Part shown: positions 1 through 64,000 of the stretch, piece after piece | Position numbering within the stretch: position 1 is the first letter of the stretch | How the letters are laid out: every line of letters starts with the position of its first letter | Origin: Pyrinomonadaceae bacterium | GTDB taxonomy: Bacteria; Acidobacteriota; Blastocatellia; Pyrinomonadales; Pyrinomonadaceae | DNA length: 64,000 nucleotides | Direction: 5' to 3' | Assembly (NCBI GenBank): GCA_045807745.1 | Contig: JBJMGT010000015.1 | Coordinates: 197,948-261,947 of the forward strand | Notes under the pieces: generated by a model | Told to the model about the DNA's origin: nothing | What the model saw: only the letters and a program-made list of their open reading frames with translations | Databases searched by the model: none | Position numbers and translations under genes: made by a program

Positions 1-1086
1 GTCAACGAGAGCGCAGCGCGGGCGACGCGTCTGGTCTCAGCGGAATCTGTGCGGGCGGCGGCGGCGCGTGTACTCGCCCGCCGCGCCAGCGTCCCGCAGC
101 CGTGGTTGGGCGCGCGCGGCGATGCGGTGGCCCTGACGCCGCTCAATCTATTCGTGGCGCGCGGCTGGCCCGAGCTTGAAGCGCGCGCGATGGTCAACCG
201 GCATCAGGGGGTGCTGCTCACGGATGTCGCGCCGGGTACGCCGGCCGCAGTCGCGGGCTTGCGCTCCGGCGATATCGTCGCGCGGATCAGCCAGCACGAA
301 GTCCGCAGCGTCGAAGATATGTCGCTGCTCTTGCAGGAACTGGGCAGCAACTCTGTGGCGCGCTTCACGGTGCTGCGCGCCGCCGGCCCGCCGCTCGATC
401 TCTCCGTGCGTTTAAGTGAAGCACAGAACCCCGCGTTGGAGACGGCACAGGCCGAAGCGCGCGCCGCCGAAGCCGAGATTAAATTGGCCGAGAGCGAGGC
501 CCGTCTGGCCGCAGCCGAGACGCGGCTCGCGGAGATCGAGACACGAACGGCACAGGTTGAAGTGCGCACGTGCGAAGCTGAACTACGAGTCGCCGCGACG
601 GACGCGCTCAAGGCCACAGCGCAAAAGCGTCTGCGCGAAGCGCAAGAGCACATGCTGTCTTTACAGACGCGCATGGCGCAAGCGCAAGAGCGCGCCAAAG
701 CTGCCCAACTGCACACGGTTGACGCACAACTGCGTCTCCACGCCGCCGAGGTACGCATGAAGCGGGCGAGCGACGAACACTTCGGCATGCCCGTGATGTG
801 GTTGCTGCCTTACGGTGTCAGAGCCGTCAGCCTGTGGCCGCCGGGCGCGGCCCCTGTGAGCGGGCGCGCGGGTCTGCTGGTCGTTTCGATCAAGCCGGAG
901 AGCAGGGCGGCGCAGGCAGGCTTGCGCCTCGGCGACATCATCGAGACGATCAACGGGCGACGGGCGCACGAACTTGGCGACTTGACGGAAGAGTCGCCCG
1001 CCGAGGCCGACTTCGTCAACCTGCTCGGCATACAGCGCGACGGGCAGAGCCTCACGCTCAAGCTAACGCGCCCGCCGGAGAAGTAA
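1..1086 (+). CDS. 5'-partial CDS encoding PDZ / coiled-coil / PDZ protein. It may be the C-terminal part of an HtrA-like protease.
   Basis: Frame 1 is open from nt 1 with no stop upstream of the annotated Met at 49. There are two PDZ-like segments (GLRSGDIVARI..., GLRLGDIIETINGRRA). Between them is a ~110 aa Ala/Glu/Arg-rich heptad-like stretch (AEAEIKLAESEARLAAAETRLAEIETR...). Confidence 0.55.
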   Translation, partial: VNESAARATRLVSAESVRAAAARVLARRASVPQPWLGARGDAVALTPLNLFVARGWPELEARAMVNRHQGVLLTDVAPGTPAAVAGLRSGDIVARISQHEVRSVEDMSLLLQELGSNSVARFTVLRAAGPPLDLSVRLSEAQNPALETAQAEARAAEAEIKLAESEARLAAAETRLAEIETRTAQVEVRTCEAELRVAATDALKATAQKRLREAQEHMLSLQTRMAQAQERAKAAQLHTVDAQLRLHAAEVRMKRASDEHFGMPVMWLLPYGVRAVSLWPPGAAPVSGRAGLLVVSIKPESRAAQAGLRLGDIIETINGRRAHELGDLTEESPAEADFVNLLGIQRDGQSLTLKLTRPPEK

Positions 1087-1280
1087 AGCAAGACTGCAAT
1101 AATCAATAACAATAGGTAATCGAAGCGCTGGCGTCGCACTCACGCCGTTAACTGTCTTCACAGTTTATCTCTTTCCGTTGTTGCCGTTATCGCCTCCCAT
1201 TCCTGAGCAGTCCGACTTGTGCTAAGCTAACCGGCGTTCAAATCGCTCGTGTCATTAAAAATCATCCAGCGCGTTAGGCA

Positions 1281-2654
1281 GTGAAGGGTCGGACTCTCAT
1301 GCTGCACGAAGCCGTCGCCTATTATCATCAACTGCTAGAAGATCAAGCACTGGCCGAAGCCTCGCGCGTGATGCTCGACGAGGGCTTCGAGCAAGCCAAG
1401 CTGATCTTTGGCGGTCGTCGTCTGTGTCCCTACCTGCGCCCGCATTTCGTCGCGGAGCAGGATTACGCTCGCGTGCGGCGCGTGTGCGAAACCGTCTGGG
1501 GCGCGATCCAGCAGGTGAAAGATGCTGCGGTTGAAGACCCGGCCCTGTTTGACGAGTTGGGACTGACAGACATTGAGCGCGAACTTGTTAGCATCGATCC
1601 CGGCTATCGCGAAGTCTCGCCCACCGCGCGGCTCGACTCGTTTTTGACGGACGATGCTTACAGCTTTGTCGAGTTGAACGGCGAGAGTCCTGCTGGGATA
1701 GCTTATGCGGACGCCGCCTTTGAAATCTTCTCGGCGCTGCCGGTCATGCAGCGCTTCGCCGAACGCTACGAAGTGCGCCCGCAGTTCGGTCGGCACCTGC
1801 TGCTCGAAGTGCTGCTGCGCGCCTATCAAGAGTTTCTCGGACACAAACCGGAACGCGCGCCGCACATCGCCATCGTCGATCTTAAGGGCTTGCCGACGCA
1901 GAAAGAGTTTGAGCTGTTCCGCGAATACTTCGAGCGCGAGGGCTATCCGGCGCAGGTGTGTGCGCCCGACGAGCTTGAGTTTGCGGATGGGCATTTGCGC
2001 GCCGGCGATTTTGAGATCGACATCGTTTACAAGCGCCTGCTCGTCAACGAGTACTTGCCGATCATGCAGGAACAGCCAGCGTTGTTGGACGCGTACCGCG
2101 CCCGCGCGATCTGCATGGTCAACAGCTTCCGTTCCAAGTTGATCCACAAGAAGGCGCTCTTCGCCGTGCTGACGGACGAGCGCCATGCGCATCTGTTTAG
2201 TGATGAGGAGCGCGCGGCCATACGCGCACATGTACCGTGGACGCGCAAAGTACGCGCCGAGCAGACGGAGCACTACGGCGAGCAGATCGATCTGTTGGAG
2301 TTCGCGACGAATAACCGCAATCGTTTGGTGTTGAAGCCTAACGATGATTACGGCGGGCATGGCATCTACATCGGTTGGAACACGGATGAGATCGCATGGA
2401 ACGAGGCGTTGCGCCACGCGCTCGCCAATGGTGATTATTTGTTACAGGAGCGCGTGTCGACCGCCCGCGAAATGTTTCCGGCGCTCAAAGATGACGGCTC
2501 GTTCGCGTTTGAGGAGCAGTTGGTCGATCTCGATCCGTTATTGTTCTACGGCAAGGTCGGTTCGGCCTTTACACGTCTGTCGGCCACTGAACTCGCTAAC
2601 GTAACGGCCGGTGGCGGCATGGTGCCCACGTTCATCATAAACAAAAAGAGTTGA
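1281..2654 (+). CDS. ATP-grasp-like amidoligase, resembling a circularly permuted ATP-grasp or glutathionylspermidine-synthase-like protein
   Basis: 457 aa ORF with good coding composition. The C-terminal half (RLVLKPNDDYGGHGIYIGW...YLLQERV) resembles the nucleotide-binding core of ATP-grasp/GspS-like ligases. It is first in a 4-gene plus-strand operon ending at a terminator at 4741-4779. The family assignment is from motif recognition only. Confidence 0.45.
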   Translation: MKGRTLMLHEAVAYYHQLLEDQALAEASRVMLDEGFEQAKLIFGGRRLCPYLRPHFVAEQDYARVRRVCETVWGAIQQVKDAAVEDPALFDELGLTDIERELVSIDPGYREVSPTARLDSFLTDDAYSFVELNGESPAGIAYADAAFEIFSALPVMQRFAERYEVRPQFGRHLLLEVLLRAYQEFLGHKPERAPHIAIVDLKGLPTQKEFELFREYFEREGYPAQVCAPDELEFADGHLRAGDFEIDIVYKRLLVNEYLPIMQEQPALLDAYRARAICMVNSFRSKLIHKKALFAVLTDERHAHLFSDEERAAIRAHVPWTRKVRAEQTEHYGEQIDLLEFATNNRNRLVLKPNDDYGGHGIYIGWNTDEIAWNEALRHALANGDYLLQERVSTAREMFPALKDDGSFAFEEQLVDLDPLLFYGKVGSAFTRLSATELANVTAGGGMVPTFIINKKS

Positions 2655-2672
2655 GCTAAGCGCCGCGCGCCG

Positions 2673-3041
2673 TTGGTTACTTTTAACTCGGAGAGTGCGC
2701 CCATGAGCAAAGACCCTGAAGTCGATGAATTGGCGTTTGCGGAGCGCCGGCAGCACGATCGCTCGCGCCTGATCGTGGACGTGTTCTTTAACGGCGCGGA
2801 CATAACCGGCGTGGCAAGTTCGAAAGACATCAGTCCGGGCGGGCTGTACATGAACACGCGGACGGAGTTGCCCGAAGGCGGCTTGCTGACCGTGCGCATC
2901 CCGTTTGCTGAAGGCGATGTGGTGGTCAACGCCGAAGTGGTCTATAGCAATCCGGGGCGCGGTGTCGGCGTGCGCTTTCAAGGGCTGGCGGAAAAAGATC
3001 GCGCCTTGATGGAACGCGCGCTCGCGCGGAGCGATGGATGA
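2673..3041 (+). CDS. PilZ-domain protein, a putative c-di-GMP receptor
   Basis: 122 aa. It has an RxxxR-like motif (RRQHDRSR) followed by DISPGG (D/NxSxxG), the two halves of the PilZ c-di-GMP binding signature. It lies 19 bp downstream of the previous gene. Confidence 0.6.
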   Translation: MVTFNSESAPMSKDPEVDELAFAERRQHDRSRLIVDVFFNGADITGVASSKDISPGGLYMNTRTELPEGGLLTVRIPFAEGDVVVNAEVVYSNPGRGVGVRFQGLAEKDRALMERALARSDG

Positions 3042-3580
3042 CGACTGAAGTTGCGGCGGACAAATTGAGTTGGCACAGTCTTCCGCCTGATTTGCGAACC
3101 GCGCTCGCGGGCCGGCTCGCCGGTCTCTGGGGCGCGCCGACGGACGAAGCCTCGTTCGATAGTCTCGCCGTAGACAAGCAACAAGCGTTGCTACTCCTCT
3201 TGCGGCGCATGCTGCAACTGGATTTATGGTTGGTGGTGCGCAAGGTAACGAACATCTATGGCGAGGGCGGCGTCGGGATGGCCTTTGACGCATGGCCTGT
3301 GGTCGTTGCCACGCTTACGCGCCGTCGAGACTTTACCCGCCGCTTCGCCAACCATCGCAACACGACCGGCGGTTTCTACGAACGCGGGCGCGGCACAGGT
3401 GTGTTACATTTTCTGTACGTGGACAAGCCGGGTGAGGCGCGCGCGTGGCAGGTGCATTTCGATCTCTACAGTCCTGTCTATTCGCCCCTGAGCGTGCTGC
3501 GCCATCTCCGGCACGAGTTTATCGCTAAGTACACGCCCGACTGGCGCGCCATCACAACTGCTTTGCGCGACACGGCCTAA
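3038..3580 (+). CDS. hypothetical protein (DUF) in the ligase operon
   Basis: 180 aa ORF. Its ATG overlaps the PilZ stop (ATGA), indicating translational coupling. No recognisable motif. Confidence 0.4.
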   Translation: MTTEVAADKLSWHSLPPDLRTALAGRLAGLWGAPTDEASFDSLAVDKQQALLLLLRRMLQLDLWLVVRKVTNIYGEGGVGMAFDAWPVVVATLTRRRDFTRRFANHRNTTGGFYERGRGTGVLHFLYVDKPGEARAWQVHFDLYSPVYSPLSVLRHLRHEFIAKYTPDWRAITTALRDTA

Positions 3581-3606
3581 ATTTTTCAGGCGCAGGTGAG
3601 AGAGTC

Positions 3607-4713
3607 ATGGAGCCATATACCCTCGGGATTGAAGAAGAATTCCAGATCGTCGATCCGCAGACACGCGAGCTGAAGTCGCACGTCTCGGAGATACTCGAAG
3701 AGGGCCGGATGATCCTCGGCGAGCAGGTCAAACCGGAGATGATCCAGGCGCAGATCGAGGTTGGCACGGGCATCTGCCGCGACATCGCAGAAGCGCGCAA
3801 GGACATCACGAACCTGCGCGCCATCGTCTCGTCGCTCGCGCGCAAGAATGGGCTGAACATCGTCGCGGCTTCGACTCATCCGATCTCACAGTGGCGCGAT
3901 CAGGTGATTTACGACGACCCGCATTACACGCTGCTCATCGAAGAGTTGCAGATGGTCGCGCGCTCGCTGCTCATCTTCGGGCTGCACGTACACGTCGGCA
4001 TCCCCGACCGCGAGCGGCAAATCCACATCATGAATGCGGCGCGCTACTTTCTGCCGCACGTGCTGGCGCTGACCACTTCGTCGCCCTTCTGGCTCGGCAT
4101 CAACTCGGGGCTGAAATCTTATCGCTCGGAAGTCTTCAAGAAGTTCCCGCGCACGGACATCCCCGACCACTTCGACTCCTACGTCTCGTTTCAACGCTAC
4201 ATCGATCTGCTGCTCAAAACGAACTCGATCAGCGGGCCGAAAAAAATCTGGTGGGACGTGCGCCCGCACCCGTTCTTCCCGACACTTGAATTCCGCGTCT
4301 GCGACATCCCGACGCGGGTGGACGACACGGTCGCCATCGCCGCGCTCTTTCAAGCCATCGTCTGCAAACTCGACCGGCTGATCGATAAGAATCTCGGCTT
4401 CCGCCTCTATCGCCGCATGTTGATTCAGGAGAACAAGTGGCGCGCGGTACGCTACGGGCTGGACGGGAAGATGCTCGACCTCGGCAAGCAGAAGGAAGTG
4501 CCCACAGTCGACCTCATCCGCGAGTTGCTCGACTTCGTGGACGACGTGCTCGACGATCTCGGCTCGCGCTCAGAGATTGAGCACATCCACACGATCTTGG
4601 CGCGCGGCACATCCGCCGATGAGCAGTTGCGCGTGTTCAAGGAGACGAACGACCTGAAAGCGGTGGTCGATAGACTGATCGAACTGACGGTCGAGCACGT
4701 GCCGTCGCTCTAA
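3607..4713 (+). CDS. ybdK: carboxylate-amine ligase of the YbdK / GCS2 family (glutamate-cysteine ligase family 2)
   Basis: The N-terminus LGIEEEFQIVD and overall length (368 aa) are characteristic of the YbdK/GCS2 family. It is last in the operon and followed by a strong terminator. Confidence 0.75.
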   Translation: MEPYTLGIEEEFQIVDPQTRELKSHVSEILEEGRMILGEQVKPEMIQAQIEVGTGICRDIAEARKDITNLRAIVSSLARKNGLNIVAASTHPISQWRDQVIYDDPHYTLLIEELQMVARSLLIFGLHVHVGIPDRERQIHIMNAARYFLPHVLALTTSSPFWLGINSGLKSYRSEVFKKFPRTDIPDHFDSYVSFQRYIDLLLKTNSISGPKKIWWDVRPHPFFPTLEFRVCDIPTRVDDTVAIAALFQAIVCKLDRLIDKNLGFRLYRRMLIQENKWRAVRYGLDGKMLDLGKQKEVPTVDLIRELLDFVDDVLDDLGSRSEIEHIHTILARGTSADEQLRVFKETNDLKAVVDRLIELTVEHVPSL

Positions 4714-4740
4714 TAGCTTAGCCGCTAACTACAGCATGAG

Positions 4741-4779
4741 CAAAAGCCCGGTCGATATGAACATCGACCGGGCTTTTCG
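4741..4779. terminator. bidirectional rho-independent terminator
   Basis: caaaa-GCCCGGTCGAT-atgaac-ATCGACCGGGC-ttttcg. An 11-bp perfect stem is flanked by an A-run and a T-run. It lies between the convergent YbdK-like gene (end 4713) and the DyP gene (end 4905). Confidence 0.65.
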
Positions 4780-4904
4780 TGCGCCCTAACAAGCGCATGC
4801 TGCTATCGGAGTTGAGCCGGGACAGTTCCGCCCACCGGCCCTCGCAACCATTGTAGCCGCCTATGGGTGGGGCGACTGCGGAGTTGGCCCTGCCGTCCCT
4901 ATTG

Positions 4905-6356
4905 CTACGTGCCGGCGATATGACGTAACGCCTTGATGCCGGGTAGGAAAAAGTAGGCCCCGCCTTTGACGGTGATAAAGCGGCGGAGATCATGGACCCG
5001 CGTGCGGAGCGGATCGGCTTGCACTGTCATGATCTCATCGCCCTTGTCCAAGTGCCCGATCAGCGGATCGACCTCGCCGTTTAAGCCGCCGAAGACCGGG
5101 TTGTTGATCCACGTCTGCTGGACGAATTCGAACTGGCGTTCGATGTCGCTGTTGAGACAGATAAAGTGCAAGCCGCGCGCGATGCCGTCATCGACCCGCG
5201 GGTCGGCGGCTCTGTGGCCGTAGGAGCGGCCACGGCGCAGAATTCGATGGCGGTTGGCCGAGGTGAGGGCGGTCTGCGGGTCTGGCCCGAGCGAGTCACG
5301 CGGGTTGGCGCGGCGAATGTGCGAACCGATGGGACAGGCAAAGCCACGCGCGTCCGTGTCGTTGTAGCCAAAGTCATCCGCATCACTGAGCGCGGGATCG
5401 TCGGAGGCGGGCGACAGTGTTAACGGTGCGCCGTTCGGCCAGCGGCCGACGAACTTCGCCGCCAGCCGACCACACGCGGCCTGGTCTAACTGCCCATCGA
5501 GGCGGCGTGTCGCTTCGTCAAGATAGTGATAAAAATCGGCGACGTGCTGGGCCAATTGGCGGAAGACGAGGTATGTGCCGTTGTGGCCCAAGTCGCGCAT
5601 AGCGGGTGCGCTGTTCGCTATGTCGGCAAGCGGGGGCGCGTCGGGCAGCAGATGTTGCGGGTCGCTCGCGGCCGGGACTTGCGGGCTGTCGGCTGGCTTG
5701 CCGTAGGCGTTAGAGTGCCCGAGCAGTACCTCGCCATCGTTGACCAGATTGCGCGCGGCCGCTTTGGCGGCCTGCGGACTGCCTGCGAGCGCGGGCTGGC
5801 CCATGCCATCGGCGAACCCGAAATGTTCGTGGCTGTCGGGCTGGCGTCCGGCTTCGAGGGCTAGGAATTCCACGACGCCGCTCGGCGTGAAATTCGCCCG
5901 TTGTCGGGCGCGCAGCGCATCGAGCGTCGTCTCGTCGGCAGCAAAGAGCAGCAGGAGCATGTCCGCGTCCTTGGCCTCTGCGCCGCCCCAGTCCCATTGG
6001 TCTGGCGCGTTGTCGTCGGCATCGCCGAGAATGCGCGAGCGGTGGGGCGTGGCCATGCCTTCGCGGAAGGGGCGCGAGAAGGTGGCGAGCGTTTCCGAGG
6101 TGAAGCCGAGCCGGGCCAGCCCGCGGTGCGTGAACGCCACGTTGAGCGACGTGCCTTCCTGCTTTCCTTCGGCCGTCGTGACCTCAGCCGCGAGTTGCGC
6201 CAGCCAACGGCGCGCGCCCGCCGCGTCGGCGACGCGCAGCAACAGGTAACACACGCAGGACAGATGGGCGTAGCCGCTCATGACGAGGCCCTGTATATCT
6301 TGTCGTTCTAGTTCCGCCACGATCTTGCACCTTTCGCTTAGAAGCGCCAGAGCCAC
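4905..6356 (-). CDS. DyP-type (dye-decolorizing) heme peroxidase
   Basis: N-terminal QDIQGLVMSGY matches the DyP N-terminal motif. EHFGFADGMGQP matches the GxxDG catalytic-Asp motif of DyPs. A proximal-His region HIRRANPRD is present. Its start overlaps the upstream gene by 19 nt. Confidence 0.7.
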   Translation of the reverse strand: MALALLSERCKIVAELERQDIQGLVMSGYAHLSCVCYLLLRVADAAGARRWLAQLAAEVTTAEGKQEGTSLNVAFTHRGLARLGFTSETLATFSRPFREGMATPHRSRILGDADDNAPDQWDWGGAEAKDADMLLLLFAADETTLDALRARQRANFTPSGVVEFLALEAGRQPDSHEHFGFADGMGQPALAGSPQAAKAAARNLVNDGEVLLGHSNAYGKPADSPQVPAASDPQHLLPDAPPLADIANSAPAMRDLGHNGTYLVFRQLAQHVADFYHYLDEATRRLDGQLDQAACGRLAAKFVGRWPNGAPLTLSPASDDPALSDADDFGYNDTDARGFACPIGSHIRRANPRDSLGPDPQTALTSANRHRILRRGRSYGHRAADPRVDDGIARGLHFICLNSDIERQFEFVQQTWINNPVFGGLNGEVDPLIGHLDKGDEIMTVQADPLRTRVHDLRRFITVKGGAYFFLPGIKALRHIAGT

Positions 6357-7600
6357 GCCCGCGTCGCGTTGTCGTCAAGCGACTTGTACAGGTCTTCGCG
6401 GATAGCGCTGTTGTTGTCTATCGTCTGGACGGTTAAGTGTTGATAGGCACTGTACCAGACGTTCGTGTAAGTCTGCTTGGCGCGCGCTTCGGCTTTGAAA
6501 CGCGCCCCGTCGCGCGCGCCTTCGCGCACGAGAAAACTCGCCTTGGGGAAATCGACCGTGTTGCTCCAGATGGCGGTTAGCCCCGTGCTCGCCTTGTCGA
6601 TGAAGTCGTCGAGGTAGTTCTCCCAACTGCCATCGAAGTTGCTGAGAAAGAGCAAGCGCCGGTCGTTGTCGATCAGCGCCCAGTGGGCGAAGTGGATGCT
6701 GGGAATGCCGCTGAGCTTGCCATCGTTGATGGTGCGGGCGATCAGGTTCACGAGCCAGAGCACGCCCCTGAGCGTCTTGCGCCGGAATGCGCCGGGTTTA
6801 ACCACCGTAATGCTCGCCATGTGGTTCTGGACGATGTGCGTGCGATCCTCGCGTTCGACTAACTCCTGCACGTGCGTTATGTCGCCGCGGTCGGCCGGCC
6901 CGGGGTCGCGTTGCTCCTTCCAGCGGAGCACGATCAGCCAGATGATGCCGACCGGAATTAGCATTGGCAGCAGCAGGAACGCGACGACGGCCGCAAGCGC
7001 GACCTTAAGCCGGGGCAGGTAATACTCCGCTGGGGTCTGGCGCGGCGGCACGCTCGCTGCCCATGCATGCGCCGGTTGGCCGCGTACGAAGGCTTGCACT
7101 TTTTGCCTCAGCGCGCCGGCCGGCACGCCGCCCGGCCCTTGCCGCACGACGCCGTCAAGGAACTGCTCGATGTTATCGCGGAGACCATCCTCCTGTTCAA
7201 TGCGCGCGTAGCTCCGCCCTACGTTGCCGACGTGGTAGGCATTCGGCCGGACGACGTGTGCGCGTAGGTAAGCGAGCACCTGCGCGCGGTCGTCTGCGCT
7301 CCGCGCCGGGTAGTCACGACAGCAACTATAGATGCGATGTAGCCCAGCGGCAGCGTGCTGATACAGGTCGGTCAGATATTCGTCGAGCGTGCCGTCGAAG
7401 TTATGCTCGAATATGAGATAGGGGCCGTAGAGGTCATCCTCATGTAGCACCAGGCTCGCGAAGTGGAGAAACTTGAAGGCGGGGAAAGGCAGGTGCGGGT
7501 TGTCGAGCAAGTTCTTCGCGATCTCCTTTAACAACGCATCAAGCTCCGCGACCCGGCTCGGCTCTACTTTGGTGATGAACGTGAGTACTGTGTGCTTCAT
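6338..7600 (-). CDS. hypothetical membrane-anchored protein with an internally duplicated domain
   Basis: 420 aa. It has a central TM helix (LKVALAAVVAFLLLPMLIPVGIIWLIVL). The N- and C-halves share a motif block (LHFASLVL...YLIFEHNFDGTLDEYLTDL versus IHFAHWALIDND..LLFLSNFDGSWENYLDDFIDK). Its start ATG overlaps the P450 stop (ATGA). Confidence 0.5.
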   Translation of the reverse strand: MKHTVLTFITKVEPSRVAELDALLKEIAKNLLDNPHLPFPAFKFLHFASLVLHEDDLYGPYLIFEHNFDGTLDEYLTDLYQHAAAGLHRIYSCCRDYPARSADDRAQVLAYLRAHVVRPNAYHVGNVGRSYARIEQEDGLRDNIEQFLDGVVRQGPGGVPAGALRQKVQAFVRGQPAHAWAASVPPRQTPAEYYLPRLKVALAAVVAFLLLPMLIPVGIIWLIVLRWKEQRDPGPADRGDITHVQELVEREDRTHIVQNHMASITVVKPGAFRRKTLRGVLWLVNLIARTINDGKLSGIPSIHFAHWALIDNDRRLLFLSNFDGSWENYLDDFIDKASTGLTAIWSNTVDFPKASFLVREGARDGARFKAEARAKQTYTNVWYSAYQHLTVQTIDNNSAIREDLYKSLDDNATRAWLWRF

Positions 7601-9657
7601 CCGTGCCGCCCTCCGGCGGTGCTATCACCGTGATCAAAGGCGAGAATCAGACGCGCAGGAAACGGGCCGTCGTATAAGACGCGTCCGGCGCGCCCATCCG
7701 CGCGGCGTAGGTTGGGCAGACGCAACAGCGCGGCTACCAGTTCGGGAATCTGCACGCCGTTGATGGCCAGCCCGAAGCAGCGGTGCAGGCCGTAACCGAA
7801 GTGCAGGTAGTCCGTTTCTCGGTCGACCCGAAACTCTTTGGGTCGGGGAAACGCCTCTGGATCGAACATGGCCGAGAGTGTGCCCACGTAGACGGACGCG
7901 CCGGCCGGGATGCGCTTGGCCCGCGTCGTTCCAGCCGCAAGTTCCGTCGCCCGCCCGCAGTAGCGCGCCTGCACAGGGTGATGCGGATTAAAGCGCACCG
8001 CCTCGTAGGCGTAACGCTTGACCACCTCCACTTCGCCGGCCATGGCTGCGGCCCGCGCCCCGGCCAGCGCCTCGGGGCGGCGCAGCAATTCATCTATGGC
8101 GAGCGTGACGAACTTGGACGTGGTGTCAACCGCGCCGACGATTAGCCCGCCGAGATTGCGCCGCACCGCGTTGTCGTCGAGCCAAGGGTGCGCTTCATCC
8201 TGAAGCGCGAGCAGCCGACCCAGCACGTCGTCAGGCTGAGCGGGTGCGCCGCGCTGCGCCTTGCGCCGCGCGATCACGCCGTCCATGTGTTGCCGCAATT
8301 CCGCGCTGGCGCGCAGGGCGTCGCGGTGTACGAGCGGGTCGGCGGCCGGGTTGGCGAAAATATCGTGAAAGACATCGCGCATCCAACGTAGCATCGTCGG
8401 CTCGTCGGGCGCGGGGATGCCGAAGTACGAGCCGACCAGACGCATCGCTACGACGCGCGCGAAGCCGTTCACGACATTGATCCGGCCATACGGGCGGGCC
8501 GCCTCGGCGAGTTGGGCCGCGCTGTGCGCGACGAAGTTGCGTATCCGGTCAAGATCGTCGCGGCGCACCGCGAGCCGCAGCGCCGCTTCCTCGCGATCGT
8601 ACTGAGGCGAGCGATCCATGCCGAGGATGAAGGGGCCGTCGATGGCGTCGATGCGCGCCTCATTAACTTCGGCAATAGTAAAGTCCGTGTCGCGCGTCAG
8701 CACTTCAAGCACGTCTGGATGACGGGTTACGACCGCGCGCTTGCCGACGATGAGGATCGGGGCGACGCGGCGCAGCAATGTGAAAAGTGGTCGCAACAAG
8801 CGCGGGCTAACCAGACAGTTGAACAACTTATCCTTAAACGTGTCGCCGGGCTGATGCGCACCGGTCGCGACCAAATCAACGGCCGGGCGCGGCCGCTGGT
8901 CACGGTAGACGCGCAGGATGAACTGACCCGCCGGCCGCGCGCGCAGTTGCTCAATGTCGGCCCGCATCGGTGGCGGCAGATCATCGAGCGTCGGCATCGG
9001 GCCGCCGTACTCAGGCGGCAGTACGGCCGGCGCGGCCAAGGCCGCAAAGGCCAGATCGGCCGCCGTGAATTGATCGCCCGTTAGAAAACGTCGGCCGTCG
9101 GCCAAGCGCGCTTCCACTTGAGCAAAAATGGTATCCATAACGGCGCGCTGCTGCGGGATGGTGTCGGGCTTAAGCTCAAGGTTGCGCTGCATCGCCCAGA
9201 CTAATAACGGAAAGACAACCGGCACGGCCAAGCGCTCGAAGCGCGGCGCGCGCTCAGTCCAGACGCGAATGGTGGCCGCGCGGTTGTGCGGGAGCATATA
9301 CGCATACGCCCATGCCCGGACTGCAACGCCGAACTTATCGAAAAAGAGATCGAAGAGGGCCAAGGTGTCCGCGTGTGCGCCGGGGTCTGTGGGGAAGAGT
9401 CGCTGCTGTTCGGGGGCGCGTAGTTCGTAATAGTCTACGACCTGCCGCGCGTCGGTGAGGGCCGCATCCGCAGTGTCCAGCACCGGCACGACGCCGCTGC
9501 CGCCGTGTCTGCGCCCCGCAAGGACGTGAAAGACCGGCGCGTGACATTCTTCGTAGTACGGGATGCGGAGCCGATCCAGCAGCCAGCGCGCCATCTCGCA
9601 GTATGGACTGACGGGGATCGAGATCATGTGCGGATGGAATGAGGAGGTGATAGACAA
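7597..9657 (-). CDS. glutathione S-transferase-like / cytochrome P450 fusion protein
   Basis: The N-terminal ~230 aa has a GST thioredoxin-like start (IPVSPYCEMARWLLDRLRIPYYE) and a GST C-terminal helical region. The C-terminal ~430 aa has P450 signatures: I-helix GAVDTTS, ExxR (EAVRF), and heme-Cys loop HFGYGLHRCFG. Confidence 0.75.
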   Translation of the reverse strand: MSITSSFHPHMISIPVSPYCEMARWLLDRLRIPYYEECHAPVFHVLAGRRHGGSGVVPVLDTADAALTDARQVVDYYELRAPEQQRLFPTDPGAHADTLALFDLFFDKFGVAVRAWAYAYMLPHNRAATIRVWTERAPRFERLAVPVVFPLLVWAMQRNLELKPDTIPQQRAVMDTIFAQVEARLADGRRFLTGDQFTAADLAFAALAAPAVLPPEYGGPMPTLDDLPPPMRADIEQLRARPAGQFILRVYRDQRPRPAVDLVATGAHQPGDTFKDKLFNCLVSPRLLRPLFTLLRRVAPILIVGKRAVVTRHPDVLEVLTRDTDFTIAEVNEARIDAIDGPFILGMDRSPQYDREEAALRLAVRRDDLDRIRNFVAHSAAQLAEAARPYGRINVVNGFARVVAMRLVGSYFGIPAPDEPTMLRWMRDVFHDIFANPAADPLVHRDALRASAELRQHMDGVIARRKAQRGAPAQPDDVLGRLLALQDEAHPWLDDNAVRRNLGGLIVGAVDTTSKFVTLAIDELLRRPEALAGARAAAMAGEVEVVKRYAYEAVRFNPHHPVQARYCGRATELAAGTTRAKRIPAGASVYVGTLSAMFDPEAFPRPKEFRVDRETDYLHFGYGLHRCFGLAINGVQIPELVAALLRLPNLRRADGRAGRVLYDGPFPARLILAFDHGDSTAGGRHG

Positions 9658-10115
9658 AGCAGACTCCGAATTTACTCGCCGAGAGAGAGCTTATGAGGCT
9701 GACGGGAAAGCACGCCTAAGCGCCGCTTCGCTCAATGGCTGAGTCGTTGCCGAATTGACCATACCTAAAGTATGGGGCTGGCAGGCAGTTGCCCGCTAGG
9801 ACTGATAATCGCGGTCAGGAAATCCCAGGCTCGGTTGAGAAGCCGCTTTCGCAAAACCGGAATCTGCCGTGTATCTTCACGCATCCATAATGATCGAGCA
9901 GTGAAGAGTAGTAAGGCCGCCACATAGTGACAAGGCTAAGCGGTCAAAACAGAGCCTGACATTATGCCTGTTCGGGCTGACTGTCAATAACTTTTGGCCC
10001 CGGCCGACGCCCGGCATCAGCGGCGCGCACGGATGATTGAAGATAGCAACAACGCTGATTTGCGCGTCCGCTGCATGCCGTCGTTGGGCCGCGCCTAGGG
10101 ATTAACCACGCGATC

Positions 10116-10307
10116 CTAAGACCTCTTGGGCAGCTTAGGAACGCAGCCGAGTCCTTTGCACACGGTGCAAACGCCTTTGACGCGCCGCCCCATCGGGTTC
10201 ATGTGACGGGGGCCTTCAGAACCGCAAGTAGCACAGTCGCAATCAGTGCTGCCTCCGCAGTGTGGGCATATATCATACCCATCTGGAATCGACACGGAAC
10301 GACCCAT
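10116..10307 (-). CDS. small Cys-rich zinc-ribbon protein with DnaJ-type CxxCxGxG-like repeats
   Basis: 63 aa with CPHCGGS, CDCATCGSEG and CTVCKGLGC motifs. A perfect SD AAAGGAGGAG lies 7 nt upstream of the ATG. It sits in a lower-GC islet. Confidence 0.55.
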   Translation of the reverse strand: MGRSVSIPDGYDICPHCGGSTDCDCATCGSEGPRHMNPMGRRVKGVCTVCKGLGCVPKLPKRS

Positions 10308-10465
10308 TTCTCTCCTCCTTTGTTCGTCGAATTATGTTCGGCCCAACGCTCGAATTGAGCGGGCGGGAAGCATTGCAGCAAGCATCCGAGTCTCGCGATG
10401 AAGGACAGGCTGATTCCGCTCCGCTCGAATGAGTTGTTCGGCTGCCCGTTGCTTGAGCAAGGCCG

Positions 10466-11062
10466 TTATCGCATCTTTCGCAGTCCCTTAGCCTGCCATT
10501 CAGGTAAGCCAACGCGGCCGCCTCCGTTGAACTTGACCTTGAAACCATCAGCGCGCTGCTCTAGCATCCGGTACTCAAAAGGCATGTTTACCCATTTGAG
10601 CTCGGGTGGCGTCTCGTAAGGGATTGGAAAGTACACGTCAACGGTGGACTCGTCAACGTTGGCATTGACCTGAATGGTTCCAGTCTGGACGAGCATGTCA
10701 TTTGGAACAGACTGTTGCCAAGCAGGGCTCAACGTGATCAGTAACCCGACGATTGACGCAGTGCTTCCCCAGACGCCGAACTTCTCGAACGGACCCAGAC
10801 GTTGATACTTTCGATAGAAGTCCAAGACATCATCCCGGCGTCGCCAGTTCGACCACGCTCCGATCGCAATACCTAAAGGTGCGATTACCCCAAAGACAAT
10901 GACCGCCGAGCCAACAATACTTGAGGTCAGGAGCCACAGCAGAAGGATCAATGCCCGCCAAGGCCCTTGAAAGATACTAAAGAATGCCCAGACCGCCAGA
11001 GCGCCGATGGTACATCCAATGACCTCTTTCGACAGAAGGCGATGCCACTCAAATCGATTCAT
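10466..11062 (-). CDS. hypothetical integral membrane protein
   Basis: Start re-placed at the internal Met MNRFEW, which is preceded by SD TTCGGAGGCGC. It has 3-4 predicted TM helices and a soluble C-terminal domain. The ORF-track N-terminal extension covers the palindromic repeats and is rejected. Confidence 0.45.
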   Translation of the reverse strand: MNRFEWHRLLSKEVIGCTIGALAVWAFFSIFQGPWRALILLLWLLTSSIVGSAVIVFGVIAPLGIAIGAWSNWRRRDDVLDFYRKYQRLGPFEKFGVWGSTASIVGLLITLSPAWQQSVPNDMLVQTGTIQVNANVDESTVDVYFPIPYETPPELKWVNMPFEYRMLEQRADGFKVKFNGGGRVGLPEWQAKGLRKMR

Positions 11063-11142
11063 GCGCCTCCGAATGGGAGAAAATTGGCCAAATGAACGCT
11101 CATCGATATGCTCACTTTCGTGAAGAGGCGGCCGAACTACGG

Positions 11143-11229
11143 TATATGCGGAACAGCTTCCGCATAACACCGGAATTTGGGTGTTATACGGAACAGCTTC
11201 CGCATAATACCGTTATAGGCGGAAGCCGG
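11143..11229. promoter_or_regulatory. 2.5 direct copies (40-bp period) of a palindromic site TATGCGGAA-cagc-TTCCGCATA; putative operator array
   Basis: tatatgcggaacagcttccgcataacac at 11143-11170 and gttatacggaacagcttccgcataatac at 11183-11210, plus a partial ataggcggaagc at 11213-11224. They lie 81-167 bp upstream of the membrane-protein start and downstream of the GATase gene. Confidence 0.5.
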
Positions 11230-11275
11230 TAAAGCTATTCTAAGGTTTGAATCAGTAGGTAACCAAAGGGAAGTT

Positions 11276-12238
11276 TCACCCTTTGACTTCCCCGGCGTGC
11301 TTGAGAGATTCGCGCAGGAAGTTCTCGAAGATGATGCGCCCGTCGCGCGACTCGTTTGGATGTGCCCAGCGTGTGGCGCGCGTGCGGTCGTAGTCCTCGA
11401 AAGATTTTTCGAGATGGAATTGCACGGTGTAGATGAGTTGCCCGTCCGTCCGTTTGACCATCATCTGGTTGCGACAGAAGTAGGCGGTCGCGAGTAGCTT
11501 GAAGCCTTCGGGCACGCGGTCGAGTTCGAGGCCGTGGTTCTGCCAGACACGCAGGATGCGCGCCTCGGTTGTGTAATCCTGCCAGAGACCTGTCTGCGGA
11601 TCGTGTATGCCGGCGAAGATCGGGTCGTCCGGGTCGGTGATGCGGATGAAGCGATATTGATACTCGAAAGGCCGCTGCGCACGGTTCTCGTGTTGCTCAC
11701 GTTTGTCGAGCGTCTGGATGCGCGCCCCAAAGCTTAAGCCGATAAGTTGATGACCGCCGCAAATGCCGAGCACGGGCGTGCGCGTTGTGGTAATGAACTC
11801 GGCGAACTTGGCGAGCAGCGCCGGGCTGTAGAGATCAAAGTCGCTGAGCGTACCGCTCAAGACGATAGCATCGGGGCGGAAAGCGTAGGCCGCTGCGGCG
11901 ACCTCCGATAGATGAACTGTCTCCGTCACGGGCTGGCGCACGAGGCGCGAGATGTTATTGCGTATGTTGTTGAGGGCCATGCCGGCGATCTTGCGCTCGC
12001 GTTGCAGGTTAGTGTCCGTCCGCCGGCCCCATTCCGCCAATGCGACTTCAGAGAGATCGCTTCGGTCGCGCAAGAGATCGTCCACGACAAGGACGCGCGC
12101 CGTGTCAATCCGCTGCTCAATCGGTTCAAAGCGACAGTAAGAGCGCTGATTGAAAGGGAACGGTAGCGGTTCAGCTTGATCGATGGGGGTGCGCGGTGTT
12201 TGTTCGAGTTCCTGCATCGTTCTCTTAAAAGTCCACAA
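11276..12238 (-). CDS. class I glutamine amidotransferase-like protein (GATase1 / peptidase C26-like) with an N-terminal extension
   Basis: GICGGHQLIG matches the GxCxGxQ nucleophile elbow. VQFHLE matches the His-Glu triad motif. 320 aa. Confidence 0.7.
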   Translation of the reverse strand: MWTFKRTMQELEQTPRTPIDQAEPLPFPFNQRSYCRFEPIEQRIDTARVLVVDDLLRDRSDLSEVALAEWGRRTDTNLQRERKIAGMALNNIRNNISRLVRQPVTETVHLSEVAAAAYAFRPDAIVLSGTLSDFDLYSPALLAKFAEFITTTRTPVLGICGGHQLIGLSFGARIQTLDKREQHENRAQRPFEYQYRFIRITDPDDPIFAGIHDPQTGLWQDYTTEARILRVWQNHGLELDRVPEGFKLLATAYFCRNQMMVKRTDGQLIYTVQFHLEKSFEDYDRTRATRWAHPNESRDGRIIFENFLRESLKHAGEVKG

Positions 12239-12249
12239 TAGTTAGATGT

Positions 12250-12807
12250 TCACGCCCGGCGCAGCCGTTGTTTCGTATTCTGGTTGAACTGCGGCACGGC
12301 CGCGCCTGCGCCTGCCTCTTCGACCTCGCCCCGCGCCGCGCCGATCAGCGTGCGCCGCAAACGCGCACGCAATGCTGCTGTGCGCTCGCTTGCCCGGTGC
12401 TCTATGAGCAATAACATGTGCTGCCATGAAGATTCAAGCTCGTCCGCAAGCGGGGACGTTCGTGTAATGTCGTATGGGACGGCGACGGCGGCCACACCCA
12501 AGCGCGCGAAGACAGCCAGATAGCGCGCCGTCGCCAGATCGGGACACGACAGGCGCTTACGTCCGACCTTCAACTCCACGCCCAACAACGTGTGCTGCAC
12601 GGACACTTCCGTCCCGGCCTTCGCCGCCGGCAGCGCGTGCGAGCGCGTGCGCATGGGCATGATTTTTTCCCGATAAATGCGCGGCAGCCAAACGTCTGCC
12701 AACTCATCCTTGATCTGGGCCGCCAACTCGTCGGCGCTGCCCAGTCGCGCCTTTTTCTGCGCCACCGCCGGTTGCACCGCAACTGTCTGCCAAGCACACA
12801 TAAGCAC
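12250..12807 (-). CDS. hypothetical protein
   Basis: 185 aa ORF between the nuoN 3' hairpin and the GATase gene. Composition is plausible but it has no recognisable motif. Its annotated start overlaps the hairpin element. Confidence 0.3.
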   Translation of the reverse strand: MLMCAWQTVAVQPAVAQKKARLGSADELAAQIKDELADVWLPRIYREKIMPMRTRSHALPAAKAGTEVSVQHTLLGVELKVGRKRLSCPDLATARYLAVFARLGVAAVAVPYDITRTSPLADELESSWQHMLLLIEHRASERTAALRARLRRTLIGAARGEVEEAGAGAAVPQFNQNTKQRLRRA

Positions 12808-12878
12808 AGTGACAAGTGACGACTGACAAGTTGAGTGTGAATCTTAACTCGTCACTCGGCACTTGTCACTTGTCACTG
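12807..12878. repeat. heptamer-tandem hairpin element (GTGACAA type) at the 3' end of nuoN
   Basis: cagtgacaagtgacgactgacaagttgag - loop - ctcgtcactcggcacttgtcacttgtcactg. The arms are built from tandem GTGACAA-like heptamers. It overlaps the nuoN stop codon. A near-identical copy sits at 63283-63356. Confidence 0.7.
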
Positions 12879-14468
12879 TTTTCTGGCGATTGCTGCTTGG
12901 GTGCTGCGGAAGGCGTCGAGCACTTGGCCGGGGAAGAGGCCGAGGTAAAAGACGCCGAGGACGGTCAAGATGAGCACGATGGTGATGCTTGCGGGCACGC
13001 GCGGCGGCGTCCAAGCGGTCGTGCGTTCGCGGAAGAACATGACGACGACGAGGCGTAGATAGTAATAGACCGAGACGGCCGAGTTGAGCACGCCGACGAC
13101 GACAAGCGCGGTGTACTTCGCGCCGCCGGGCGCGCTCGACAGATTGAGCGCCGCGCGGAAGACCATGACCTTGCCCATGAAGCCCGCCGTCAACGGGATG
13201 CCGATCAGGCTGAGCAGAAAGAGCGTCAGCGTGAAGGCGAGCGCGGGCGCGCGGAAGCCTATGCCGTTGTAATCCTCGATCTCCGTGCGCCGGTCGCCGT
13301 TGCGCGCGATCATGGTCACAACAGCGAACGCGCCGAGGTTCATGACCGCATAGGAGAGCAGATAAAAGACGACGGCCGCGACGGCCTCACGCTGTTGCAC
13401 TTCCTCTAGAGCCGCGCCCGCCGCGACGAACCCGACGAGCGCATAACCCGCGTGCGCGATGGACGAGTAGGCCAGCATGCGCTTGACGTTTGTCTGCACG
13501 AGCGCGGCGAGGTTGCCGACAGACATTGTCAAGATCGCGAGCACATACAGCGTGTTCAGCCATACGTCGTGGATCGGCGCGGCCTGCGCGGTGCTGGCAG
13601 CGATAAAGGGAAAGCCGATGAGAAAGACGCGCATGAACGAGGCAAACCCGGCCGCCTTTGGCCCCGCGGCCATGAACGCGGTCACGGGCGTGGGCGCACC
13701 TTCATAAACATCAGGCGTCCAGACGTGAAACGGCGCGGTCGCGATCTTAAAACCGAAGCCGACGAGCAACAGCGCCGCGCCCGCGTACAGGAGCGCCGGG
13801 TAGGGCAGGCTCACGTCGCCGAGCCGCACGGCCAGCTCACGCAGGTTGGTCGTGCCCGCACCGTTGATGGTGGCCGTGCCGCCGTAGACCAGCGCGATGC
13901 CGTAGAGCAGGAAGGCGGACGAGAATGAGCCGAGGATGAAATACTTGATCGAAGATTCGTTCGAGCGCAGGTCAGTCCGGCGGAAGCCAGCCATCACGTA
14001 GGTCGAGATCGAGAGTAGCTCCAAGCCCAGAAAGATAATGACGAGGTCGCCGCCCGCCGCCATCAACATCATGCCGACGGTGGCGAACAGCAGGAGCGCA
14101 TGAAACTCGCCCGCCGGCAAACGCTCCCACTCAACCCAGATCATCGAGAGCAACACCGTCAGCGCCGCGACGACGATGAAGACGAGCGTAAACGACAGCC
14201 GCATCGGGTCGAGCACGATCATGCCGTTGTAGGCTTCGCGCAAACCCGGCGGCACACGCCACAGCCACACGCACGCGCCAGCCGCCGCCGCGAGACCCGC
14301 AAGCGACAATCCGCCCGTGAGCCAAGGGCGATCCTCGCGGCGCGTGAAAGCGTCGACGAGCATCACGAGCACGCCCGTGATGGAGACGATCAACTCCGGC
14401 AGGAGCAGCGTCAGGCTCACATCCGGGTTCGGTGCTTGCAGTGTCTGTAATGCCAACAAGTAGTTCAT
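12873..14468 (-). CDS. nuoN: NADH-quinone oxidoreductase subunit N
   Basis: 531 aa polytopic antiporter-like subunit, last of the nuo operon. The start ATG overlaps the upstream TlpA-like stop (ATGA). Confidence 0.9.
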   Translation of the reverse strand: MNYLLALQTLQAPNPDVSLTLLLPELIVSITGVLVMLVDAFTRREDRPWLTGGLSLAGLAAAAGACVWLWRVPPGLREAYNGMIVLDPMRLSFTLVFIVVAALTVLLSMIWVEWERLPAGEFHALLLFATVGMMLMAAGGDLVIIFLGLELLSISTYVMAGFRRTDLRSNESSIKYFILGSFSSAFLLYGIALVYGGTATINGAGTTNLRELAVRLGDVSLPYPALLYAGAALLLVGFGFKIATAPFHVWTPDVYEGAPTPVTAFMAAGPKAAGFASFMRVFLIGFPFIAASTAQAAPIHDVWLNTLYVLAILTMSVGNLAALVQTNVKRMLAYSSIAHAGYALVGFVAAGAALEEVQQREAVAAVVFYLLSYAVMNLGAFAVVTMIARNGDRRTEIEDYNGIGFRAPALAFTLTLFLLSLIGIPLTAGFMGKVMVFRAALNLSSAPGGAKYTALVVVGVLNSAVSVYYYLRLVVVMFFRERTTAWTPPRVPASITIVLILTVLGVFYLGLFPGQVLDAFRSTQAAIARKQ

Positions 14469-15034
14469 CAGTTGGTGTTAGTCTCGGCGCGCGCCGCCGT
14501 GCGCGCGAGCAGCGCGTCGAGCCGGGCGCGCACGTTCTTCTTATACTCAATCGGATCAGACGACATGCCCGTCTGTTTGGGCGCGGCGAACGCGCCCGTC
14601 TGGTCGAAGAAAACGATCATCGGCAACCGCAGCCGCTGGCTGAACTGCCCGAACGCCGCGTAGTCCGGATCGCGCAGCACGGGCATCGTCAAGCGATGCA
14701 GCTTTGCGTATTGCCGCACCCACGCGTCCGACGCCTGTTGTTTCGTATCGACGCTGACCCAGAGAAAACGCACGGGCTTGCGGGCGTACTCTTCTTGCAA
14801 CTCTGCGAGCGCCGTCAACTCCCACTCGCAGGGCTTACACCACGTTGCGCCGAATGAGACGAGCACCACCTGACCGCGCATCTCAGTCACGTCATAAATT
14901 TTGCCGTCCACGCCCTTCAGTTTTACGTTGAGCGCACCTGTGCGCGCGGACGCGGCTTGCGCCAAGACAACGCCTGAGCAGATCAGCATAAGCGCAACAA
15001 AGAAGAGCACATTTTTTAATCGTCTTAAGCTCAT
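14468..15034 (-). CDS. TlpA/ResA-like thiol-disulfide oxidoreductase (thioredoxin fold, signal-anchored) inserted in the nuo operon
   Basis: WCKPC CxxC active site. N-terminal hydrophobic anchor MSLRRLKNVLFFVALMLICSGVVLA. Start re-placed at ATG 15034, because the track start is GTG 15061. The stop overlaps the nuoN start. Confidence 0.7.
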   Translation of the reverse strand: MSLRRLKNVLFFVALMLICSGVVLAQAASARTGALNVKLKGVDGKIYDVTEMRGQVVLVSFGATWCKPCEWELTALAELQEEYARKPVRFLWVSVDTKQQASDAWVRQYAKLHRLTMPVLRDPDYAAFGQFSQRLRLPMIVFFDQTGAFAAPKQTGMSSDPIEYKKNVRARLDALLARTAARAETNTN

Positions 15035-15078
15035 TACTTCACAATGGGCCAAATCATGCACAACTTAACTTGCAAACT

Positions 15079-16614
15079 TCACTTGTTCTCCGCGACCGTA
15101 CCGCGACTCTGGGGCGCGACGACGCGCGTGCGCACGTCGTTGACGCTCGCCTGCGAGCGGCTCAGGAACGGGCGCGGGTAAGCGCCCATGTAGAGCATCA
15201 GGAGGAGGAGCGGCAAGAGCAAGCCAAGTTCGCGCCAACTCAGATCGGTCAGCCGCGCGTTCTTCTCGTTCGTCACGCGCCCGAACAGGACGCGCTGCAA
15301 CATCCAGAGCATATAGACCGCCGCCCAGATGACGCCCGTCGCCGCCAGCATCGTGATGATATAAGAGTGGCGCAGTATGCCAACCGTGTCCGATGTCCAA
15401 GTGCCTAGCAGGATCAGAAACTCGCCAATGAAGCCGTTGAGTAGGGGCAAGCCGACGGATGAGAGCGACGTGATCACAAAGACAGTTGCGAACCAGGGCA
15501 TCGGTTGAGCTAAGCCGCCGAACTCGGAGATCAAACGCGTGTGCCGCCGCTCGTAGATCATACCGACGATTAAAAATAGCGCGCCGGTCGAGACGCCATG
15601 ATTGAGCATCTGATAGAGCGCGCCTTGCATGCCCTGTTCCGTGAATGAGAACAGGCCCAACACGATGAAGCCCATGTGACTAACCGACGAGTAAGCGACG
15701 AGTCGCTTCACATCCGGCTGCACCATTGCGACCAACGCGCCGTAGATGATGCCGATGATGGCGAGCGTCACCATCAACCCGGAAAAATACTGCGCGGCCA
15801 CTGGGAAGAGCGTCAGGTTGAAACGCATCAGCCCGTATGTGCCCATCTTCAACAACACGCCCGCGAGGATGACAGAGCCGGCGGTCGGTGCTTCCGTGTG
15901 TGCATCCGGCAGCCACGTGTGGAAGGGAAACAGCGGCACTTTGATCGAGAAGGCGAGCGCAAAGGCGGCGAAGAGCCAGAACTCCCAATGTCCCGGATAC
16001 GGGAGGGCCGTCCCGTCTGCCAGCGCCTTGAGCATCAACGTGTAGTCAAACGTGCCGAAATGATAATAGAGCGCAATGATGCCGACGAGCATCAGCAGAC
16101 TGCCCAGCGCCGTGTAGATGAAAAATTTGACCGCCGCGTATATCCGGCGCTCGCCGCCCCAGACGCCGATCAGGAAATACATCGGCACAAGCGACGCCTC
16201 GAAGAACAGATAGAACAGCAGCAGGTCGAGCGAAACGAAGACGCCGAGCATCGCACCTTCGAGCAGCAGCAGAAACGCGTAGAAGGCTGTGTGTCGTTCT
16301 TCGACCGCATGCCACGTCGAGATGATCGAGATGGGCACGAGCAGAGTGGTCAACAGCACGAGCCACAGGCTGATGCCATCCACGCCGACGTGATAGCGCG
16401 CGCCGATCTGCCCGATCCAAGAGATGTCCTGCACGAAGCGAAACGTGCCGCTCGCACTGTCGCCTCTGAGCAGCAGGAGCGACAGCGCGAAGTTGACAAG
16501 CGAGAATACAAGCGCCAGCCAGCGCGTCTCAGCCGCGCCTCTACGCAGGAGCGCAACGACGACCGCGCCGCCGACCGGCAGCAGGATGAGTATGGTGATC
16601 AGGTAGCGCTCCAT
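15079..16614 (-). CDS. nuoM: NADH-quinone oxidoreductase subunit M
   Basis: 511 aa antiporter-like subunit with conserved nuoM/ND4 order between nuoL and nuoN. Confidence 0.9.
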   Translation of the reverse strand: MERYLITILILLPVGGAVVVALLRRGAAETRWLALVFSLVNFALSLLLLRGDSASGTFRFVQDISWIGQIGARYHVGVDGISLWLVLLTTLLVPISIISTWHAVEERHTAFYAFLLLLEGAMLGVFVSLDLLLFYLFFEASLVPMYFLIGVWGGERRIYAAVKFFIYTALGSLLMLVGIIALYYHFGTFDYTLMLKALADGTALPYPGHWEFWLFAAFALAFSIKVPLFPFHTWLPDAHTEAPTAGSVILAGVLLKMGTYGLMRFNLTLFPVAAQYFSGLMVTLAIIGIIYGALVAMVQPDVKRLVAYSSVSHMGFIVLGLFSFTEQGMQGALYQMLNHGVSTGALFLIVGMIYERRHTRLISEFGGLAQPMPWFATVFVITSLSSVGLPLLNGFIGEFLILLGTWTSDTVGILRHSYIITMLAATGVIWAAVYMLWMLQRVLFGRVTNEKNARLTDLSWRELGLLLPLLLLMLYMGAYPRPFLSRSQASVNDVRTRVVAPQSRGTVAENK

Positions 16615-16620
16615 AAACGT

Positions 16621-18963
<2,343 letters not shown>

Positions 18964-18981
18964 AAATAACTTAACGCGCCG

Positions 18982-19284
18982 CTACAGCTTCAGCACGCTT
19001 GCCTCGTCTACGTCGAGCGATTCGCGGTTGCGGAAGACAGCGATGATGATGCCTAAGCCGACGGCCGCTTCGGCGGCGGCGACGGTCATGACGATAAAGA
19101 CGAACAGTTGCCCCGACACGTCGCGGAAAAAGCTGGAGAACGCCACGAGCGACAGGTTCACGGCGTTGAGCATCAGCTCGATGCACATGAACATGGCAAT
19201 GGCGTTGCGCTTGATGATGACACCCGTGACGCCGATGGTGAACAAGACGGCGGACAGGGCCAGATACCATGACAGCGGGATCAT
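18982..19284 (-). CDS. nuoK: NADH-quinone oxidoreductase subunit K
   Basis: 100 aa protein with three TM helices, in conserved position. Confidence 0.9.
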
Positions 19285-19985
19285 TCGTCGCCCTCCCTTT
19301 CGTGTGCTCTATCCCAGAGACCTGATTGGGCGGCCACCTCCGCCGTCGTGTGCGCAACGACGGGCGAGCCGTCGCCGACGCGGGCCGGATCAAGCGTCTG
19401 CGCCGTGAGTACCTGCGAGCCGGGCACGACCAAGGCCGTTGTGCGTAGGGCTGTGCGCCGTGCCAGCGACATCGCGCCGACGAGCGCCATCAAGATCAAG
19501 ATGGACGTGATCTCAAACGGCAGCAGGTAAGTGGTGAACAACCCAGCACCGATGGACGCAGTCAACCCGACGCTCGATGGATTGAGCGCGACGACGGGGC
19601 TGTCCGGCGCGGCCGGCGCGTTGTTGACGAAGTAGAGTATGAACGCCCCTTCGGCGAAGAGCGCGGCCGCCAGCAGCACCGCGATGGGCACGAGGTAGCT
19701 CAGCCGTACAGGCTTTCTGACCTCGTCCTCAACATTTAATAACATGATGACGAAGACGACGAGCACCATGATCGCGCCCGCGTAGACGATAATCTGCACG
19801 GCGGCGATGAACGGCGCGGCGAGCGTCAGATACAGCCCGGCGAGGGCGGCGAAGACGGCGATCAGAGAGATCGCGCAATAGAGCGGGTTGCGCTGTACGA
19901 CGAGCGCAACGGCAGCGCCAATGGCCAGCCCGGCGAGCAGGAAGAAAATTATGTATGGGGCACTTTGAGTTAACGACTCAAACAT
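19281..19985 (-). CDS. nuoJ: NADH-quinone oxidoreductase subunit J with a C-terminal extension
   Basis: 234 aa with an ND6-like TM core and a ~60 aa hydrophilic tail. It overlaps nuoK by 4 nt. Confidence 0.85.
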
Positions 19986-20021
19986 AGTTACTCGCTGCGG
20001 CCCAACTTAGACGGCGCGCAC

Positions 20022-21086
20022 TCAGGATGCGAAGAAGAACACAATCGTCGCGGTCAGGATCAAATTCAGAATCGCGACGGGCAACAGAAACTTCCAACCG
20101 AAATTCATCAACTGGTCGAAGCGGAAACGCGGCAGCGTCCCGCGCAGCCAGATGTAGAGAAACAGGAAGCAGATAACCTTGGCCAAAAAGTAGACGATGC
20201 CGAGCGCGGGGAACGTCGCCACGCCGGGGCCGTTCCAACCGCCGAAGAACATCGTCGTCGCCAGCATCGAGACAGTGAACATGTTGACGTACTCAGCCAT
20301 GAAGAAGAGCGCGAACTTCAAGGCGCTGTACTCGGTGTGGAAACCCGCGACCAACTCGGTCTCGGCCTCCGGCAGATCGAACGGCACGCGGTTCGTTTCG
20401 GCGATGGCCGAGATTAGATAGATCACAAAGCCGATAATCTGTGGGAAGACGTTCCACTTCGGGATGACATAAAACCAATAGCCTGATTGCAACTCGACAA
20501 TGTGATAAAGATCGAGCGAACTCGACAGCAGCACGACGCCGACGAGACTCAAGCCCAGCGACAGTTCATAAGAGATAAGCTGCGCCGACGCGCGCAAGCC
20601 GCCCATCAAGCTGTACTTGTTATTCGACGACCAACCCGCGAGTGCGATGCCATAGACGCCGACCGACGTGATCGCCAGCACGTACAGCAGCGCCACGTCG
20701 AAGCGCGCGACGACGAGCGGGAAGGTGATACGTGTGAAGGGGATCGTGATCTCAGGCCCGAACGGGTAGACGATGATCGGCATCAGCGCGGCCGTGATCG
20801 CCAGCATCGGCGCGAGCAGATAGATGAAGCGCGTCGACTTGTCGGGGATGATCTCTTCTTTGAAAATAAACTTCAACAGGTCAGCGAAGGGTTGCAGCAC
20901 GCCGCCCGGCCCCACGCGATTCGGGCCGACGCGCCCCTGCATGAAGCCCAGAATCCGTCGCTCGGCGAGCACCGTGTATGCCACGACCATCAACACCGCG
21001 ACGAACGCGACGTTGATGCCGATGAATTGATAAATACCCTGCGCCACCGTCGGCCCGACAAGATGATTCAGCCAGTCCATAGGCAT
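20022..21086 (-). CDS. nuoH: NADH-quinone oxidoreductase subunit H
   Basis: ND1-like polytopic protein. The ATG at 21084-21086 is used, because the track start is TTG 21089. It is followed 36 bp later by nuoJ with no nuoI in between. Confidence 0.9.
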   Translation of the reverse strand: MPMDWLNHLVGPTVAQGIYQFIGINVAFVAVLMVVAYTVLAERRILGFMQGRVGPNRVGPGGVLQPFADLLKFIFKEEIIPDKSTRFIYLLAPMLAITAALMPIIVYPFGPEITIPFTRITFPLVVARFDVALLYVLAITSVGVYGIALAGWSSNNKYSLMGGLRASAQLISYELSLGLSLVGVVLLSSSLDLYHIVELQSGYWFYVIPKWNVFPQIIGFVIYLISAIAETNRVPFDLPEAETELVAGFHTEYSALKFALFFMAEYVNMFTVSMLATTMFFGGWNGPGVATFPALGIVYFLAKVICFLFLYIWLRGTLPRFRFDQLMNFGWKFLLPVAILNLILTATIVFFFAS

Positions 21087-21090
21087 CAAA

Positions 21091-21177
21091 GGATGAAGAA
21101 TGAAGGATGAAGGATGAATAAGTACAAAGCTCGTTCATCCGTCTTGTCTTCATCCCTCATCCTTCATCCTTCATCCT
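21091..21177. repeat. heptamer-tandem hairpin (GGATGAA type) between nuoG and nuoH
   Basis: ggatgaagaatgaaggatgaaggatgaa - loop - ttcatccctcatccttcatccttcatcc. It abuts the nuoH start codon. Confidence 0.75.
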
Positions 21178-21182
21178 TTCTT

Positions 21183-23474
21183 TCAGTCTCCCGCGACCGC
21201 TTCGGCGCGGCGCAATGATGTGTCAACCGTTAGCTGGTAGAGCGGCGAAATGAGCACCGTCGGCGGCTTGGGGTTGCCAGCGTAGAGCAGAGGGAACTGT
21301 GGCGTCTTGCTCGTCAGCGTGCCGGGCTTGAATAACTCGTGCCCGACCTTTGGTGTCTCCGTCTGGCGCGCGCCGGATGCTGGCAGTTGCTGTACTCGTT
21401 GGCGCACCTCGTTCAGCGCGGCAGACACATCGCGCCTGCCCGCGAGTGCGTGCTTAACCTGCACGGGCTGGCTCTCATCTTTCAGCAGCGGAAAGCGCAA
21501 GCCCGCATACGCCGGCACGTGCTCGGCGAGTTCGCGGAAGACGGCGCTTGCGGACATCTGGAAGCCAAAGTCTGCGTTGAGTGCGGCGGCGAGCGCGCTT
21601 GTGATCATCCAGTCGGGGCGCGCCTGATGGACGGGCGGAATAGACTGGCGCACACGCTGTACCTGACCCGCGTTGTTCGTATATGTGCCGTCCGTCTCGG
21701 CGAACGAGGCAGCGGGGAAGACGACATCAGCGAGCGCGGTTGTCTCCGTTTCAAATAGCTCCTGCACTACTATGAAGTCGAGTTGGCTGAGCGCCTCTTC
21801 ACGCCCGCTCAGTTGTTCAGGCAGCAAGCTGCCTGCGACATAGAGCGCGCGCAAACCTTGCCCCGCTTGATCGAGCAACTGCTGGACGCTCAAACGGTTG
21901 TTCATTAAACCGATGTCGTGCACGCCCACGCTGTTGTTGTAGAGCGGCAGCGGGTGGAATAGAAAACGACGACCGGCGCGCTCGCCCAGCGTTTGCGGCA
22001 ACTGCGCGAGCACTGTCTGAGCCGCCGCGCTCAACTCGCCGCCGAAAAGCAAGACGCAATCACCCTGCGTTTCGTCGATCAGACGGCGCACGTCTGCAAG
22101 AGCTTCCGCTTTGACGCCGAGCTTGCCGGCCGCCGTCTCATCATCTTCAGCGCCCGCGAGCGCGAGCACGGCCGCGTCCTCCGCGCCGGGGTTGATGTGG
22201 ATGAACTGCGCAGCCTGCTCTTTCAGGCGAATGGGCACGCTGTTGATGATGACGAGCCGCGCGCCGCCGTTCCTGACCGCTTGCCTGATCTGTCGGCCCG
22301 TCAACGGTTGCAACTCTTCCGGCTCGCCGCCAATCAAGATGATCGTCTTTGCGTGGCGTATCTCAGCATGTGTTGCGATGGGCGCGCCCAAGTGCGCAAA
22401 GAAGGGCGCGAGCGAGAAGGCGTCCGAAGCTGTGAAATTTTCAGTCCCGATGACTTCGCGCGCGAATTTCAACAGCGCGTAGTTCGCCTCGTTCGTCAGG
22501 CGCGGACTGCCGATGATGCCGAAGGCGTCAGCGCCGTGTTGCTCGCCGATGGCGCGCATCTTCTGGGCCGTGAAATCCAGCGCTTCGTCCCACGTCGCCG
22601 GGATCAACTTGCCGCCCTTACGATAGCGAATCAGCGGCGTCTTGATGCGCTCTTCGTGATTGATGAATGGGTGCGCGAAGCGCCCCTTGATGCACAGAAA
22701 CTCGCCGTTGATGCCGTCGACATAACGATCACGCGCGACCGCGCGCATCACTTCACCGGCGCGCGCGCCCAAAGACATCTGGCAGCCGTCCGAACAGAAT
22801 GTGCAAGTCGTGATCGTCTGCGCCAATTCCCAAGGGCGCGCTTGATGTCTGTAGGTCGCATCGAGCAGCGTCCCCGTCGGGCAGACCTCTATGCAGTTGC
22901 CGCATTGCGAGCAGTTGAGCCAACCATCGTATGTGCCGATGACCGTATGCGCGCCGCGCCCGCCCGCTTCGATGGCGTCCTCGCCCATCCACTCGTCGCA
23001 GACGCGCGTGCAGCGTTTGCACAGGATGCAACGCTGCGGATCGTTTGCGACCACGGGCGAGAGGAATTTTTCCGGCGCGTAGTTTTTCTTCTCGCGGAAA
23101 CGCTCTTCGAGGCCACCCCAATCAAAAACCATCTCCTGCAACTCGCACTCGCCGCCGCGATCACAGACCGGACAATCGAGCGGGTGATTGGCGAGCAGGA
23201 ACTCGACCATCGCGCGTTGCGCCTTCTCGATCTCTTCCGATTCGGTTGTGACGATCATGCCGTCCGTGCAAGTGATCGTGCAGGACGTTTGCAACTTGGG
23301 CATCTTCTCGATCCGCACTAGGCACATGCGACACGAGGCTTGCAGCGCGAGATCGGCGTAGTAACAGAAGGACGGGACGGCGTGGCCATTTGTGCGGCAT
23401 ACGTCGATCAGGCGCGCGCCTTTCTCGACTTCGTAAACGTTGCCGTTGATCGTGACTTTGACGAGATCAGCCAT
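21183..23474 (-). CDS. nuoG: NADH-quinone oxidoreductase subunit G (75 kDa Fe-S / molybdopterin-like)
   Basis: 763 aa. N-terminal 2Fe-2S and 4Fe-4S Cys clusters (CRMCLV, CPVCDRGGEC, CILCKRCTRVC) and a molybdopterin-oxidoreductase-like body. Confidence 0.9.
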   Translation of the reverse strand: MADLVKVTINGNVYEVEKGARLIDVCRTNGHAVPSFCYYADLALQASCRMCLVRIEKMPKLQTSCTITCTDGMIVTTESEEIEKAQRAMVEFLLANHPLDCPVCDRGGECELQEMVFDWGGLEERFREKKNYAPEKFLSPVVANDPQRCILCKRCTRVCDEWMGEDAIEAGGRGAHTVIGTYDGWLNCSQCGNCIEVCPTGTLLDATYRHQARPWELAQTITTCTFCSDGCQMSLGARAGEVMRAVARDRYVDGINGEFLCIKGRFAHPFINHEERIKTPLIRYRKGGKLIPATWDEALDFTAQKMRAIGEQHGADAFGIIGSPRLTNEANYALLKFAREVIGTENFTASDAFSLAPFFAHLGAPIATHAEIRHAKTIILIGGEPEELQPLTGRQIRQAVRNGGARLVIINSVPIRLKEQAAQFIHINPGAEDAAVLALAGAEDDETAAGKLGVKAEALADVRRLIDETQGDCVLLFGGELSAAAQTVLAQLPQTLGERAGRRFLFHPLPLYNNSVGVHDIGLMNNRLSVQQLLDQAGQGLRALYVAGSLLPEQLSGREEALSQLDFIVVQELFETETTALADVVFPAASFAETDGTYTNNAGQVQRVRQSIPPVHQARPDWMITSALAAALNADFGFQMSASAVFRELAEHVPAYAGLRFPLLKDESQPVQVKHALAGRRDVSAALNEVRQRVQQLPASGARQTETPKVGHELFKPGTLTSKTPQFPLLYAGNPKPPTVLISPLYQLTVDTSLRRAEAVAGD

Positions 23475-23485
23475 TCGTTACAACC

Positions 23486-24844
23486 TTAGACCGTAGTGAG
23501 CGCGCCCTTTTCCTGTTCAGCTTGCGCGATGAGCGGGAGCAGATGGCGCTTGAAATCTTCCGGAAACTTTTTGAGCGCCGATTGAATGGGCCAAGCCGCG
23601 GCGTCGCCGAGCGGGCAGAACGATTTGCCCTCGATGTTGTCGCAGATGTCCAAGAGCAGTTGCGCGTCTTCGGGTTGGCCTTCGCCTTTGGCGATGCGCT
23701 TGAAGACTTTGACGAGCCAGTCCGTGCCTTCGCGGCAGGGCGTGCACCAGCCGCACGACTCATGTTTGTAGAACTCGGTCAGATTCTTCGTGGACTCGAA
23801 GATGTCCACCGTGTCGTCCATCACGATGAAGCCGCCCGAACCGACCATCGAGCCGGCCGCGACCAAGCCCTCGTAGTCCATCTTCACTTTTTTGCCGACG
23901 ATGTCCGCCGCCGGCATGATGTAAACGCTTGAACCGCCCGGTATGACCGCCTTCAGTTGCCGCCCGCCCGTAATCCCTTGGCAGTCCACCATGATGAACT
24001 TCTCCATGTCGTCATAACCCATCGGCAGTTCATAGACGCCGGGGCGTTTAACGTGACCGGAGACAGACCAGAGCTTTGTGCCGCCGCTCTTTTCCGTGCC
24101 GAGTTTTTGATAAGCCTCGCCGCCCAGCTTGATGATGTCGGGCACGGCCGTCAGCGTCTCGACGTTGTTGACGACGGTCGGCGCGGCGTAGAGACCAGAG
24201 ACGGCGGGGAAGGGCGGTTTCATACGCGGGTGACCGCGCATGCCTTCGAGCGAACTCAAGAGCGCCGTCTCCTCGCCACAGATGTACGCGCCCGCGCCCG
24301 TGTGCGTGTAGATTTCGCACGCGAAGCCAGTGCCTAAAATCTTTTCGCCGAGCAAGCCGGCGGCGCGGGCTTCAGCCAGCGCCTCGTCCATGATGTTGAT
24401 GAGATAGCGATACTCGCCGCGCGTGTAGATGTAATTGGTGCGCGCGCCGAGCGCGTAAGCAGCGATGAGCATGCCCTCGATCAGCATGTGCGGATCGAGT
24501 TCCATCAGATAGCGATCCTTGAATGTGCCCGGCTCGGACTCGTCCGCGTTGCAGACAACGTACTTCGGCTTCGGCGAATCCTTCGGCACAAAGCTCCACT
24601 TCATGCCGGTGGGAAAACCCGCGCCGCCGCGCCCACGCAAAGCGGACTTCTTCACTTCATTAATCACGTCGTCCGGCGACATGCCATTGAGAACTTTTTG
24701 CAACGCCTCGTAACCGCCGTTGCGCCGGTAGACGTCGAGCGAGCGCGAACGTTCGAGATGAACGCGCTTGAGTTGGAGCGGCTCGCAGCCGATAGCACCG
24801 ATAAACATAATCTTTAGCAGGGAAGAGAGCGGCTCGATGAGCAA
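23486..24844 (-). CDS. nuoF: NADH-quinone oxidoreductase subunit F (NADH/FMN-binding 51 kDa)
   Basis: [18 protein letters not shown] region. The C-terminal 4Fe-4S motif region [12 protein letters not shown] is present. Confidence 0.95.
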
Positions 24845-24865
24845 GCGATCAAATCAAACGCTTAC

Positions 24866-25435
24866 TTATCGAACCTTCACGCTAAACACGTACTCGTCAC
24901 GCTCGCAGGCGTCTAGTAGTTCGTCAACCTTCTCGGTCGTCAGATTCTCGTGATAGTCAAACCCAAGCTGCAACATCGGGGCTGTCCCGCACGAGCCGAG
25001 ACATTCAACTTCGGAGAGCGTGAACTTGCCGTCCGGCGTCGTCTCGCCCGGCTTGATGCCAAGCCGCTTAGCACACTGTTCAGTCACACGCCCCGCACCC
25101 ATAATCTTGCACGACAGCGTGCGACAGACCTGTAGGTGGTACTTGCCGACCGGTTGCATGTAGAGCATCGAGTAGAACGTCGCAGTCTCCCACACGTCCG
25201 TGATGCGCACGCCCAATCTATCGGCGAGATAGGCCACGCCCGGCTTGTCGAGCCAACCGCGCTCGCGTTGCACGATGAACATCAACGGCAACATCGCCGA
25301 GCGTCGGCGCTCCGCCGGATACTTGGCCAGATGCCGGTCGATCTCCGCCTCGACCGCGGCCGAGAAGTGCGCGATCTCTTCCGGCACTTTCGCCTCCTGC
25401 GGCAGAGGGTTATGCGGCGTGAATTGCTCACTCAT
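24866..25435 (-). CDS. nuoE: NADH-quinone oxidoreductase subunit E (24 kDa, 2Fe-2S)
   Basis: Thioredoxin-like 2Fe-2S subunit with the cysteine pattern C..C....C..C (CRTLSC, CLGSCG). Confidence 0.9.
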   Translation of the reverse strand: MSEQFTPHNPLPQEAKVPEEIAHFSAAVEAEIDRHLAKYPAERRRSAMLPLMFIVQRERGWLDKPGVAYLADRLGVRITDVWETATFYSMLYMQPVGKYHLQVCRTLSCKIMGAGRVTEQCAKRLGIKPGETTPDGKFTLSEVECLGSCGTAPMLQLGFDYHENLTTEKVDELLDACERDEYVFSVKVR

Positions 25436-25437
25436 AC

Positions 25438-25523
25438 GATTTCGGAATGCGGAATGCGGATTGTGGAATGAAGCGAGCGCGATTGCTGTTTAACCGCAAT
25501 CCGCATTCCGAAATCCGCAATTG
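25438..25523. repeat. heptamer-tandem hairpin (GGAATGC type) between nuoD and nuoE
   Basis: tttcggaatgcggaatgcggattg...gcaatccgcattccgaaatccgc. It lies between the nuoD stop (25526) and the nuoE start (25435). Confidence 0.7.
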
Positions 25524-25525
25524 CT

Positions 25526-26746
25526 TTATCGATCAATCTCACCCAACACGATATCAATCGAGCCAATGATGGCGACCACATCGGCGATCATCTCGCCCTC
25601 ACACATGTGGGGCAGCGCCGAGAGATTGACGAAACTGGGGCCGCGGAAATGCACGCGCGCAGGCTTCGGCCCGCCGTCGGACTTGACGTAGACGCCCAAC
25701 TCGCCCTTCGACGCCTCGATGGCGTGATAGACCTCGCCCGCCGGGACGTTGAAGCCTTCGGCGACGATCAGGAAGTGATGTATGAGCGCGTCCATGTGCG
25801 TCTTCATCGCTTCGCGGTCGGGCAGCACGACCTTGGGCGCGTCCGCTTTGACGGGGCCGGGTTTTAGTTTGCCGAGCGCTTGGCGTGAAATCTTCCACGA
25901 CTCATGCATCTCGCGCATGCGCACCATGTAACGCGACCACACATCGCCGACCGTCTCAACCGGAATCTCAAAGTCGTATTGCTCGTAACCCGAATATGGA
26001 TTGGCCCGGCGGAGGTCAACGGCGACGCCGCTCGCGCGCAAAGACGGCCCAGTCAGGCCCAGATCGATAGCGTCTTCGGCCGAGACGATCCCGATCCCTT
26101 GCGTGCGCCTCTGGAAAATCCGATTGCCGGTGAGCAAGTTGTGAAACTCTTCGAGCGCGGGCGGGAATTTATCAATGAACTGTTGGACGCGGCGATCAAA
26201 CCCGGCCGGCAAGTCCATCATCAATCCGCCGATGCGGAAATAAGACGGCGTCAGCCGCCCGCCCGATGCCGCCTCGATCAAGTTCAGAATCTTCTCGCGC
26301 TCGCGGAAGCAGTAAAAGAAAACCGTCATCGCGCCAAGGTCAAGTGCGTGTGTGCCGAGCCAGACGAGGTGCGAAGCGATGCGTTGCAACTCGCACATCA
26401 TGACGCGTATGACCTGCGCGCGTTCGGGTATCTCAAGCCCCAACAACTTCTCGACCGCCATCACGTAAGCGAGGTTGTTGCCGAGCGGGTTGAGATAGTC
26501 CATCCGGTCGGTGATGACGATGCCTTGCTGATACTTTTTGTACTCGAACAGCTTCTCCATCCCCGTGTGGAGGTAGCCGATGTCGGGCGTACACTTGACG
26601 ACCATCTCCCCGTCCAGCACCAACTCAAGCCGCAACACGCCGTGCGTCGAAGGGTGCTGCGGCCCCATCGAGATCGTCATCTGCGTATCCAGCGGACGAT
26701 CAACTACCTCGAATTGTGGCGGCAAGTTTGTGGTTGTGGCACTCAT
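25526..26746 (-). CDS. nuoD: NADH-quinone oxidoreductase subunit D (49 kDa)
   Basis: Conserved NuoD core. Start re-placed at MSATTTNLPPQFEV (ATG 26744-26746), because the 22 aa N-terminal extension in the track is a translation of the GTGCTGA hairpin. Confidence 0.9.
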   Translation of the reverse strand: MSATTTNLPPQFEVVDRPLDTQMTISMGPQHPSTHGVLRLELVLDGEMVVKCTPDIGYLHTGMEKLFEYKKYQQGIVITDRMDYLNPLGNNLAYVMAVEKLLGLEIPERAQVIRVMMCELQRIASHLVWLGTHALDLGAMTVFFYCFREREKILNLIEAASGGRLTPSYFRIGGLMMDLPAGFDRRVQQFIDKFPPALEEFHNLLTGNRIFQRRTQGIGIVSAEDAIDLGLTGPSLRASGVAVDLRRANPYSGYEQYDFEIPVETVGDVWSRYMVRMREMHESWKISRQALGKLKPGPVKADAPKVVLPDREAMKTHMDALIHHFLIVAEGFNVPAGEVYHAIEASKGELGVYVKSDGGPKPARVHFRGPSFVNLSALPHMCEGEMIADVVAIIGSIDIVLGEIDR

Positions 26747-26754
26747 CGTTAAAA

Positions 26755-26826
26755 GTGCTGAGTGCTGAGTGCTGAGTGCTGAGTCTGAGCTTTGACACTC
26801 AGCACTCAGCACTCAGCACTCAGCAC
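26755..26826. repeat. perfect heptamer-tandem hairpin (GTGCTGA)x4 - loop - (TCAGCAC)x4 between nuoC and nuoD
   Basis: gtgctgagtgctgagtgctgagtgctga gtctgagctttgacac tcagcactcagcactcagcactcagcac. A 28-bp perfect stem that directly abuts the nuoC stop (26827) and the nuoD start (26746). Confidence 0.85.
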
Positions 26827-27372
26827 TTAAGTTAAGCTGTACGGCTCGTAGCCGCGCAGCGGAAAATCTTTGCGGAGCGCATGTCCCTGCCAGTCGTCGG
26901 GCAGGAGAATGCGGCGCAAGTCTGGGTGACCATCAAAGACGATGCCCAGCAGATCGAAGGTCTCGCGTTCGTGCCAGTTGGCCGTGCGCCAGACGCCGGT
27001 GACAGTGGGCACATGCGCGTCGTCTTCGTCTAGTAAAACTTTCAGGCGCAGCCGGTGATATTTCGTTGTCGAGAACAGATGATAGTTGACGGCGAAGCGC
27101 GGCTCTTCTTCCGGGCCATTATCCGTGCCGCAAAGATCGGCGAGCAGGTTAAACTCCAAACCCGGCGTCGTCTTCAAGTATGAACAGATCGTGACGATCT
27201 GCTCGCGCGGCACGATGACTGTGATCTCGCCGAAAGCCTGCATGACATCGGCGACCCATTCGGCGTGCTCCTGTCGCAGCGACTCGATGAGCGGCAGCAG
27301 CGCCGGATATTCCAACGGCGTCCCCGTAGTCTCTTCGGCCAAACTCTGTGCGCGCGCAATATCTTGGCTCAT
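26827..27372 (-). CDS. nuoC: NADH-quinone oxidoreductase subunit C (30 kDa)
   Basis: Conserved NuoC. Start re-placed at MSQDIARAQ (ATG 27370-27372). The track's N-terminal extension translates the TTGTCCG repeat. Confidence 0.88.
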   Translation of the reverse strand: MSQDIARAQSLAEETTGTPLEYPALLPLIESLRQEHAEWVADVMQAFGEITVIVPREQIVTICSYLKTTPGLEFNLLADLCGTDNGPEEEPRFAVNYHLFSTTKYHRLRLKVLLDEDDAHVPTVTGVWRTANWHERETFDLLGIVFDGHPDLRRILLPDDWQGHALRKDFPLRGYEPYSLT

Positions 27373-27475
27373 TGTCCGTTGTCCGTTGTCCGTTGTCCGT
27401 TGCTCAAGCTCATCCGTTGCCGCTAACAACTACAAGCATAACGACGGACAACTGACCACTGACAACGGGCAGTCT
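27373..27475. repeat. heptamer-tandem imperfect hairpin (TTGTCCG/CGGACAA type) between nuoB and nuoC
   Basis: (ttgtccg)x4 at 27373-27400, paired with gacggacaactgaccactgacaacggg at ~27443-27469. On the mRNA the run AACGGACAACGGACAACGGACAACGGACA is directly 5' of the nuoC ATG. Confidence 0.65.
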
Positions 27476-28123
27476 TTACGACGACTTCCGCCGCTCGTGC
27501 CGCGAAGGGATCGTGTAGGGGCGTGAAATCGGCAGTTGCGTAGGGCTATCGGCGGCTGCCTCGTTCGTGGCGGAGACGCCGCCGGCGGGCAACGTACCGG
27601 GCGGTACGGCCTCGCGCGCCTCTTCGCGTTGCACATCATGACGGTCGCGCAAGCTTTCTTTCATCACCTTGTCTTGCAGCATCATGACCGCATGAATCAA
27701 CATTTCGGGGCGCGGCGGGCAACCCGGTATGTACACGTCCACAGGCACGACCTTATCTACGCCCTGCACGATGGCGTAGTTGTCGAACACACCGCCCGAC
27801 GTGGCGCACGCACCCATCGAGATGACCCACTTCGGCTCCGGCATCTGATCGTAGATGCGGCGCAGCACCGGAGCCATCTTGCGCGAGACGCGGCCCGAGA
27901 CGATCATCACGTCCGCTTGGCGCGGGCTGGCGCGAAAGACTTCCGAGCCGAAGCGGGCGAGATCGTTACGCGCGCTCGTCGCGTTCATCATTTCGATGGC
28001 GCAGCAGGCGAGACCGAACGTCGCCGGCCACAGAGAAGACTTGCGTGCCCAGTTGACCAACGAATCAAGCTTCGTCGTCAACACTTCCGGCAACGCTTCG
28101 GCCAGCACATTATCGAGACCCAT
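27476..28123 (-). CDS. nuoB: NADH-quinone oxidoreductase subunit B (20 kDa, N2 cluster) with a C-terminal extension
   Basis: CCAIEM and GCPPRP Fe-S ligand motifs. A ~50 aa C-terminal tail. A canonical SD GGAGG lies 7 nt upstream of the start. Confidence 0.92.
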
Positions 28124-28137
28124 AAAACCTCCGACTT

Positions 28138-28611
28138 TCAGGCGGCGCGTTTCACCGTAACCGCGCGCCCCTCTTGCACAGCCAGCGCCCGCGCTTCCGC
28201 TTCGGCTTCACGCCGCGCCCGCTCGTTCCAATCGAACAGCCCCTTCTTCCACACGTAGACATAGCCGACCAACAAGAGCGCAATGAAGATCATCATCTCG
28301 CCGAAGATGATTGCGCTGGCAGGCCCGCCCGCATGCACAAATTGTCGGAAGACGACCGCCCACGGCATCAGAAAGATCAATTCAATATCGAAGAGGATAA
28401 AGATCATCGCGATCAAGTAGAATTTGACCGAGAAGCGTTCGCGCGCCGAGCCGACCGGGTCTTTGCCGCACTCGTAGGGCATCAACTTTGTGCGCGTCGG
28501 CTTGCGTTGCCCGACGTACTGCGACAAGAGTATGTTGCCGCCCGCAAAGCCGCCAGCCACGCCAAGCATCAAAAGGATCGGCAGGTAATCCATCAAGGCA
28601 AAGTTACGCAC
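28138..28611 (-). CDS. nuoA: NADH-quinone oxidoreductase subunit A with a C-terminal Ala/Glu-rich tail
   Basis: ND3-like protein with three TM helices. First gene of the operon. A divergent intergenic region lies upstream. Confidence 0.88.
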
Positions 28612-28715
28612 ACCGGCCTCCTGTCAGCTTAGGCTGCAACGAGCGCGAATTGAGCTTGAGAATCATGTAACAAGCGCATGGTAGTGCAACGTAGGGGGGC
28701 TGTCAAGCAACTCGT

Positions 28716-29636
28716 ATGAGCGGCGCAAAAGCCTCTGGCGCAAGGAGATTGACCCTCTTCGGAGCGCTGTGTTACTGTTTTTGCCGGCGCACGCGCGAGG
28801 CGTTTTCACACGTATCCGGCGCGGGCCATCTTCAACCGACGAGTTGCTTGCCTGAGAGCGTCGTGATTACCGGATTCAACACAGACATCGAGCATAACGG
28901 CACGATCTATCACGTCCAGACCGAAGATAAGGGTCTGCGCTCGCCCATTATCCTGTCGCTCATCTACGTCGGTGGCGAGATACTCGCGAGCAAGCGTGCA
29001 CCCTATGACGATCTCGTCGCCAATGGTTTCAACGCGCAAGTGCTCGCCGAGCGCCTGCAACGCCAGCACAAACTGATCTGCGCCGCCATCAGCGCCGGCC
29101 GCATCAACGATCTCAAGCGCATGCAACAGCGCGAGACCGTACACGCGCAACCGGAGGTATTAGAGACGCAGCCTGCGTTGGCTGACGTTAAGCAAGTACC
29201 GGCCGGGACGGCTATGGATGAGCCGCCGATTGAGTTGCCCTTCAGCGCGTTGCCACACGCGGAGGCGAACGCTGGCGGCGAGTTGCCGGTTCAGCAAACT
29301 GCAGCACCGGAATTCTTGCACGTCGAAGCGGAACAGGCGCTGCACCTGAGTCTGCTGGAAGAACGGGAGTTTCGCGCGGGTGAAGTGGTAACGATCCGCG
29401 TGCGCGTCGGCACGGGGCCGGTGGAGAACCGCGTGGCCGTCGCCAACGCGGAAGTCACGGTTAAGATTCTCGGCTCGGAATTTCGCCCGCTCATCCTCCG
29501 CAGTAAGACGGATATAGACGGTGTGGCGTTGGTGCACGCGTGGCTGCCGCGTTTCACTACGGGGCGCGCTGCTATTCTGATCCGCGCCGTCTCAGGCGAC
29601 TATGCGGCCGAGTTGCGCCGCGCCATACACCACTGA
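28716..29636 (+). CDS. hypothetical protein; start uncertain
   Basis: 306 aa ORF. The N-terminal 50 aa look non-coding. A plausible start is GTG near 28866 ([24 protein letters not shown]). No recognisable motif. Confidence 0.35.
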
Positions 29637-29658
29637 GCCAGGGAGGGGGGCGGCGTTA

Positions 29659-29901
29659 TTGCATATACAGATCAACGGCGAAGCCCACGAATTACCGGAG
29701 GAGTTGACGCTGAGCGCTTTAATCGCCAAGCTAGGTCTCACGCCGGAGCGGCTGGCGATTGAGCGTAACCGCGAGGTCGTCCGGCGCGCGCGCTGGGCCG
29801 ACACACAGATCACGGATGGCGATCAGATCGAGATCGTCCATTTTGTCGGCGGCGGCACGAGCGTTGTGAGTCCTAAACGCGCGTGCATGGTCGCTAGTTG
29901 A
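29659..29901 (+). CDS. thiS: ThiS/MoaD-like sulfur-carrier protein with a 14 aa extension beyond the diglycine
   Basis: A TTG start at 29659 is preceded by GGGAGGGGGG SD. (M)[11 protein letters not shown]...[10 protein letters not shown] gives 66 aa to GGG, as in ThiS. It then continues [14 protein letters not shown]. Confidence 0.55.
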
Positions 29902-30046
29902 AACATTGCCCCGGAGTTTTATCTTTGCTGCCTCGCCCGCACCGCCCACGATTTTAGAAACCCGACTAGGGCGGATAACGTAATTAATGTCTGACCGTCG
30001 CCCGCATCGCCGCGCCGAACGAAAACGGCCGGCGCGCTGATAGCCG

Positions 30047-30811
30047 GTGCGACAGGCGTGCATCTTGATCGCCACTCTCATCATCATCGTCATCGTCGCC
30101 TTGCTGGCCGCCAGCGCCTTAACCGTCTATCGCCGGCAGCAGAAGCTCTTGGAGGGTCGCGCGCAGCGTGAACTGAAACCCAGAGCACCGCGCAGCCTGT
30201 TCGCCGACACGCAAGAGGCGCTCGATGCCAGCGCCAGCGCCCTGCCGCCGCAATCGACACACAGTTACGTGGAACAGCGCACAGCGTTTTTGGCGCGCGC
30301 CGCGGCCGATGATCTGACGACGCTCGTAGACGCACACCGGACAAATGATGCGGCGCTCTATCGCGTGGTGTTGCATGAGTTGGTTGAGCGTGCGGCCCGG
30401 ACGGACGAGAAGCTGCGCGCGCTCGTCTCGTTTATCAAAGGGCGCACAGACCTGCGCGGGAGCGTCGAACTGGCCGAAGTTTACAGCGCCGTCTGGCAGG
30501 AGACGCCCGACCGCGCGACGACGGCCACGATGCTGCACTTCGCCGCCCTATCCGACGACCCCGACATGTTCCGCAAGGCCGCCGAGATCGCCAGCCTGTT
30601 CTGGCAGAACGGACAGTTGCCGCAACTCACCGGCGCGGAGTTGCGCACGCTGATCGACAGCGAATACTGGGTGCTCTCGTCCGATGCGCGCCGCACCGGC
30701 GCAGGCTTCGTGTTGAAACAGCGCCTTGAAGGACTGCGTCATGAGTTGGCCGACCAGACCGCGCCGGCGACTCAGGCGGATGAGCCTGCGACGCAACCCG
30801 ATGGCATTTAG
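30047..30811 (+). CDS. hypothetical N-terminally membrane-anchored protein
   Basis: 254 aa with a TM anchor ILIATLIIIVIVALLAASAL. The remainder is helical and Ala/Arg-rich. Confidence 0.4.
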   Translation: MRQACILIATLIIIVIVALLAASALTVYRRQQKLLEGRAQRELKPRAPRSLFADTQEALDASASALPPQSTHSYVEQRTAFLARAAADDLTTLVDAHRTNDAALYRVVLHELVERAARTDEKLRALVSFIKGRTDLRGSVELAEVYSAVWQETPDRATTATMLHFAALSDDPDMFRKAAEIASLFWQNGQLPQLTGAELRTLIDSEYWVLSSDARRTGAGFVLKQRLEGLRHELADQTAPATQADEPATQPDGI

Positions 30812-30905
30812 ACCTGTACAGAAACGTTTGCCGTAACTTGTGCGCGTGCATTGTCGGCGCGCTGGCACAGATGCTCAGACTGCTTGTTGGCAAAAGAGGA
30901 GTACC

Positions 30906-33095
30906 ATGAACAACGATCTTTTCTCCTACGTCCCACTGCTAATTGTAGTTGGGATCGCGTTTATCGTCTTGCTCATCATCTTGAGTAAGACGCTCGTCAA
31001 CGTCGGCGCGCGCGAGATCGCGATCAAAGAGCGGCGCTACTTCGGCGCGAAGATGCCGCCCGGTCGCGTGGTCGCCACCGAGGGCGAGGTCGGCATTCAA
31101 GCCGACGTGCTCAAGCCGGGCTTGCATTTCATCAAGTACCCGTTCGAGCGCGTCGTGCGCAAAGTGCCGCTCATCGAGATCGGCTCGGACGAGATGGGCA
31201 TCATCGAAGCCGTGGACGGCGAGCCGATGCAGCCGGGCAGCATCTTCGCGCCCGACCGCGCCGAGAACGCGCACAACAACTTCCAAGACCCGATTGCCTT
31301 TATCAAACGCGGCGGCGTCAAAGGCATTCAACTGCGGACGCTGCCGCCGGGCTTGTGGCCGATTCATCCTTATCTGTTCCGCGTCTCAGTATCGAAGGCG
31401 ACGACGATTCCGCAGGGCAAGGTCGGCGTGATGACAGCGGCCGACGGCGCGCCGCTCGATCCCGGTCGCTTGCTCGGCAAAGCGATTCAAGGGCACGTGA
31501 ACTTTCAGAACGCCGAGCAGTTCATCGCGCACGGCGGGCAAAAAGGTCCACAGGTGGACATTCTGACGCCGGGCACGTATCGCATTCTGACCAACTCGAT
31601 CAGCATCGAAGACGCGAACGTCGTCAAGCCCGGTCTCTTCTTCGTGCGCCTCTACGACGCGACCATGATCAGCGAGAATGGGATCGGTCTCGTCGAAGCG
31701 CTCGACGGTGGCCAACTCGATCCGCGCGATTACGTGGCCACGACCGTTGATGGGCACGACAATTTTCAAGACGGGCATGAGTTCATCGGTCATGGCGGGC
31801 AGCGCGGGCCGCAGAAAGACATACTGCTGCCGGGCACTTACTACATCAACCCGCTACTTTTCAAAGTCATCCCGGAGAGCGCGAAGGAAGTGAAGCCGGG
31901 CGAGGTTGCGGTCGTCGTCTCGAACGTCGGCAAAGACCCCGGCGACGACATCCGCCGCGAGATGGCGAAGAAAGTACGCCAGCGCATGGAGCGCGAAGAG
32001 CAAGAACAGGCCGAGCAGTCAGCCAAGCGCCTCGACAAGATCGAAGACCACAAGACGGCGGAAGAGATCAAAGCCGAGTTGATGACGGGCGACCCGGCCG
32101 ACCGCCGCTTGGACGAAGGCGCGCATGAAGCCTATGTCGTGCCCGAAGGCTATCGCGGCATTCAAGAGACGGTCGTCGGCCCCGGTCGCTACTACGTCAA
32201 CACGTTGGCGATCACGCCGATCATCATCCCGACGACGAACCAGACCGTCGAATGGACGGCGGGCGAAGTCGTCAACACGTTCAACCCGTTCGAGGTCATC
32301 TCGAAAGACGGCTTCACGATGCAGTTGGAAGTGCGCGTCGTCTTCCGCGTCAAGCCGGAAGATGCGCCGTTCATGGTCGCCAAGATCGGCGGCATTGATC
32401 GATTGATCCAGAACGTGATGCATCCGCTGATCGATTCGATCTTCCGCAACCAAGCGTCGGAGTCGTCGGCGATGGCGTACCTGCAAAACCGGCACGAGGA
32501 GCAGGAGCGCGCCGAAGCACGCGTGCGCGCGCACCTGTTGAAGTATCACGTGGACGTGGTGAACGTCTTGATCTGCCACATTCATCTGCCCGAAGAGTTG
32601 ATGAAGACGCAGACCGAGAAGATTCTCGCCGAGCAGCGTCAGAACATGTACGACGCACAGCGCGAGGCTGAAGAGAAGCGCATTCAACTGGCGCGCATCA
32701 GCGCACAGGCCGACAACCAGAAAGACCTGATGGCGGCCACCGTCGGCGTCGAAATCTCTGGCAAGCGCGCCGAGCAGCGCCGCGCCGAAGGCGAGGGCGA
32801 GGCGCACTACATTCTCGCCACAGGTAAAGCCGAAGCCGAGAAGGTGCGTTTGATGGGCGAGGCGCAGGGCGTCGCCTACAAGGAGCAGGTCAACGCGCTT
32901 GGCGCACAGGGCGTCGCGCTCGTCGAGACATTGAAAGTTATCGGCGAGAAGGGCGTCCGCATCACACCCGACGTAATGGCCACGGGCGGCGGCGATGGCG
33001 GCGGCGGCTTAGGCACGCTCTTGCTCTTGAACCTTTTCCGCGACCGCCTCAACCTGCCGGCCGAGAACGGCTCGAAGGCGACAATCAAGAGCTAG
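30906..33095 (+). CDS. SPFH / band-7 flotillin-like (YqiK-like) membrane protein with a triplicated N-terminal module
   Basis: An N-terminal TM is followed by an SPFH-like start (GLHFIKYPFERV). Three ~105 aa repeats each contain NFQ(D/N)...FI.HGG.(K/R)GPQ...L.PGTY. The C-terminus has flotillin-like EA-rich coiled coils. Start taken at MNNDLFSY (30906). Confidence 0.55.
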   Translation: MNNDLFSYVPLLIVVGIAFIVLLIILSKTLVNVGAREIAIKERRYFGAKMPPGRVVATEGEVGIQADVLKPGLHFIKYPFERVVRKVPLIEIGSDEMGIIEAVDGEPMQPGSIFAPDRAENAHNNFQDPIAFIKRGGVKGIQLRTLPPGLWPIHPYLFRVSVSKATTIPQGKVGVMTAADGAPLDPGRLLGKAIQGHVNFQNAEQFIAHGGQKGPQVDILTPGTYRILTNSISIEDANVVKPGLFFVRLYDATMISENGIGLVEALDGGQLDPRDYVATTVDGHDNFQDGHEFIGHGGQRGPQKDILLPGTYYINPLLFKVIPESAKEVKPGEVAVVVSNVGKDPGDDIRREMAKKVRQRMEREEQEQAEQSAKRLDKIEDHKTAEEIKAELMTGDPADRRLDEGAHEAYVVPEGYRGIQETVVGPGRYYVNTLAITPIIIPTTNQTVEWTAGEVVNTFNPFEVISKDGFTMQLEVRVVFRVKPEDAPFMVAKIGGIDRLIQNVMHPLIDSIFRNQASESSAMAYLQNRHEEQERAEARVRAHLLKYHVDVVNVLICHIHLPEELMKTQTEKILAEQRQNMYDAQREAEEKRIQLARISAQADNQKDLMAATVGVEISGKRAEQRRAEGEGEAHYILATGKAEAEKVRLMGEAQGVAYKEQVNALGAQGVALVETLKVIGEKGVRITPDVMATGGGDGGGGLGTLLLLNLFRDRLNLPAENGSKATIKS

Positions 33096-33113
33096 ACATC
33101 GATCAAACGTAGC

Positions 33114-33157
33114 AAAAGGCGGCGGCCGTTCTCGTAACGGTCGCCGCTTGGTTTTTC
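33114..33157 (+). terminator. rho-independent terminator
   Basis: aaaaGGCGGCGGCCGTTctcgtAACGGTCGCCGCttggttttt, located downstream of the flotillin-like gene. Confidence 0.55.
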
Positions 33158-33431
33158 TGCCTTTTTCCCAAGATAAAGACATGTCAGCCGGGATATTTCG
33201 CTTTTTTTTCCGGATTTAGCGGCGTGTTCTGCGCTATACCATCCCGCAAGGCCGAGTCTAATATTGGGGCAGGTAGACTACCCGCCCGCCAACCGCTGCT
33301 CTGACGTTGCCCTGCGCTCTTGCCGTAGAAGGAGATTTGCCCCAGTGCCCTCGAAAATTATAGAAGTGTGTCGGCGACCGAATCTCCCGCCCGTCGTCTT
33401 TATGCTCCGCTCATAAAAGGATGTACCCTCG

Positions 33432-36400
33432 ATGAATATCAAGCATCGCGCGCGAAGACTGTTGGTTCTCGCCCTGTTTTTGGCGAGCGTGCCGTTTTTT
33501 CTCTCTACGCCTAACGTGCCGAAGGCGGACGAGAACCTCGTAGCAAGGGCTGCGGCTACCCTTCTCTCTTCCACGTCATTTACCTCAGATGCCCCGACCA
33601 AGGCGTGGCAGGAGAATCAGAAGCACGGACAAGATGCGCGGCAGAACTCCGCCGATGATGGCGCTGCTGCGGCACGAGTCAGAGATGCACGCAAGGGGCT
33701 GGTGCGGCTTCGAGGCGAGGTGCCGGCCGCGCTCGCCAGTGCCGAGAGACTTCACGGAGCCGCGCGCGACGACAGCCCTCTGGCACTCACCGTCGTGCTC
33801 GACCGGACTGACCAACAGGGCTTCGAGGCCTTCCTGCGCGGTGTGCAAGACTCGCAGTCGCCAACGTACCGTCACTATCTCAGCCCGCGCGAACAGGCCC
33901 GTCGCTTCGGGCCGAGTCCGCAGGCTTATGATGCGGTGCTCGCGTGGCTTCGGCGGAAGGGTTTCAGGCTGTTGGAAGGCTCTGCGAACCGGCTGACGCT
34001 GACCGTGCGTGCGACGCGGGCGCGCGCACAGCAGGCGTTCGGCGTAGAGATCGGCGATTACCAGATCGGTAACAGAACTTTTTACGCCAACGACCGTGAT
34101 CCCGTCGTGCCAGAACAGATCGCCCCATACGTCCAAGCGGTCATTGGCCTCTCGAACTTGGCGGAGCCGGGGGCGAGCGATGAAGAAGTAAACTCCGGCT
34201 ACTGCTCGGCGTATGCGGAGGCCGGGGCCCCCAACGACCCGACCTACCAAGGCTGTTTGCTACGACATCCGTCGATTTGTTTCGAGGGAGAATGTGTGTC
34301 CCAGTGTGACATATTGCTGCATGATATTAAAAAAAATCTCTTCCAAGCTTGCATGAAAAATCATGGGCAAGGGCCGTCTAGCGGCGGAAATGGCCCGAAC
34401 TCCGGTGGCTCGAACTCCTCTTCTTTCTCGGCCCCACAACTGCTCCCGGCACAAGCGGCAGCCGCTCTGCGCTGGCTCGACGTGAATGGCACGGGCCAGA
34501 CCGTTGGCCTGCTGGAGTTCGACACCTTCAACCGCAATGACATCCGCGACTATCTCGCGCTCGCCGGTTACCCGTCGTCGGACATCAACCGCTTGAGCCA
34601 AGTGCATGTTAACGGCGGCGCACCGCTGGGGGCGGAAGAGTCCGAGGTGTTAATTGACATCATCGCCGTGATGGTCAACGCGCGCGGCGCGAATGTAGTC
34701 GTCTATGATGCCCCGTTCACCGGCAATAGCACGAACTTCCAAGCGCTCTTCAATCGGATGATCGGCGACGGCGTTACGGTCATCAGTAATAGCTGGTCGT
34801 ACTGTGAGGATCAGACGACGTTGGCCGACGCGCAGAGTCTTGACGCAATCCTTGCCAGCGCCGCGGCTGCCGGCATCAGCGTCTTTAACGGCAGCGGCGA
34901 CAGCGGTAGCACTTGCCTCGACGGCAGCGCCAACACGATTGGCGTCCCGGCCGATTCACCACACGCGACGGCCGTCGGAGGCACATCGTTAATATTGGGG
35001 CCCGCCCTGACCTATGGTCATGAGACCGCGTGGCTCGGACTGGGCAATATCCCTCCCACCGGGCAAGGCGGCTTCGGCGTCAGCCGGTTCTTCAGCCGGC
35101 CGACTTATCAGAATGGATTCAACAGCTCCCCTATGCGGTCGATACCGGACGTCGGCGTCAACGCCGATCCCGCGAACGGCATCGAAATCTGTCAGGCGGA
35201 CGCAGGCGGCTGCCCGACGGGTTTACGCTACGGCGGCACGAGTTTGTCGGCTCCACTCTGGGCTGCGTTTGCGGCCCTGCTGAATCAGGCGCAAGGGCAG
35301 AATCTCGGCCAGCTTAATCCTTTACTGTACCCGCTCGGCAACACCGACGCCTTCCACTCGGCGACGAGCATGGGCAGCGACTTCCAGCACGTCGGACTCG
35401 GCTCACCGAATCTGAATCTGATGCACCGTACGTTGAGCGGCAAGACGGTTGGGGGCGTGAGTTCCTCGGTCTCCGAGATCAGCGCGGAGCCGCTTAACGT
35501 GGTGGCTGACGGCACTGCGGAATCGTTCGTTGTCGTGCGGCTGCGGGACGCGGATGGGCACACCGTGAGCGGCAAAACGGTGACGCTCGCGGCGGGCGCG
35601 GGCGCGCACGCAACGATTACCCCGGCCAGCGGCGTGTCCAACGTCTCGAACGGCGCGGTCATCTTCTCGCTCAAGGACACAGTCCCAGAGATAGTGACCT
35701 TCACGGCCACGGACACGACAGACAGCGTCGTCTTGCAGAAACAGGTGCAGGTCGCTTTCGTCGCGCGGCCCGCGACGGCCGGCGGCATCAGCGCCAGCCC
35801 ATCAACCGTCAACGCGAACGGCAGCGACATGACGACGATCACGGTGACGTTGCAGGACGCGAACGGCAATCCGTCGCCGGGCAAGGTGGTCAACCTCTCG
35901 CAAGGCAACGGCGCTTCCATCATCACGACGACCACGGCGACCACGGACGCGACGGGCAAGGTGCAGTTCACGGCTGTCTCGAATAAAGCTGAGACCGTGA
36001 CCTACACCGCGGTTGACGTCACCGACCGCAATCTGCCGATTCCGGGCAGCGCCATTGTCAATTTCGTCAACGCTTCAGGTTTCTGCGGCAGGAATGAAGT
36101 TGGTACGGCCGCCCCCGGCTACAGCGTCTCGACCTTTGCGAGCAACTTCCCGCTAGATTGCTTCTCGCCCAAGGCCCCCATCGGTCTCGCCTTTGACGCC
36201 AACGGCAACCTGTTTGTCGGTGACGTTAATAACAACAGCATCTACAGCTTCGGGCCGCAGGGTGGCATCGCCGGCCCGGCGACGCTGGTCGTGACAGTTC
36301 CATCATCGTTCGGCGCGAGCCTTGCTGGGCTGACTTTCGCGAAAGACGGCCGACTCTACGCGGGCCTGAACAATGGCAGCAACATAGTTGAAGTGAATCC

Positions 36401-38753
36401 GGCTACGGGCGCGGTCATTCGCGTCGTCGCTACCCTGCCGGATGGCCCGCTAGACCTGCATGTGGACCCACTGAGCGGAGACCTCTTCGTCTCGGTTTTC
36501 GGCGGCATCTATCGCATCACGAACTTCAATAATGGTCCCGGCACAGTGACGCTTTATTTTCAAGGCGGTTTTATTGATGGATTTGTCTTCGCCCCCGACG
36601 GCACGATCTATCTGAAGGGCGGCACCGAAGGCATCTTCCGCGTGACCGGCACTAACACGCAGAATCCCGGAACGGCGACGCAACTCGCATTCGTTGTCGG
36701 CGGCCCTGACGGCATCGCACTTGAGCAGAACCCGGCCAACCCGGCCAAACCGTTCCTCTACGTGAACCGCAACGACGGCATCATCACGCGGATTGACACA
36801 AGCGCTTTGCCGCCGAACGCGATCAATTGTAATGACGCGGGCGCACCATGCACAAACATCTACACGGGCGGCTCGCGCGGCGATTTCGTCACGGTTGGCC
36901 CGAGCGGCTGCCTCTACGCGACGCAGAGTGACCGGGTCATCAGAGTCACTAAAGCCGACGGGACGTGCAGTCTCTCGCCCACGAACCCCGCCCCGCAGAT
37001 CGTGCTCACGCCTGAAAGCGTGCAGCCTTCGCCGGTGCAAGGCACGACCGTGACCTTGACGGCCACGGTGAAGAACGTCGCCAATCCTGCGGGCATACCG
37101 GTCACCCTGTTCGTGAATGGGGCCAACCCGAGTGCCCATCTGGTCAGAACAGACACGAACGGGAACGTCACCTTCACTTACACCGGGGTCTCGACCGGCA
37201 CGGATCAGTCCTTCGCGGCTGCCGACCTCGGCGGCTCGACGATCTTCTCAAATGACGCGAAGGTGACATGGACACCGGGCAAGCACAGCACGTTCCTGAG
37301 CGTGAATCTAAGCCCGACGAGTGGCACTGTGAATAGACCGCTGACGCTCGCCGCCACGCTCGCTGACATCTCGACCGCGCCCATAGATAAGGTCGGTGGG
37401 GTTCCGCTCAACTTCTCGCTCGCGGGCCAAATCTGCACGGGCACGACTGATGCCAACGGGACGGCCGCCTGTACGATAACGCCTAACGTCGCGGCCGGCT
37501 CCTATCAACTCGAAGTAACTTTCGCGGGGACGAGCGCGCTGTTGGCCAGTTCCGCGAAGAAGACTGTTGACCTGATAGAGACGCCGGTCGTCCTGCCTGC
37601 CATTCGGTTCAGCAACGCTAACTACCAAGTCGGTGAGGGCGACGGGCGCGTAGTGGTTACAGTCAATCGAAGCGGCGACACCTCCGGTGCTGTCTCGGTG
37701 GGCTACCAGACGTTGGATACTGACGCGTTCAGATTCGGGTGTGCAGATACGGTGAATAATCAGGGCGGGGCATACGGGCGCTGCGACTACGCCACCGTGG
37801 TCGGTACGCTAAACTTTGCGGCAGGTGAGACCAGCAAGAACATCACCGTGCCCATCATTGACGACGTGTACGTCGAAGGCAACGAGACATTCCAGATCAC
37901 ACTCGCTAACGCCGTCGCCGCGACCTTAGGAACGCCCGCGAACGCCACCGTCACCATCACAGACAACGACACGGCCGCCGGTGCGCCCAACCCGATCTTC
38001 CGCGGGGACTTCTTCGTCCGCCAGCACTACCTCGACTTCCTCTCACGCGAGCCGGAGGCGGCTGGGCTGGCGGCATGGCTCAACGTCTTGAACAACTGTC
38101 CGGACGTAAACAACACCGACCCGAACAGCCCTTCGGCAACTTGCGACCGCATCCTCGTCTCGCAGTCCTTCTTCGGCTCGCCGGAGTTCCAACTGAAGGG
38201 CACGTTCGTCTTCCGCTTCTACCGGCTGGCATTCAACCGCTTGCCGCGCTACAGCGAGATCGTCTTTGACATGAGCGCGGTGACGGGGCGGACGGCCGCC
38301 GACACCTTCGCGCGCAAGGCGGCCTTCACCGACTCGTTCGCCCAGCGGCAGGAGTTCACCGCCGCCTATGGTGGCCTGTCGAATACTGACTACGTGAATG
38401 CGCTGCTAGGCCGTTACGGGCTGACGCAGATCACTTGCCCCGACCCGGCCGCGCCCGACGGCATGGCGAAGGTGACGCTCACGACGAGCGAGCTGACGGG
38501 CCAACTCAACGCCGGCACGCTGACGCGGGCGCAGGTGCTCAGGGCCGTAGCCGACAGCGATCAAGTAGGCGCGGCGGAGTTCACCCGCGCCTTCGTTGCC
38601 GCCGAGTACTACGGGTATCTGCGGCGCACACCCGACACACCCGGCTACAATGCGTGGCTCAATTACCTGACCACACATCCGACCGATGCGCGCACGATGG
38701 TCAACGGCTTCTTGAACTCCCAAGAGTACAAGTTGAGGTTCGGGCCACCGTAA
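33432..38753 (+). CDS. giant secreted multidomain S53 (sedolisin / kumamolisin-like) peptidase with Big, NHL-like, Calx-beta and DUF4214 modules
   Basis: Signal peptide. Pro-kumamolisin activation-like segment (LTVVLDRTDQQGFEAFLRGVQD...). S53 catalytic Ser motif GGTSLSAPLWAA. Repeated Ig-like domains. NHL-like LAFDANGNLFVGD. A Calx-beta-like block (GTLNFAAGETSKNITVPIIDD). DUF4214-like C-terminus (FVRQHYLDFLSREPEAAGLAAW). Confidence 0.7.
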   Translation: MNIKHRARRLLVLALFLASVPFFLSTPNVPKADENLVARAAATLLSSTSFTSDAPTKAWQENQKHGQDARQNSADDGAAAARVRDARKGLVRLRGEVPAALASAERLHGAARDDSPLALTVVLDRTDQQGFEAFLRGVQDSQSPTYRHYLSPREQARRFGPSPQAYDAVLAWLRRKGFRLLEGSANRLTLTVRATRARAQQAFGVEIGDYQIGNRTFYANDRDPVVPEQIAPYVQAVIGLSNLAEPGASDEEVNSGYCSAYAEAGAPNDPTYQGCLLRHPSICFEGECVSQCDILLHDIKKNLFQACMKNHGQGPSSGGNGPNSGGSNSSSFSAPQLLPAQAAAALRWLDVNGTGQTVGLLEFDTFNRNDIRDYLALAGYPSSDINRLSQVHVNGGAPLGAEESEVLIDIIAVMVNARGANVVVYDAPFTGNSTNFQALFNRMIGDGVTVISNSWSYCEDQTTLADAQSLDAILASAAAAGISVFNGSGDSGSTCLDGSANTIGVPADSPHATAVGGTSLILGPALTYGHETAWLGLGNIPPTGQGGFGVSRFFSRPTYQNGFNSSPMRSIPDVGVNADPANGIEICQADAGGCPTGLRYGGTSLSAPLWAAFAALLNQAQGQNLGQLNPLLYPLGNTDAFHSATSMGSDFQHVGLGSPNLNLMHRTLSGKTVGGVSSSVSEISAEPLNVVADGTAESFVVVRLRDADGHTVSGKTVTLAAGAGAHATITPASGVSNVSNGAVIFSLKDTVPEIVTFTATDTTDSVVLQKQVQVAFVARPATAGGISASPSTVNANGSDMTTITVTLQDANGNPSPGKVVNLSQGNGASIITTTTATTDATGKVQFTAVSNKAETVTYTAVDVTDRNLPIPGSAIVNFVNASGFCGRNEVGTAAPGYSVSTFASNFPLDCFSPKAPIGLAFDANGNLFVGDVNNNSIYSFGPQGGIAGPATLVVTVPSSFGASLAGLTFAKDGRLYAGLNNGSNIVEVNPATGAVIRVVATLPDGPLDLHVDPLSGDLFVSVFGGIYRITNFNNGPGTVTLYFQGGFIDGFVFAPDGTIYLKGGTEGIFRVTGTNTQNPGTATQLAFVVGGPDGIALEQNPANPAKPFLYVNRNDGIITRIDTSALPPNAINCNDAGAPCTNIYTGGSRGDFVTVGPSGCLYATQSDRVIRVTKADGTCSLSPTNPAPQIVLTPESVQPSPVQGTTVTLTATVKNVANPAGIPVTLFVNGANPSAHLVRTDTNGNVTFTYTGVSTGTDQSFAAADLGGSTIFSNDAKVTWTPGKHSTFLSVNLSPTSGTVNRPLTLAATLADISTAPIDKVGGVPLNFSLAGQICTGTTDANGTAACTITPNVAAGSYQLEVTFAGTSALLASSAKKTVDLIETPVVLPAIRFSNANYQVGEGDGRVVVTVNRSGDTSGAVSVGYQTLDTDAFRFGCADTVNNQGGAYGRCDYATVVGTLNFAAGETSKNITVPIIDDVYVEGNETFQITLANAVAATLGTPANATVTITDNDTAAGAPNPIFRGDFFVRQHYLDFLSREPEAAGLAAWLNVLNNCPDVNNTDPNSPSATCDRILVSQSFFGSPEFQLKGTFVFRFYRLAFNRLPRYSEIVFDMSAVTGRTAADTFARKAAFTDSFAQRQEFTAAYGGLSNTDYVNALLGRYGLTQITCPDPAAPDGMAKVTLTTSELTGQLNAGTLTRAQVLRAVADSDQVGAAEFTRAFVAAEYYGYLRRTPDTPGYNAWLNYLTTHPTDARTMVNGFLNSQEYKLRFGPP

Positions 38754-38780
38754 CGGCTATATGGCATCGGAGCGGTGCGC

Positions 38781-38822
38781 CGAAAAGAGCAACAGGGGCC
38801 CGCGTTATAGCCCAACGCGGGC
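38781..38822 (-). terminator. terminator hairpin overlapping the stop of the CadC-like gene
   Basis: GGCCCGCGTT-atagccc-AACGCGGGCC, followed on the minus strand by a CTTTTCG U-run. Confidence 0.4.
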
Positions 38823-40784
38823 CGCGAGTTGGGCGAAACGCTGGTCGGCGCGCAGCGGGTTGAGCAGGGGGTCAAATTTCAGATCGGCGATGTTGGGCGA
38901 GTGTTCGCGGTAAGCCTGTTCGAGGCAGGCGAACGCACGGTCGCGGTCGCCGAGTTGCGCATAAGGCCACGCGAGTTCGTAGGTCGGGACGTAGTCGTGC
39001 CGCGCCCGCTCTAAGTTTAGTTCAAGCCACTTCTGCCAGAAGCCCCGCAGTCCCGCGCCCCGGTACGCTTCCGTGAGCGCATCCGTCGCTGCGGGCGGGT
39101 CGCCGTTGAGCATCGCCGTCCGCACGTACTCCGCGAACGCCTCCGCGTCCGCACCCTGCATCTGAAGGGCCCGCGCCAAATCCCAGTGCGCGTTCGCGCG
39201 ATTCGGGTCCATCTCGACGGCGTGCCGCAAGGCCGCCGCCGCCTCATCGTAGCGGCGCGCATAGAGCAGTACCTCGCCCACGTCCACGTTCATCACGACA
39301 GAGAGCGGATCAAGCGCGCGCGCCTGTTGCATCTCTGCGATGGCCCTGTCCGCCTGCCCGGTCAGCAGCAGGGCGTAGGCGTAATCGTGATGCACCTCGA
39401 CGTTGCCCGGATCAAGCTCCAGCGCGCGCTCGACCTCACGAGCACCGTCCGCCCAAGCCCACTCCAACCGATACGCGCCCGCCAGCGACAGGTGCGCCTC
39501 CGCCAGTCCTTCATCGAGCGCCACCGCCCGCTGCGCCGCCGCCTTCGCTTTCGCCGTCGCCTCCTGCGGCGGCAGAGACAGAAACCAGACGCCCATGTTG
39601 TAGTAGTCGGCCACGCCCGCATAAGCTTGGGCGTAGTTCGGATCGTGTCTGAGCGCCGCTTGGAAATAGCTGAGCGACTGGTTCAGATCGGCCTTCGTCC
39701 GCTTGTACCAATGGTAGCGACCTTTCAGATAAGCCTCATAAGCCTCGACGCTGTCGGTGCGACGCGCGGTCAGTCGCCGCTCCTCGTCTGCGCTTAGCTT
39801 GTACTCAAGCCCGCCGATGACGTTGCGTGTGATCTCGTCTTGCAGCGCGAAGATGTCGCCCAGCTTGCGGTCGTAAGGCGCGCCCGCCCACAGGACGCGC
39901 CCGTCCTCCGTGCTCATCAGCCGCACCTCGACGCGCAGGCGTTCGCCCTCCTTGAACACGCCGCCTTGCAGCAACGTCGCTACTTTGAGTCGCTGGCCCA
40001 GTTCGCGCGGGTCTGCATCGGCCGCTTTGAGACTGAAAGCGGAGCCGCGCGCGATCACCTTCAAGCCGTTGATCTTTGAGAGCGCGTTGATCAAGTTCTC
40101 CGTGATGCCGTCGCACAGGTAGTCGTTCGCCGCGTCGTTCGTCAAGTTCTTCAGCGGCAGCACCGCAACGGAGGAAAGCGGGGCGGCCGCTTCGGTCTTG
40201 CGCGCCGCTGTCGGCACGGCCCGCCCGCGATGAACGATCAACGCGGCCGCAACCACACCCAGCGTGAGGATGCCCGCAAGCAAAGCGAGCGTGCGCAGAT
40301 GCAGCTTCGTGGGCCGAGCGCTGGGCGGTGTAGGAATAGACTGTAGCGCTTCACGCTCGCTGGCGGCCGGCTCTGCTGGTAACTCTGCGGCGGAGCCGAA
40401 GTCCGACGCTTCGTGTGTCGCCGCTGTCTCGCGTGGCTGCGGCGCACACTGAATCATCAGCTCGGCGAAAGGGCCAACGTAGCGATAGCCGTAGCCCCAA
40501 CGCGTCTCGATAAAACGTGGCTCGCCCGAACTATCATCGAGCGCCTTACGCAAAACAGCTACGCATTTGCGCACCGTGTCGTCGTACACATCCTTTCCGT
40601 GCCAGAACTGTTCCAACAGTTCCGCCGTGTTGACAAAGCGATCCCGATGTTCGATCAGGTAGAGCAGAACCAGAAAAGGTTTTTTGGCCAAGTGAACTTG
40701 CTGCTCGCCTGCAAGCAACAGTTGTCTGTCCGGCTCCAACCGGTGTTCCCCCAGCATGTAGGTTTTACTGAGATTGGCCGTCAT
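38805..40784 (-). CDS. CadC/ToxR-like transmembrane winged-helix transcriptional regulator with TolB-N-like and TPR domains
   Basis: N-terminal OmpR/PhoB-type wHTH ([10 protein letters not shown]...RWGYGYRY). A single TM ([19 protein letters not shown]). A periplasmic TolB-N-like segment ([27 protein letters not shown]), then TPR repeats. Start placed at MTANLSK (40784). Confidence 0.65.
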
Positions 40785-40933
40785 ACGCTCTGCTCTGGCC
40801 AGCGCTGCCGCTGTTCCGTCCGTGGTCTGTCTGCGCGTTAATATACTTGATTGGAACGGAATTTGGGGAGGATGCGCCCGCGCGATTTGATTTTCGTCCG
40901 GCGCGTTGTAAAGTTGCGGCGCAAACAGACTCA

Positions 40934-41734
40934 ATGATTACTATGTCCACAGTCGCAACAGCTACTACAGACACGTTCGAGATCGCTGGCCGCGTGTTCA
41001 CGTCGCGCTTGATCATCGGCACGGGAAAGTACCGCAGCTTTGCAGAGATGAAGGCGGCGCATCGCGCGTCGGGCGCGGAGATGGTGACGGTCGCCGTGCG
41101 GCGTGTGCCGCTTGACCGCAGCAGCGAATCATTTCTCGATCATCTTGACCCGGCGCTGGCCATTCTGCCCAACACGGCCGGCTGTTACACGGCCGAAGAC
41201 GCCGTCCGCACCGCGCGGCTTGCGCGCGAAGCGCTCAACACCAATTGGATCAAGCTCGAAGTGATCGGGGATCAGACGACGCTCTTTCCCGACAATGAAC
41301 AGACGCTCGCCGCCGCGCGCACGCTCGTCAGCGAGGGCTTTATTGTGCTGCCGTACTTCAGCGACGATCTGATCATGGCGAAGAAACTGCTCGCCGCAGG
41401 TTGTCCCGCCGTCATGCCGCTGGCCGCGCCCATCGGCTCAGGTCTGGGCGTACAGAATCCGGCGAATCTGGCCATCATGCGTGAGCAACTGCCTGATGCG
41501 ACGATCATCGTCGATGCTGGCGTCGGCACGGCCAGCGACGCTGCAATTGCGATGGAGTTGGGCGCGGACGCCATTCTCATGAACACCGCGATTGCCGAAG
41601 CACGGAACGCCACGCAGATGGCCAACGCCATGCGCCTCGCCATCGAAGCGGGGCGCATGGCTTATATGGCAGGCCGGATGCCGAAGCGTCTTTATGCAAG
41701 CGCGTCGAGTCCACTTGAGGGCGTCATTCGCTGA
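40934..41734 (+). CDS. thiG: thiazole synthase
   Basis: [19 protein letters not shown]...and a conserved ThiG TIM-barrel body. Start taken at MITMST (40934). Confidence 0.85.
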
Positions 41735-41781
41735 AACTCCATTAAGACTTACACCTTGGCCCGTCGCGGCGCGGAGATGCG

Positions 41782-44700
41782 CTACGGCGGGTTTTTCATT
41801 TCAACAGTTTTGGAGTTTAGTGTGGAGAGAAACAGAGCGGGACAGGGAGCAGCAATGAGTCGCGCAGCGCGTCGCGCTGACAAAGCGAAGTCGTCCCAGA
41901 GAGGAGATGCGGAAAATGCGAGCGGGCGCAGAAGATAGTTGAAGCCCTCTAACGAAGGAGCAGGGGATGAGCCGCCGCAGGGGTTCAACGGGGAGCTTGT
42001 GTTGCGTGGGTTCGGGGCGATAGCTGTGAAATCAGCGGAGTTGTTGTCGCTGTCCGTGCAGCCGCCGGACTTACGTAGGGCAGCAGTCGTCGTGCTCGGC
42101 GCGGGCGCGGGCGCAGTCTCCGAGCAGCTAGCCGTCGAACCGTAGCCAGCGAGATCGACGTAGGACGAAGAGAGGGGGCAAGTGCCCGTCAGCCCCGCCG
42201 TCGAATTAACCAGCGCGACCTTGCCCGCCGTCGCGCTCATGGTGGTTGTGCCAGTTGCGTCAGGTGTGGGTAGCAGGTTAACGCCGTTGGCGTTGCCGGA
42301 CTCCTGCACCAAGTAATACTGGCCGGGTTGGAGCATCACGTTTGTTAGCGGTGTGACCTGCCAGCTTGTGCTGGTCGCAGCGGCGTACTGCACCGACCAC
42401 CCGTTCAAAGAGACGGGCGATGTGCCGCGGTTGAACAGTTCGATGTAATCGTTCTTGTACGTCGAGCACCCCGCGGTCGTGCATCCCGCGCCGCCATACA
42501 CCTGACTGATGACGACGGGCGTCGGCGTCGGAGTAGGTGTTGGCGTTGGCGTCGGTGTCGGCGTCGGGGCTGCGACGCTCAGCGTCGCCGGATCGCTCGT
42601 CAGCGTGTGAACTCCATCCGTCGCCATCGCGTTGATCTGCGCCGTGCCAGCGCTAGCGCCGCGAACTGTGGCGACCGCGCTACCGTCAGGGTTGTTATTG
42701 ATGGCTTCGATCTGCGCGACCGGTTGATTGTCAGACGTAAAGCTGTAGGTCGCATTGGCGAACGGTTGGTTGAATTGATCAAAGGCGCGGGCAGTGAACT
42801 GCTGTGCCTGTCCGACGACGATGGTGGCTGTTGTCGGCGTCAACTCGACGCGCGTGAGCACGGGCGGTGGCGGGTTGATCGTCAAAGTCGCAGACGATTG
42901 TTGCGCGCCGGCGCGCGCGCGGATGGTCGTTGGGCCTGCGGCGAGCGCGGTTGCTTCTGTGCTCGCGCCGGTCGTGGGCGCGAGCGTGGCTTTGGTCGCG
43001 TCGCTCGCGTCCCAGATGAACGAGACGTTCAGCACTTCGACCTCAGCGCTGTTGGCATTAGCGAAAGCGCGGGCGGTGTACGATTGGCGCGCGCCGATGT
43101 CGAGTTGGGCAGTCATCGGCGCGACCTCAATGCGCATGAGCGTTGGCGCGCCGAAGGGTGTGCCGTCGGCGCGCGTGCCCGGCGAGAAGCCGCGCCCGTT
43201 CGCGTTCGCGGTGGTTGTGTGCGCGACGAAAGCCCCGCCATTGTCATTCAAGGCCGCGTCGGGCGCGCGCACGAGCGATTGATCGCTCGGCGCTGGCGGC
43301 GCGTTTGGAGCGGTGCTGCCGTAAGCTTGCGTGGCGATGACGATGTCGCCCGCGCCGGTCGGCAGCTTGACGGTGACCGTGTCGCCGCCGTCATTCAGCC
43401 CGAGCGAGCCGGTCGTGGCGATGAGCGCGCCACCAAACGCCGGATCATTTAACGGTGGATTGCCGCCGCCGAAAATGACGACGGCGCGCCCGGCGGCAAG
43501 CGTCGTGTTCGCAGGGAATGTGTAGCGGTTCGCGGTCGCGTCCGCGACGACGATGCCGGAGAGATCGAGCAGCGCGTCTGAAGAGTTGAACAACTCGATG
43601 AACTCATCGTCGTCGCTACTACGCACGCCGTCGCGGTTCGCATCGCCTTCAACATTCTGTGTGCTCGCGTTGTCGGGCGGCACGTCCGCCAGAATTTCAT
43701 TGATGACGAGCGGCGCGCGCACGTTTAGCAGGGCTTGACCTGAGACCGTGCTGCCTGCGCCATCGGCAGCCATTGCGTTAATCGTGACTGCGCCGATGCC
43801 GACGCCGCGCGCGAGGCCGTCAGCTCCAATAGTTGCCGTCTGCGCATCGCTCGTCGTCCAACTGAATGAAGCGTTCGGCACGAGTTGATCGTTTTGATCG
43901 AAGCCTTGCGCGGTGAACTGTTGTGTCTGCCCGCGATTGATATTTGCGCTTGCAGGATTGATGACAACGCGCGTAAGAATCGGCGGCGGTGGGTTGACCG
44001 TGAGCGCGGCCGGGTCGCTCGTGACAACAGTCGCGCCGCTAGTCGCCATCGCGTTGATGTGAGCCGTGCCCGCGCTGAGTCCACGCGCGGTGGCGATGGC
44101 TCTGCCGTCCGTGTTGTTCGACACGGATTCGATCTGCGCGACGTTCGCGTCGTCAGAATTAAAGGTGTAGGTCGCGCCGGTGAACGCATGGTCGAACTGA
44201 TCAAAGGCGCGCGCGGTGAACTGCTGTGTCTGATTGACAATGATCGTGGCCGCTGTGGGCGTCAACTCGACGCGCGTTAAGACAGGCGGCGGCGGGTTGA
44301 TCGTCAAGGTCGCTGTTGCTTGCAGACCGCCAGCTTGCGCGCTGATGTTCGTTGTGCCGGCGGCCACGGCGGTCGCTTCAGTGCCTACACCGGTGGCGGG
44401 CGCAACGTTGGCTTTGGTCGTATCGCTTGCGGCCCAGATGAAAGAGACGTTGGCCACTTCGACCTCGACGCCGCTTGCGCTACTAAAGGCGCGCGCGCTG
44501 AAGCCTTGCCGCGCGCCGATGTCGAGTTGCGCAGCGGCCGGTGTGACCTCTATGCGTGTGAGGGGCGACGAACCAAAAGGTGTGCCGTCGGCGCGCGTGC
44601 CCGGCGAATAGACGCGTCCGCCGGCGCTCGCGGCGCTGGCATGCGCAACGAAACTGCCGCCGCTCATGCCAATCTCTGCATCGGGCGCGCGCGTCAGCGC

Positions 44701-47700
44701 TTGATCGCTTGGCGCGGCCGGAGCACCGGGCGCGGCGTTGCCGTAAGGTTGGGCCGCGATGATGATGTCGCCGCCGCTCGCGGGCAGCTTGACGGTGACG
44801 GTATCGCCGCCGTCGTTCAGACCGAGCGAGCCGGTCGTGAAGATTAGCGCGCCGCCGAACGCGGTGTCGTTCACAGGCGGCGCGCCCCCGCCGAAGACTA
44901 CGACGCTACGCCCCACTTCAAGCGTCGTGTTTGGCGGGAAGGTAAATCGATTACTGGTTGCGTCTGCGAGCACGATGCCCGATAGATCGAGCGGCGCGTT
45001 CGAGTTGTTGAACAACTCGATAAACTCGTCGTCGTCGCTGCTGCGTACACCGTCGCGGTTGGCGTCGCCTTCGACGTTCGTCGTGCCGGCAATATCAGGC
45101 GGTACATCGGCCAGAATCTCGTTGATGACGAGCGGCGCTTGTACGGTCAGCATTGCTTGACCGGAGACTGTGTTGCCCACGCCGTCCGGGGTTGTGGCAA
45201 TGACATTGACTGCGCCGAGACCGACGCCGCGCGCCAAGCCCTCAGTGCTCACGTTTGCGATCTGCGTGTCGCTGGTCGTCCAGCTGAACGAAGCGCCCGG
45301 CACTAATTGATTGTTCTGATCGAACGCCTGCGCGGAGAACTGCTGCGTCTGCCCGCGATTGAGCGCGGCACTCGCGGGGCTGACGACGACACGCTGCACA
45401 ACGGGCGGCGGCACAGAGACCTGCAAGTCCGCCTCATCGCTCATGACGCTGTTTGCACCGTTCGTCGCAGCGGCCCGAATTTGCACCGTGCCCGCATTGC
45501 GGCCAGTGACGGTTGCAACAGCGCGGCCGTTTGCACTGTCAGTTGTGACATCTGTGATCGCGGCGATGCTCGTGTCGCTCGACGTGAAAATGAATGTCGC
45601 ACCGGGTAATGTGCGGTCGAACTGATCGAATGTTTGTGCGGTGAACTGTGTCGCGCCGCCGACGATGATAGAGGCGTTCGCGGGTGTGAGTTGCAGACGT
45701 GTTAAGCGCCCGGCGCGGGGCGCGAAGAACGAGCCGTCGAGTTTTGTGCCGGGCGAGAATTTGCGTCCGCCCGCGCCGGGCGCGAGTGTGTGGCGCAGGA
45801 ACGCGCCCGTTAGATCGGGCGCGCGCGTGATGGACTGATTCACCGAGTCGCCGCCGAAGTCATCGCCCGACGTGCCGTAAGCGAACTGCGCCGCTGGCCG
45901 GCCCGCATTATCACGAATCACAATGGTCAGCCCGCTATTCGTTAACGCCAGCCCGCCGCTTGAAACAGTAAGCACCTGCGCGCCACCAAATGCCGGGTTA
46001 TTCGCGTCGAAGCTCCCGCCCCCGAATACGATGATGGCGTCACCCGCAGGCAACATCGTGCGGGCCGCAAACGTGTGGCGCGTAGTTTCATTCAAGCTTG
46101 TTAGCGCATGTGTGCGGATCGTCCAGCCGCTGAGATCAAGCGGTGCGGAGGATCTGTTGACCAGTTCAATGAACTCATCGTCCGTGCCGCTGCGCGTCCC
46201 ATCGTGATTGGCATCGCCCGCCGCACCGTCCGGCGGATCAGCCAAGACCTCGTTGATGAGCAGTACCGGCACGCTAACGTTGAGCAGCGCCGTGCCCGTC
46301 AGGTTCTGCGCCGACGCCGTGATGTCGGTCGCGCCCTGTGCAATTGTGTTCGCCAAGCCCGTCTGAGCAATCGTTGCGACCTGCGGCTCGCTCGAAGCCC
46401 AAGTGAACGTGATGCCGCTCATCTCTTGGCTACGCTGATCAAAGGCCCGCGCGGTGAACTGCTCCTGCACGCCGGTGGGCAGCGTTACAGAGCCGGGTGT
46501 GATCTCAATCCGCGTCAACACAGGCGGCGCCTCGCGCACGGTCAGTTGTGCAGATGCAGAGCGCACGCCGCGCGCCTGTGCCGTGATCTCGCACATGCCG
46601 GGCGCAAGCGCGCGCGCCAATCCGTTGTTATCAATCGTCGCGACGAGCGGCGCGCTCGTCTGCCATTGAAAGATGATGCCCAGCAACTCGCGCCCGGCTT
46701 GATCGAAGGCGTGCGCGTTGAACTGTTGTTGTGTGCCGGTCTCGATGTTCGCACTTGCAGGCATGACCTCGATGCGAGCGATGGGCGCAGTCGGGGCGAA
46801 AGGCGCGCCGTCGGTGTGCGTGCCCGGTGAGAAGGCGCGCCCGTTGCTGTCGGCGACTTGTTGGTGCGGCGTGAAGTCGCCCGTGATGTCGCGCGCGCGC
46901 GTGAGTGATTGATTGTTGTCGCCGGGCAGGTTCACGTCGTCGCTGTAACTCATCTGCTCGATGAGCGTGCCGCTCGCATCAAGCAGCGTGACCGTGCTGC
47001 CGCCATTTAGGAGCGAGAGGCCGCCGGTCGAAGCCGTGAAGACTTGCGCTGCACCGAAGACGGGATCGTTTGGATTGAACGTGGCCGTCTCTGCGCCGCC
47101 GAAGACGACCAGCGCAGTGCCGGGCGGTAGGATCGTGCCGACGGCGAATAGGTGGCGGAGAGTGTCCGTGCCGCCGCTCGTGCGCGTGAGTAGTTGATAG
47201 CCGCCGAGGTCGTAATCCTGCGCGGCGGCGTTGACGATCTCTATGAACTCGTCTTGCGCGGCGTTGCGTATGCCGTCGTGGTTAGCATCACCGGCCGCGC
47301 CGTCGGGCGGATCGGCCAACACTTCATTGATGACAAGCGTGAGCGGATAAACTTCTAGCTGAGCCGTCGCGCTAACGTCCCCGGCAGCGGCGCGGATGAT
47401 GGCAGTGCCCGCCTGCAAGCCATGCACTGTGCCGTCCGCATCTACGCTTGCAATATCAGGCGCGCTTGAGTTGAAGATAACGGGCGCATCGGCGACCACG
47501 ACACCGGCTTCGTCGCGCACTGTTGCCAAGAGCCGCAGCGAGCGCCCGATGCCGACGCGCGCCGCAGCGGCTGCGAGCGTGATGCTGGCTGCGCGGCGCA
47601 CACCGCTAAATCTGATTGTGGTCGGATTGCTGTCGCGTCCGCCCGCCCTGACAACTAGGGGCACGACACCCGCCGCGCGTAGCGCGCTCGTCAACAAGAC

Positions 47701-49500
47701 GTGAATCTCGTCGAGACCGGACAGATCAGGCGAGGGCGCAACTGTCTCAACTGTCAATTGATGACCGCCGATTGAGACTGTCAGGTCTGTGGCGTGGCGC
47801 ACGCCGGTCGCGAAGATGATCAGACGGCGCGGGTTGTTCTGTGCGTCGACGGGATCGAAGGGTGGGCGCAAAAGCATGGACGCTTCAAGCGCAACGGCTG
47901 CGCCTGTGCCGTCGCCCGGTTCGGTGAAGACGCCGGGTGCGGCGGGCAGGATCATAACGTTGCCGCGCGACTCGTAACCGTCATGATTGCGCACACTGAC
48001 TGTGGCCATGCCGGACTCGATGTCAGGCGGCACGATGAAGTTGATCTGTGTGGGCGACACATAGAGCAACTCGGCAGCGCGGCCGTTGACCGACAGTGTC
48101 ACGTTCGCGACTGTGCGCGGGAAAGAGCCGTCGGCCAGCCGCTCTGTCTGCATTGAGACGAGCGCGAGGTTGCGGCCGGTGGCAATGGCAATCTGATCGG
48201 GCGCGAGCGCCTTAACGGCGGCCGGTTCGTGCCCGAACGCCGCGCCATGCGTGAGTCGTAAGTCGGTGGCAAAGGGCGAGGGCGGGGCAATTTCGGTCAC
48301 GAAAATTTCTGAGTCGTTAGCGAGATCGGCATCTGCGACTGCGCCCGCCAGTACGCGCGGGAAGTTGAAGGCGACGAGCGCGCCGTCATCGTTGAGCGAA
48401 GAGACGACTTCAGCCGCGGCCACTGCGGGTGCGCTCGTCAAACGCGTGAAACGATTGGCCGGTATGTCGTAAGCATAAAGCTCTACGCTGCCGTCGCTGT
48501 TGCCGCCCACGACGTTGCGGCGGGTCGCAAATGCGACGCGCTCGCCGTCGCCGCTGATCGTCGCGTTGAGCGGCACGTCTGTGACGCGTGCGCCCAAGAT
48601 CGTGAGTTGGCGCACGGCGTTGTTGCGCCCGTCGTAGAGATAGACCTGCGTGGTGTTGGCGGCCGTTTCGCTTGCGTAGACGATACGCGTGCCGTCATCG
48701 CTCACAGCCCGACCCGGCGTAAACGTTAACGCGCGCGCGTCTGTGACGAGGACGCGTGTACGCCCCGACGTTACTTCGTAGAACTTTAGATCGCGTGTAA
48801 ACGGCGTGTCATTCACGTGCGCGCGTCTATCTGAAATATAGGCCACACCCGTCCCGTCGCCGCTCAGCTTTGCGTCGCTTGCGCCCACGATGCCGTTTGT
48901 GTTGGTGATTTGTTGGAACGAGTGACGGGTTACGTCATAGATGAAGATTTCGAGATTCGCGTCGGGGTTTGCGCCGGTCAGATCGCGATTGGAGGCGAAG
49001 GCTATTAGCTCGCCATCGTTTGACATTGACGGTGCGAAGTTACCTTGTGCGACACGCAACGTTGGGTTGTCGGGGGCGGTGTTCGTGAGTTGTTGCAGTT
49101 GGTCTGGTGCGGCGAGAAATATCTCCGCGTTGCCGTCGAGGTTGTGACCCGGTATGAGATCGCCTGTACTGGCGAACGCGGTGCGCGCGCCGTCTTGCGA
49201 TAGGGCCGGTGCGACGGCCCGCGACGCGGCTAATTGCGTAAACGCGGGGGCAGCACCGCCGATGTCGGCGCGTAACGCATGGAAGCCCGGCGCGCTCGGT
49301 GCACCGGCCAGATTCTCCGTCGATTCAAAGACGATGTACTGACCGTCGCCGCTCAGTGTGGGGTTCAGATTGAGGGCCTGTTCCGGCGTGTGGGTGATGC
49401 GCCGGAGCGCGCCGGCTTGCGTGTGCGCGCGTCTGCCGGTCAGGTACACGACGAGGGCGACGCAGATGAGGATCGCAAAGAGCCTTGGATGAGGGGACAA
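41782..49500 (-). CDS. giant secreted protein (2572 aa): N-terminal TolB/PD40-like beta-propeller, then alternating lamin-tail (LTD) and Big_2 domains with a C-terminal PT linker
   Basis: Signal peptide MSPHPRLFAILICVALVVYL. PD40-like repeats (DG..IVF.S). Five LTD-like modules (LVINE(V/I)LADPP...DANRDG...DEFIEL(F/V)N), each followed by two Big_2-like modules. (PT)7 linker. Extensive nucleotide-level repetition. Confidence 0.7.
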   Translation of the reverse strand: MSPHPRLFAILICVALVVYLTGRRAHTQAGALRRITHTPEQALNLNPTLSGDGQYIVFESTENLAGAPSAPGFHALRADIGGAAPAFTQLAASRAVAPALSQDGARTAFASTGDLIPGHNLDGNAEIFLAAPDQLQQLTNTAPDNPTLRVAQGNFAPSMSNDGELIAFASNRDLTGANPDANLEIFIYDVTRHSFQQITNTNGIVGASDAKLSGDGTGVAYISDRRAHVNDTPFTRDLKFYEVTSGRTRVLVTDARALTFTPGRAVSDDGTRIVYASETAANTTQVYLYDGRNNAVRQLTILGARVTDVPLNATISGDGERVAFATRRNVVGGNSDGSVELYAYDIPANRFTRLTSAPAVAAAEVVSSLNDDGALVAFNFPRVLAGAVADADLANDSEIFVTEIAPPSPFATDLRLTHGAAFGHEPAAVKALAPDQIAIATGRNLALVSMQTERLADGSFPRTVANVTLSVNGRAAELLYVSPTQINFIVPPDIESGMATVSVRNHDGYESRGNVMILPAAPGVFTEPGDGTGAAVALEASMLLRPPFDPVDAQNNPRRLIIFATGVRHATDLTVSIGGHQLTVETVAPSPDLSGLDEIHVLLTSALRAAGVVPLVVRAGGRDSNPTTIRFSGVRRAASITLAAAAARVGIGRSLRLLATVRDEAGVVVADAPVIFNSSAPDIASVDADGTVHGLQAGTAIIRAAAGDVSATAQLEVYPLTLVINEVLADPPDGAAGDANHDGIRNAAQDEFIEIVNAAAQDYDLGGYQLLTRTSGGTDTLRHLFAVGTILPPGTALVVFGGAETATFNPNDPVFGAAQVFTASTGGLSLLNGGSTVTLLDASGTLIEQMSYSDDVNLPGDNNQSLTRARDITGDFTPHQQVADSNGRAFSPGTHTDGAPFAPTAPIARIEVMPASANIETGTQQQFNAHAFDQAGRELLGIIFQWQTSAPLVATIDNNGLARALAPGMCEITAQARGVRSASAQLTVREAPPVLTRIEITPGSVTLPTGVQEQFTARAFDQRSQEMSGITFTWASSEPQVATIAQTGLANTIAQGATDITASAQNLTGTALLNVSVPVLLINEVLADPPDGAAGDANHDGTRSGTDDEFIELVNRSSAPLDLSGWTIRTHALTSLNETTRHTFAARTMLPAGDAIIVFGGGSFDANNPAFGGAQVLTVSSGGLALTNSGLTIVIRDNAGRPAAQFAYGTSGDDFGGDSVNQSITRAPDLTGAFLRHTLAPGAGGRKFSPGTKLDGSFFAPRAGRLTRLQLTPANASIIVGGATQFTAQTFDQFDRTLPGATFIFTSSDTSIAAITDVTTDSANGRAVATVTGRNAGTVQIRAAATNGANSVMSDEADLQVSVPPPVVQRVVVSPASAALNRGQTQQFSAQAFDQNNQLVPGASFSWTTSDTQIANVSTEGLARGVGLGAVNVIATTPDGVGNTVSGQAMLTVQAPLVINEILADVPPDIAGTTNVEGDANRDGVRSSDDDEFIELFNNSNAPLDLSGIVLADATSNRFTFPPNTTLEVGRSVVVFGGGAPPVNDTAFGGALIFTTGSLGLNDGGDTVTVKLPASGGDIIIAAQPYGNAAPGAPAAPSDQALTRAPDAEIGMSGGSFVAHASAASAGGRVYSPGTRADGTPFGSSPLTRIEVTPAAAQLDIGARQGFSARAFSSASGVEVEVANVSFIWAASDTTKANVAPATGVGTEATAVAAGTTNISAQAGGLQATATLTINPPPPVLTRVELTPTAATIIVNQTQQFTARAFDQFDHAFTGATYTFNSDDANVAQIESVSNNTDGRAIATARGLSAGTAHINAMATSGATVVTSDPAALTVNPPPPILTRVVINPASANINRGQTQQFTAQGFDQNDQLVPNASFSWTTSDAQTATIGADGLARGVGIGAVTINAMAADGAGSTVSGQALLNVRAPLVINEILADVPPDNASTQNVEGDANRDGVRSSDDDEFIELFNSSDALLDLSGIVVADATANRYTFPANTTLAAGRAVVIFGGGNPPLNDPAFGGALIATTGSLGLNDGGDTVTVKLPTGAGDIVIATQAYGSTAPNAPPAPSDQSLVRAPDAALNDNGGAFVAHTTTANANGRGFSPGTRADGTPFGAPTLMRIEVAPMTAQLDIGARQSYTARAFANANSAEVEVLNVSFIWDASDATKATLAPTTGASTEATALAAGPTTIRARAGAQQSSATLTINPPPPVLTRVELTPTTATIVVGQAQQFTARAFDQFNQPFANATYSFTSDNQPVAQIEAINNNPDGSAVATVRGASAGTAQINAMATDGVHTLTSDPATLSVAAPTPTPTPTPTPTPTPTPVVISQVYGGAGCTTAGCSTYKNDYIELFNRGTSPVSLNGWSVQYAAATSTSWQVTPLTNVMLQPGQYYLVQESGNANGVNLLPTPDATGTTTMSATAGKVALVNSTAGLTGTCPLSSSYVDLAGYGSTASCSETAPAPAPSTTTAALRKSGGCTDSDNNSADFTAIAPNPRNTSSPLNPCGGSSPAPSLEGFNYLLRPLAFSASPLWDDFALSARRAARLIAAPCPALFLSTLNSKTVEMKNPP
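42600..47000. repeat. at least 3 intragenic tandem repeats of ~1.42 kb (one LTD plus two Big_2 modules each) inside the giant gene
   Basis: Shadow ORFs in the track recur with a 1419-bp offset (42821 versus 44240, and 45641 roughly 2x1423 from 42794), with near-identical translations (VGVNSTRV.TGGGGLIVKVA). The protein-level LTD units 3 and 4 are nearly identical. Confidence 0.65.
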
Positions 49501-49833
49501 GGCTGACGCTCCAGTTTCCGTCGGGCGCGTGTTTGAGGACGCGGCCGTGAAGAGTTAGATCAAACGAAAGTTGTTAGTCGTCTGTAATGCTGGTTCGTTG
49601 GAAAACGTTTGCTGTCTGCGCGCGATGGTTTGAACAAGTGCATAAGCAGGATGAGGAAACCTAATCGGCGCAAGTGCCCGCGAGGTGGGCGCATTCTACA
49701 CCTTCAGGCCAGAATGGCAAGGAAAATTTTTCCACCACCCGCAAGAATTTTTGCTATAGTGCCCGCGCACACTACACCTGTGCCGCCGCGAGACTCCTCA
49801 CGGCCACTTGAAACTAAGGAAAAACACGCTGTC

Positions 49834-50046
49834 CTAGAACCGGGTCAGCACTTGCAGTAGGTTCAGCTCGATCTCTGTCAGCATGTTTGACGCTCCGGTC
49901 CAGATAATGCCGCTCGTTGACGGCGGTGGCGGTGGCGGTGGCGATGCCACCCCTGTCCAGATGATCCCGTCATCGGCAAATGCTGAAGGCGTAAGTATGA
50001 GCACCAGTACAAATGTTGCCAGAGCTTTTCGGCAGTTCTTCTTCAT
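49834..50046 (-). CDS. small secreted peptide precursor with two GIIWTG repeats flanking a poly-Pro tract
   Basis: Start placed at MKKNCRK (ATG 50046), preceded by GAGAGAGG SD. Sec signal MKKNCRKALATFVLVLILTPSAFA. Predicted mature ~46 aa: DDGIIWTGVASPPPPPPPSTSGIIWTGASNMLTEIELNLLQVLTRF. Local GC ~40% versus ~64% background. Confidence 0.45.
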   Translation of the reverse strand: MKKNCRKALATFVLVLILTPSAFADDGIIWTGVASPPPPPPPSTSGIIWTGASNMLTEIELNLLQVLTRF

Positions 50047-50162
50047 CTTGATTCCTCTCTCTTGAGGTGGTTCAGTGAAACCAGAGCTATCTGGTTTAAT
50101 TCGCGCCTTATCTGCTTGATAAGACGTAGCTTTGCCATGCTTGAAATAATTTTGCAAGCACA

Positions 50163-52103
50163 ATGAAAGGCAACCCTCACATGGAATTAACTAATACATT
50201 ATTGAGGCAATTAGACGATCCTACCTTGACCTATAATGAGCAAGCGCGCCTGCGCTGCTCTCTGGCAGAGGTTTTAGAGCAAGGGGGGCAGTATGAGGCC
50301 GCACGCGACGCGCTCGGAGAACTGTGGCAAGGCATAGGCCAGCGCCCGAATGTCGAAGAGTTAACAGACATGGTAGCCGCAGAATTAATCTTGCGCGCTG
50401 GCTCATTGTCCGGGTGGCTTGGTAGCATCCGGCAGATTGAAGGAGCACAGGAGACGGCGAAAGATTTAATCAGCGAAGGTATCAGTCGCTTCCACACTTT
50501 AGGTGAACCCATAGGAGCAGCTACCGCGCAGTGTGAGTTAGGCTACTGCTATTGGCGAGAGGGCGCATATGACGAGGCACGCGTGATCTACGCCGATGCT
50601 TTAGAGAAAATACCTGATAACAATAATTCAGACCTCAGAGCAAAAATATTAGTACGTAGTGCAATCGTTGAATCATGCAGTGGCCGGCATAACGATGCGC
50701 TTCGTATTCTGACGGACGCAAAGTCATTATTTGTAGCGAGCGATAATCACTCATTAGTAGGTAAATTCCATAATGATCTCGGCAGTGTGCTTACGATATT
50801 AGGCGAGACTGAGCACCGCCCCGATTACATCGACCAAGCAATTCTTGAATATACGGCCGCAGCATATCATTTTGAGGAAGCAGGGCATACAGGCTACCGC
50901 GCGAGTGCTGAAAACAACTTAGGGTTTTTGCTTTACACCATCGGCCGTTATGAGGACTCCCGCCAGCATCTGCATCACGCGCGACGGTTGTTTGCTAGTG
51001 TGAACGATAGCGGCCGGATCGCACAGGTCGATGATGTGCTCGCGCGTGTATTACTGGCTGAGGGCAAACCGCGGATCGCGGCGAGGGTGATCGGTGCGGC
51101 GGTGCGGGCGCTGTCTAAGGGCGGGGAGCAGGGTTTGCTCGCAGAAGCGCTCACGACGCAGGGGCGCGTGCTGGCGCGGCTCAATGATTCAGCCGCGTCG
51201 CAGGACAAGTTTCGCCAAGCGGCTGATCTGGCGGAGCAGGCGGGCGCGGTCGAGGATGCCGGGCGCGCGCTGCTGGCGCTGATCGAGGAGCATGGGGAAT
51301 GGCTTGCAGAGCCGGAGTTGGTGGCCGCATACGAGCGCGCAGATGAATTGCTCAAAGCGACTCAGGACGCGGAGACTATCGCGCGGCTGCGGGCTTGTGC
51401 CCACCGCTTAGTCGCGGCGCGTCGCGTCGCCCTCCCGGCCGAAGTGAAGCGTAGGCGCGCGGACTTCTGGAGCAATTTCTCCCTGCCCAAACGAGTCCGA
51501 GCTTATGAAGCCAGATACATCCGCCGCGCGCTGCTTGAGGCTGGGGGTAGTGTGAGTCGCGCGGCCCGGCTGCTCGGTTTCAAACATCACGCCTCGTTGG
51601 TGGCTTTATTGCAAAGACGGCACAAGAGTCTAGCACATCTGCGCACGACGCCGGAGAAAAGAAAGCAAAGTATTATCCGCCTGCGCGGCCCGCGGCACAC
51701 GCCTGACGTGCGGGCGAAGCTGCCTCTGCGCGTGCGCGCCATCCTACACGTAGAAGACAATCAGTTAGTGGCCGACTTAGTGCGCGATGTATTTGAACTG
51801 GAAGGTTGGCAGGTCAAGACGTTGGTTGAAGGCACACAAGCTTTGAGCCTGTTGGCCGGTAAAGCGCACTTCGACCTGCTGCTGCTTGATAATGATCTGC
51901 CGGGTCTCGGCGGCCTGGAACTCATACGCGAAGTGCGCCGACTCGCCCATCGCCAGCACGTACCGATTATCATGCTGTCCGCCGATGATGTTAAGGCATT
52001 AGCGGAGCGGGCCGGCGCGGACGTGTTTTTACGTAAGCCCGAAGATATTCCTGTGCTCTGCCAGACCGTCCGCCGTCTATTAGACGCGGCCGGCGATGCT
52101 TAG
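50163..52103 (+). CDS. TPR-repeat / Fis-type HTH / C-terminal receiver-domain regulatory protein
   Basis: ~400 aa of TPR-like helical repeats. Fis-family HTH (RAYEARYIRRALLEAGGSVSRAARLLGF). A C-terminal REC domain (ILHVEDNQLVADLV...LLLLDNDLPGLGG...VPIIMLSADD...FLRKP). The likely start is the second ATG at 50181 (MELTN). Mosaic GC content. Confidence 0.6.
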   Translation: MKGNPHMELTNTLLRQLDDPTLTYNEQARLRCSLAEVLEQGGQYEAARDALGELWQGIGQRPNVEELTDMVAAELILRAGSLSGWLGSIRQIEGAQETAKDLISEGISRFHTLGEPIGAATAQCELGYCYWREGAYDEARVIYADALEKIPDNNNSDLRAKILVRSAIVESCSGRHNDALRILTDAKSLFVASDNHSLVGKFHNDLGSVLTILGETEHRPDYIDQAILEYTAAAYHFEEAGHTGYRASAENNLGFLLYTIGRYEDSRQHLHHARRLFASVNDSGRIAQVDDVLARVLLAEGKPRIAARVIGAAVRALSKGGEQGLLAEALTTQGRVLARLNDSAASQDKFRQAADLAEQAGAVEDAGRALLALIEEHGEWLAEPELVAAYERADELLKATQDAETIARLRACAHRLVAARRVALPAEVKRRRADFWSNFSLPKRVRAYEARYIRRALLEAGGSVSRAARLLGFKHHASLVALLQRRHKSLAHLRTTPEKRKQSIIRLRGPRHTPDVRAKLPLRVRAILHVEDNQLVADLVRDVFELEGWQVKTLVEGTQALSLLAGKAHFDLLLLDNDLPGLGGLELIREVRRLAHRQHVPIIMLSADDVKALAERAGADVFLRKPEDIPVLCQTVRRLLDAAGDA

Positions 52104-52148
52104 CGCCGCACGTTAAACTCGCGTATCTTTGTTAACCTCACGAACCTT

Positions 52149-52694
52149 ATGCCTGAAATTGAGACTGCCCGACTGCATCTGCGGTCATTCACCCCAAACG
52201 ATCTGGACGCGCTTGCACGCCTCTTCGCCGACCCGGAAGTCATGCGGCATCTCGGCGTCGAAAGCGGTAAGACGCTGACGCGGGCGGAGACACAATCCGT
52301 CCTCGACAGATATATCGCGGTCTGGGCTGAGCACGGCTTTGGCATCTGCGCGGTGTTGCACAAAGCTACAAAGCAGTTGATCGGTCTGTGTGGGTTGCGT
52401 CTACGGCAGACGCCGCCGGAGTTGCTCTATGTTCTAAGCAAAGAATGGTGGGGGCAGGGCTTGGCCGTCGAAGCCGCACGGGCCTGTCTCCGTTACAGCT
52501 TTGCAGAACTAAAGCTTGAGCGCATCGTGGCGTTGACCAGACCGGATAACGTCGGGTCGCGCCGCGTACTGGAGAAACTCGGCATGCACAACGAACAGGC
52601 AGTAATGGTCTATGGCGTCGCGGCGGTTAGCTACGAACTGACGCGGGCGAAGTTCCAGCCGAGTGCAGTCGACTATTTGATCAAACGGGATTGA
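52149..52694 (+). CDS. GNAT family N-acetyltransferase (RimJ/RimL-like)
   Basis: 181 aa. HLRSFTPNDLDAL...WWGQGLAVEAARACLRYSFAELKLERIVALTRPDNVGSRRVLEKLGM matches the GNAT acetyl-CoA fold motifs. Confidence 0.7.
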   Translation: MPEIETARLHLRSFTPNDLDALARLFADPEVMRHLGVESGKTLTRAETQSVLDRYIAVWAEHGFGICAVLHKATKQLIGLCGLRLRQTPPELLYVLSKEWWGQGLAVEAARACLRYSFAELKLERIVALTRPDNVGSRRVLEKLGMHNEQAVMVYGVAAVSYELTRAKFQPSAVDYLIKRD

Positions 52695-52731
52695 AGGCCA
52701 CCGCGAAACTTAATCTAAGCTTGCATCATGC

Positions 52732-54627
<1,896 letters not shown>

Positions 54628-54806
54628 AAAAAATTCCCGCGCCAAACAACGCGGGACTTCTGAGCGAATCGAAGTTGACGGACTCTTAAAAGCGCCGAGC
54701 TGTTTAGCTGTTTATTTTACGTGGCCGCAAGTCGCCTTAACTCACCACGTTTTTCATCCGCGCTTATACGCCGCGCGGTATGTCCCTGTCAAGTTTGTAT
54801 CGGGTA
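54628..54806 (-). promoter_or_regulatory. leader of the yitJ-like gene with a near-consensus sigma70 promoter and a terminator-like hairpin abutting the start codon; candidate riboswitch or attenuator
   Basis: On the minus strand: TTGACA (54787-54792), an 18-bp spacer, then TATAAG (54763-54768). The leader contains stem-loops (acgtgg...ccacgt). It ends with GAAGTCCCGCG-ttgtttgg-CGCGGGAATTTTTT immediately before the ATG. Confidence 0.45.
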
Positions 54807-55268
54807 CTACTTGCGCAAGGCGTTAATGACTTCAACCTCCTTGTCTGTCGGCAATCTTCCGACCCAAGCTTTCGTCACCACGCCTTGCGCGTTGACGAGC
54901 AAAAGCGTTGGCGTGCCGCTTATGCCAAGTGCGCCGAGCGAGGCTTGCCTAACATCTTTGATTGGCACGCCTAAGCGACTGAGATAGGCGCGACTGTCGG
55001 CCGCAGCGCCGGGCAAAATGGCGGCCAACTTGGTGTCGCTCTGCGCGCCTGGCTCTTTAATCAACTGTTGATAGAACGGGGCGCTGTCCGAACAGAAATG
55101 ACAGCCATCGCGCAGCATAAGTAAGAGGGTCTGTTTATTCTCCGCCCAATTCATTCCAGCAAGTTGGACGGTCGAGCCGACCGTTAGTCCGGTAGGCCTC
55201 GCTTGTGCAGCTAGAATTTTAGTGAAGTTGGTATATGGTAAAGACCATTTGTTGAGCAAACCATACAT
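54807..55268 (-). CDS. thioredoxin-fold protein with a CxxC motif
   Basis: 153 aa with CHFC and a cis-Pro-type loop GTPTLLLVN. TlpA/DsbA-like. Confidence 0.5.
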   Translation of the reverse strand: MYGLLNKWSLPYTNFTKILAAQARPTGLTVGSTVQLAGMNWAENKQTLLLMLRDGCHFCSDSAPFYQQLIKEPGAQSDTKLAAILPGAAADSRAYLSRLGVPIKDVRQASLGALGISGTPTLLLVNAQGVVTKAWVGRLPTDKEVEVINALRK

Positions 55269-55666
55269 TGCGCTGAATTCATTTCAATTTCCCTTCATTC
55301 AGCTTAATTGGAAAGCTGAATTCTGAACTGAACCACAAGGAAATTGGCGAAACCTTATGAGGATTTCGTCAGCGGAGTTTGCGAGATAGGCTGCTTATAC
55401 GCTCGTCGTATTCTGACGTCAAGACTACCTTTTCGTGCATTGCGGACTTATTCGCAACAGGTACTCTATCAACGCAGAAATCGACGCGCCGCCTTAAGAA
55501 CAATTTAGATGAAACACTTGCCTTACCTTGACAGATACAATCGAATTTTGGCTGAATGCTACCGTTAGTTCACCGAACTCTTCCTAGCACGTCCTGCTGT
55601 TCCATGCTTGCGCGCTTGATGCGCGCGCGCCTGACTGCCGCGCTTAATCTGATTGGAGAAACGATT

Positions 55667-57874
55667 GTGCGTAACTCAAGTCTGCTGTTGAAACTAGCCC
55701 TTGTCCTGCTCGTCATCTGCCCGGCGGCGCTCGCACAGGAGCGTTTGCTGACGATTGAAGACATTTACGATCCTGTGAAGAAGGTTGACTTCAGCGGCAC
55801 GCCCGTCAACCCGCGCTGGCTGAAAGATGGCGTCAACTATCTACAGACCAATCCGCCCAACTCCGGCAAGCCGCGCATACTGAAGGTCAACGCGCTGACG
55901 GGCGCGAGCGTGCCATTTTTTGACGCGGCCAAGATGGAAGCAGCGTTTGCCGCCATGCCGGGTCTGAGCGCGCAGGACGCGAAGCGGCTGGCGAATCAAG
56001 GGGTCTATCAAATGAACCCGGCGCAGACGGCCTTTCTCCTCAATCAAGCTAACGATCTCTTCTATTACGAACTTGCCAGCGATAAGGCTGAGCGTCTAAC
56101 GAACAATAAAGATGAAGAGGTCGGCGAGGCGTTTAGTCCCGACGGGCGGATGGTGAGTTTCGTGCGCGGCGGTAATCTCTTTATCCTTGATCTCGGCAGC
56201 AAAAAAGAGCGCAGGTTGACGAGCGACGGCGGCCCGAAAATGTTCAACGGGCGGCTCGATTGGGTCTATCAGGAAGAGGTCTACGGGCGCGGCAACTTCG
56301 AGGCTTACTGGTGGAGTCCCGATTCGACGCGGCTCGCGTTCCTGCGGCTCGACGAGAACCCTGTGCCGAGTTTCACCGTCGTCGATCACATCCCGCTCCA
56401 TCAAGAGTTGGAAGTGACGCCTTATCCAAAGGCCGGCGATCCGAATCCGCTCGTGCGGCTGGGCGTCGCTAATGTGACAGGGGGCGATGTGCGTTGGGTG
56501 GATACGGCGCAGTACAAGCCGGTTGATCTGCTCATCGTCCGCGTCGGGTGGACGCCGGACGGTAAACACGTGGCCTATCAAGCACAGAATCGTGAGCAGA
56601 CGTTTCTCGATCTGAACTTCGCTGATCCAAACGACGGCAAGTCGCAAAATGTCTTGCATGAAACGTCGAAGGCGTGGGTTGAAGTGACGGACGATAATCC
56701 GCGCTGGCTCAAAGACGGCTCGTTTCTGTGGCTCAGCGACCGCACCGGCTTCAAGCACATCTATCACTACGCGCCCGACGGCAAGCTGCTGCACACGGTC
56801 ACCAACGGGCGCTGGGACGTGCGCTCAATCGACGGCGTGGACGAGGCTAAGGGGCTAATCTATTTCAGCGGCACGGAGCACAGCGCCATCGCCAATCAAG
56901 CTTATCGCGTCAAACTCGACGGCACGGGGCAGACGCGTCTGACGCAAGCCGAGGGCAGTCATCGCCTCAGCTTTAATTCAACGCTGACGCACTTCGTGGA
57001 CTCATGGAGCGACATCAACACGCCGACGCAAGTGCGCCTTAACAACGCAGACGGCACACTCGCGCGTGTGCTCGACGAGAACAAGGTCGCGGCGCTCGGA
57101 GCATACCGACTCGGCCAGACGGAGTTCGTGCAGGTAAAGACGCGCGACGGCTTCACGATGGACGCGATGATGATCAAGCCGCCCGATTTCGATCCGGCGA
57201 AAAAGTATCCGGTCTTCGAGTTCACCTATTCAGGGCCGCAAGCGCCGCAGGTACGCAACGCGTGGGGCGGGCAGACCTACATGTGGCATCAGTTACTCGC
57301 ACAGAAGGGCTACATCATCTGGATTTGCGACAACCGCACGGCGTCGAACAAGGGCGTCGAATCCGCTTGGCCGCTCTACAGCAATTTCGGTGAGTTGGAG
57401 CTGCGCGATCTGGAAGACGGCATTACGTGGCTCAAGAGCCAACCCTACGTGGACGGCACACGCATAGGTCTCTGGGGTTGGAGTTACGGCGGCTTCATGA
57501 CCTCATACGCGCTGACGCACAGCCAGAGTTTTAAGCTGGGCATCGCCGGCGGCACGGTCAGCGACTGGCACGACTACGACTCGATCTACACAGAGCGCTA
57601 CATGCGCACGCCGCAGAACAACCCCGAAGGCTATCGCAAATCTTCGCCGCGCTATGCCGCCAAAGACCTGCACGGCAAGCTGCTCTTAATTCACGGCGCG
57701 ATGGACGATAACGTGCACGTGCAGAACACCATCCAGTTCGCTTATGAGCTACAGAAGGCGGACAAGGAGTTTCAGTTGATGCTTTACCCTAAGTCGCGGC
57801 ACGGTGTCACAGACCCGCTACTCGTCAGACACATGCGCCAGATGATGACCGACTTCGTACTCCAGAATCTTTAA
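55667..57874 (+). CDS. S9B family dipeptidyl-peptidase IV-like serine peptidase (beta-propeller plus prolyl-oligopeptidase domain), secreted
   Basis: GTG start at 55667, preceded by GGAGAAA SD and followed by a signal peptide (LLLKLALVLLVICPAALAQ). A DPP-IV-like N-terminal propeller. Catalytic GWSYGG and downstream Asp/His regions. Confidence 0.8.
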   Translation: MRNSSLLLKLALVLLVICPAALAQERLLTIEDIYDPVKKVDFSGTPVNPRWLKDGVNYLQTNPPNSGKPRILKVNALTGASVPFFDAAKMEAAFAAMPGLSAQDAKRLANQGVYQMNPAQTAFLLNQANDLFYYELASDKAERLTNNKDEEVGEAFSPDGRMVSFVRGGNLFILDLGSKKERRLTSDGGPKMFNGRLDWVYQEEVYGRGNFEAYWWSPDSTRLAFLRLDENPVPSFTVVDHIPLHQELEVTPYPKAGDPNPLVRLGVANVTGGDVRWVDTAQYKPVDLLIVRVGWTPDGKHVAYQAQNREQTFLDLNFADPNDGKSQNVLHETSKAWVEVTDDNPRWLKDGSFLWLSDRTGFKHIYHYAPDGKLLHTVTNGRWDVRSIDGVDEAKGLIYFSGTEHSAIANQAYRVKLDGTGQTRLTQAEGSHRLSFNSTLTHFVDSWSDINTPTQVRLNNADGTLARVLDENKVAALGAYRLGQTEFVQVKTRDGFTMDAMMIKPPDFDPAKKYPVFEFTYSGPQAPQVRNAWGGQTYMWHQLLAQKGYIIWICDNRTASNKGVESAWPLYSNFGELELRDLEDGITWLKSQPYVDGTRIGLWGWSYGGFMTSYALTHSQSFKLGIAGGTVSDWHDYDSIYTERYMRTPQNNPEGYRKSSPRYAAKDLHGKLLLIHGAMDDNVHVQNTIQFAYELQKADKEFQLMLYPKSRHGVTDPLLVRHMRQMMTDFVLQNL

Positions 57875-58036
57875 GCTACAGGAATTAGTAATTGCGTGCC
57901 GCCGGGAGCGCGGGCATCCTGCCCGCCAACGAGCCGTCAGGCGAGTAAAGCTATTCGCGCTGATGCGCTCATGGCGGGCTGTAGGGTGCCCCGCGCTCCC
58001 GGCAATGAGTGGTCTTGAGTTATTTTCTAATGATGG

Positions 58037-58702
58037 CTAAGGGCGCGTGGGCGGAAGCTGACGAGCCAAGTCGCGGAACGCGTTCAGAAGTGTGGCGTCT
58101 AGATTAAAAGTCGTTGCGCCGATTTTGACCGCCACGCTGCGCGCGGCCGTGATGCGCGCGAATGTTTGCGGCGTAACGAATGCGCCGACGGACTCCGCGC
58201 AGTCGCCAGCCTCCGTCTCCTGCTGACCCCACCACACGCCCTCTGCAAACGGCGCGTTCTTATAATAGATGTTCTCCCGCGCGGTCGCTTGATATGCAAG
58301 CGGCAGAGGCTTCTCGTCGAGCAGCAGTGTGAGATCGGGTTTGATCTCGCCGTAAGAATCCGGGGCCTTGCCGAAGCGGCATGTGGCCGCGCGCGAGAAG
58401 AAGGTCAACGACACAAAGTTCGGTTGCGCAGGTGGCTGTCCGGTCAAGGTAAAACTGGCAGCCACGTGCGCCAGCGTCTTTGGCTGCGCCGGAGCCGTGG
58501 CCACGGGCAGCGGCTCAAGCTTGACCAGTGCCGTGCTGACTCCGTCTTCATCACGCGGCGCGGTCGTGATAACCCATGTGGGCTTGGCCGTTGAGCGGGT
58601 GGGCACAGCCGCAGTCCGTGTGCGCCGCCTTTGCGCGCTTGCATTTGGCACATAGACAGACAGCAAGGCCAGACAGAGGATGATGTTGATGCGGGTGCTC
58701 AT
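58037..58702 (-). CDS. hypothetical secreted protein
   Basis: 221 aa with signal peptide MSTRINIILCLALLSVYVPNASA. No recognisable motif. Confidence 0.4.
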   Translation of the reverse strand: MSTRINIILCLALLSVYVPNASAQRRRTRTAAVPTRSTAKPTWVITTAPRDEDGVSTALVKLEPLPVATAPAQPKTLAHVAASFTLTGQPPAQPNFVSLTFFSRAATCRFGKAPDSYGEIKPDLTLLLDEKPLPLAYQATARENIYYKNAPFAEGVWWGQQETEAGDCAESVGAFVTPQTFARITAARSVAVKIGATTFNLDATLLNAFRDLARQLPPTRP

Positions 58703-58900
58703 ATGCTAACTCTCCATTTCGTGGGGGCGGGCTGGTCGAGCTATGAACTCCCCGGGCGCGTTCGTTGGCAACTATCTGGGTCTGCGGTTGCCGGAGCATA
58801 GTGGGCGCGCGAATTCTAGCAAATAAACCCGCACCGTTTCTGAAAATGTTTTGCGAAAATGTCTTGGCTGTGCACCGCGCCGGGCTTAGTGCCGACTTGC

Positions 58901-59734
58901 TCAGCGGCGCTGGCAGCGCGGACAGAAGTAGGTTGAGCGCTTGGCCTGTACGATGCGCCGGATCGCCGCGCCGCAGTTGGCGCATGGCTCGCCCGCGCGA
59001 TCATAGACGCGCCAGCGGCCCTGATAGCCGCCTGCGTAATAGCTGCCGTCGATGTCCTCCGGGTCGACGTTCATCGTCGAGCCATGCGCGATTGCTTCAT
59101 GCAAGACTGTGAGGATGGCGCTGTGCAGGCGCGGCAGGCGGCGTGCGCCGACGCGTGCGGCGACCGTCTGCGGGTGGATGCCCGCAAGGAACATCACCTC
59201 GGCAGCATAGATGTTGCCGAGACCAGTCACCTTCGTCTGATCGAGCAACACCTCTTTCAGCGCCCGGCGCGTGCGCGCAAAGACGGCGCGCAAATAAGCG
59301 GGCGTGAACTCAGCCGAGAAAGGCTCCGGCGCAAGCGTGCGCAACTGTCGCAAGTGCGGCAGTTCAGCCGCGCGCACCAGACGCATCCGCCCGAACCGGC
59401 GCTGATCGGAAAAGATCAAACGCCGCTCGTCGTCCAGATAAAAGATCGCGTGCGTGTGTTTCGGCAGCGGCGCTTCGGGCGGCAGCAACAGAAAGCGCCC
59501 GGTCATACGCAGATGCGTCAATAGAAACAGCCCGCGCTCAAACTCAAACACGATCAGCTTGCCGCGCCGCCCGACCTCTTCAATCCGTCGCCCACGCAAA
59601 GTACGCGCGAACGCACGCGGTGTCGTCCCCGACGCGATGTCCGGTTGCAACAGTCTAGCCGTAATAATGCGCCGTTGGCTCACGAGCCGATTCAATGAAC
59701 GCGCGACGAGTTCGACTTCCGGCAGTTCAGGCAT
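58901..59734 (-). CDS. mutM: formamidopyrimidine-DNA glycosylase (Fpg/Nei family)
   Basis: N-terminal (M)PELPEVE catalytic Pro/Glu. A C-terminal zinc finger CANCGAAIRR...YFCPRCQ. Confidence 0.85.
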   Translation of the reverse strand: MPELPEVELVARSLNRLVSQRRIITARLLQPDIASGTTPRAFARTLRGRRIEEVGRRGKLIVFEFERGLFLLTHLRMTGRFLLLPPEAPLPKHTHAIFYLDDERRLIFSDQRRFGRMRLVRAAELPHLRQLRTLAPEPFSAEFTPAYLRAVFARTRRALKEVLLDQTKVTGLGNIYAAEVMFLAGIHPQTVAARVGARRLPRLHSAILTVLHEAIAHGSTMNVDPEDIDGSYYAGGYQGRWRVYDRAGEPCANCGAAIRRIVQAKRSTYFCPRCQRR

Positions 59735-59741
59735 ACGTGAA

Positions 59742-60620
59742 TCAATGTCGTTGCTCTTTAGCCCATGACCATGCTGCGAGCGACATCTGTGCGATCACGG
59801 CTTCGCGCGTCGCCTCGTCGGCCGGCGAATCAGACACGAAGACGGCAATCGCTAGATGGCGGCCGTCCGGCAAGGTGATTAACCCTACATCGTTGGTCGC
59901 GGCCGTCACGCCCTCAACCGTATTCGATGTGCCGGTCTTATGCGCAACCTGTGTGCCCGCTGGCAACAGACCTTTAAGACGATGCGGGCCCGTTGTAGTC
60001 TCTGTCATGAGTTGCAACAGCAGCTTACGACTCGACGCGGACAGCCCACGCCCCTCTTGCACCGCGTACAACAACTCGACATACGCTTTGGGCGTGCCCC
60101 AATTGCGATACTGCGCACGGTCGTCCTGCGCCATCTTTTGCTCTGTGGTCGCAACGACGATCCCTTGCACATTCAGATCATGCAAATACGTATTGACGCG
60201 CTCTGGCCCGCCCGCCAAGCGCAACAACACGTCGGACGCCGTGCCATCGCTTTGCACCAACATGAAGCGCAGCAACTCGCGCACTGTGAATGACACGTCG
60301 CCCTTTGGATGCTGGTCTCGTATCGGGCTATGGGCGCGTGCCGGCACTAGATCGGCCGGCGTCACGCGCACCGTCTGCGTCAGCTTGAGTGTGCCCTCAT
60401 CCACCTCATGCAGGATGGTCATACCGATGGGGAACTTATAGACGCTCTGCATCGGAAAATGATCGTCGCCGTTAAGATCAACAGCCGCGCCGGTCTCAAG
60501 CAACACGACGGCCGCGCCGACGTGTCCGCGCGCCGGCTGCGCCAACTGCTCGAACTGCCCGCGCAGATCGCTGCCGGCCAAGATTGTTGCCGCGATGAGT
60601 AGAAAGATTTGTTTCAGCAT
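59742..60620 (-). CDS. class A beta-lactamase
   Basis: Signal peptide. SVYKF (SxxK), SDG (SDN-loop variant) and KTG (HKTGTS) motifs in the correct order and spacing. 8 bp downstream of fpg on the same strand. Confidence 0.8.
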   Translation of the reverse strand: MLKQIFLLIAATILAGSDLRGQFEQLAQPARGHVGAAVVLLETGAAVDLNGDDHFPMQSVYKFPIGMTILHEVDEGTLKLTQTVRVTPADLVPARAHSPIRDQHPKGDVSFTVRELLRFMLVQSDGTASDVLLRLAGGPERVNTYLHDLNVQGIVVATTEQKMAQDDRAQYRNWGTPKAYVELLYAVQEGRGLSASSRKLLLQLMTETTTGPHRLKGLLPAGTQVAHKTGTSNTVEGVTAATNDVGLITLPDGRHLAIAVFVSDSPADEATREAVIAQMSLAAWSWAKEQRH

Positions 60621-60636
60621 GATGCAATCAAGGCGC

Positions 60637-62079
60637 TTAGCTATGCGCCAACGCCAGCACGGCTCCGTGCTCTAACAGCGCCTCGCGTTTCTCGATTGAA
60701 GTGGCTTCAGCATAGATACGCAAGACCGGCTCTGTGCCGGATTGACGAAAGAGCAGCCACGACTCATCCGCAAAGATGAGCTTTGTGCCGTCAAGCTGCT
60801 GCACATCCGTCACCGGATCATCGGCGACTTTAATGGGTGGTGCAGCGGCGAGTTGTTCAATGAGACTCTGCCCGCGCGCCACTTCAATATGCAGGTCGCG
60901 CCGGTCGTAGTAGAACGCGCCGAACTCGCGATGCAACTCCTTGACCATCTCAGACGGCGGCCGCCCCGCGCTGACGACGGCTTCAAGGAAGAGCAGCGAG
61001 TTGAGTATGCCGTCGCGCTCAGGGATGTGCCCGCGCACGCCGATCCCGCCGGACTCTTCCGCGCCGATTAAAATATCTTCGCTGAGCATCAGGTCGGCGA
61101 CGTACTTGAAGCCGATGGGCGTCTCGTGCAGTGGCAAGCCGAGCGCAGCGGCGATGCGTTTGGTCAGGACGGATTGCGAGAAGGTGCGCACGACGCCGCC
61201 CTTCATGCCGCGCCGCCGCGCGAGGTGCAACAGCACGAGCGGCACAACCTCGTGCATCGTCATCGTCGCGCCCAACTCGTTGACCGCGCCCACGCGGTCT
61301 GCGTCGCCGTCAGTTGCTAAGCCCACAAGCGCGCGCTGTGTGCGCACGCGCTCCTTGAGCAGTGCAAGGTTGCGATCAATCGGTTCAGGATTAACGCCGC
61401 CAAAGAATGCGTCGCGCGCGGCGCGGATCGTTTCGACTTCGAGCGCCCCGCCTTGCAGAAAACTCTCGACCCAACGCCCGCCCGACCCGTGCATGGGATC
61501 GACCACGACCTGCGCGTGAACCGCACGCACGCGCTCAAGATCGACGTAGTCCGCGATCTGTGCTCGATAGCTCTCACTGGCTGCGGCCAAGCGGTCGTGC
61601 GCAGTATCGGGCAGAGTGCTACGTTGCGGCGGGCGCGCGTCAATTAATGATTCGACCGCAGCCGTTGTCTCTGCGGTCGCGCTGCCGCCCCATGGCGCTT
61701 TGATCTTAAAACCGTTGAACTCGGCCGGGTTGTGCGAGGCGGTGATGACGACGCCACCCGCCGCGTTCATATCGCGCACGGCCCAAGAGACCAAAGGCGT
61801 CGGCACATCGCGCTCAAACAGTTGCACGTCGAGTTGATTACCAGCGAACACCTCCGCCGCATGCGCTGCGAAGTGTTCGGAGAGAAAGCGGCGGTCATAG
61901 CCTACGACGACCGTCGGCGGCGACGTTTGTTCAGTTGTACTGTTGCGCTGTTTGGTTAGATAGTCGGCGTAGGCTTGCGCGACGCGCTCAAGATTGGCGT
62001 AGGTGAATTCGTGCGCCATGATGGCGCGCCAGCCGTCAGTGCCAAAGCGTATGGGCGGCGCGGGCGAGCGCTGGCTCAT
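60637..62079 (-). CDS. alpha-D-phosphohexomutase family protein (phosphomannomutase/phosphoglucomutase)
   Basis: FGTDGWRA N-terminal motif. Active-site Ser loop TASHNPAEFNGFK. Confidence 0.85.
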   Translation of the reverse strand: MSQRSPAPPIRFGTDGWRAIMAHEFTYANLERVAQAYADYLTKQRNSTTEQTSPPTVVVGYDRRFLSEHFAAHAAEVFAGNQLDVQLFERDVPTPLVSWAVRDMNAAGGVVITASHNPAEFNGFKIKAPWGGSATAETTAAVESLIDARPPQRSTLPDTAHDRLAAASESYRAQIADYVDLERVRAVHAQVVVDPMHGSGGRWVESFLQGGALEVETIRAARDAFFGGVNPEPIDRNLALLKERVRTQRALVGLATDGDADRVGAVNELGATMTMHEVVPLVLLHLARRRGMKGGVVRTFSQSVLTKRIAAALGLPLHETPIGFKYVADLMLSEDILIGAEESGGIGVRGHIPERDGILNSLLFLEAVVSAGRPPSEMVKELHREFGAFYYDRRDLHIEVARGQSLIEQLAAAPPIKVADDPVTDVQQLDGTKLIFADESWLLFRQSGTEPVLRIYAEATSIEKREALLEHGAVLALAHS

Positions 62080-63122
62080 TGACTGTTACCAGCCTTGGTG
62101 TAGTCGGTCAGAGAGGTCTTGTCGCCGAGCACCGCGCCGAGGCTGACCTGCACGGCGCGCCCTATGTGACAGCCGCGCCCGATGATCGCGCCGTCCAGAT
62201 GTGCGTCGGCATAGATGCGCGTGTGCGCCCACACGACCGAGTTCTCGATCCGCGCGCGCTCGTCCACGTAACAGCCTTGTCCGAGCACGGAGTTGATGAG
62301 CTGCGCGCCGGGTTTGATGATGCAGCCGTCAGCGATCATCGAACGGTCGTCCACCTCGGCCGAGGTGGCGAGATCGAAATCGCCGCGTCGTTCCAACAGG
62401 CGCACGTGCCCGACGCGATCCGCCAACAGATCATGATGCACTTGCAGGTAGCGCGCGGGCGTGCCGATGTCGATCCAGTAAGTCTTATCGGGTACGTGCG
62501 CGTAGAAGGGTTCGCCACGCTTCAGGAGATCGGGAAAGAGATTGTACTCAAACGAATAATCCTCGTTCGCGGGGATGAGATCGAGGAGGCGCGGCTCAAG
62601 AATATATGTGCCGGCGTTAATCGTGTTCACGCTGATCTCGTCAGCCTTTGGCTTCTCCAGAAAACGACGCACGCGACCATCGTCTTCGGTCTCAACTAAC
62701 CCGTAAGCGCTCGGATTCTCGACCGGCGCAAGCACGATGGTCGCCGCCGCCTGCCGCTCTTCATGCTGCCGCAGCACAGCTTCCAACTCAAGGTCGGTCA
62801 GAATGTCGCCGTTGAAGACGACCGTGCGCTCGCGGATCAGTTCTTCGGCGAACTTGTACGCGCCCGCCGTGCCCATCGGCTGCGGCTCGGTCATGTACTT
62901 GATCTTGACGCCGTACTCCGAGCCGTCACCAAGCAGTTGCTCGATCTTGAACGGCTGGTACGAGAGCGAGAGCGTAATGTTGGTAATACCGGCCCGCCGC
63001 AGCGTGTCGATCTGGTAGAGCAGAAATGAGCGATTGCAGATCGGCACAACCGGCTTCGGTGTGTAGACCGTGAGCGGTCTGAGCCGCGTCCCCTTGCCGC
63101 CCGCGAGAATCAGTGCTTGCAT
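62076..63122 (-). CDS. NDP-sugar pyrophosphorylase (mannose-1-phosphate guanylyltransferase-like) with a C-terminal left-handed beta-helix
   Basis: N-terminal MQALILAGGKGTRLRPLT nucleotidyltransferase signature. C-terminal hexapeptide-repeat region. The start overlaps the phosphohexomutase stop by 4 nt. Confidence 0.75.
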   Translation of the reverse strand: MQALILAGGKGTRLRPLTVYTPKPVVPICNRSFLLYQIDTLRRAGITNITLSLSYQPFKIEQLLGDGSEYGVKIKYMTEPQPMGTAGAYKFAEELIRERTVVFNGDILTDLELEAVLRQHEERQAAATIVLAPVENPSAYGLVETEDDGRVRRFLEKPKADEISVNTINAGTYILEPRLLDLIPANEDYSFEYNLFPDLLKRGEPFYAHVPDKTYWIDIGTPARYLQVHHDLLADRVGHVRLLERRGDFDLATSAEVDDRSMIADGCIIKPGAQLINSVLGQGCYVDERARIENSVVWAHTRIYADAHLDGAIIGRGCHIGRAVQVSLGAVLGDKTSLTDYTKAGNSQ

Positions 63123-63240
63123 ATCGAGTTAACGTTTATATCCGAATTGATTTGTCCATGTGTATGTCGAGCTTACATGCGCGCGAGTCTAACACTCGCG
63201 CCGCGCGCTTTCAACGCGCACACAACGGCAAAGCGCTTGC

Positions 63241-63268
63241 TTGACACTCATAGGTGCGAACGTATAAT
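63241..63268 (+). promoter_or_regulatory. near-consensus sigma70 promoter upstream of the thiolase gene
   Basis: TTGACA (63241-63246), a 16-nt spacer, then TATAAT (63263-63268). Confidence 0.55.
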
Positions 63269-63282
63269 CAAATTAACAGTAA

Positions 63283-63356
63283 CGAGTAACAAGTGACGAG
63301 TGACAAGCTAAGGACAAGTCTTTGCCTCGTCATGCGTCACTTGTTACTTGTCACTG
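63283..63356. repeat. second copy of the GTGACAA-type heptamer hairpin element, in the thiolase 5' leader
   Basis: cgagtaacaagtgacgagtgacaag...cctcgtcatgcgtcacttgttacttgtcactg is followed by gcttttat, then SD GAGGTG, then ATG 63375. It is ~85% identical in its arms to the 12807-12878 element. Confidence 0.7.
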
Positions 63357-63374
63357 CTTTTATGAGGTGTGAAC

Positions 63375-64000
63375 ATGGCAGAAAGTAGGGAAGCCGTCAT
63401 CATCAGCGCGGTGCGGACGCCGACGGGGAAATTTTTAGGCGCGTTGAAGAATTTTGCCGCGACTGAACTGGGTGCGCTCGTGGTGCGCGAGAGTGTGCGG
63501 CGCGCGGGCGTCAAGCCGGAAGAGATTGACGAAGTGATCATGGGCTGCGTTGTGCAGGCGGGACTAGGGCAGAACCCTGCGCGCCAGGCGGCGTTGAAAG
63601 GCGGCATCCCGTTTGGCGTCTCGGCCGTGACGATCAACAAAGTCTGCGGCTCAGGGTTGAAGGCGGTGATGATGGCTGCGCAGGGTGTGCAGTTGGGCGA
63701 CTCGGAGATCGTAGTCGCGGGCGGGATGGAGTCGATGTCGAACGCGCCGTACCTACTGCCGAAGGCGCGCGAAGGTTATCGCATGGGCAACGTCCAGATG
63801 ATCGATGCGATGATCCACGATGGGTTGTGGTGCGCGTTCGAGAATTATCACATGGGGCACACGGGCGAAGTCGTTGCGGAACGTTACGGCGTCAACCGGG
63901 CGGAGCAAGACGAGTACGCGTACAACTCGCATCGCAAAGCGGCGGCGGCGATTGCGGCTGGCAAATTCAAAGATGAGATTTTGCCCGTTGAAATACCACA
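63375..64000 (+). CDS. acetyl-CoA C-acetyltransferase (thiolase II), 3'-partial
   Basis: [20 protein letters not shown]...[12 protein letters not shown] matches the thiolase N-terminal domain and the active-site Cys region. The ORF runs off the window end. Confidence 0.85.

Follow-up and report, generated by a model that had tools for sequence, protein, structure and literature searches.

Gene neighbourhoods that combine a type-2 permuted ATP-grasp enzyme with a GCS2-like COOH-NH2 ligase were reportedly predicted by comparative genomics in the 2009 analysis of Iyer, Abhiman, Burroughs and Aravind (Mol Biosyst), and the description of Pfam family PF14403, which we take to follow that work, presumably already pairs the two. 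The role predicted for these neighbourhoods, in which the same two ligase families are adjacent and are joined in other lineages by peptidase- or amidohydrolase-like accessory proteins, is small-peptide synthesis. The locus described here differs in that its Blastocatellia form adds two genes between the ligase genes, one for a PilZ-domain protein and one for an orphan protein of 180 residues; to our knowledge, neither is part of the 2009 description. A CP_ATPgrasp_1/Alpha-E/transglutaminase-like peptide-modification system, with which structure 3n6x is presumably associated, is said to come from the same analysis. An earlier, sequence-only reading of this DNA had set the operon apart from that system, and rightly so: no Alpha-E or transglutaminase domain was found in the operon or its neighbours, either in the window (the whole 64,000-nucleotide stretch that was analysed) or at three related loci (L001, L002 and L171), and the partner in the window is a GCS2 ligase instead.

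Other pathways share parts of this logic. Synthesis of glutathione, glutathionylspermidine and trypanothione likewise uses a glutamine-synthetase-fold ligase (GshA/GCS) followed by a permuted ATP-grasp ligase (glutathione synthetase, GspS or TryS), and gene 1 of the window folds like GspS, TryS and eukaryotic glutathione synthetase, but the window proteins reach no curated cut-off for glutamate-cysteine ligase or glutathione synthetase. The fungal E-64 pathway combines an ATP-grasp enzyme, Cp1B, with a second amide-bond synthetase, but it is eukaryotic, its second enzyme is from a family other than GCS2, and a second-messenger component is absent. In the RimK-RimA-RimB system of Pseudomonas, an ATP-grasp amide ligase using glutamate is also tied to c-di-GMP and is encoded with small accessory proteins (PMC10092738); RimK, however, is a classical, non-permuted ATP-grasp enzyme that is itself the c-di-GMP receptor and has ribosomal protein S6 as its target, whereas the window has a separate, presumed PilZ sensor, a permuted fold and a second ligase, GCS2, with no indication of a protein substrate. 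That c-di-GMP can control a peptide ligase of the ATP-grasp type has a precedent in its stimulation of RimK (PMC10092738).

The operon, from a Pyrinomonadaceae bacterium (Acidobacteriota, class Blastocatellia), is self-contained, with four plus-strand genes forming one unit that runs from a conserved motif resembling a promoter to a strong terminator. The pairing of its ligases had already been predicted from genomes; what is new is the two inserted genes. We interpret it as a ligase cassette that would make a small peptide or amide without a non-ribosomal peptide synthetase (NRPS), here probably under the control of c-di-GMP, and assign this reading a probability of roughly 60%. Its core is two ATP-dependent amide-bond ligases of unrelated fold, gene 1 being likened to glutathionylspermidine synthetase and eukaryotic glutathione synthetase and gene 4 resembling glutamine synthetase in fold. 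Going by the characterised enzymes of the two superfamilies, each would convert a carboxylate to an acyl-phosphate and then join it to an amine. The two may act in succession: a gamma-glutamyl-type dipeptide or amide would come from GCS2, and gene 1 would then lengthen it by one more amino acid or amine to give a small, cytoplasmic, peptide-like metabolite. Amide-ligase cassettes of this NRPS-free kind have been little explored as sources of small peptides, cofactors and protective metabolites.

Gene 1 (1299..2654, plus strand) encodes a circularly permuted ATP-grasp ligase, type-2 or GspS-like, of 451 residues. Its start is likely the ATG at 1299 rather than the GTG at 1281, because NCBI protein P0121 (451 aa) is 100% identical across 1299-2654, homologues begin aligning at residue 7, and the gene is called as 451 aa in L171, a 96%-identical relative. 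Against PF14403 (CP_ATPgrasp_2) it scored 21.3 bits (E = 1.4e-4), under the gathering threshold of 32 and at the edge of the family that marks the neighbourhoods predicted in 2009. Its orthologues (77–81% identity) have a precomputed PF14403 match, and the cut-off is reached by four of eight family representatives at 30–48% identity (47, 37.9, 37.9 and 33.3 bits); membership of gene 1 itself would be transitive only. The fold confirms the ATP-grasp assignment that Pfam leaves below threshold and that the sequence-only reading had ventured as ATP-grasp- or GspS-like: the topology is that of permuted ATP-grasp enzymes, and solved members are matched over most of the chain, best of all YgiC, TryS and GspS, with eukaryotic glutathione synthetase also strong. 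The amidase domain of GspS is absent. Three motifs, FVELNGESPAG (~residues 123–133), LKPNDDYGGHG (~345–355) and QERV (~383–386), occur in permuted order, with ExN ahead of the K...GG loop and QE, and the E, N, K, G and Q of ExN, KPxxxYGG and QE are invariant or nearly so in alignments at 26–44% identity; we take the roles of these motifs to be those generally known for ATP-grasp enzymes. Relatives of gene 1 are labelled ‘circularly permuted type 2 ATP-grasp protein’ by NCBI.

For gene 4 (3607..4713, plus strand; 368 aa), curated cut-offs, solved structures and an active-site motif agree with its initial naming as a YbdK/GCS2 carboxylate-amine ligase. It scored 203.7 bits against Pfam GCS2 (cut-off 21), 532 against the NCBIfam carboxylate-amine ligase model NF010039 (cut-off 371) and 301 against TIGR02050 (cut-off 176); the nearest solved structures are those of YbdK, 1r8g and 1tt4 (E ~5e-48); and GhExE, the active-site signature of GCS2-type ligases (PMC2588565), is present as G7-I-E-E-E11. 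Judging from the motifs of both enzymes and the NF010039 score of gene 4, genes 1 and 4 both look catalytically competent. Our literature search found no experimental characterisation of any protein from the families of genes 1 and 3 or from the GCS2 subfamily of gene 4, and none of the four proteins matched a PADLOC anti-phage defence model at E <= 0.1.

Relatives of gene 1 at 41–59% identity lie immediately 5' of a GCS2 gene in Vicinamibacteria and in unnamed metagenome lineages (L083, L087, L088, L090, L094, L095, L099, L147 and L153), and others lie within 2–3.6 kb of GCS2 in other arrangements (L089, L093, L165, L107, L142, L168 and L170). That the two genes keep turning up together in varying layouts speaks for a functional link, and ligases from different superfamilies that are encoded together have been described as catalysing successive ligations (PMC4431377). 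Neither PilZ nor the orphan was seen among the distant loci examined that hold gene 1 and GCS2. Extra partners recur there, namely an M29-like peptidase, a CH...HHPE protein and a classical ATP-grasp protein similar to D-Ala-D-Ala ligase (E = 1e-6), and a GATase-like protein also accompanies the pair in other lineages; partners of this sort would be expected in modules that make and turn over small peptides. Relatives of gene 1 at 61–75% identity also occur without GCS2 within 6 kb, next to genes for carboxyltransferase, EVE, DinB or YceI proteins, so adjacency is frequent rather than obligatory and the enzymes could act independently.

The pair could instead make glutathione, or a housekeeping thiol resembling it, by a non-canonical route, a proposal that we consider unlikely; GCS2 would be the gamma-glutamylcysteine ligase and gene 1 the second-step synthetase, analogous to the eukaryotic glutathione synthetase. 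Gene 4 does score 376 bits against NF010043, ‘glutamate--cysteine ligase’, and its closest structural relative, YbdK, shows gamma-glutamyl:cysteine ligase activity (PMC2588565), but the NF010043 cut-off of 409 is not reached, the other NCBIfam glutamate--cysteine ligase equivalogs are missed by more, and the protein lands in the generic ‘carboxylate-amine ligase’ model. Gene 1 likewise reaches only 14 bits against a glutathione synthetase model, and YgiC, TryS and GspS match it better. In favour of the proposal, both ligases are conserved like core metabolism (68–92% identity) and, like gshA and gshB, are adjacent at some loci and unlinked at others; a GST-domain protein is also encoded 3 kb away, although GST-like domains are no proof of glutathione use. 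It would also suit the proposal that a genome survey recovered no canonical gshA-B from Acidobacteria (PMC6282198). Against it, bacillithiol or N-methyl-bacillithiol is predicted for Acidobacteria including Chloracidobacterium (PMC6282198), a genus that carries the operon (L054 and L078). The extra ligases and peptidases of other lineages would also be superfluous for glutathione synthesis. A bolder version, which we regard as improbable, is that GCS2 and the permuted ATP-grasp enzyme are the overlooked route by which Acidobacteria make a gamma-glutamyl thiol resembling glutathione, or some other essential small peptide, that its output is set directly by c-di-GMP through PilZ in Blastocatellia, and that the orphan is an enzyme of new fold acting on the same metabolite. 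A product that proved to be a thiol or a peptide akin to an osmolyte would close a gap in what is understood of acidobacterial physiology; were it neither, the operon would still be a clean addition to a computationally predicted ligase system.

Within the small-peptide cassette that we favour, the first inserted gene would supply regulation. Gene 2 (2703..3041, plus strand) encodes a stand-alone protein of 112 residues, and its start is most likely the ATG at 2703, with TTG 2673 as the alternative, because GGAG lies 9 nt upstream and a 112-aa gene is called in L171. That it is a PilZ-domain protein, as first supposed, is borne out by 47.3 bits against Pfam PF07238 (cut-off 22.5) and by both c-di-GMP motifs, RQHDR (RxxxR) and DISPGG (DxSxxG), which are intact and separated by 22 residues. 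Both are also intact in 66 of 75 orthologues, the other nine having DIGxGG, with Gly replacing the motif Ser. Second-messenger control is probable, judging by these motifs and the position of the gene only: the PilZ protein may bind to the orphan or to either ligase, and so tune synthesis to the level of c-di-GMP. The usual outputs of c-di-GMP are motility, adhesion and exopolysaccharide; here PilZ would connect it with small-molecule biosynthesis. It is an accessory part and not an obligatory one, since an otherwise identical operon lacks PilZ in 6 of 80 species.

The second inserted gene, gene 3 (3038..3580, plus strand; ‘DUF180’), had been called a DUF, and comparison with profiles and structures leaves it without a known family: neither sequence nor structure gave a significant match in Pfam, NCBIfam or the PDB. 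The predicted model is confident (pLDDT 91), and the protein is very strongly conserved, with an invariant set of His, Asp and Glu residues, offering a handle for study of a protein with no relative in the PDB. It may be an accessory enzyme or an adaptor, possibly metal-dependent, and could take the role of the peptidase- or amidohydrolase-like partners found beside the same ligase pair elsewhere.

Very unlikely, in our view, is that the ligases add amino acids or a peptide to the side chain or C-terminus of a protein in the manner of RimK or PafA, with the orphan as substrate or adaptor and PilZ as regulator. In its favour, no family is closer to the Pup ligase PafA than GCS2 (PMC2588565), RimK-type ATP-grasp enzymes modify proteins and respond to c-di-GMP (PMC10092738), and the strongly conserved orphan always directly precedes GCS2 (80/80 loci). 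The termini of the orphan, however, are its least conserved parts, and its C-terminus lacks a conserved Glu, Gln or Gly like those of tag or acceptor tails; the operon contains no small Pup-like ORF; and the ligase pair is widespread without the orphan, in the company of M29-like aminopeptidase and GATase-like partners that better fit small-peptide metabolism.

Conservation was counted over loci from 80 species-level genomes, with gene 3 as the anchor, and the four-gene order was retained in essentially all of these genomes, in keeping with the co-conservation anticipated from sequence. Neither outcome that the sequence-only reading had named as counting against it, a gene 1 unlike any ATP-grasp/GspS profile or a lack of co-conservation, was seen. 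Gene 1 lies upstream at 77 of the 80 loci (two of the other three end at a contig edge), and PilZ is present at 74. The orphan is missing from at least six metagenome loci at which gene 1, PilZ and GCS2 are all retained; as PilZ and the orphan are each absent from some relatives, they are accessory inserts, neither essential to the ligase pair. Across these species, identity is 68–87% for gene 1 and 77–92% for gene 4, against 26–49% for the neighbouring anti-sigma protein, a sign that the ligases are under strong purifying selection; two competent-looking enzymes under such constraint in abundant soil bacteria are a further handle on the system. All loci bearing PilZ or the orphan belong to the one class, Blastocatellia, where the operon is part of a syntenic 15-kb region (ECF sigma - anti-sigma - PDZ - operon - GATase - Mrp antiporter), and the conserved order of the two inserts could partly mirror shared descent. 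That the genes are neighbours by descent only, with PilZ and the orphan acting on unrelated targets, would suit this synteny, the confinement to one class and the many loci at which gene 1 is solitary, but it is highly improbable given the operon-like junctions, the start-stop overlap kept in relatives, the single promoter motif and single terminator, the insertions of several kilobases that fall just outside the unit and rarely inside it (in the window, 6.5 kb separate GCS2 from the GATase gene), and a link between gene 1 and GCS2 that is repeated in distant lineages in varied arrangements.

The sequence-only reading had described four tightly spaced plus-strand genes ending at a strong terminator, and ORFs, junctions and hairpin all support this, with the start codons of genes 1 and 2 revised. 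Its ATGA overlap between genes 2 and 3 (−4 bp, 3038–3041), which couples the orphan translationally to PilZ and recurs in L001, L002 and L171, and its 26-bp gap between genes 3 and 4 were exact; its 19-bp gap between genes 1 and 2 was not, the distance being 48 bp from ATG 2703 or 18 bp from TTG 2673. A putative sigma-70-type promoter with an extended -10 element (1200..1228, plus strand), proposed from conservation, lies ~70 nt upstream of the gene 1 ATG and comprises TTCCTG (1200–1205), a 17-nt spacer, TGc (1220–1222) and TAAGCT (1223–1228). A generic promoter scan made no call at 1200–1228. The block CTTGTGCTAAGCTAAC is unchanged between the window and seven close relatives, and more distant Blastocatellia keep it as TGnTAnnnT while the remaining intergenic region diverges. 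At the other end, an intrinsic terminator hairpin (4744..4777, plus strand) reads GCCCGGTCGAT-ATGAAC-ATCGACCGGGC, then TTTT, and forms an 11-bp G+C-rich stem with a 6-nt loop, an A-run on its 5' side and a T-run on its 3' side. Its minimum free energy is −27.7 kcal/mol (z = −6.2), and none of 200 shuffled sequences folded equally well; a generic terminator scan did not call it, because its T-run is of four T only. The hairpin could serve both directions, including a convergent gene that ends at 4905.

The stable element of this operon is the pair of ligases encoded by gene 1, a permuted ATP-grasp protein, and gene 4, a GCS2 protein; the PilZ gene (gene 2) and the 180-aa orphan (gene 3) are inserts between them, confined to Blastocatellia and each dispensable separately. 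The sequence-only reading had described four plus-strand genes within 1281-4779, and an open reading frame listing bore out this unit, though not the first codons assigned to genes 1 and 2. Gene 1 likely begins at ATG 1299 (1299-2654, 451 aa) rather than at the listed GTG 1281, because a database 'hypothetical protein' of 451 aa from a Pyrinomonadaceae bacterium MAG (P0121) is 100% identical across 1299-2654, homologue alignments begin at residue 7 as counted from the GTG, and 451 aa were also called in a 96%-identical relative, against whose contig the start codons were compared. Gene 2 most likely starts at ATG 2703, with GGAG 9 nt upstream, rather than at TTG 2673 where the listing opens; its product has 112 aa, as called in the same relative. 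The remaining junctions are as first described: gene 3 (3038-3580) shares an ATGA start–stop overlap with gene 2, and the gap to gene 4 is exactly 26 bp. The strong terminator proposed after gene 4 is a hairpin with an 11-bp G+C-rich stem and a trailing TTTT (4744-4777; −27.7 kcal/mol, z = −6.2 relative to shuffles).

The window and seven close relatives share an identical block, CTTGTGCTAAGCTAAC, ahead of gene 1; more distant relatives keep it as TGnTAnnnT. From this block and the TTCCTG 17 nt upstream we infer a promoter of the sigma-70 type at 1200-1228, its −10 element extended. A generic promoter and terminator scan called neither feature, and the assignments come from conservation among relatives for the promoter and from folding against shuffles for the terminator. 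A riboswitch or other known RNA was rejected for the leader and operon (900-5000), where an Rfam and riboswitch search returned a single chance-level match (E = 0.99).

The ATP-grasp-like character proposed for gene 1 was upheld by family and motif evidence, though not by direct Pfam matches, which are sub-threshold for both CP_ATPgrasp_2 (21.3 bits, cut-off 32) and CP_ATPgrasp_1 (15 bits). The family profile matches the CP_ATPgrasp_1 structure 3n6x (E = 1.2e-4), some family members at 30–40% identity pass the PF14403 cut-off, some are named 'circularly permuted type 2 ATP-grasp protein' by NCBI, and the ExN motif lies N-terminal to KP...GG and QE, as a permuted topology predicts. Judged from these sequence features together, gene 1 is therefore classed as a circularly permuted ATP-grasp ligase, marginal to PF14403. 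Its family comprises many members, with 3828 clusters at 50% identity (E ≤ 1e-3), and a literature search on PF14403, CP_ATPgrasp_2 and RoseRS_2616 found nothing relevant. One 3684-aa protein from a representative library (P0362) matches gene 1 in five separate stretches at 29% identity, which points to a giant protein of several domains in which the permuted ATP-grasp module is repeated.

The YbdK/GCS2 identity proposed for gene 4 is unambiguous at the profile level (Pfam GCS2, 203.7 bits; NCBIfam NF010039, 532 bits, cut-off 371), and its nearest solved relatives are YbdK structures. The GhExE signature (described in PMC2588565) is present as G7-I-E-E-E11, and gene 4 falls below all curated glutamate-cysteine ligase cut-offs. 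Gene 2 is likewise the PilZ-domain protein first supposed (47.3 bits), with RQHDR and DISPGG at canonical spacing. Both motifs are retained in 66 of 75 PilZ orthologues; the other nine (L004, L005, L006, L054, L057, L058, L062, L069 and L070, where L numbers denote compared loci from other genomes and metagenomes) carry DIGxGG, with Gly for the Ser of DxSxxG and RxxxR kept, and may differ in c-di-GMP affinity. Three of these loci, L004, L005 and L006, come from species that rank with the closest relatives of the window; the window PilZ itself retains the Ser.

Searches of Pfam, NCBIfam and PADLOC returned nothing for gene 3, and a Pfam domain was found in none of its 1384 homologues; a role in anti-phage defence was rejected, as PADLOC gave no match for any of the four proteins. 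Its structure model is confident (pLDDT 91.2, pTM 0.87). Across 40 sequences, with identity down to 41%, thirteen polar residues are invariant (D36, D46, K47, R57, N72, Y74, E115, R118, H124, H140, D142, H156 and E160), and several of them alternate along adjacent strands or are one helical turn apart in the model, which suggests that they make up a single functional surface that might bind a metal or a substrate.

Conservation of the four genes together in other genomes, as the sequence-only reading expected, was confirmed among the best 80 of 167 loci matching the gene 3 family in a scan of one genome per GTDB species. These 80 belong to Blastocatellia/Pyrinomonadaceae, apart from one with the label Gemmatimonadota and a few MAGs whose title says only 'bacterium'. 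All 80 loci have GCS2 after gene 3, 77 have gene 1 before it (contig ends cut two of the three exceptions) and 74 have PilZ; in the PilZ-less loci (L027, L049, L063, L072, L079 and L081) gene 1 abuts gene 3. Identity to the window proteins is 68–87% for gene 1 and 77–92% for gene 4, and the upstream anti-sigma-like protein reaches only 26–49%, relative to its copy in L001.

Synteny within one class is weak evidence alone, and we therefore anchored a second survey, of 88 loci, on distant gene 1 family members; it included a metagenome scan with a narrow alignment of the family. A GCS2 gene lies within the DNA examined in 36 of the 88. It is directly downstream of gene 1 relatives of 41–59% identity in the Vicinamibacteria locus L083 and, in other lineages, in L087, L088, L090, L094, L095, L099, L147 and L153; it lies 2–3.4 kb downstream in L089, L093 and L165, and about 2 kb upstream in L107, L142, L168 and L170. 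Blastocatellia-like loci include gene 1–PilZ–GCS2 without the orphan (L106, L110, L112, L129, L146 and L148), and gene 1 and GCS2 are directly joined in L108; at least 12 of the 88 loci have the full four-gene form. GCS2 is absent from 19 loci in which the DNA examined extends 3 kb or more downstream. Among such loci is a whole sub-class 61–67% identical to the window gene 1 (L113, L117, L121, L125, L131 and others), which adjoins an acyl-CoA carboxyltransferase gene amid EVE and DinB-family genes and could represent either a paralogue of different function or the same enzyme no longer linked to GCS2.

Other partners recur in the distant lineages, namely an M29-like peptidase, a classical ATP-grasp protein and a protein of about 310 aa with a CH...HHPE pattern; an IQCH/PGM1-type ATP-grasp appears in one case. 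The classical ATP-grasp family (317–350 aa, unannotated, all Pfam scores below cut-off, D-Ala-D-Ala ligase profile match at E = 1e-6) stands immediately upstream of gene 1 relatives (L088:5035-5994, L090:5051-6004, L168:4892-5926 and L147:4921-5973). In many Blastocatellia loci it is also encoded about 4–5 kb ahead of gene 1, on the other strand (for example L002:656-1603, minus strand; 57–65% identity), and the pathway may include it as a third ligase. The orphan showed no relationship in hhalign to this family or to the M29-like group, and was rejected as a diverged copy of either (probability 0.2%). The CH...HHPE family (L083:8570-9529, L087:8481-9647 and 11 further loci; 306–388 aa, no Pfam match) follows gene 1 or GCS2 within a Vicinamibacteria-like clade. 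Its invariant C119-H120 and H233-H234-P235-E236 are reminiscent of class-I amidotransferases, and its single, marginal match among PDB sequences is a GMP-synthase GATase domain (E = 0.46), so that it is possibly amidotransferase-like.

The ligase pairing itself is already known from computation: the Pfam description of PF14403, said to follow Iyer and colleagues (2009), reportedly notes association with genes for a GCS2-like ligase and a peptidase or amidohydrolase, and predicts small-peptide synthesis. In the assembly of peptide-derived metabolites, linked ligases of different superfamilies are known to carry out one ligation after another (PMC4431377). From this precedent and that description, we consider it reasonably probable (roughly 60%) that the operon is a two-step amide-ligase cassette that would need no NRPS and would have gained a c-di-GMP-sensing subunit, PilZ, and an accessory protein, the orphan. 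RimK provides a precedent for an ATP-grasp peptide ligase regulated by c-di-GMP (PMC10092738). The placement of a PilZ receptor together with a conserved orphan between such ligases appears to be undescribed, as literature searches returned no account of it.

That the pair instead forms a non-canonical glutathione-like thiol pathway seems unlikely. The fold resembles glutathione synthetases, the ligases are strongly conserved, and gshA-B are reported absent from Acidobacteria (PMC6282198). In addition, an unusual GST-P450 fusion of 686 aa encoded nearby (7597-9657, minus strand; N-terminal GST_N_3 and GST_C_2, C-terminal cytochrome P450) hints that the organism has such a thiol. However, equivalog scores are sub-threshold, and bacillithiol pathways are predicted in the same class. 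A protein-modifying role for the ligases is improbable, as the termini of the orphan are variable and the ligase pair is widespread without it. Inherited synteny alone is also improbable, since the gene junctions are operon-like and the ligase pair turns up again in other lineages.

The cassette sits in a wider syntenic region. In Blastocatellia, genes for an ECF sigma factor, an anti-sigma-like protein (about 272 aa in relatives) and a PDZ protein always lie, in that order, directly upstream of the ligase operon. The window start cuts the PDZ gene, leaving the C-terminal part (49-1086, plus strand); the whole protein is about 657 aa, and an Ala/Glu/Arg-rich, repetitive, coiled-coil-like stretch separates its two PDZ domains. 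Past the operon, on the opposite strand, follow a class-I glutamine amidotransferase/peptidase C26-like gene (11276-12238), a small gene of unknown type (12250-12807) and Mrp/Nuo-type antiporter genes; the first two occur within 7 kb downstream in 71 and 60, respectively, of 83 loci (the window and 82 others). The amidotransferase, being gamma-glutamyl-hydrolase-like, could be functionally linked to the adjoining gamma-glutamyl-type ligase cassette; its equation with the 319-aa Vicinamibacteria member of the CH...HHPE family was rejected (BLASTP E = 0.056, without meaningful alignment). GCS2 and the amidotransferase gene are close together in relatives, and are separated in the window by an insertion of about 6.5 kb (4905-11170). 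Its four minus-strand genes, closely spaced or overlapping, encode a DyP-like peroxidase (4905-6356; weak DyP_N and Dyp_perox_C matches), an overlapping 420-aa protein with a predicted membrane segment and no Pfam match (6338-7600), the GST-P450 fusion and a 234-aa protein of unknown type (10466-11170).

Follow-up and report, generated by a model that had tools for sequence, protein, structure and literature searches.

Why do several gene junctions of the nuo operon in a Pyrinomonadaceae bacterium (Acidobacteriota) carry long hairpins built from tandem heptamers? We analyzed a 64,000-nt stretch of contig JBJMGT010000015.1 (positions 197,948–261,947), hereafter the window, in which a sequence-only reading had pointed to five such hairpins and described them as perfect, locus-specific, and unlike any known REP, CRISPR, or terminator pattern. 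All five were present at the nuo junctions where they had been placed (E1–E5), with period-7 arrays on both arms (TRF) and with the arms paired by an inverted-repeat finder; a sixth (E6) was found at 63277–63356. Each of the six is intergenic and 70–105 nt long, and each arm consists of 3–5 tandem heptamers that pair with their reverse complements in the opposite arm. Their predicted RNA folding energies range from –38 to –66 kcal/mol (z = –5 to –11); for the five hairpins noted earlier, the folding check gave –38.3 to –66.1 kcal/mol and z = –5.2 to –10.7, and 0 of 200 dinucleotide shuffles folded as stably.

The host operon (nuoA, B, C, D, E, F, G, H, J, K, L, M, a TlpA-like gene, and nuoN) occupies 12873–28611 on the minus strand, the strand on which E1–E5 also lie. 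In the order of transcription, E5 (27373–27471, ΔG = –47.6 kcal/mol, z = –5.4) separates nuoB from nuoC and combines a decayed 5′ arm of TTGTCAG/TTGTCCG units with a 3′ arm of four CGGACAA units; the nuoB stop codon (TAA, 27478–27476) precedes it and the nuoC ATG (27372) comes directly after the stem. E4 (26753–26828, ΔG = –66.1 kcal/mol, z = –10.7), between nuoC and nuoD, pairs 4.5 copies of GTGCTGA with 4.5 copies of TCAGCAC, its stem base overlaps the nuoC stop codon (TAA, 26829–26827), and nuoD starts at ATG 26746. E3 (25435–25519, ΔG = –40.2 kcal/mol, z = –5.2), of the GCGGAAT/GCGGATT family, follows the nuoD stop codon (TAA, 25528–25526), and the nuoE ATG (25435) is itself paired at the stem base. 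E2 (21088–21179, GGATGAA/TTCATCC, ΔG = –54.4 kcal/mol, z = –9.8) lies between the nuoG stop codon (TGA, 21185–21183) and the nuoH ATG (21086). E1 (12806–12879, GTGACAA/GTGACGA and complement, ΔG = –38.3 kcal/mol, z = –6.1) holds the nuoN stop codon (TGA, 12875–12873) within its 5′ arm, and the following ORF begins at either GTG 12807 or ATG 12801. Upon inspection of the arms, "perfect" proved right for E4, with a stem of 32 bp rather than the 28 bp first given, but not for E1, E3, and E5, which are degenerate (arms 80–95% complementary). The automatic ORFs of nuoD (25526–26812) and nuoC (26827–27429) do run into the hairpins, as had been noticed; the true starts are those given above. Hairpin-free junctions of the operon span 0–36 nt, and the one between nuoA and nuoB has a GGAGG Shine-Dalgarno (SD) motif.

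E6 (63277–63356, plus strand, ΔG = –45.0 kcal/mol, z = –5.4) lies outside the operon, in the 5′ leader of a thiolase gene, with units GTAACGA/GTGACGA/GTGACAA. These belong to the unit family of E1, about 50 kb away, and the two elements also have flanks in common; the six elements represent five unit families. Just 5′ of E6 on the same strand is a 12/12 match to the sigma-70 promoter consensus (TTGACA-16-TATAAT, 63241–63268), and E6 would therefore form the 5′-terminal stem-loop of the transcript; the thiolase gene follows with its own SD (GAGGTG, 63364–63369) and ATG (63375). A search of the whole window against Rfam 15 at the gathering threshold gave no match at any element. Its sole match in the window was a SAM_alpha riboswitch at 54683–54758. 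The hairpins are not an assembly artefact, since E3 appears base for base in L001, an SRA assembly made independently, and hairpins of this class are also present in relatives whose chromosomes are complete and built from long reads.

We then ran a detector, purpose-built for paired heptamer-array hairpins, at periods 5–11. In the window it returned five elements at period 7 and 0–1 at periods 5, 6, and 8–11; in 80 orthologous nuo loci (1.24 Mb, 21–64 kb per genome) it returned 175 elements at period 7, 0–3 at other periods, and none in shuffled sequence. The hairpins of the window are members of a recurring class, typically ~70–120 bp in size, with 76 different units among the 175 elements. 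None of the 175 was inside a gene and 166 were at nuo junctions. With a rough gene model, elements occupied ~27% of nuo co-directional gaps, 9 of 129 other co-directional gaps, and 0 of 55 convergent gaps. The suggested tie to nuo is therefore one of enrichment and not of specificity: elements also occur beside RF2/FtsK, EtfB/EtfA, GspG/GspH, FabF/EtfB, and other genes. A metagenome sample selected by pattern contained 52 hairpins in 40 contigs of 33–71% GC, beside unrelated genes; 49 of these abutted a stop codon and 34 lay in stop-to-start gaps. A further 14 hairpins were found in 35 loci of viral contigs. Pyrinomonadaceae are rich in such elements, which also occur in other bacteria, soil Acidobacteria, and viral contigs.

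The placement of the elements is narrow. They lie almost exclusively in the untranslated gap right after a stop codon, usually also right before a co-directional start, beginning 0–4 nt past the stop and ending a median of ~4 nt ahead of the next start; gap lengths are accordingly bimodal, at 0–30 and 70–120 nt. A strict SD motif was found at only 1 of 142 element junctions, compared to 88 of 327 element-free junctions (Fisher p ~ 1e-14) and 43% of element-free gaps of 5–25 nt. From this sequence geometry, we infer that the folded stem would bring the stop codon and the next start to within ~4–6 unpaired nt of each other, a spacing like that of the hairpin-free junctions in the operon. Termination-reinitiation coupling would therefore survive the insertion of an element, and this juxtaposition may be why elements persist at coupled, SD-less junctions. 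Translational coupling via mRNA secondary structure is familiar from rpmI-rplT and phage MS2, where, as predicted here, a start without an accessible SD lies in a stem that must be opened by the ribosome on the upstream cistron. Those structures are unique and conserved; the hairpins described here are a family of repeat-built and quickly replaced ones.

Such a geometry raises the possibility that the hairpins serve primarily as RNA elements with a function in the nuo mRNA, maintained by selection, be it as processing sites for RNase III or another enzyme, as barriers to 3′-exonucleases that determine how stable individual mRNA segments are, or as obligatory coupling devices. The sequence would then drift freely while the stem is kept, and coupling stems would hide SD-less starts until the upstream ribosome opens them. 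Consistent with this reading, the same five nuo junctions are occupied in 40–61% of the 80 genomes with differing units, the arms are ~91% complementary, stems of 25–35 bp have the length that RNase III needs, and SD-less start codons sit at or inside the stem base. E6 lies exactly at the 5′ end of the predicted transcript, like a 5′ stabilizer hairpin, and REP hairpins that lie ≤15 nt from a stop codon have documented effects on ribosomes, translation, and mRNA decay (PMC12306157). However, G·U mismatches are no commoner than A·C mismatches on the sense strand (118 and 120), and the sense and antisense strands fold equally (mean MFE –42.4 and –42.2 kcal/mol). The mismatch test thus gave no sign of pair-by-pair RNA selection and no support for an RNA role, although the equality is compatible with RNA function, given that a single mismatch among 30 bp may have almost no cost and that the elements are young. 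Turnover also argues against this reading. Two relatives with 96% identical nuoD DNA (L006 and L007) have unrelated elements at D/E and at G/H and differ by 7 nt in unit number at C/D, and their K/L junction is empty in L006 and filled in L007 by the family that occupies D/E of L006. Hence, elements are gained, lost, replaced, and altered in unit number far faster than the flanking genes change. Some relatives have gaps of merely 6–15 nt at these nuo junctions and evidently function, the element families are shared with sites next to unrelated genes and with viral contigs, and a constraint on structure alone leaves the tandem-heptamer arms unexplained. We regard selected RNA function as plausible but doubtful.

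The elements are also dispersed. The heptamers had been taken to be locus-specific, but every unit family of the window turns up elsewhere, at different junctions of other genomes, and many relatives have one family at 3–6 junctions of the same genome; within the 21–64 kb available per genome, one family is dominant in some relatives (L029, L034, and L038). Units within a distance of 1 made up 23% of same-genome, different-junction pairs versus 6.1% of different-genome, different-junction pairs. Whole elements, loops included, recur as well: at B/C and D/E of L038, at F/G and G/H of L034 (33-nt loop, 94% identical), and at F/G and J/K of L040 (35-nt loop, 80% identical). Taken over all elements, loops show a modest similarity signal (≥80% identity in 4.1% versus 1.5% of pairs), and the whole-element copies are merely 2–4 kb apart in the same operon, so that local gene conversion could mimic their mobility. 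The single clean filled/empty pair (K/L of L006 and L007) had no evident target-site duplication of the kind that flanks a MITE. No transposase-like ORF was found in the 64-kb window, where a scan of small ORFs gave no transposase domain, and neither a mobilizing enzyme nor a conserved terminal motif was found for the elements. The recurrence of unit families, and of some whole elements with their loops, across junctions and genomes is nonetheless clear, and it bears on a purely local origin, in which a chance short palindrome grew by heptamer slippage and quasi-palindrome correction, without any movement, and shared units reflect convergence or mutational bias. A slippage bias toward heptamers is documented, the number of unit copies is not the same in both arms or in close relatives, and related genomes tend to have related units at the same junction (12.6% of same-junction pairs between genomes at a distance ≤1, compared to 6.1%). 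By contrast, non-repetitive loops of 80–94% identity at different junctions of one genome, the family shared by D/E of L006 and K/L of L007, the units and flanks shared by E1 and E6, and elements nested within the loops of other elements are hard to reconcile with an origin in place, which we consider unlikely.

It is more improbable still that the arrays serve as sites for a protein that binds 7-nt repeats on single strands (a cold-shock or S1-type OB-fold), with the hairpin regulating access. CspB reportedly binds heptamer repeats with a single protein on each unit, such binding was suggested for the TAACTGA repeats (PMC4679880), and SD-less starts do follow the elements; however, the 76 or more units in nuo loci and the five families in the window argue against a sequence-specific binder, and both arms would be locked in a duplex of –38 to –66 kcal/mol. 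Intrinsic terminators or attenuators can be dismissed almost entirely: the elements are stable hairpins right after stop codons and TTTT follows E4, but they lack U-tracts (only 5–8% have ≥5 T in the 8 nt past the stem), a terminator scan flagged none in the window, their stems are 2–4 times the typical terminator length, and they are absent from the 55 convergent gaps and sit mid-operon, upstream of distal genes needed in equal amounts.

Our preferred explanation, toward which we lean with limited confidence, is that the hairpins are self-propagating palindromic heptamer microsatellites that are tolerated at translationally coupled junctions. Among the three roles suggested by the sequence-only reading, a self-propagating repeat class is thus the best supported. 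The heptamer periodicity would arise from replication slippage, and the complementarity of the arms would be kept by a strand-symmetric process at the DNA level, such as hairpin-templated correction or fold-back copying; alternatively, selection might act on overall stem stability and not on individual RNA pairs. Copies would spread via some transposition-like or gene-conversion route. One feature is left unexplained by the microsatellite model, namely a near-universal chirality in which the G-rich arm comes first (146:17, 44:4, and 13:1).

How do these elements compare to known repeats? Heptanucleotide repeats (STRR) of heterocystous cyanobacteria were reportedly described by Mazel and colleagues in 1990; Elhai and colleagues are said to have described, in 2008, small dispersed repeats that lie within heptamer arrays. 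STRR resemble the elements here in being heptamers amplified in tandem between genes, and a genome has several families of them, at ~100 copies; they are described mainly as direct arrays from a different phylum, with no systematic stop-to-start placement reported. A few inverted heptamer pairs are present in Nostoc (PMC4692102), and heptamers are over-represented among bacterial simple repeats, for which slippage has been hypothesized (PMC4679880, PMC4692102). In Beggiatoaceae, cyanobacteria, and Bacteroidetes, TAACTGA direct repeats are found in ribosomal-protein and other operons, where a role in translation is suspected (MacGregor, 2015, PMC4679880). Similar to our elements, those arrays stop ~1 nt short of starts, and canonical ribosome-binding sites are scarce in the intergenic regions concerned. 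The TAACTGA arrays differ in having a single fixed unit, in being direct repeats predicted to be unstructured, and in forming an inverted pair in just 1 of 170 sets.

The element class is only sketchily covered in the literature, where it comes nearest to the GGGAATC heptamers of Xanthomonas, which form ~70–75 inverted ("convergent") pairs per genome (Rehm et al., 2015, PMC4692102). The pairs likewise consist of tandem 7-nt units in two nearby opposite-strand arrays with the potential for a stem-loop or cruciform; they are intergenic and transcribed, and from species to species they keep their position but vary in length and sequence. The sole orientation reported has the G-rich strands converging, which matches the chirality seen here. 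Xanthomonas, however, has one genome-wide, G-quadruplex-prone unit, as opposed to dozens of unit families here with no requirement for a G-tract; of the window units GTGCTGA, GGATGAA, GCGGAAT, TTGTCCG, and GTGACAA, most are without a GGG tract. Stop/start abutment, SD absence, rapid replacement, and whole-element copies, all present here, were not described for the Xanthomonas pairs. The view that the hairpins match no known pattern therefore stands with respect to CRISPR and terminators, but heptamer pairs are known from Xanthomonas, and intergenic heptamer repeats from cyanobacteria and Beggiatoaceae (PMC4679880). A CRISPR array was rejected because the units are 7 nt, contiguous, and in inverted arrays, not 24–48 bp repeats with unique spacers. 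The REP/BIME/REPIN elements of Proteobacteria resemble the hairpins in being extragenic palindromes that are dispersed and often lie between cistrons or shortly after a stop codon, with selfish behavior and fast within-genome dynamics (PMC3116915). REPs are 20–40 bp long, without tandem units, and have a conserved GTAG/CGTC head and a tie to a RAYT (Y1 transposase) gene, none of which was seen in the 64 kb of the window; the candidate was rejected for the window, where the elements are 70–105 nt of tandem units and 0 of 6 have GTAG/CGTC at the 5′ foot.

If the hairpins are self-propagating microsatellites, transcribed elements would still form very stable RNA hairpins and, if these act like REP elements, there could be secondary effects on how ribosomes terminate and how the mRNA decays. 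A bolder reading, which we put forward tentatively and think rather improbable, is that they are a new kind of self-propagating DNA with a fixed handedness (the G-rich strand running 5′ to 3′ toward the dyad) and no recognizable transposase, found in several bacterial phyla and their phages and spreading perhaps through a nascent G-rich strand that folds back and serves as its own template; it would have been co-opted as stop-start hairpins for SD-independent reinitiation in long operons such as nuo. The approximately four-fold enrichment at nuo, together with the repeated use of the same five junctions in 80 genomes, could instead reflect a selected function there.

All five hairpins reported by the sequence-only reading, one 3' of nuoN and the others at nuoG|nuoH, nuoD|nuoE, nuoC|nuoD and nuoB|nuoC, are present at the reported positions. 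The window carries the nuo operon on its minus strand, and NuoA, B, C, D, E, F, G, H and N were confirmed by NCBIfam. At each site, TRF found period-7 arrays in the two arms; an inverted-repeat finder paired the arms and extended the nuoC|nuoD stem to a perfect 32 bp. In mRNA orientation, each of these five elements begins at the upstream stop codon or a few bases away from it and ends 0–6 nt before the next start. The automatic ORFs of nuoC and nuoD do run into their hairpins, as had been remarked; gene callers extend ORFs into such elements, hence starts are mis-annotated in these lineages. The nuoD|nuoE element was identical in an independent SRA assembly.

A sixth element, which had escaped notice, lies at 63277–63356 (+), in the 5' leader of a thiolase gene and 19 nt upstream of its ATG. 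It begins a few bases downstream of a 12/12 match to the sigma-70 promoter consensus, and the thiolase gene has its own Shine-Dalgarno (SD) sequence, GAGGTG. RNA folding of the six elements gave stable hairpins with energies of –38.3, –54.4, –40.2, –66.1, –47.6 and –45.0 kcal/mol (z-scores –5.2 to –10.7; 0/200 shuffles folded equally well). Window stems leave 0–6 unpaired nt on each side, similar to the 6–18 nt spanned by hairpin-free junctions of the nuo operon. Rfam returned no family match at the window elements, and no mobilising gene was found within the 64-kb window.

The elements recur as a class in orthologous nuo operons. A NuoD search restricted to one genome per species yielded 80 loci (84–91% identity, all Pyrinomonadaceae or Blastocatellia of the Acidobacteriota), with 21–64 kb of sequence per genome. 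These were scanned with a purpose-written detector that calls at least three tandem units together with a reverse-complement partner (≥80% match) within 130 nt; in the window, it recovered the five elements at period 7 only. Across 1.24 Mb of related loci, we found 175 elements at period 7, built from 76 different units, as against 0–3 at periods 5, 6 and 8–12 and none in shuffled sequence. Not one of the 175 lies inside a gene, and 166 are at nuo junctions. By this detector, the occupied fraction was 38/80 at C|D, 37/77 at D|E, 27/53 at G|H, 19/47 at K|L, 16/77 at B|C and 11/52 at H|J. With a rough gene model, which is crude outside nuo, approximately 27% of co-directional nuo gaps carried an element, compared with 9/129 other co-directional gaps and 0/55 convergent gaps.

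Other features of these loci were also recorded. A candidate nuo promoter (28678–28706 (–), TTGACA-17-TACCAT, 10/12) lies ~70 nt upstream of the nuoA start and faces a divergent ORF starting at 28716. Between nuoM and nuoN, NCBIfam identified a gene for a TlpA/ResA-like thiol-disulfide oxidoreductase (14468–15061 (–)), which has a 1-nt overlap with the nuoN start. nuoI is absent between nuoH and nuoJ, where the gap is 36 nt in the window (19985–20022) and 92 nt at the median (217 nt at most) in 52 related loci; the ferredoxin-like subunit must be encoded elsewhere. The nuoC-nuoD gap measures 580–1030 nt in ten relatives. Its longest ORF, judged by eye, encodes a ~290-aa membrane protein with a TonB-C-like C-terminus in six of these loci (L010, L011, L041, L049, L056 and L063) and a ~195-aa Uma2-like (DUF820) endonuclease in three (L017, L028 and L040), while no convincing ORF was found in the gap of L062. 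As candidates for mobilising genes these inserts were rejected, being TonB_C-like or Uma2-like by eye and not transposases. Four further relatives (L051, L053, L055 and L075) have no hairpin at nuoC|nuoD and instead carry three direct GATCCGTG-like copies, spaced 12–14 nt apart, before the nuoD start; this could be another type of junction element. Elsewhere in the window, a composite, non-heptamer palindrome at 11145–11206, placed between ORFs 10466–11170 and 11276–12238, has 27-nt arms (TATGCGGAACAGCTTCCGCATAACACC / GGTGTTATACGGAACAGCTTCCGCATA) with a short hairpin within each arm. An Rfam match to the SAM_alpha (SAM-II) riboswitch at 54683–54758 (–) (44.5 bits against a gathering threshold of 36, E = 9e-7) lies directly upstream of ORF 52732–54645 (–); SAM_alpha is named for Alphaproteobacteria, so that an acidobacterial match is worth recording.

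The heptamers had been described as locus-specific, a claim that did not survive comparison, since the families of the window recur at other junctions and in other genomes. TTGTCCG was also found at K|L in one relative (L004), GCGGAAT at C|D, D|E or G|H in four (L003, L004, L008 and L038), and GGATGAA at many G|H junctions and one non-nuo site; within the window, GTGACRA is common to the element 3' of nuoN and the one in the thiolase leader, 50 kb apart. At a given junction, the units differ between genomes, with related genomes having related units. Units no more than one mismatch apart made up 23% of same-genome, different-junction pairs, compared with 6% of different-genome, different-junction pairs, and in three loci (L029, L034 and L038) a single family occupies 5–6 sites each. 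The non-repetitive loop can be shared as well: it is identical between B|C and D|E of L038, 94% identical over 33 nt between F|G and G|H of L034, and 80% identical over 35 nt between F|G and J|K of L040. Because the loop-similarity statistic is noisy for short loops, we put weight on these three long-loop cases only.

Turnover is rapid. Two relatives, L006 and L007, are 96% identical in nuoD DNA, yet their elements at D|E and G|H are unrelated; at C|D they differ by one 7-nt unit, and K|L, which has no element in L006, holds in L007 the family that L006 carries at D|E. No target-site duplication was evident in this K|L pair, the sole clean filled/empty pair. Nested elements, with a second hairpin of a different heptamer in the loop of the first, were seen at L029 16808–16928, at nuoG|nuoH of L007 and at L025 4943–5053, as if loops were preferred sites of insertion or nucleation.

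The elements are not confined to nuo. A metagenome pattern search with 3.5 units of GTGATRR hit at least 80 contigs. Among the matches listed, the detector found at least 52 hairpins in at least 40 contigs with a GC content of 33% to 71%, the contigs often carrying several elements of differing units; 49 of the 52 hairpins listed adjoin a stop codon and 34 lie in co-directional stop-to-start gaps. Flanking genes among these matches were unrelated to nuo (RF2|FtsK, Psd|EpmA-like, GspG|GspH, FabF|EtfB and EtfB|EtfA, with methylmalonyl-CoA mutase, an ECF sigma factor and a glycosyltransferase as further neighbors). On viral contigs, the same pattern gave 14 hairpins in 35 loci. One 6.5-kb IMG/VR contig (L227) has three heptamer hairpins, at 1144–1256, 1725–1892 and 3212–3326, and one identical element, which ends directly at an ATG, is present in four loci on three viral contigs (L207, L208, L222 and L231, two of them on one contig).

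Placement follows a strict rule: elements begin 0–4 nt past a stop codon and end a median of ~4 nt before a start, and the distribution of junction lengths is bimodal (0–30 and 70–120 nt). Elements and SD sequences exclude each other. A strict SD preceded 1/142 starts behind elements, compared with 88/327 elsewhere and 43% at gaps of 5–25 nt (Fisher p ~1e-14). At nuoA|nuoB, 67% of genomes have an SD and 3% an element, while the same tally gave 0–4% with an SD and 40–61% with an element for B|C, C|D, D|E, G|H and K|L. The hairpin-free alleles at junctions of the latter type are 6–15 nt long and likewise lack an SD.

The best-supported reading is that the elements are a class of dispersed, rapidly turning-over palindromic heptamer microsatellites, whose behavior is that of self-propagating, perhaps selfish, DNA. 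Its main rival, that the stems would be RNA elements under selection, namely processing, stability or coupling devices, is favored by the repeated occupation of the same junctions. As a primary cause, selection of this kind is opposed by the existence of empty alleles, by replacement between near-identical genomes and by the fact that viral contigs and the surroundings of unrelated genes contain the same families. It also predicts an excess of G.U over A.C mismatches on the sense strand, which is absent: imperfect stem positions comprise 118 G.U and 120 A.C, and both strands fold equally (MFE –42.4 sense and –42.2 antisense kcal/mol); pair-by-pair selection in the sense RNA is therefore not indicated. 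Nevertheless, the arms are ~91% Watson-Crick complementary although units are wholly different between genomes, hence something actively preserves complementarity, be it a strand-symmetric process at the DNA level or selection for the stability of the stem as a whole.

The palindromes are also handed. On both strands, the G-rich arm is the 5' one and the C-rich arm the 3' one, by 146:17 in nuo loci, 13:1 on viral contigs and 44:4 among the metagenome matches listed. We dropped polarity relative to transcription as an explanation, as sites at minus-strand genes show that the palindrome reads alike on both strands. Handedness is therefore an intrinsic chirality, and the arm beside the downstream start is G-poor whichever strand is transcribed. 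As a hypothesis, it could arise when a G-rich nascent strand is copied by fold-back.

Two further ideas were rejected. In agreement with the earlier reading, the elements are not terminators: only 5–8% have a T-rich tail, a terminator scan flagged none, and none of the 55 convergent gaps holds one. An enrichment of stop codons in the 5' arm (580 vs 468) vanished once the genuine stop was discounted, leaving the content expected from composition, and the repeat structure inflates its z-score.

Tandem heptamers are known from cyanobacteria, as STRR. In many bacterial genomes, no simple repeat is as over-represented as the heptamer, for which polymerase slippage has been proposed (PMC4679880); that heptamers hold this first place in bacterial intergenic DNA has been known since 2007, and one of only a few dedicated studies noted the lack of detailed literature (PMC4692102). 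TAACTGA arrays of Beggiatoaceae end ~1 nt before starts, in RBS-poor regions (PMC4679880). Xanthomonas and Nostoc have tandem GGGAATC and GGGGAYT, and each Xanthomonas genome has 70–75 convergent pairs with the potential to fold into stem-loops (PMC4692102). These pairs are the closest architectural precedent; for GGGAATC, only the convergent arrangement is reported, the same handedness as here (PMC4692102). By analogy, the closest functional counterpart is REP, dispersed palindromes often located directly past stop codons, where ribosomes stall (PMC12306157). Our elements differ from REP in size, in their tandem-unit build and in lacking a GTAG/CGTC head. The earlier statement that they are not a known REP or terminator pattern holds, but the Xanthomonas pairs are a precedent for their architecture. 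Our literature search found no account of such elements in Acidobacteria or on viral contigs, nor any description of the multiplicity of unit families, stop-to-start placement, SD exclusion, handedness or extreme turnover.

If the elements are self-propagating microsatellites, slippage would set the 7-nt period, hairpin-templated correction would homogenize the arms, and some route of spread would carry them between sites. They would build up at the least harmful sites, namely untranslated gaps that follow a stop codon, and above all at SD-less junctions with translational coupling, of which an operon as long as nuo would have many. Judging from the predicted folds, the stem may keep the next start near the stop codon, and an element would be tolerated because coupling is preserved.

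The window and its relatives amount to an unusually clean natural experiment, with hundreds of independent elements at the same few conserved junctions, alleles with and without an element, and element replacement in nearly identical genomes. Three regularities are testable: strict stop-to-start placement, mutual exclusion with the SD, and near-universal handedness of the palindrome. If mobile, the elements would represent a novel class of miniature mobile DNA; if functional, they would serve widely in a major soil phylum to couple or insulate cistrons.

Follow-up and report, generated by a model that had tools for sequence, protein, structure and literature searches.

The locus considered here raises the question of how a complex I (NDH-1) operon with nuoJ directly behind nuoH is supplied with the subunit NuoI, or whether the enzyme of this organism does without it. 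In the complex I structures of Thermus thermophilus and of mitochondria, the electron path runs from cluster N5 via N6a and N6b to N2 and requires NuoI; N6a and N6b reside in this subunit and bridge N5 of NuoG to N2 of NuoB. A nuo operon with a direct nuoH-nuoJ junction was therefore examined with respect to its gene content, its occurrence in related genomes, its functional state, and the possible sources of the missing subunit.

Organization of the nuo gene cluster

Gene calls were based on the listing of open reading frames (ORFs) and on Pfam scans. All genes of the cluster are located on the minus strand of the window, i.e., the whole stretch of DNA that was analysed (64 kb), in the order nuoA-B-C-D-E-F-G-H, nuoJ-K-L-M, a thioredoxin-like gene, and nuoN. 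According to Pfam, 13 of the 14 core NDH-1 subunits are encoded at the locus, each with a full-length match to its family. The cluster begins with nuoA (28138..28611; PF00507, E 3.5e-35), which is followed by nuoB (27476..28123; PF01058, E 8e-32), nuoC (26827..27429; PF00329, E 1.5e-47), and nuoD (25526..26812; PF00346, E 1e-118). The NADH-oxidising module is present with its FMN and Fe-S domains and comprises nuoE (24866..25435; PF01257, E 1.6e-50), nuoF (23486..24844; PF01512 and PF10589), and nuoG (21183..23474; PF13510, PF10588, PF22117, and PF00384, in addition to a motif scan and PDB matches). Besides NuoA, the subunits NuoH (20022..21089; PF00146, E 4.8e-121), NuoJ (19281..19985; PF00499, E 7e-36), and NuoK (18982..19284; PF00420, E 9e-30) as well as the antiporter-like subunits NuoL (16621..18963; PF00361 and PF00662), NuoM (15079..16614; PF00361, E 6.5e-80), and NuoN (12873..14468; PF00361, E 1e-66) were each identified by a Pfam match.

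The subunit families, the gene order within A-H and J-N, and the N2 cysteines in NuoB are shared with the operons nuoA-N of E. coli and nqo1-14 of T. thermophilus, and the NADH module of NuoE/F/G and the antiporter-like subunits L/M/N occur as in the canonical 14-gene operon. In contrast to the E. coli and Thermus operons, nuoI is missing between nuoH and nuoJ, a thioredoxin-like gene is situated between nuoM and nuoN, and NuoG carries a second complete ferredoxin motif. The earlier note on this DNA had stated that the other 13 subunits are present in canonical order. All 13 are indeed present, but due to the thioredoxin-like gene the order is not strictly canonical.

This gene (14468..15061), which was not mentioned in the earlier note, encodes a protein of the AhpC/TSA / Redoxin family (Pfam, thioredoxin fold) with a WCKPC motif and a hydrophobic N-terminus. 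Its stop codon overlaps the ATG of nuoN by 1 nt (TGATG), and it was also found in the related loci L002, L004, L005, L007, and L018. An orthology to the peroxiredoxin gene that accompanies stand-alone nuoI genes in other lineages (see below) was considered and rejected, since the identity is only 25%.

Absence of nuoI from the window

Direct reading of the sequence confirms that 36 bp separate the two genes: exactly 36 non-coding nt (19986-20021, minus strand) are located between the TGA of nuoH (20024-20022) and the ATG of nuoJ (19985-19983), at the position that is occupied by nuoI in the canonical operon. A six-frame scan of the 64 kb for CxxCxxCxxxC gave only two matches, 22881-22913 and 22998-23030, both inside NuoG. 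Thus, nuoI is absent from the 12.8 kb that follow nuoN as well as from the 35 kb that precede nuoA, and except for NuoG no ORF of the 2x[4Fe-4S] ferredoxin type was found in the 64 kb. The ORFs of no assigned family that are located beside the operon contain 1-5 cysteines each and lack the ferredoxin motif. The proposal that NuoI is missing from this locus is hence borne out, and the case that had been named as its refutation, a nuoI adjoining the operon, was searched for by motif throughout the window and was not encountered.

Gene order in related genomes

Related loci were collected with NuoJ from GTDB r232, each species being represented by a single genome, and the best matches, 80 loci, were listed. 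All loci were compared by tblastn to the complete set of Nuo proteins of the window and to E. coli NuoI, and the gaps between nuoH and nuoJ were then measured. The E. coli NuoI sequence served as tblastn probe only; with this probe, nuoI was detected in every canonical locus.

The closest relatives among the matches listed are MAGs of the Pyrinomonadaceae (Acidobacteriota) with a NuoJ identity of 53-70%. Each of the 21 Pyrinomonadaceae-like loci (L002-L022, from independent MAGs), including L007 from the Pyrinomonadaceae chromosome OY969475.1 (5.19 Mb), has nuoJ directly after nuoH, with -4 to 132 nt between the two genes. The nuoH-nuoJ-nuoK order of the window recurs on the related Logan contig L001 (1.2 kb), which was the only match in exact look-ups of the NuoJ and NuoK proteins of the window. 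A direct nuoH-nuoJ junction was observed for about 50 of the 81 loci recovered with NuoJ and extends to loci of Terriglobia, Bryobacterales/Bryobacteraceae, Acidobacteriaceae, Ca. Acidiferrales, Methylomirabilota (L042), and Poribacteria (L043, L069). The assertion that nuoI is invariably situated between nuoH and nuoJ therefore has to be abandoned. A nuoI gene at this position was found in 23 loci of Bacteroidota, Geobacterales, Gemmatimonadota, and Deferribacteres, with a gap of 463-865 nt. In a motif scan of the flanks of the 81 related loci, no small 2x[4Fe-4S] ORF was detected outside of nuoH-nuoI-nuoJ contexts.

In most Terriglobia-type and Methylomirabilota loci nuoB is missing as well (order A-C-D-E-F-G-H-J...). 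Since nuoB of the window is kept between nuoA and nuoC, the operon represents a nuoB-retaining subtype and not the nuoB- and nuoI-less subtype of the Terriglobia and NC10. The nuoH-nuoJ junction is thus an old character that is common to the family, to other Acidobacteriota, to Methylomirabilota, and to Poribacteria, and not a recent deletion.

Functional state of the operon

For nuoB, nuoF, nuoG, nuoH, nuoJ, nuoK, and nuoM, comparison to L002 and L007 (Nei-Gojobori) gave dN values of about 0.05-0.33 and dS values of about 0.8-1.9, i.e., a dN/dS of roughly 0.04-0.28; the dN/dS value of NuoD versus L002 was set aside as an alignment artefact. These values point to strong purifying selection on the operon. 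Furthermore, the N2 cysteines of NuoB, C40, C41, C106, and C135, are all kept (contexts ACCAIE, GACA, and GCPP). Due to the intact N2 site and the intact NADH module, the enzyme needs NuoI or an equivalent, and purifying selection together with the conserved N2 cysteines indicates that the complex is almost certainly functional and depends on a NuoI that is provided from elsewhere.

Stand-alone nuoI genes in other lineages

A scan of metagenomes with a NuoI alignment, for which 80 loci were listed, revealed five loci (L128, L138, L151, L155, and L158) with a nuoI gene that has neither nuoH nor nuoJ nearby. The lineages of contigs with stand-alone nuoI were derived from homologue searches and cluster names. 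L155 was assigned to the Planctomycetota, L158 and the P0271 group to NC10/Methylomirabilota (NC10-type contigs L158, L167, and L168), and L138 together with a large group of 148-aa proteins to Ca. Eisenbacteria (contigs L138, L162, and L175). An acidobacterial origin of L138 had been considered, as its NuoB is 80-83% identical to Acidobacteriota-labelled loci, and was dropped because the cluster names indicate Eisenbacteria. One 159-aa NuoI cluster, P0275, was assigned to "Ca. Sulfotelmatobacter sp.", the name given by NCBI to the protein of contigs L163-L166 and L169. This label is doubtful, since the contigs have 70% GC and their NuoI is nearly identical to those of NC10. Tetranucleotide classing of the unlabelled stand-alone contigs was non-discriminating and grouped a known Planctomycetota contig with the Terriglobia.

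The gene neighbourhood differs between these groups. On the P0275, P0273, and P0271 contigs, the genes encode a MerR-type regulator, a cysteine desulfurase (IscS), NifU, IscA, a stand-alone NuoB, and, after 2-oxoacid:ferredoxin oxidoreductase genes, a peroxiredoxin and NuoI. In case of P0275 and P0273 (L163-L166 and L169), nuoI is followed by genes for IscX and an Fe/Mn-SOD, and in case of L158 the SOD gene directly follows nuoI. HSP20/DnaK genes adjoin the stand-alone nuoI in L162, a ZIP transporter gene in L138 and L175, whereas nuoI of L173 is situated beside unrelated genes. L167 and L168 contain an additional pair of nuoB and a NuoI-like gene. Neither nuoH nor nuoJ occurs in any of the stand-alone nuoI contexts inspected. 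The stand-alone NuoB copies of L163 and L167 show 77-78% identity to the operon-encoded NuoB of the window, which suggests that the split systems of L163 and L167 and the operon of the window probably belong to the same enzyme lineage.

No NuoI labelled as Pyrinomonadaceae or Blastocatellia was present among the 120 homologue matches listed, nor among the matches listed for the genome scan with NuoJ and the metagenome scan with NuoI. A search with a generic NuoI profile led to Bacteroidota and Gemmatimonadota, and a profile of L138 and L158 to NC10, Eisenbacteria, Chloroflexota, and one "Sulfotelmatobacter" cluster. A search of representatives of 50%-identity clusters returned unlabelled representatives only, and eight context look-ups led to canonical operons or to stand-alone genes of other lineages. 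The direct examples of stand-alone nuoI stem from other phyla or are located on contigs whose labels are uncertain.

Source of NuoI

That the subunit must be encoded elsewhere or substituted was the right pair of alternatives, and the evidence is strongly in favour of the former. From the conservation of the junction, the selection on the operon, the mechanism of the enzyme, and the precedent in sister lineages, we infer a stand-alone nuoI in the window organism. In all probability, NuoI is made from a separate chromosomal locus, and the operon is that of a normal, functional complex I of the Pyrinomonadaceae type. The 13 subunits provided by the operon would assemble with a NuoI encoded elsewhere in the chromosome; the latter would bring N6a and N6b and in this way join N5 of NuoG to N2 of NuoB. 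The relocation of nuoI would be old and family-wide.

A second, paralogous nuo-type or hydrogenase-type cluster with a nuoI-like gene is an unlikely but conceivable source, in which case one pool of NuoI would serve at least two complexes. Precedents are given by acidobacterial MAGs with several nuo clusters, of which one in SbA5 holds nuoB and nuoI (Table S2b, PMC6018796), by Terriglobia loci, in which a convergent second nuoM/nuoN cluster often adjoins the first, and by the extra nuoB and NuoI-like pair of L167 and L168. However, a second cluster was seen neither in any Pyrinomonadaceae locus nor in the 64-kb window, and the stand-alone nuoI contexts inspected were all devoid of nuoH and nuoJ.

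Still considerably less probable is a Pyrinomonadaceae complex I that lacks a TYKY-type NuoI and in which a non-orthologous Fe-S protein or an extra ferredoxin-type site in NuoG spans the gap between N5 and N2. Apart from the lack of nuoI in 64 kb, it is NuoG that lends itself to this idea: it contains two complete CxxCxxCxxxC(P) motifs, is most like FdsA-type proteins, and has the FdsA subunit of Rhodobacter formate dehydrogenase as its best solved relative (PDB matches). Considering both the motifs and the FdsA likeness, NuoG may bind an additional cluster, which would be one [4Fe-4S] cluster more than in Nqo3 of Thermus. Yet a two-motif NuoG also occurs in Geobacterales loci that possess nuoI (L028, L034, and L071), so that the number of NuoG motifs is not correlated with the absence of nuoI. 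Judging from the homologous FeFe-hydrogenase and FdsA, the extra site would moreover be directed towards the C-terminal domain of NuoG rather than towards NuoB. The operon contains no other Cys-rich ORF either. Upon inspection of the sequences, no cysteines were found in the C-terminal tail of NuoB, and neither cysteines nor an Fe-S motif in the C-terminal tail of NuoJ (about 60 aa); a conserved 185-aa ORF of no assigned family downstream of nuoN has two cysteines. As far as can be judged from the sequence, nothing encoded in the operon could replace NuoI. In addition, a bona fide nuoI is demonstrably kept elsewhere by related lineages that show this gap.

Hardly any weight can be given to a mis-assembly or deletion by which nuoI was lost and the operon inactivated; only the absence of nuoI as such speaks for it. 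The conservation of the junction across MAGs, where it recurs in 21 independently assembled relatives, excludes both a faulty assembly and a recent loss. Furthermore, all genes are intact and dN/dS lies far under 1, and the gene order is found again in the Logan contig.

Relation to described gene sets

An arrangement without nuoI has already been recorded in passing for other Acidobacteria by Hausmann et al. 2018 (ISME J, PMC6018796), whose acidobacterial MAGs carry "nuoACDHJKLMN" operons, in one case together with nuoEFG, and in whose Table S2b nuoB and nuoI appear for the most part on "other" scaffolds. These operons originate from the same phylum and share with the window the direct nuoH-nuoJ junction and, as is probable for the window, a nuoI that is encoded away from the operon. 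They differ by the lack of nuoB, which the Pyrinomonadaceae type, the window included, keeps in place. A survey from 2025 (PMC12361115) reports a complete complex I in most Acidobacteriota species, with split gene sets being common.

The contigs L163-L169, labelled NC10 or "Sulfotelmatobacter", are probably of the same enzyme lineage as the window, and their main operons lack nuoI as well (L042). Their stand-alone nuoB and nuoI are situated amid genes for Fe-S assembly and oxidative stress, whereas isc genes, SOD, and nuoI are all absent from the 64-kb window. In split complex I sets such as those of the Planctomycetota (L155) and those of the survey (PMC12361115), the subunits are distributed over more than one locus and the gene set is still scored as complete. 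In contrast to split sets in general, only one subunit is displaced in case of the window, and the other 13 are encoded by one contiguous operon. The finding in the window is therefore real but ordinary: it is a lineage-typical split operon and no new kind of enzyme.

Implications

The displacement of nuoI leaves the knowledge of how the enzyme works unchanged. It calls for caution regarding annotation, since pipelines that score operon completeness or expect nuoI between nuoH and nuoJ miscall complex I as incomplete. The group concerned consists of very abundant soil bacteria.

The displaced genes are precisely those of the Fe-S subunits of the quinone module, NuoI in the window and NuoB together with NuoI in the Terriglobia and NC10, and the stand-alone examples in some lineages adjoin genes for Fe-S assembly, peroxiredoxin, and SOD. 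It is tempting to speculate that NuoI, and in sister lineages also NuoB, may be part of an Fe-S biogenesis or oxidative-stress regulon, by which the assembly of the quinone module would be tied to the Fe-S supply, or that one NuoI pool may serve several complex I isoforms; either would be more likely than a NuoI-free enzyme. The repeated displacement provides a modest lead on the regulation of complex I assembly.

Nuo operons and stand-alone nuoB/nuoI genes in other lineages

Both nuoB and nuoI are missing from the nuo operons of Terriglobia, Bryobacterales, Acidiferrales, and Methylomirabilota (genome loci L024, L025, L031, L037-L042, and L047-L068, among others), which show the gene order A-C-D-E-F-G-H-J-K-L-M-N. 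For several of these loci, a second, convergent nuoM/nuoN cluster is situated 2-3 kb downstream. A further arrangement, nuoA-B-C-D-E-F-H-J-K-L-M-N without nuoG and nuoI, is given by loci L029, L035, and L076, which are labelled Acidobacteriota. Their NuoB shares 80-83% identity with that of contig L138, where nuoB adjoins a stand-alone nuoI, but the L138 NuoI groups with proteins named Ca. Eisenbacteria, and thus the taxonomic labels are in conflict.

Stand-alone nuoB and nuoI are located in a conserved neighbourhood of Fe-S assembly and oxidative-stress genes (positions 1-11400 of contigs L163 and L169, 5600-10500 of L167 and L168) with the order MerR, IscS-like, NifU, IscA, nuoB, (POR...), peroxiredoxin, nuoI. 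In L163 and L169, nuoI is followed by IscX and SOD genes, and in L167 and L168 a second pair, consisting of nuoB and a divergent NuoI-like gene, is situated upstream of gltB. The contigs with this neighbourhood are labelled NC10 and "Ca. Sulfotelmatobacter", the latter being doubtful.

Genes within and adjacent to the operon

Between nuoM and nuoN, the window carries a thioredoxin-fold gene of the AhpC/TSA / Redoxin family (14468-15061, minus strand), whose TlpA/ResA-like product has a WCKPC active-site motif and a hydrophobic N-terminus. It is joined to nuoN by a TGATG overlap, and from the sequence the two genes look translationally coupled. The gene occurs in five relatives (L002, L004, L005, L007, and L018) and is absent from others (L009-L011, L014, and L020). 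Orthology of its product to the peroxiredoxin adjoining stand-alone nuoI was rejected (25% identity).

Directly 3' of nuoN, genes encoding a 185-aa protein without Pfam match (12250-12807) and a class-I glutamine-amidotransferase-like protein (11276-12238), both on the minus strand, keep their position in nine Pyrinomonadaceae loci and may share a transcript with the nuo operon. Divergent from nuoA, a 306-aa ORF (28716-29636, plus strand), likewise without Pfam match, is conserved over residues ~50-145 beside nuoA in Pyrinomonadaceae, Terriglobia, and Methylomirabilota loci (30-70% identity), and is a candidate for an operon-associated regulator or accessory protein.

Elsewhere in the window, a 686-aa ORF (7597-9657, minus strand) encodes an unusual fusion, with glutathione S-transferase domains at the N-terminus and a cytochrome P450 domain at the C-terminus, and a 637-aa single ORF (52732-54645, minus strand) fuses homocysteine S-methyltransferase and methylenetetrahydrofolate reductase domains. 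Two giant proteins are of secreted or surface type. The first, of pro-kumamolisin (sedolisin) type, is 1773 aa long and contains Big_1, Calx-beta, and DUF4214 domains (33432-38753, plus strand); the second, of 2572 aa, has Big_2 repeats as well as five lamin-tail domains (41782-49500, minus strand).

Ferredoxin motifs of NuoG

The window nuoG encodes two ferredoxin motifs (22881-23030, minus strand), C149/152/155/159 and C188/191/194/198-P, both of which are complete. Among solved relatives of this NuoG, the best is FdsA of the Rhodobacter capsulatus formate dehydrogenase (6tg9_A), which ranks above every complex I NuoG. A two-motif NuoG is also found in loci possessing nuoI. The window NuoG may bind one [4Fe-4S] cluster beyond the set of its Thermus counterpart, Nqo3.

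Follow-up and report, generated by a model that had tools for sequence, protein, structure and literature searches.

The locus described here is part of a window, i.e. the whole stretch of 64,000 nucleotides analysed from a Pyrinomonadaceae bacterium (contig JBJMGT010000015.1), and comprises a small gene for a pre-pro-peptide and a large gene for a regulator which diverge from a common control region (Table 1). Together these two genes form a cassette of about 2.4 kb. Soil Acidobacteria carry numerous copies of it, and as many as 5 or more are found in a single genome. A conserved non-coding element follows the peptide gene on its 3' side and is itself followed by a giant gene coding for a surface protein.

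Table 1. Features of the cassette and of its surroundings, with positions in the window.
Feature	Position	Strand	Description
Giant LTD gene	41782-49500	-	ORF of 2572 aa; LTD x5, Big_2 x9, PD40 (Pfam)
Non-coding 3' element	49741..49833	-	~95 nt, just 3' of peptide gene; conserved in cassette
TATA-like box CTATAGCAA of 3' element	49751-49759		TATAGT when read on opposite strand
GTGTG of 3' element	49768-49772
Invariant GGCGGC of 3' element	49782-49787
GC-rich hairpin of 3' element	49785-49804
Pre-pro-peptide gene	49834..50046	-	ORF with ribosome-binding site; 70 aa
Amphipathic C-terminal tail LTEIELNLLQVLTRF	49837..49881	-	conserved; family consensus LTEIALxLLQ(T/S)(L/V)...LL
Hexamer unit 2 GIIWTG	49894..49911	-	residues 46-51
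Pro7 spacer	49921..49941	-	residues 36-42
Hexamer unit 1 GIIWTG	49951..49968	-	residues 27-32
Sec-type signal peptide	49975..50046	-	residues 1-24; predicted, by reading the sequence
Divergent control region	50047..50180	.	134 nt; includes three palindromes and the ribosome-binding site of either gene
Palindrome IR3	50078..50097	.	AAACCAG-N6-CTGGTTT; ~30 nt 5' of peptide start codon
Palindrome IR2	50107..50123	.	CTTATC-N5-GATAAG; middle of control region
Palindrome IR1	50138..50160	.	TGCTTG-N11-CAAGCA; 20-45 nt 5' of regulator start codon
Regulator gene	50181..52103	+	family-consistent start, 640 aa; TPR solenoid, Fis-type HTH, receiver; cytoplasmic
TPR superhelix	50181..51431	+	residues 1-417, ~20 helices; AF2 secondary structure
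Fast-evolving TPR stretch	50421..51020	+	residues 81-280; column entropy; also low-GC stretch
Fis/NtrC-type HTH	51483..51641	+	residues ~435-487, YEARYIRRAL...GSVSRAARLLGF; Pfam HTH_8
C-terminal receiver (REC) domain	51738..52097	+	Pfam Response_reg; PDB matches to CheY and OmpR-type receivers

The peptide gene has a ribosome-binding site (GAGAGGA, 7 nt 5' of the start) and its precursor reads MKKNCRKALATFVLVLILTPSAFA up to the predicted cut and DDGIIWTG-VAS-P7-STS-GIIWTG-ASNMLTEIELNLLQVLTRF behind it. ORF and sequence are as claimed in the preliminary description, which had proposed a 70 aa precursor with a Sec-type signal and two GIIWTG units around seven prolines. The n-, h- and c-regions of the putative signal peptide are clear and conserved, with a basic n-region, 12 hydrophobic residues and SAFA ahead of the predicted cut. 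Ala24 is conserved in at least 90% of the peptide family, and a small-x-small site is located 0-3 residues ahead of the first hexamer unit in 111 of 112 peptides; in the window this unit would lie 2 residues from the predicted mature N-terminus. The Pro-rich spacer is found throughout the family. Units 1 and 2 are the same in protein sequence and differ in 4 of 18 nucleotides, every difference being synonymous. An identical protein is present in a Pyrinomonadaceae MAG, annotated as hypothetical, and neither Pfam nor NCBIfam contains a model covering the family. The peptide ORF is far beyond chance: its profile retrieves 1077 proteins from one sequence collection and, from a second one, 1564 cluster representatives. 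The family has more than 1000 members and about 1500 clusters at 50% identity, with lengths of 58-91 aa beside regulators and of 51-180 aa among the profile matches in sequence collections.

The regulator had been described as a protein of 646 aa with TPR repeats, Fis-type HTH and receiver, transcribed divergently from the peptide gene, and this is indeed the longest ORF (50163-52103, plus strand). The reading frame and its domains stand. The start is probably not at 50163 and rather at 50181, because all homologues start at the equivalent of this ATG (MELTNTLL...) and a ribosome-binding site (GAAAGG) is found there, which gives 640 aa and an intergenic region of 134 nt like that of the family. 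Pfam reports TPR_12 (2.8e-18; four matches besides other TPR models), HTH_8 (7.7e-5; with 22.8 bits just above the cut-off of 22 bits) and Response_reg (9.5e-19). The NCBI annotation (P0007) gives only 438 aa. Over its entire length the ORF can be aligned with the homologues at 56-80% identity and its AF2 model is confident (pLDDT 86.6), so that the alternative of a truncated or decayed regulator fails. The regulator family contains more than 3000 receptor sequences, with long forms of 635-651 aa and a short, REC-less form of 491 aa; the receiver is missing from some shortened copies of the long clade as well.

From the model, the TPR superhelix is proposed as peptide-binding domain. Its best Foldseek matches are LGN/Pins, APPBP2 and the TPR domains of Rap, which bind extended peptides, and these fold matches are generic, at 11-17% identity; for the five Rap chains listed the TM-score normalised by target length is 0.59-0.68 at 11-14% identity. 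No other part of the regulator is as variable as residues 81-280. The HTH motif is invariant across the family and falls on helices at residues 435-487 of the model. The receiver possesses the canonical residues (ED, phospho-acceptor Asp in LLLLDNDLPG, Ser/Thr, Lys-Pro), and E525/D526, D570, S600 and K619-P620 are conserved in 47 homologues. This corresponds to the acidic pocket, Asp, Thr/Ser and Lys that define the response-regulator superfamily, its phosphorylation being predicted. The placement of a receiver at the C-terminus is atypical.

The control region is 133-135 nt long in 61 of 67 long-form loci, and both length and sequence are conserved across paralogues (mean column identity 77% over 66 loci); in the short form the two starts are 117-121 nt apart. 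IR3 has no second perfect copy within the window. IR2 is a candidate operator. It reads CCTATC...GATAGG in most paralogues, which is a compensated change, and 43 sequences have CG at its pair 63-78 and 18 have TA. RNAalifold predicted no RNA stem for the palindromes of the long-form control region and their mismatches have no G.U strand bias; RNA stems thus find no support there, and for IR2 the lacking bias makes a site in DNA and a stem in RNA equally likely. The short form carries an 11-bp hairpin with compensatory changes at all 11 pairs, which fit either an RNA or DNA hairpin or a paralogue-specific palindromic site. The control region contains no recognisable canonical sigma-70 promoter, nor a sigma-54 promoter with correct spacing, the latter being off by one base as read from the alignment.

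The motif GGCGGC-N8-11-GTGTG of the 3' element is found at the cassette position and on the peptide strand in about 88 loci, nearly always once per locus, and the window contains two copies of which one lies in this element. On the peptide strand, 36 of 42 sequences retain a U.G pair of the stem. The element has no Rfam match and no known RNA families were found. An outward output promoter was considered and rejected as a general rule by the orientations of the genes downstream of the cassette, which are co-oriented in 39 long-form and 5 short-form loci and opposite in 34 and 18 loci, respectively. On the other side, after the stop codon of the regulator, neither terminal repeats nor a conserved block were found.

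Conservation of the peptide with the regulator had been set beforehand as the test of the proposed pair, and in 109 of 111 evaluable regulator loci, all from Pyrinomonadaceae/Acidobacteriota, a peptide gene of the same family is located at a fixed distance. The divergent small ORF is present in 65 of 66 evaluable genome loci and in 44 of 45 evaluable metagenome loci. One of the two exceptions has stops or frameshifts in both genes (L030) and the other is disrupted by an IS630-like insertion (L131). This supports a conserved functional pair of the peptide and the TPR-HTH-REC protein, as judged from comparison of the loci. Neighbouring genes are not conserved and the regulator-peptide pair alone is. 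In a set of 69 loci the surroundings of the cassette have no conserved gene for a kinase, an ABC exporter or a protease, and no Opp-type importer is linked to the cassette. RiPP maturases (radical SAM, cyclodehydratase, YcaO, etc.) are likewise not among the conserved neighbours of the peptide gene, where the regulator is the only one. Tyrosine integrases occur near 9 of the 69 loci, which means that some mobility or duplication is possible.

The giant gene is 2572 aa long, carries LTD and Big_2 domains and lies 333 bp from the peptide stop codon, as ORF analysis and Pfam agree. Its proposed control by the peptide circuit is unsupported at the level of the family. Four orthologous loci (L003/L074, L004, L027) are the only ones in which the giant gene comes after the peptide gene, it has its own conserved sigma-70-like promoter and no copy of the cassette palindromes is found upstream of it, so that it was rejected as a conserved target. 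In the family as a whole the gene found downstream is an unrelated one, with opposite and equal orientation equally frequent; the link of the cassette to the giant surface protein is local and not general. The reported dip in GC holds for the intergenic region (43%) and for nt 300-800 of the regulator (48%) and fails for the peptide gene (55%), compared with 61% in the window. Since 71 homologous loci have on average the same relative profile, the dip is largely a trait of the family or of amino acid composition, and the case for foreign origin or horizontal transfer made from the atypical composition is weak.

The two hexamer copies are fully identical in 26% of comparisons within a peptide vs 1.8% between peptides, and the observed mean was reached in none of 2000 permutations. 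Where the repeat is exact, the copies differ by 1-5 synonymous nucleotides in 31 of 36 peptides; sequence comparison shows in this way a selection at the protein level that keeps the copies identical. Hexamers differ between paralogues, and even regulators that are 85-88% identical adjoin peptides whose two copies have changed together. A partial Mantel test that controls for the rest of the regulator yields a correlation of r=0.40 (p=0.001) between hexamer distance and TPR residues 81-280, and the reverse test yields r=-0.04; tests of the Mantel type are liberal for phylogenetically related sequences. Sliding windows along the regulator show a positive correlation only across residues 81-280 and zero or negative values for REC. 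Signal peptide and C-terminal tail behave in the opposite way, as their divergence follows that of the other regulator parts and not that of the TPR region. In the gene these two parts flank the hexamer region and the signal-peptide codons lie between the hexamers and the TPR-coding DNA, which argues against simple block recombination. The alignments show diversified paralogues and a specific co-variation of hexamer and TPR stretch. The joint change of hexamers and TPR repeats points to peptide signalling by a so far undescribed system, and this in a Gram-negative phylum.

As best explanation, to which we give about an even chance, the locus can be considered as a self-contained cassette encoding a circuit of a secreted peptide and its cognate cytoplasmic TPR-receptor transcription factor. 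We infer that Sec exports the 70-aa precursor and that it is cut after SAFA. This would leave a 46-aa pro-peptide with two GIIWTG words, a stiff polyproline spacer between them and the conserved amphipathic tail. The hexamer would carry the specificity, and signal peptide and tail may have roles common to all paralogues, e.g. in export, processing or handling. TPR residues ~81-280 of the adjacent regulator would perceive the hexamer-bearing peptide directly, either whole or trimmed by a protease, and most simply after re-import as in RRNPP systems. Binding would alter the action of the Fis-type HTH on the palindromes of the control region, so that the pair would regulate itself. Phosphorylation of the receiver by an unlinked kinase may serve as a second input; for the pairing the receiver is dispensable because REC-less forms keep the peptide. 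It counts against this circuit that no exporter, protease or importer is linked and that Acidobacteria have two membranes, a Sec-exported peptide reaching the periplasm only. Further points against it are the conservation of the palindromes among paralogues, by which the copies would share their DNA targets, and the control region being devoid of recognisable canonical sigma-70 promoters.

A somewhat unlikely alternative is that the peptide is the output. The regulator, via its receiver and/or another TPR ligand, would switch on a small secreted effector with antimicrobial, surface-active or envelope function. In its favour, regulators are commonly found divergent to their targets, an amphipathic tail and hydrophobic units are features of the mature peptide, and the receiver has a canonical make-up. 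The absence of linked transporters or importers is in line with it, and rapid diversification of the hexamer could reflect an arms race. However, this leaves unexplained that the hexamer specifically tracks the TPR region and the flanks of the peptide do not, and that each paralogous regulator has its private peptide at a fixed distance. Moreover the peptide is kept beside REC-less regulators, and immunity or export genes are not linked.

It also counts against the circuit that the receiver suggests phosphorylation as a possible input in place of peptide binding. In a two-component route an unlinked histidine kinase would sense the peptide outside the cytoplasm and phosphorylate the receiver, as in Agr/Com-like systems, the TPR repeats serving protein-protein contacts. 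All phospho-acceptor residues are present, re-import across two membranes would be unnecessary and in one locus (L001) a hybrid kinase lies 9 kb from a cassette copy. We nevertheless regard this two-component route as of low probability: no kinase is conserved near the cassette, the 491-aa form and several shortened long-clade copies without REC retain peptide, spacing and 3' element, and the co-variation lies in the TPR stretch and not in REC.

Re-import would be equally unnecessary if the TPR region bound the precursor before its export. The two hexamers would bridge a regulator dimer and its activity would report precursor level or Sec flux, in the manner of partner switches or of secretion-coupled regulators like FlgM. 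Such sensing would explain the co-variation of hexamer and TPR, a rigid Pro spacer between identical units agrees well with a symmetric dimer and the first unit lies right at the signal-peptide cleavage site. Yet the idea is speculative and improbable, as the architecture has no precedent and the strongly conserved canonical signal peptide implies efficient export. Finally, a spurious small ORF or a decayed or foreign locus, for which the short NCBI call of the regulator and the local GC dip could be quoted, is practically out of the question and already refuted by the conservation data, since more than 100 loci have conserved the ORF along with its ribosome-binding site, and likewise the repeats, the signal peptide and the tail, with synonymous variation, peptide homologues exceed 1000, the regulator is full length with a confident model and the GC profile is common to the family.

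Among known systems the proposed peptide-receptor circuit most resembles the RRNPP group (Rap, Rgg, NprR, PlcR, PrgX, AimR) of Firmicutes and their phages and plasmids. In both, a small propeptide gene adjoins the gene of a cytoplasmic TPR receptor that in RRNPP systems, as here, is usually a DNA-binding regulator, the propeptide bears a Sec-type signal (here predicted) and many paralogous pairs with private peptide codes are found per genome. The divergent arrangement is that of Rgg/SHP, TprA/PhrA and PrgX/PrgQ, and the modelled TPR solenoid is structurally similar to Rap. The published signature of RRNPP systems comprises a propeptide of 10-100 aa and a receptor of ~250-500 aa with TPRs, encoded by directly neighbouring genes (Bernard et al. 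2023, PMC10075063). The cassette agrees with it in four of five points, counting the Sec signal as read from the sequence: the propeptide has 70 aa in the window, the receptor carries TPRs (Pfam; residues 1-417 in the model) and the genes are direct neighbours with 134 nt between the divergent start codons. The receptor exceeds the length with its 640 aa and only the REC-less form of 491 aa fits. In contrast with RRNPP receptors, which have an N-terminal HTH of XRE type (or none) followed by TPRs, the cassette regulator begins with TPRs followed by an HTH of Fis/NtrC type (HTH_8) and an additional C-terminal receiver. Its host belongs to a Gram-negative phylum instead of Firmicutes, and the candidate specificity unit is an internal hexamer repeated around poly-Pro and not a single, usually C-terminal peptide. 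No sequence match of the regulator to the Rap, Rgg, NprR, PlcR, PrgX or AimR families was found in Pfam, NCBIfam or PDB. The only match to a known family outside the receiver is a weak, repeat-level TPR match to NCBIfam AfsR (46 bits vs a cut-off of 1430 bits). The initially noted resemblance to RNPP-type signalling is reasonable in view of the TPR/peptide pairing, the signature, the Rap-like fold and the co-variation, and membership is contradicted by domain order, HTH type and the extra receiver. The best reading is an analogy in logic with different architecture and no detectable sequence relationship.

Other regulators share single parts with the cassette. NtrC-family enhancer-binding proteins also combine a receiver with a Fis-type HTH_8, but their order is REC-AAA-HTH instead of TPR-HTH-REC; Pfam finds no Sigma54_activat/AAA domain in the cassette regulator and the region ahead of its HTH consists entirely of TPR helices in the model. 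The NCBIfam matches to AtoC and LuxO are restricted to the receiver stretch (~39 bits vs cut-offs of 714 and 800 bits). MalT/LAL and SARP/AfsR-type BTAD-TPR regulators likewise join a large TPR sensor to a DNA-binding domain, but the NB-ARC/STAND ATPase, BTAD or LuxR HTH of these families is absent here and they are not paired with a private secreted peptide. In Agr/Com systems the peptide gene is linked to a cognate kinase and an exporter or processing enzyme, which is not so in the 69 cassette loci. RiPP precursors cluster with a maturase, unlike the cassette peptide, whose N-terminus resembles a Sec signal and not a RiPP leader. The PrgX/PrgQ switch (plasmid pCF10, Enterococcus) likewise has its peptide gene and its regulator gene divergent and at a very short distance. 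The non-coding DNA that surrounds the peptide gene of the cassette is conserved and structured, and by comparison with this system it would permit transcripts that overlap or are antisense. The protein architectures of the two systems are unrelated and an antisense role of the 3' element is a possibility.

Peptide signalling via cytoplasmic TPR receptors is regarded as a speciality of Gram-positive bacteria (Firmicutes), and RRNPP_detector and similar tools were built for their genomes. A literature search revealed nothing relevant on peptide signalling in Pyrinomonadaceae or Acidobacteria, on RRNPP systems outside Firmicutes or on the hexamer strings. Hexamer-specific binding to TPR residues ~81-280 as well as a function of IR1-IR3 as operators are predicted. 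Even if the peptide were an effector, one would still have to explain why its hexamers evolve in concert and co-vary with the regulator. More tentatively, Pyrinomonadaceae may use many orthogonal peptide channels of an origin independent of Firmicute RRNPP systems, each with a bivalent pro-peptide, a private TPR-Fis-HTH regulator, phosphorelay input via REC and the 3' RNA/DNA element together with the palindromic promoter as switch. If true, a Gram-negative phylum would thereby have, for the first time, a receptor family of this kind for peptide pheromones. A peptide-receptor circuit would represent a receptor architecture of a new type and, with peptide, operator region and regulator on 2.4 kb, a compact and apparently modular part of which many natural specificity variants exist. 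It would also extend the logic of peptides and TPR receptors to a dominant and poorly cultured soil phylum, in which Pyrinomonadaceae are abundant.

The small gene proposed in the preliminary description, encoding a 70-residue precursor with a Sec-type signal and two GIIWTG hexamers around seven prolines, is present as an open reading frame (ORF) with its own ribosome-binding site, and the giant LTD gene indeed lies 333 nt beyond its stop codon on the same strand. The translated product, MKKNCRKALATFVLVLILTPSAFA / DDGIIWTG VAS PPPPPPP STS GIIWTG ASNM LTEIELNLLQVLTRF (the slash marks the predicted cut), can be read in three sections: a signal made up of basic n-region, hydrophobic core (12 residues) and AxA site, then the two identical hexamers flanking Pro7, and finally an amphipathic tail. 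An identical peptide is on record in a Pyrinomonadaceae MAG, labelled as hypothetical protein, and searches of both the Pfam and the NCBIfam library gave no model matching it.

The divergent ORF of 646 codons also exists as described, and all three domain types are matched in Pfam, namely TPR_12 (2.8e-18, four stretches), Response_reg (9.5e-19) and HTH_8 (7.7e-5), the latter barely passing with 22.8 bits against a cut-off of 22 bits. Only its start probably has to be revised: the start of all homologues coincides with ATG 50181 (MELTNTLL...), where a GAAAGG ribosome-binding site is found, whereas ATG 50163 has none. From ATG 50181 the protein comprises 640 residues and the start-to-start spacer 134 nt, which is the family norm. 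The NCBI annotation (deposited record P0007) gives only 438 residues or 68% of the ORF; it is probably too short and its start wrong, since the full ORF aligns with the homologues from end to end. An AF2 model (pLDDT 86.6) divides the regulator into a solenoid, HTH, linker and receiver domain (REC), and its best fold matches are LGN/Pins, APPBP2 and Rap proteins (Rap TM-scores of 0.59-0.68, normalised by target length), all of them TPR solenoids with extended peptides as ligands.

Features of the cassette and of its surroundings (window positions unless residues are indicated)
Feature	Position	Strand	Description
Regulator, longest ORF	50163-52103	plus	646 aa, divergent from the peptide gene
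Peptide ORF	49834-50046	minus	70 aa; GAGAGGA 7 nt upstream of ATG
IR1	50138-50160		palindrome TGCTTG-N11-CAAGCA
IR2	50107-50123		palindrome CTTATC-N5-GATAAG
IR3	50078-50097		palindrome AAACCAG-N6-CTGGTTT
3' non-coding element	49741-49833	minus	directly 3' of the peptide gene; conserved family-wide
Sigma-70-like promoter	49720-49693	minus	TTGCCA-16-TAGAAT, some 190 nt before the giant gene
Trans_reg_C/TPR protein gene	38805-40934	minus	709 aa, directly downstream of the giant gene
Pro-kumamolisin protein gene	33432-38753	plus	1773 aa
DPP-IV/S9 prolyl-peptidase-family gene	55556-57874	plus	3.4 kb from the cassette
Helical solenoid	regulator residues 1-417		AF2 model
HTH	regulator residues 435-487		AF2 model
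Disordered linker	regulator residues 492-516		AF2 model
REC	regulator residues 520-639		AF2 model

Among 8000 scored candidates 3067 relatives of the regulator were found at E<=1e-10. The best 120 of them share 56-100% identity with the window copy, are nearly all of full length (633-709 aa; two calls are shorter, with 438 and 480 aa) and, where an organism label is given, belong nearly all to Acidobacteria or Pyrinomonadaceae. The peptide ORF is conserved beside the regulator. In 71 loci from a scan of one genome per species and 61 loci from metagenome contigs, a small divergent ORF built like that of the window occurs at 65 of 66 and 44 of 45 evaluable loci, respectively. The common design comprises, in order, a signal peptide, two to three copies of G-[IVLME]-[IML]-[WHYQ]-T-[GDE], a proline-rich spacer, an acidic stretch and, last, the tail LTEIALxLLQxxxxLL. 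Two loci are exceptions: one (L030) shows stop codons or frameshifts in both genes (3450-4100), a sign that the two have decayed together or that the assembly is wrong, and the other (L131) has an IS630-like transposase upstream. The peptide family itself counts 1077 proteins at E<=1 in one collection and, in a second one clustered at 50% identity, 1564 representatives at E<=0.001.

Two forms of the regulator are found, a long one with REC (635-651 aa) and a short one of 491 aa that ends after the HTH. REC was also lost in several copies of the long clade, and all REC-less forms keep the peptide. Several cassettes can occur per genome, with at least five in one MAG. In locus L001 (GCA_020199775.1, JAIVJZ010000040, 7947-14728) a fragment of a tyrosine integrase separates two of them, 4.5 kb apart; the first peptide carries GIIWTG, the second GIIHTE next to a regulator without REC. 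For 9 of 69 cassettes a tyrosine integrase is found at a distance of up to 4 kb, which hints at duplication or mobility. According to clustering of neighbouring ORFs the regulator is the only shared gene; integrases (9/69 loci), a Ser/Thr kinase (7) and VWA proteins (7) are each confined to some of the loci. Beyond the regulator stop codon no sequence is conserved across the loci. The S9-family gene near the window cassette has counterparts, judged by appearance, within about 5 kb of ten other cassettes (L007, L012, L013, L020, L026, L032, L033, L040, L051 and L072); the cassette peptides are rich in proline, yet such neighbours may merely reflect genomes generally rich in these peptidases.

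The hexamers vary between peptides but are kept alike within each of them. In 79 distinct long-form peptides, 68 of which have at least two copies, hexamers share 2.91 of five variable positions within a peptide versus 1.96 between peptides, and fully identical pairs make up 26% versus 1.8%; none of 2000 permutations reached the observed similarity. An exact repeat of at least five residues is present in 36 peptides, and in 31 of these the copies are 1-5 synonymous nucleotides apart (in the window 4 of 18 nucleotides differ). This means that identity is kept at the protein level and not by recent duplication. Beside regulators that are 85-88% identical both copies have changed together, as in GVIYTD (twice) versus GIMWTD (twice) or GIIWTE (twice) versus GAIWME (twice), and paralogues of the same genome have a different hexamer with a nearly shared tail. 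In 111 of 112 peptides, 0-3 residues separate unit 1 from the N-terminus predicted for the mature form.

On the side of the regulator, variability within a clade of 21 close relatives peaks in residues 81-280, while the HTH and the receiver domain, except for its variable last ~20 residues, show little of it. Partial Mantel tests on 54 peptide/regulator pairs compared TPR residues 81-280 with residues 300-620, each controlled for the other. Hexamers correlate with the TPR region (partial r=0.40, p=0.001) and not with residues 300-620 (r=-0.04, not significant), whereas the signal peptide (r=0.05, not significant, versus r=0.60, p=0.001) and the C-terminal tail (r=-0.02, not significant, versus r=0.48, p=0.001) follow the latter; these values depend on heuristic motif finding, and shared ancestry makes Mantel tests liberal. 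In sliding windows the partial correlation with the hexamers is positive only over residues 81-280, with its peak at 241-280. Simple block recombination is an unlikely cause of the contrast between hexamers and signal peptide, since the codons of the latter separate the hexamers from the DNA that encodes the TPRs.

The intergenic spacer of the long form measures 133-135 nt at 61 of 67 loci, that of the short form mostly 117-121 nt; identity per column is 77% in 66 aligned loci. One pair of IR2 has undergone a compensated change (CG in 43 sequences, TA in 18). Since mismatches in the palindromes favour G.U on neither strand and RNAalifold gave no structure for the long-form spacer, IR1-IR3 are regarded as candidate protein-binding sites. 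The short-form spacer (L048-L066 and L108-L125, e.g., L056 3897-4015) contains an 11-bp hairpin of variable sequence with compensatory changes at 11 of 11 pairs. It is adjoined by a CCGTC...GACGG hairpin with T6 after it on the regulator strand, an arrangement reminiscent of a terminator or attenuator immediately before the ribosome-binding site of the regulator.

Unexpected was the conservation of the element 3' of the peptide gene, which consists of a GC-rich hairpin with a U.G pair retained in 36 of 42 sequences (peptide strand), invariant GGCGGC, GTGTG and a TATA-like box. GGCGGC-N8-11-GTGTG occurs at the cassette position in about 88 loci (e.g., L007 3532-3656, minus strand), is nearly always the sole match per locus and is hardly present elsewhere. 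The element has no Rfam match. It could act as terminator for the peptide mRNA, drive an antisense transcript from the opposite strand (TATAGT/TATATT), encode a small RNA or provide a binding site; the short-form version, longer with about 150 nt, may have additional folding.

The drop in GC reported before holds for the 5' part of the regulator (48% in nt 300-800) but not for the peptide gene (55%), the other dip being intergenic (43%; whole window 61%). It is mostly a property of the cassette family and not a sign of foreign origin, because 71 homologous loci show, on average, the same relative profile. Control of a giant adhesin, as suggested initially, found no backing. The giant protein (2572 aa, five LTD, nine Big_2, PD40; start codon TTG) has homologues downstream of the peptide only in the direct orthologues of the window locus (L003/L074, L004, L027), and the gene has its own promoter-like site. 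TTGCC-N16-17-TAGAAT between the 3' element and the start of the giant gene is conserved in the window, L003 and L004, and in L027 the TAGAAT box is, as read from the alignment, further downstream. No IR2- or IR3-like palindrome lies upstream of the giant gene in the window, and the only other matches in the window are mismatched, far off and at chance-level counts. Across the family the gene downstream of the peptide is unrelated, with co-oriented to opposite ratios of 39:34 (long form) and 5:18 (short form). Regulation of the giant gene by the window copy is possible but unsupported. Beyond the giant gene follows, on the same strand, a second TPR-type regulator (winged-helix Trans_reg_C, C-terminal TPRs) unrelated to that of the cassette. 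Another very large secreted or surface protein nearby combines a pro-kumamolisin (sedolisin) activation domain with Big_1/Invasin_D3, Calx-beta and DUF4214.

From these comparative facts we infer export, processing, uptake, binding and DNA targets of the cassette. Sec would export the precursor, a cut behind AxA would leave unit 1 near the mature N-terminus, and further trimming is conceivable. The hexamer would then be perceived by the cognate TPR repeats and alter the action of the HTH at the palindromes, so that the pair regulates itself, with REC as a second input. Among the main rivals, the peptide may be output only, or the regulator may sense the precursor before export. Sensing via an unlinked kinase and REC is the third; as the sole link it conflicts with the REC-less forms, which have retained the peptide, and with co-variation that maps to the TPR region. 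The cassette is neither an NtrC-type activator (the regulator is without AAA+ domain) nor an Agr/Com-type system (no linked kinase or exporter) nor a RiPP cluster (no linked maturase).

The closest known logic is that of RRNPP quorum-sensing systems, whose signature has five criteria: small propeptide, Sec export, receptor size, TPR receptor and adjacency (PMC10075063). The cassette shares small propeptide, TPR receptor and adjacent genes, and Sec export is likely, whereas the long-form regulator differs in receptor size. Moreover, RRNPP receptors have an XRE-HTH followed by TPRs, in contrast with the order TPR, Fis-type HTH and REC found here, and Pfam, NCBIfam and PDB sequence searches gave no matches of the regulator to RRNPP families. 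The resemblance to RNPP noted before is therefore one of logic; judged by homology and architecture, the regulator fails as an RRNPP member. In the literature searched no description of a peptide/TPR-HTH-REC cassette was found. Several independent comparative tests have strengthened the idea of peptide signalling, which is still inferential. The cassette would represent a pair of peptide and TPR receptor from a Gram-negative phylum, unlike RRNPP in architecture and with no sequence relationship to it detected.
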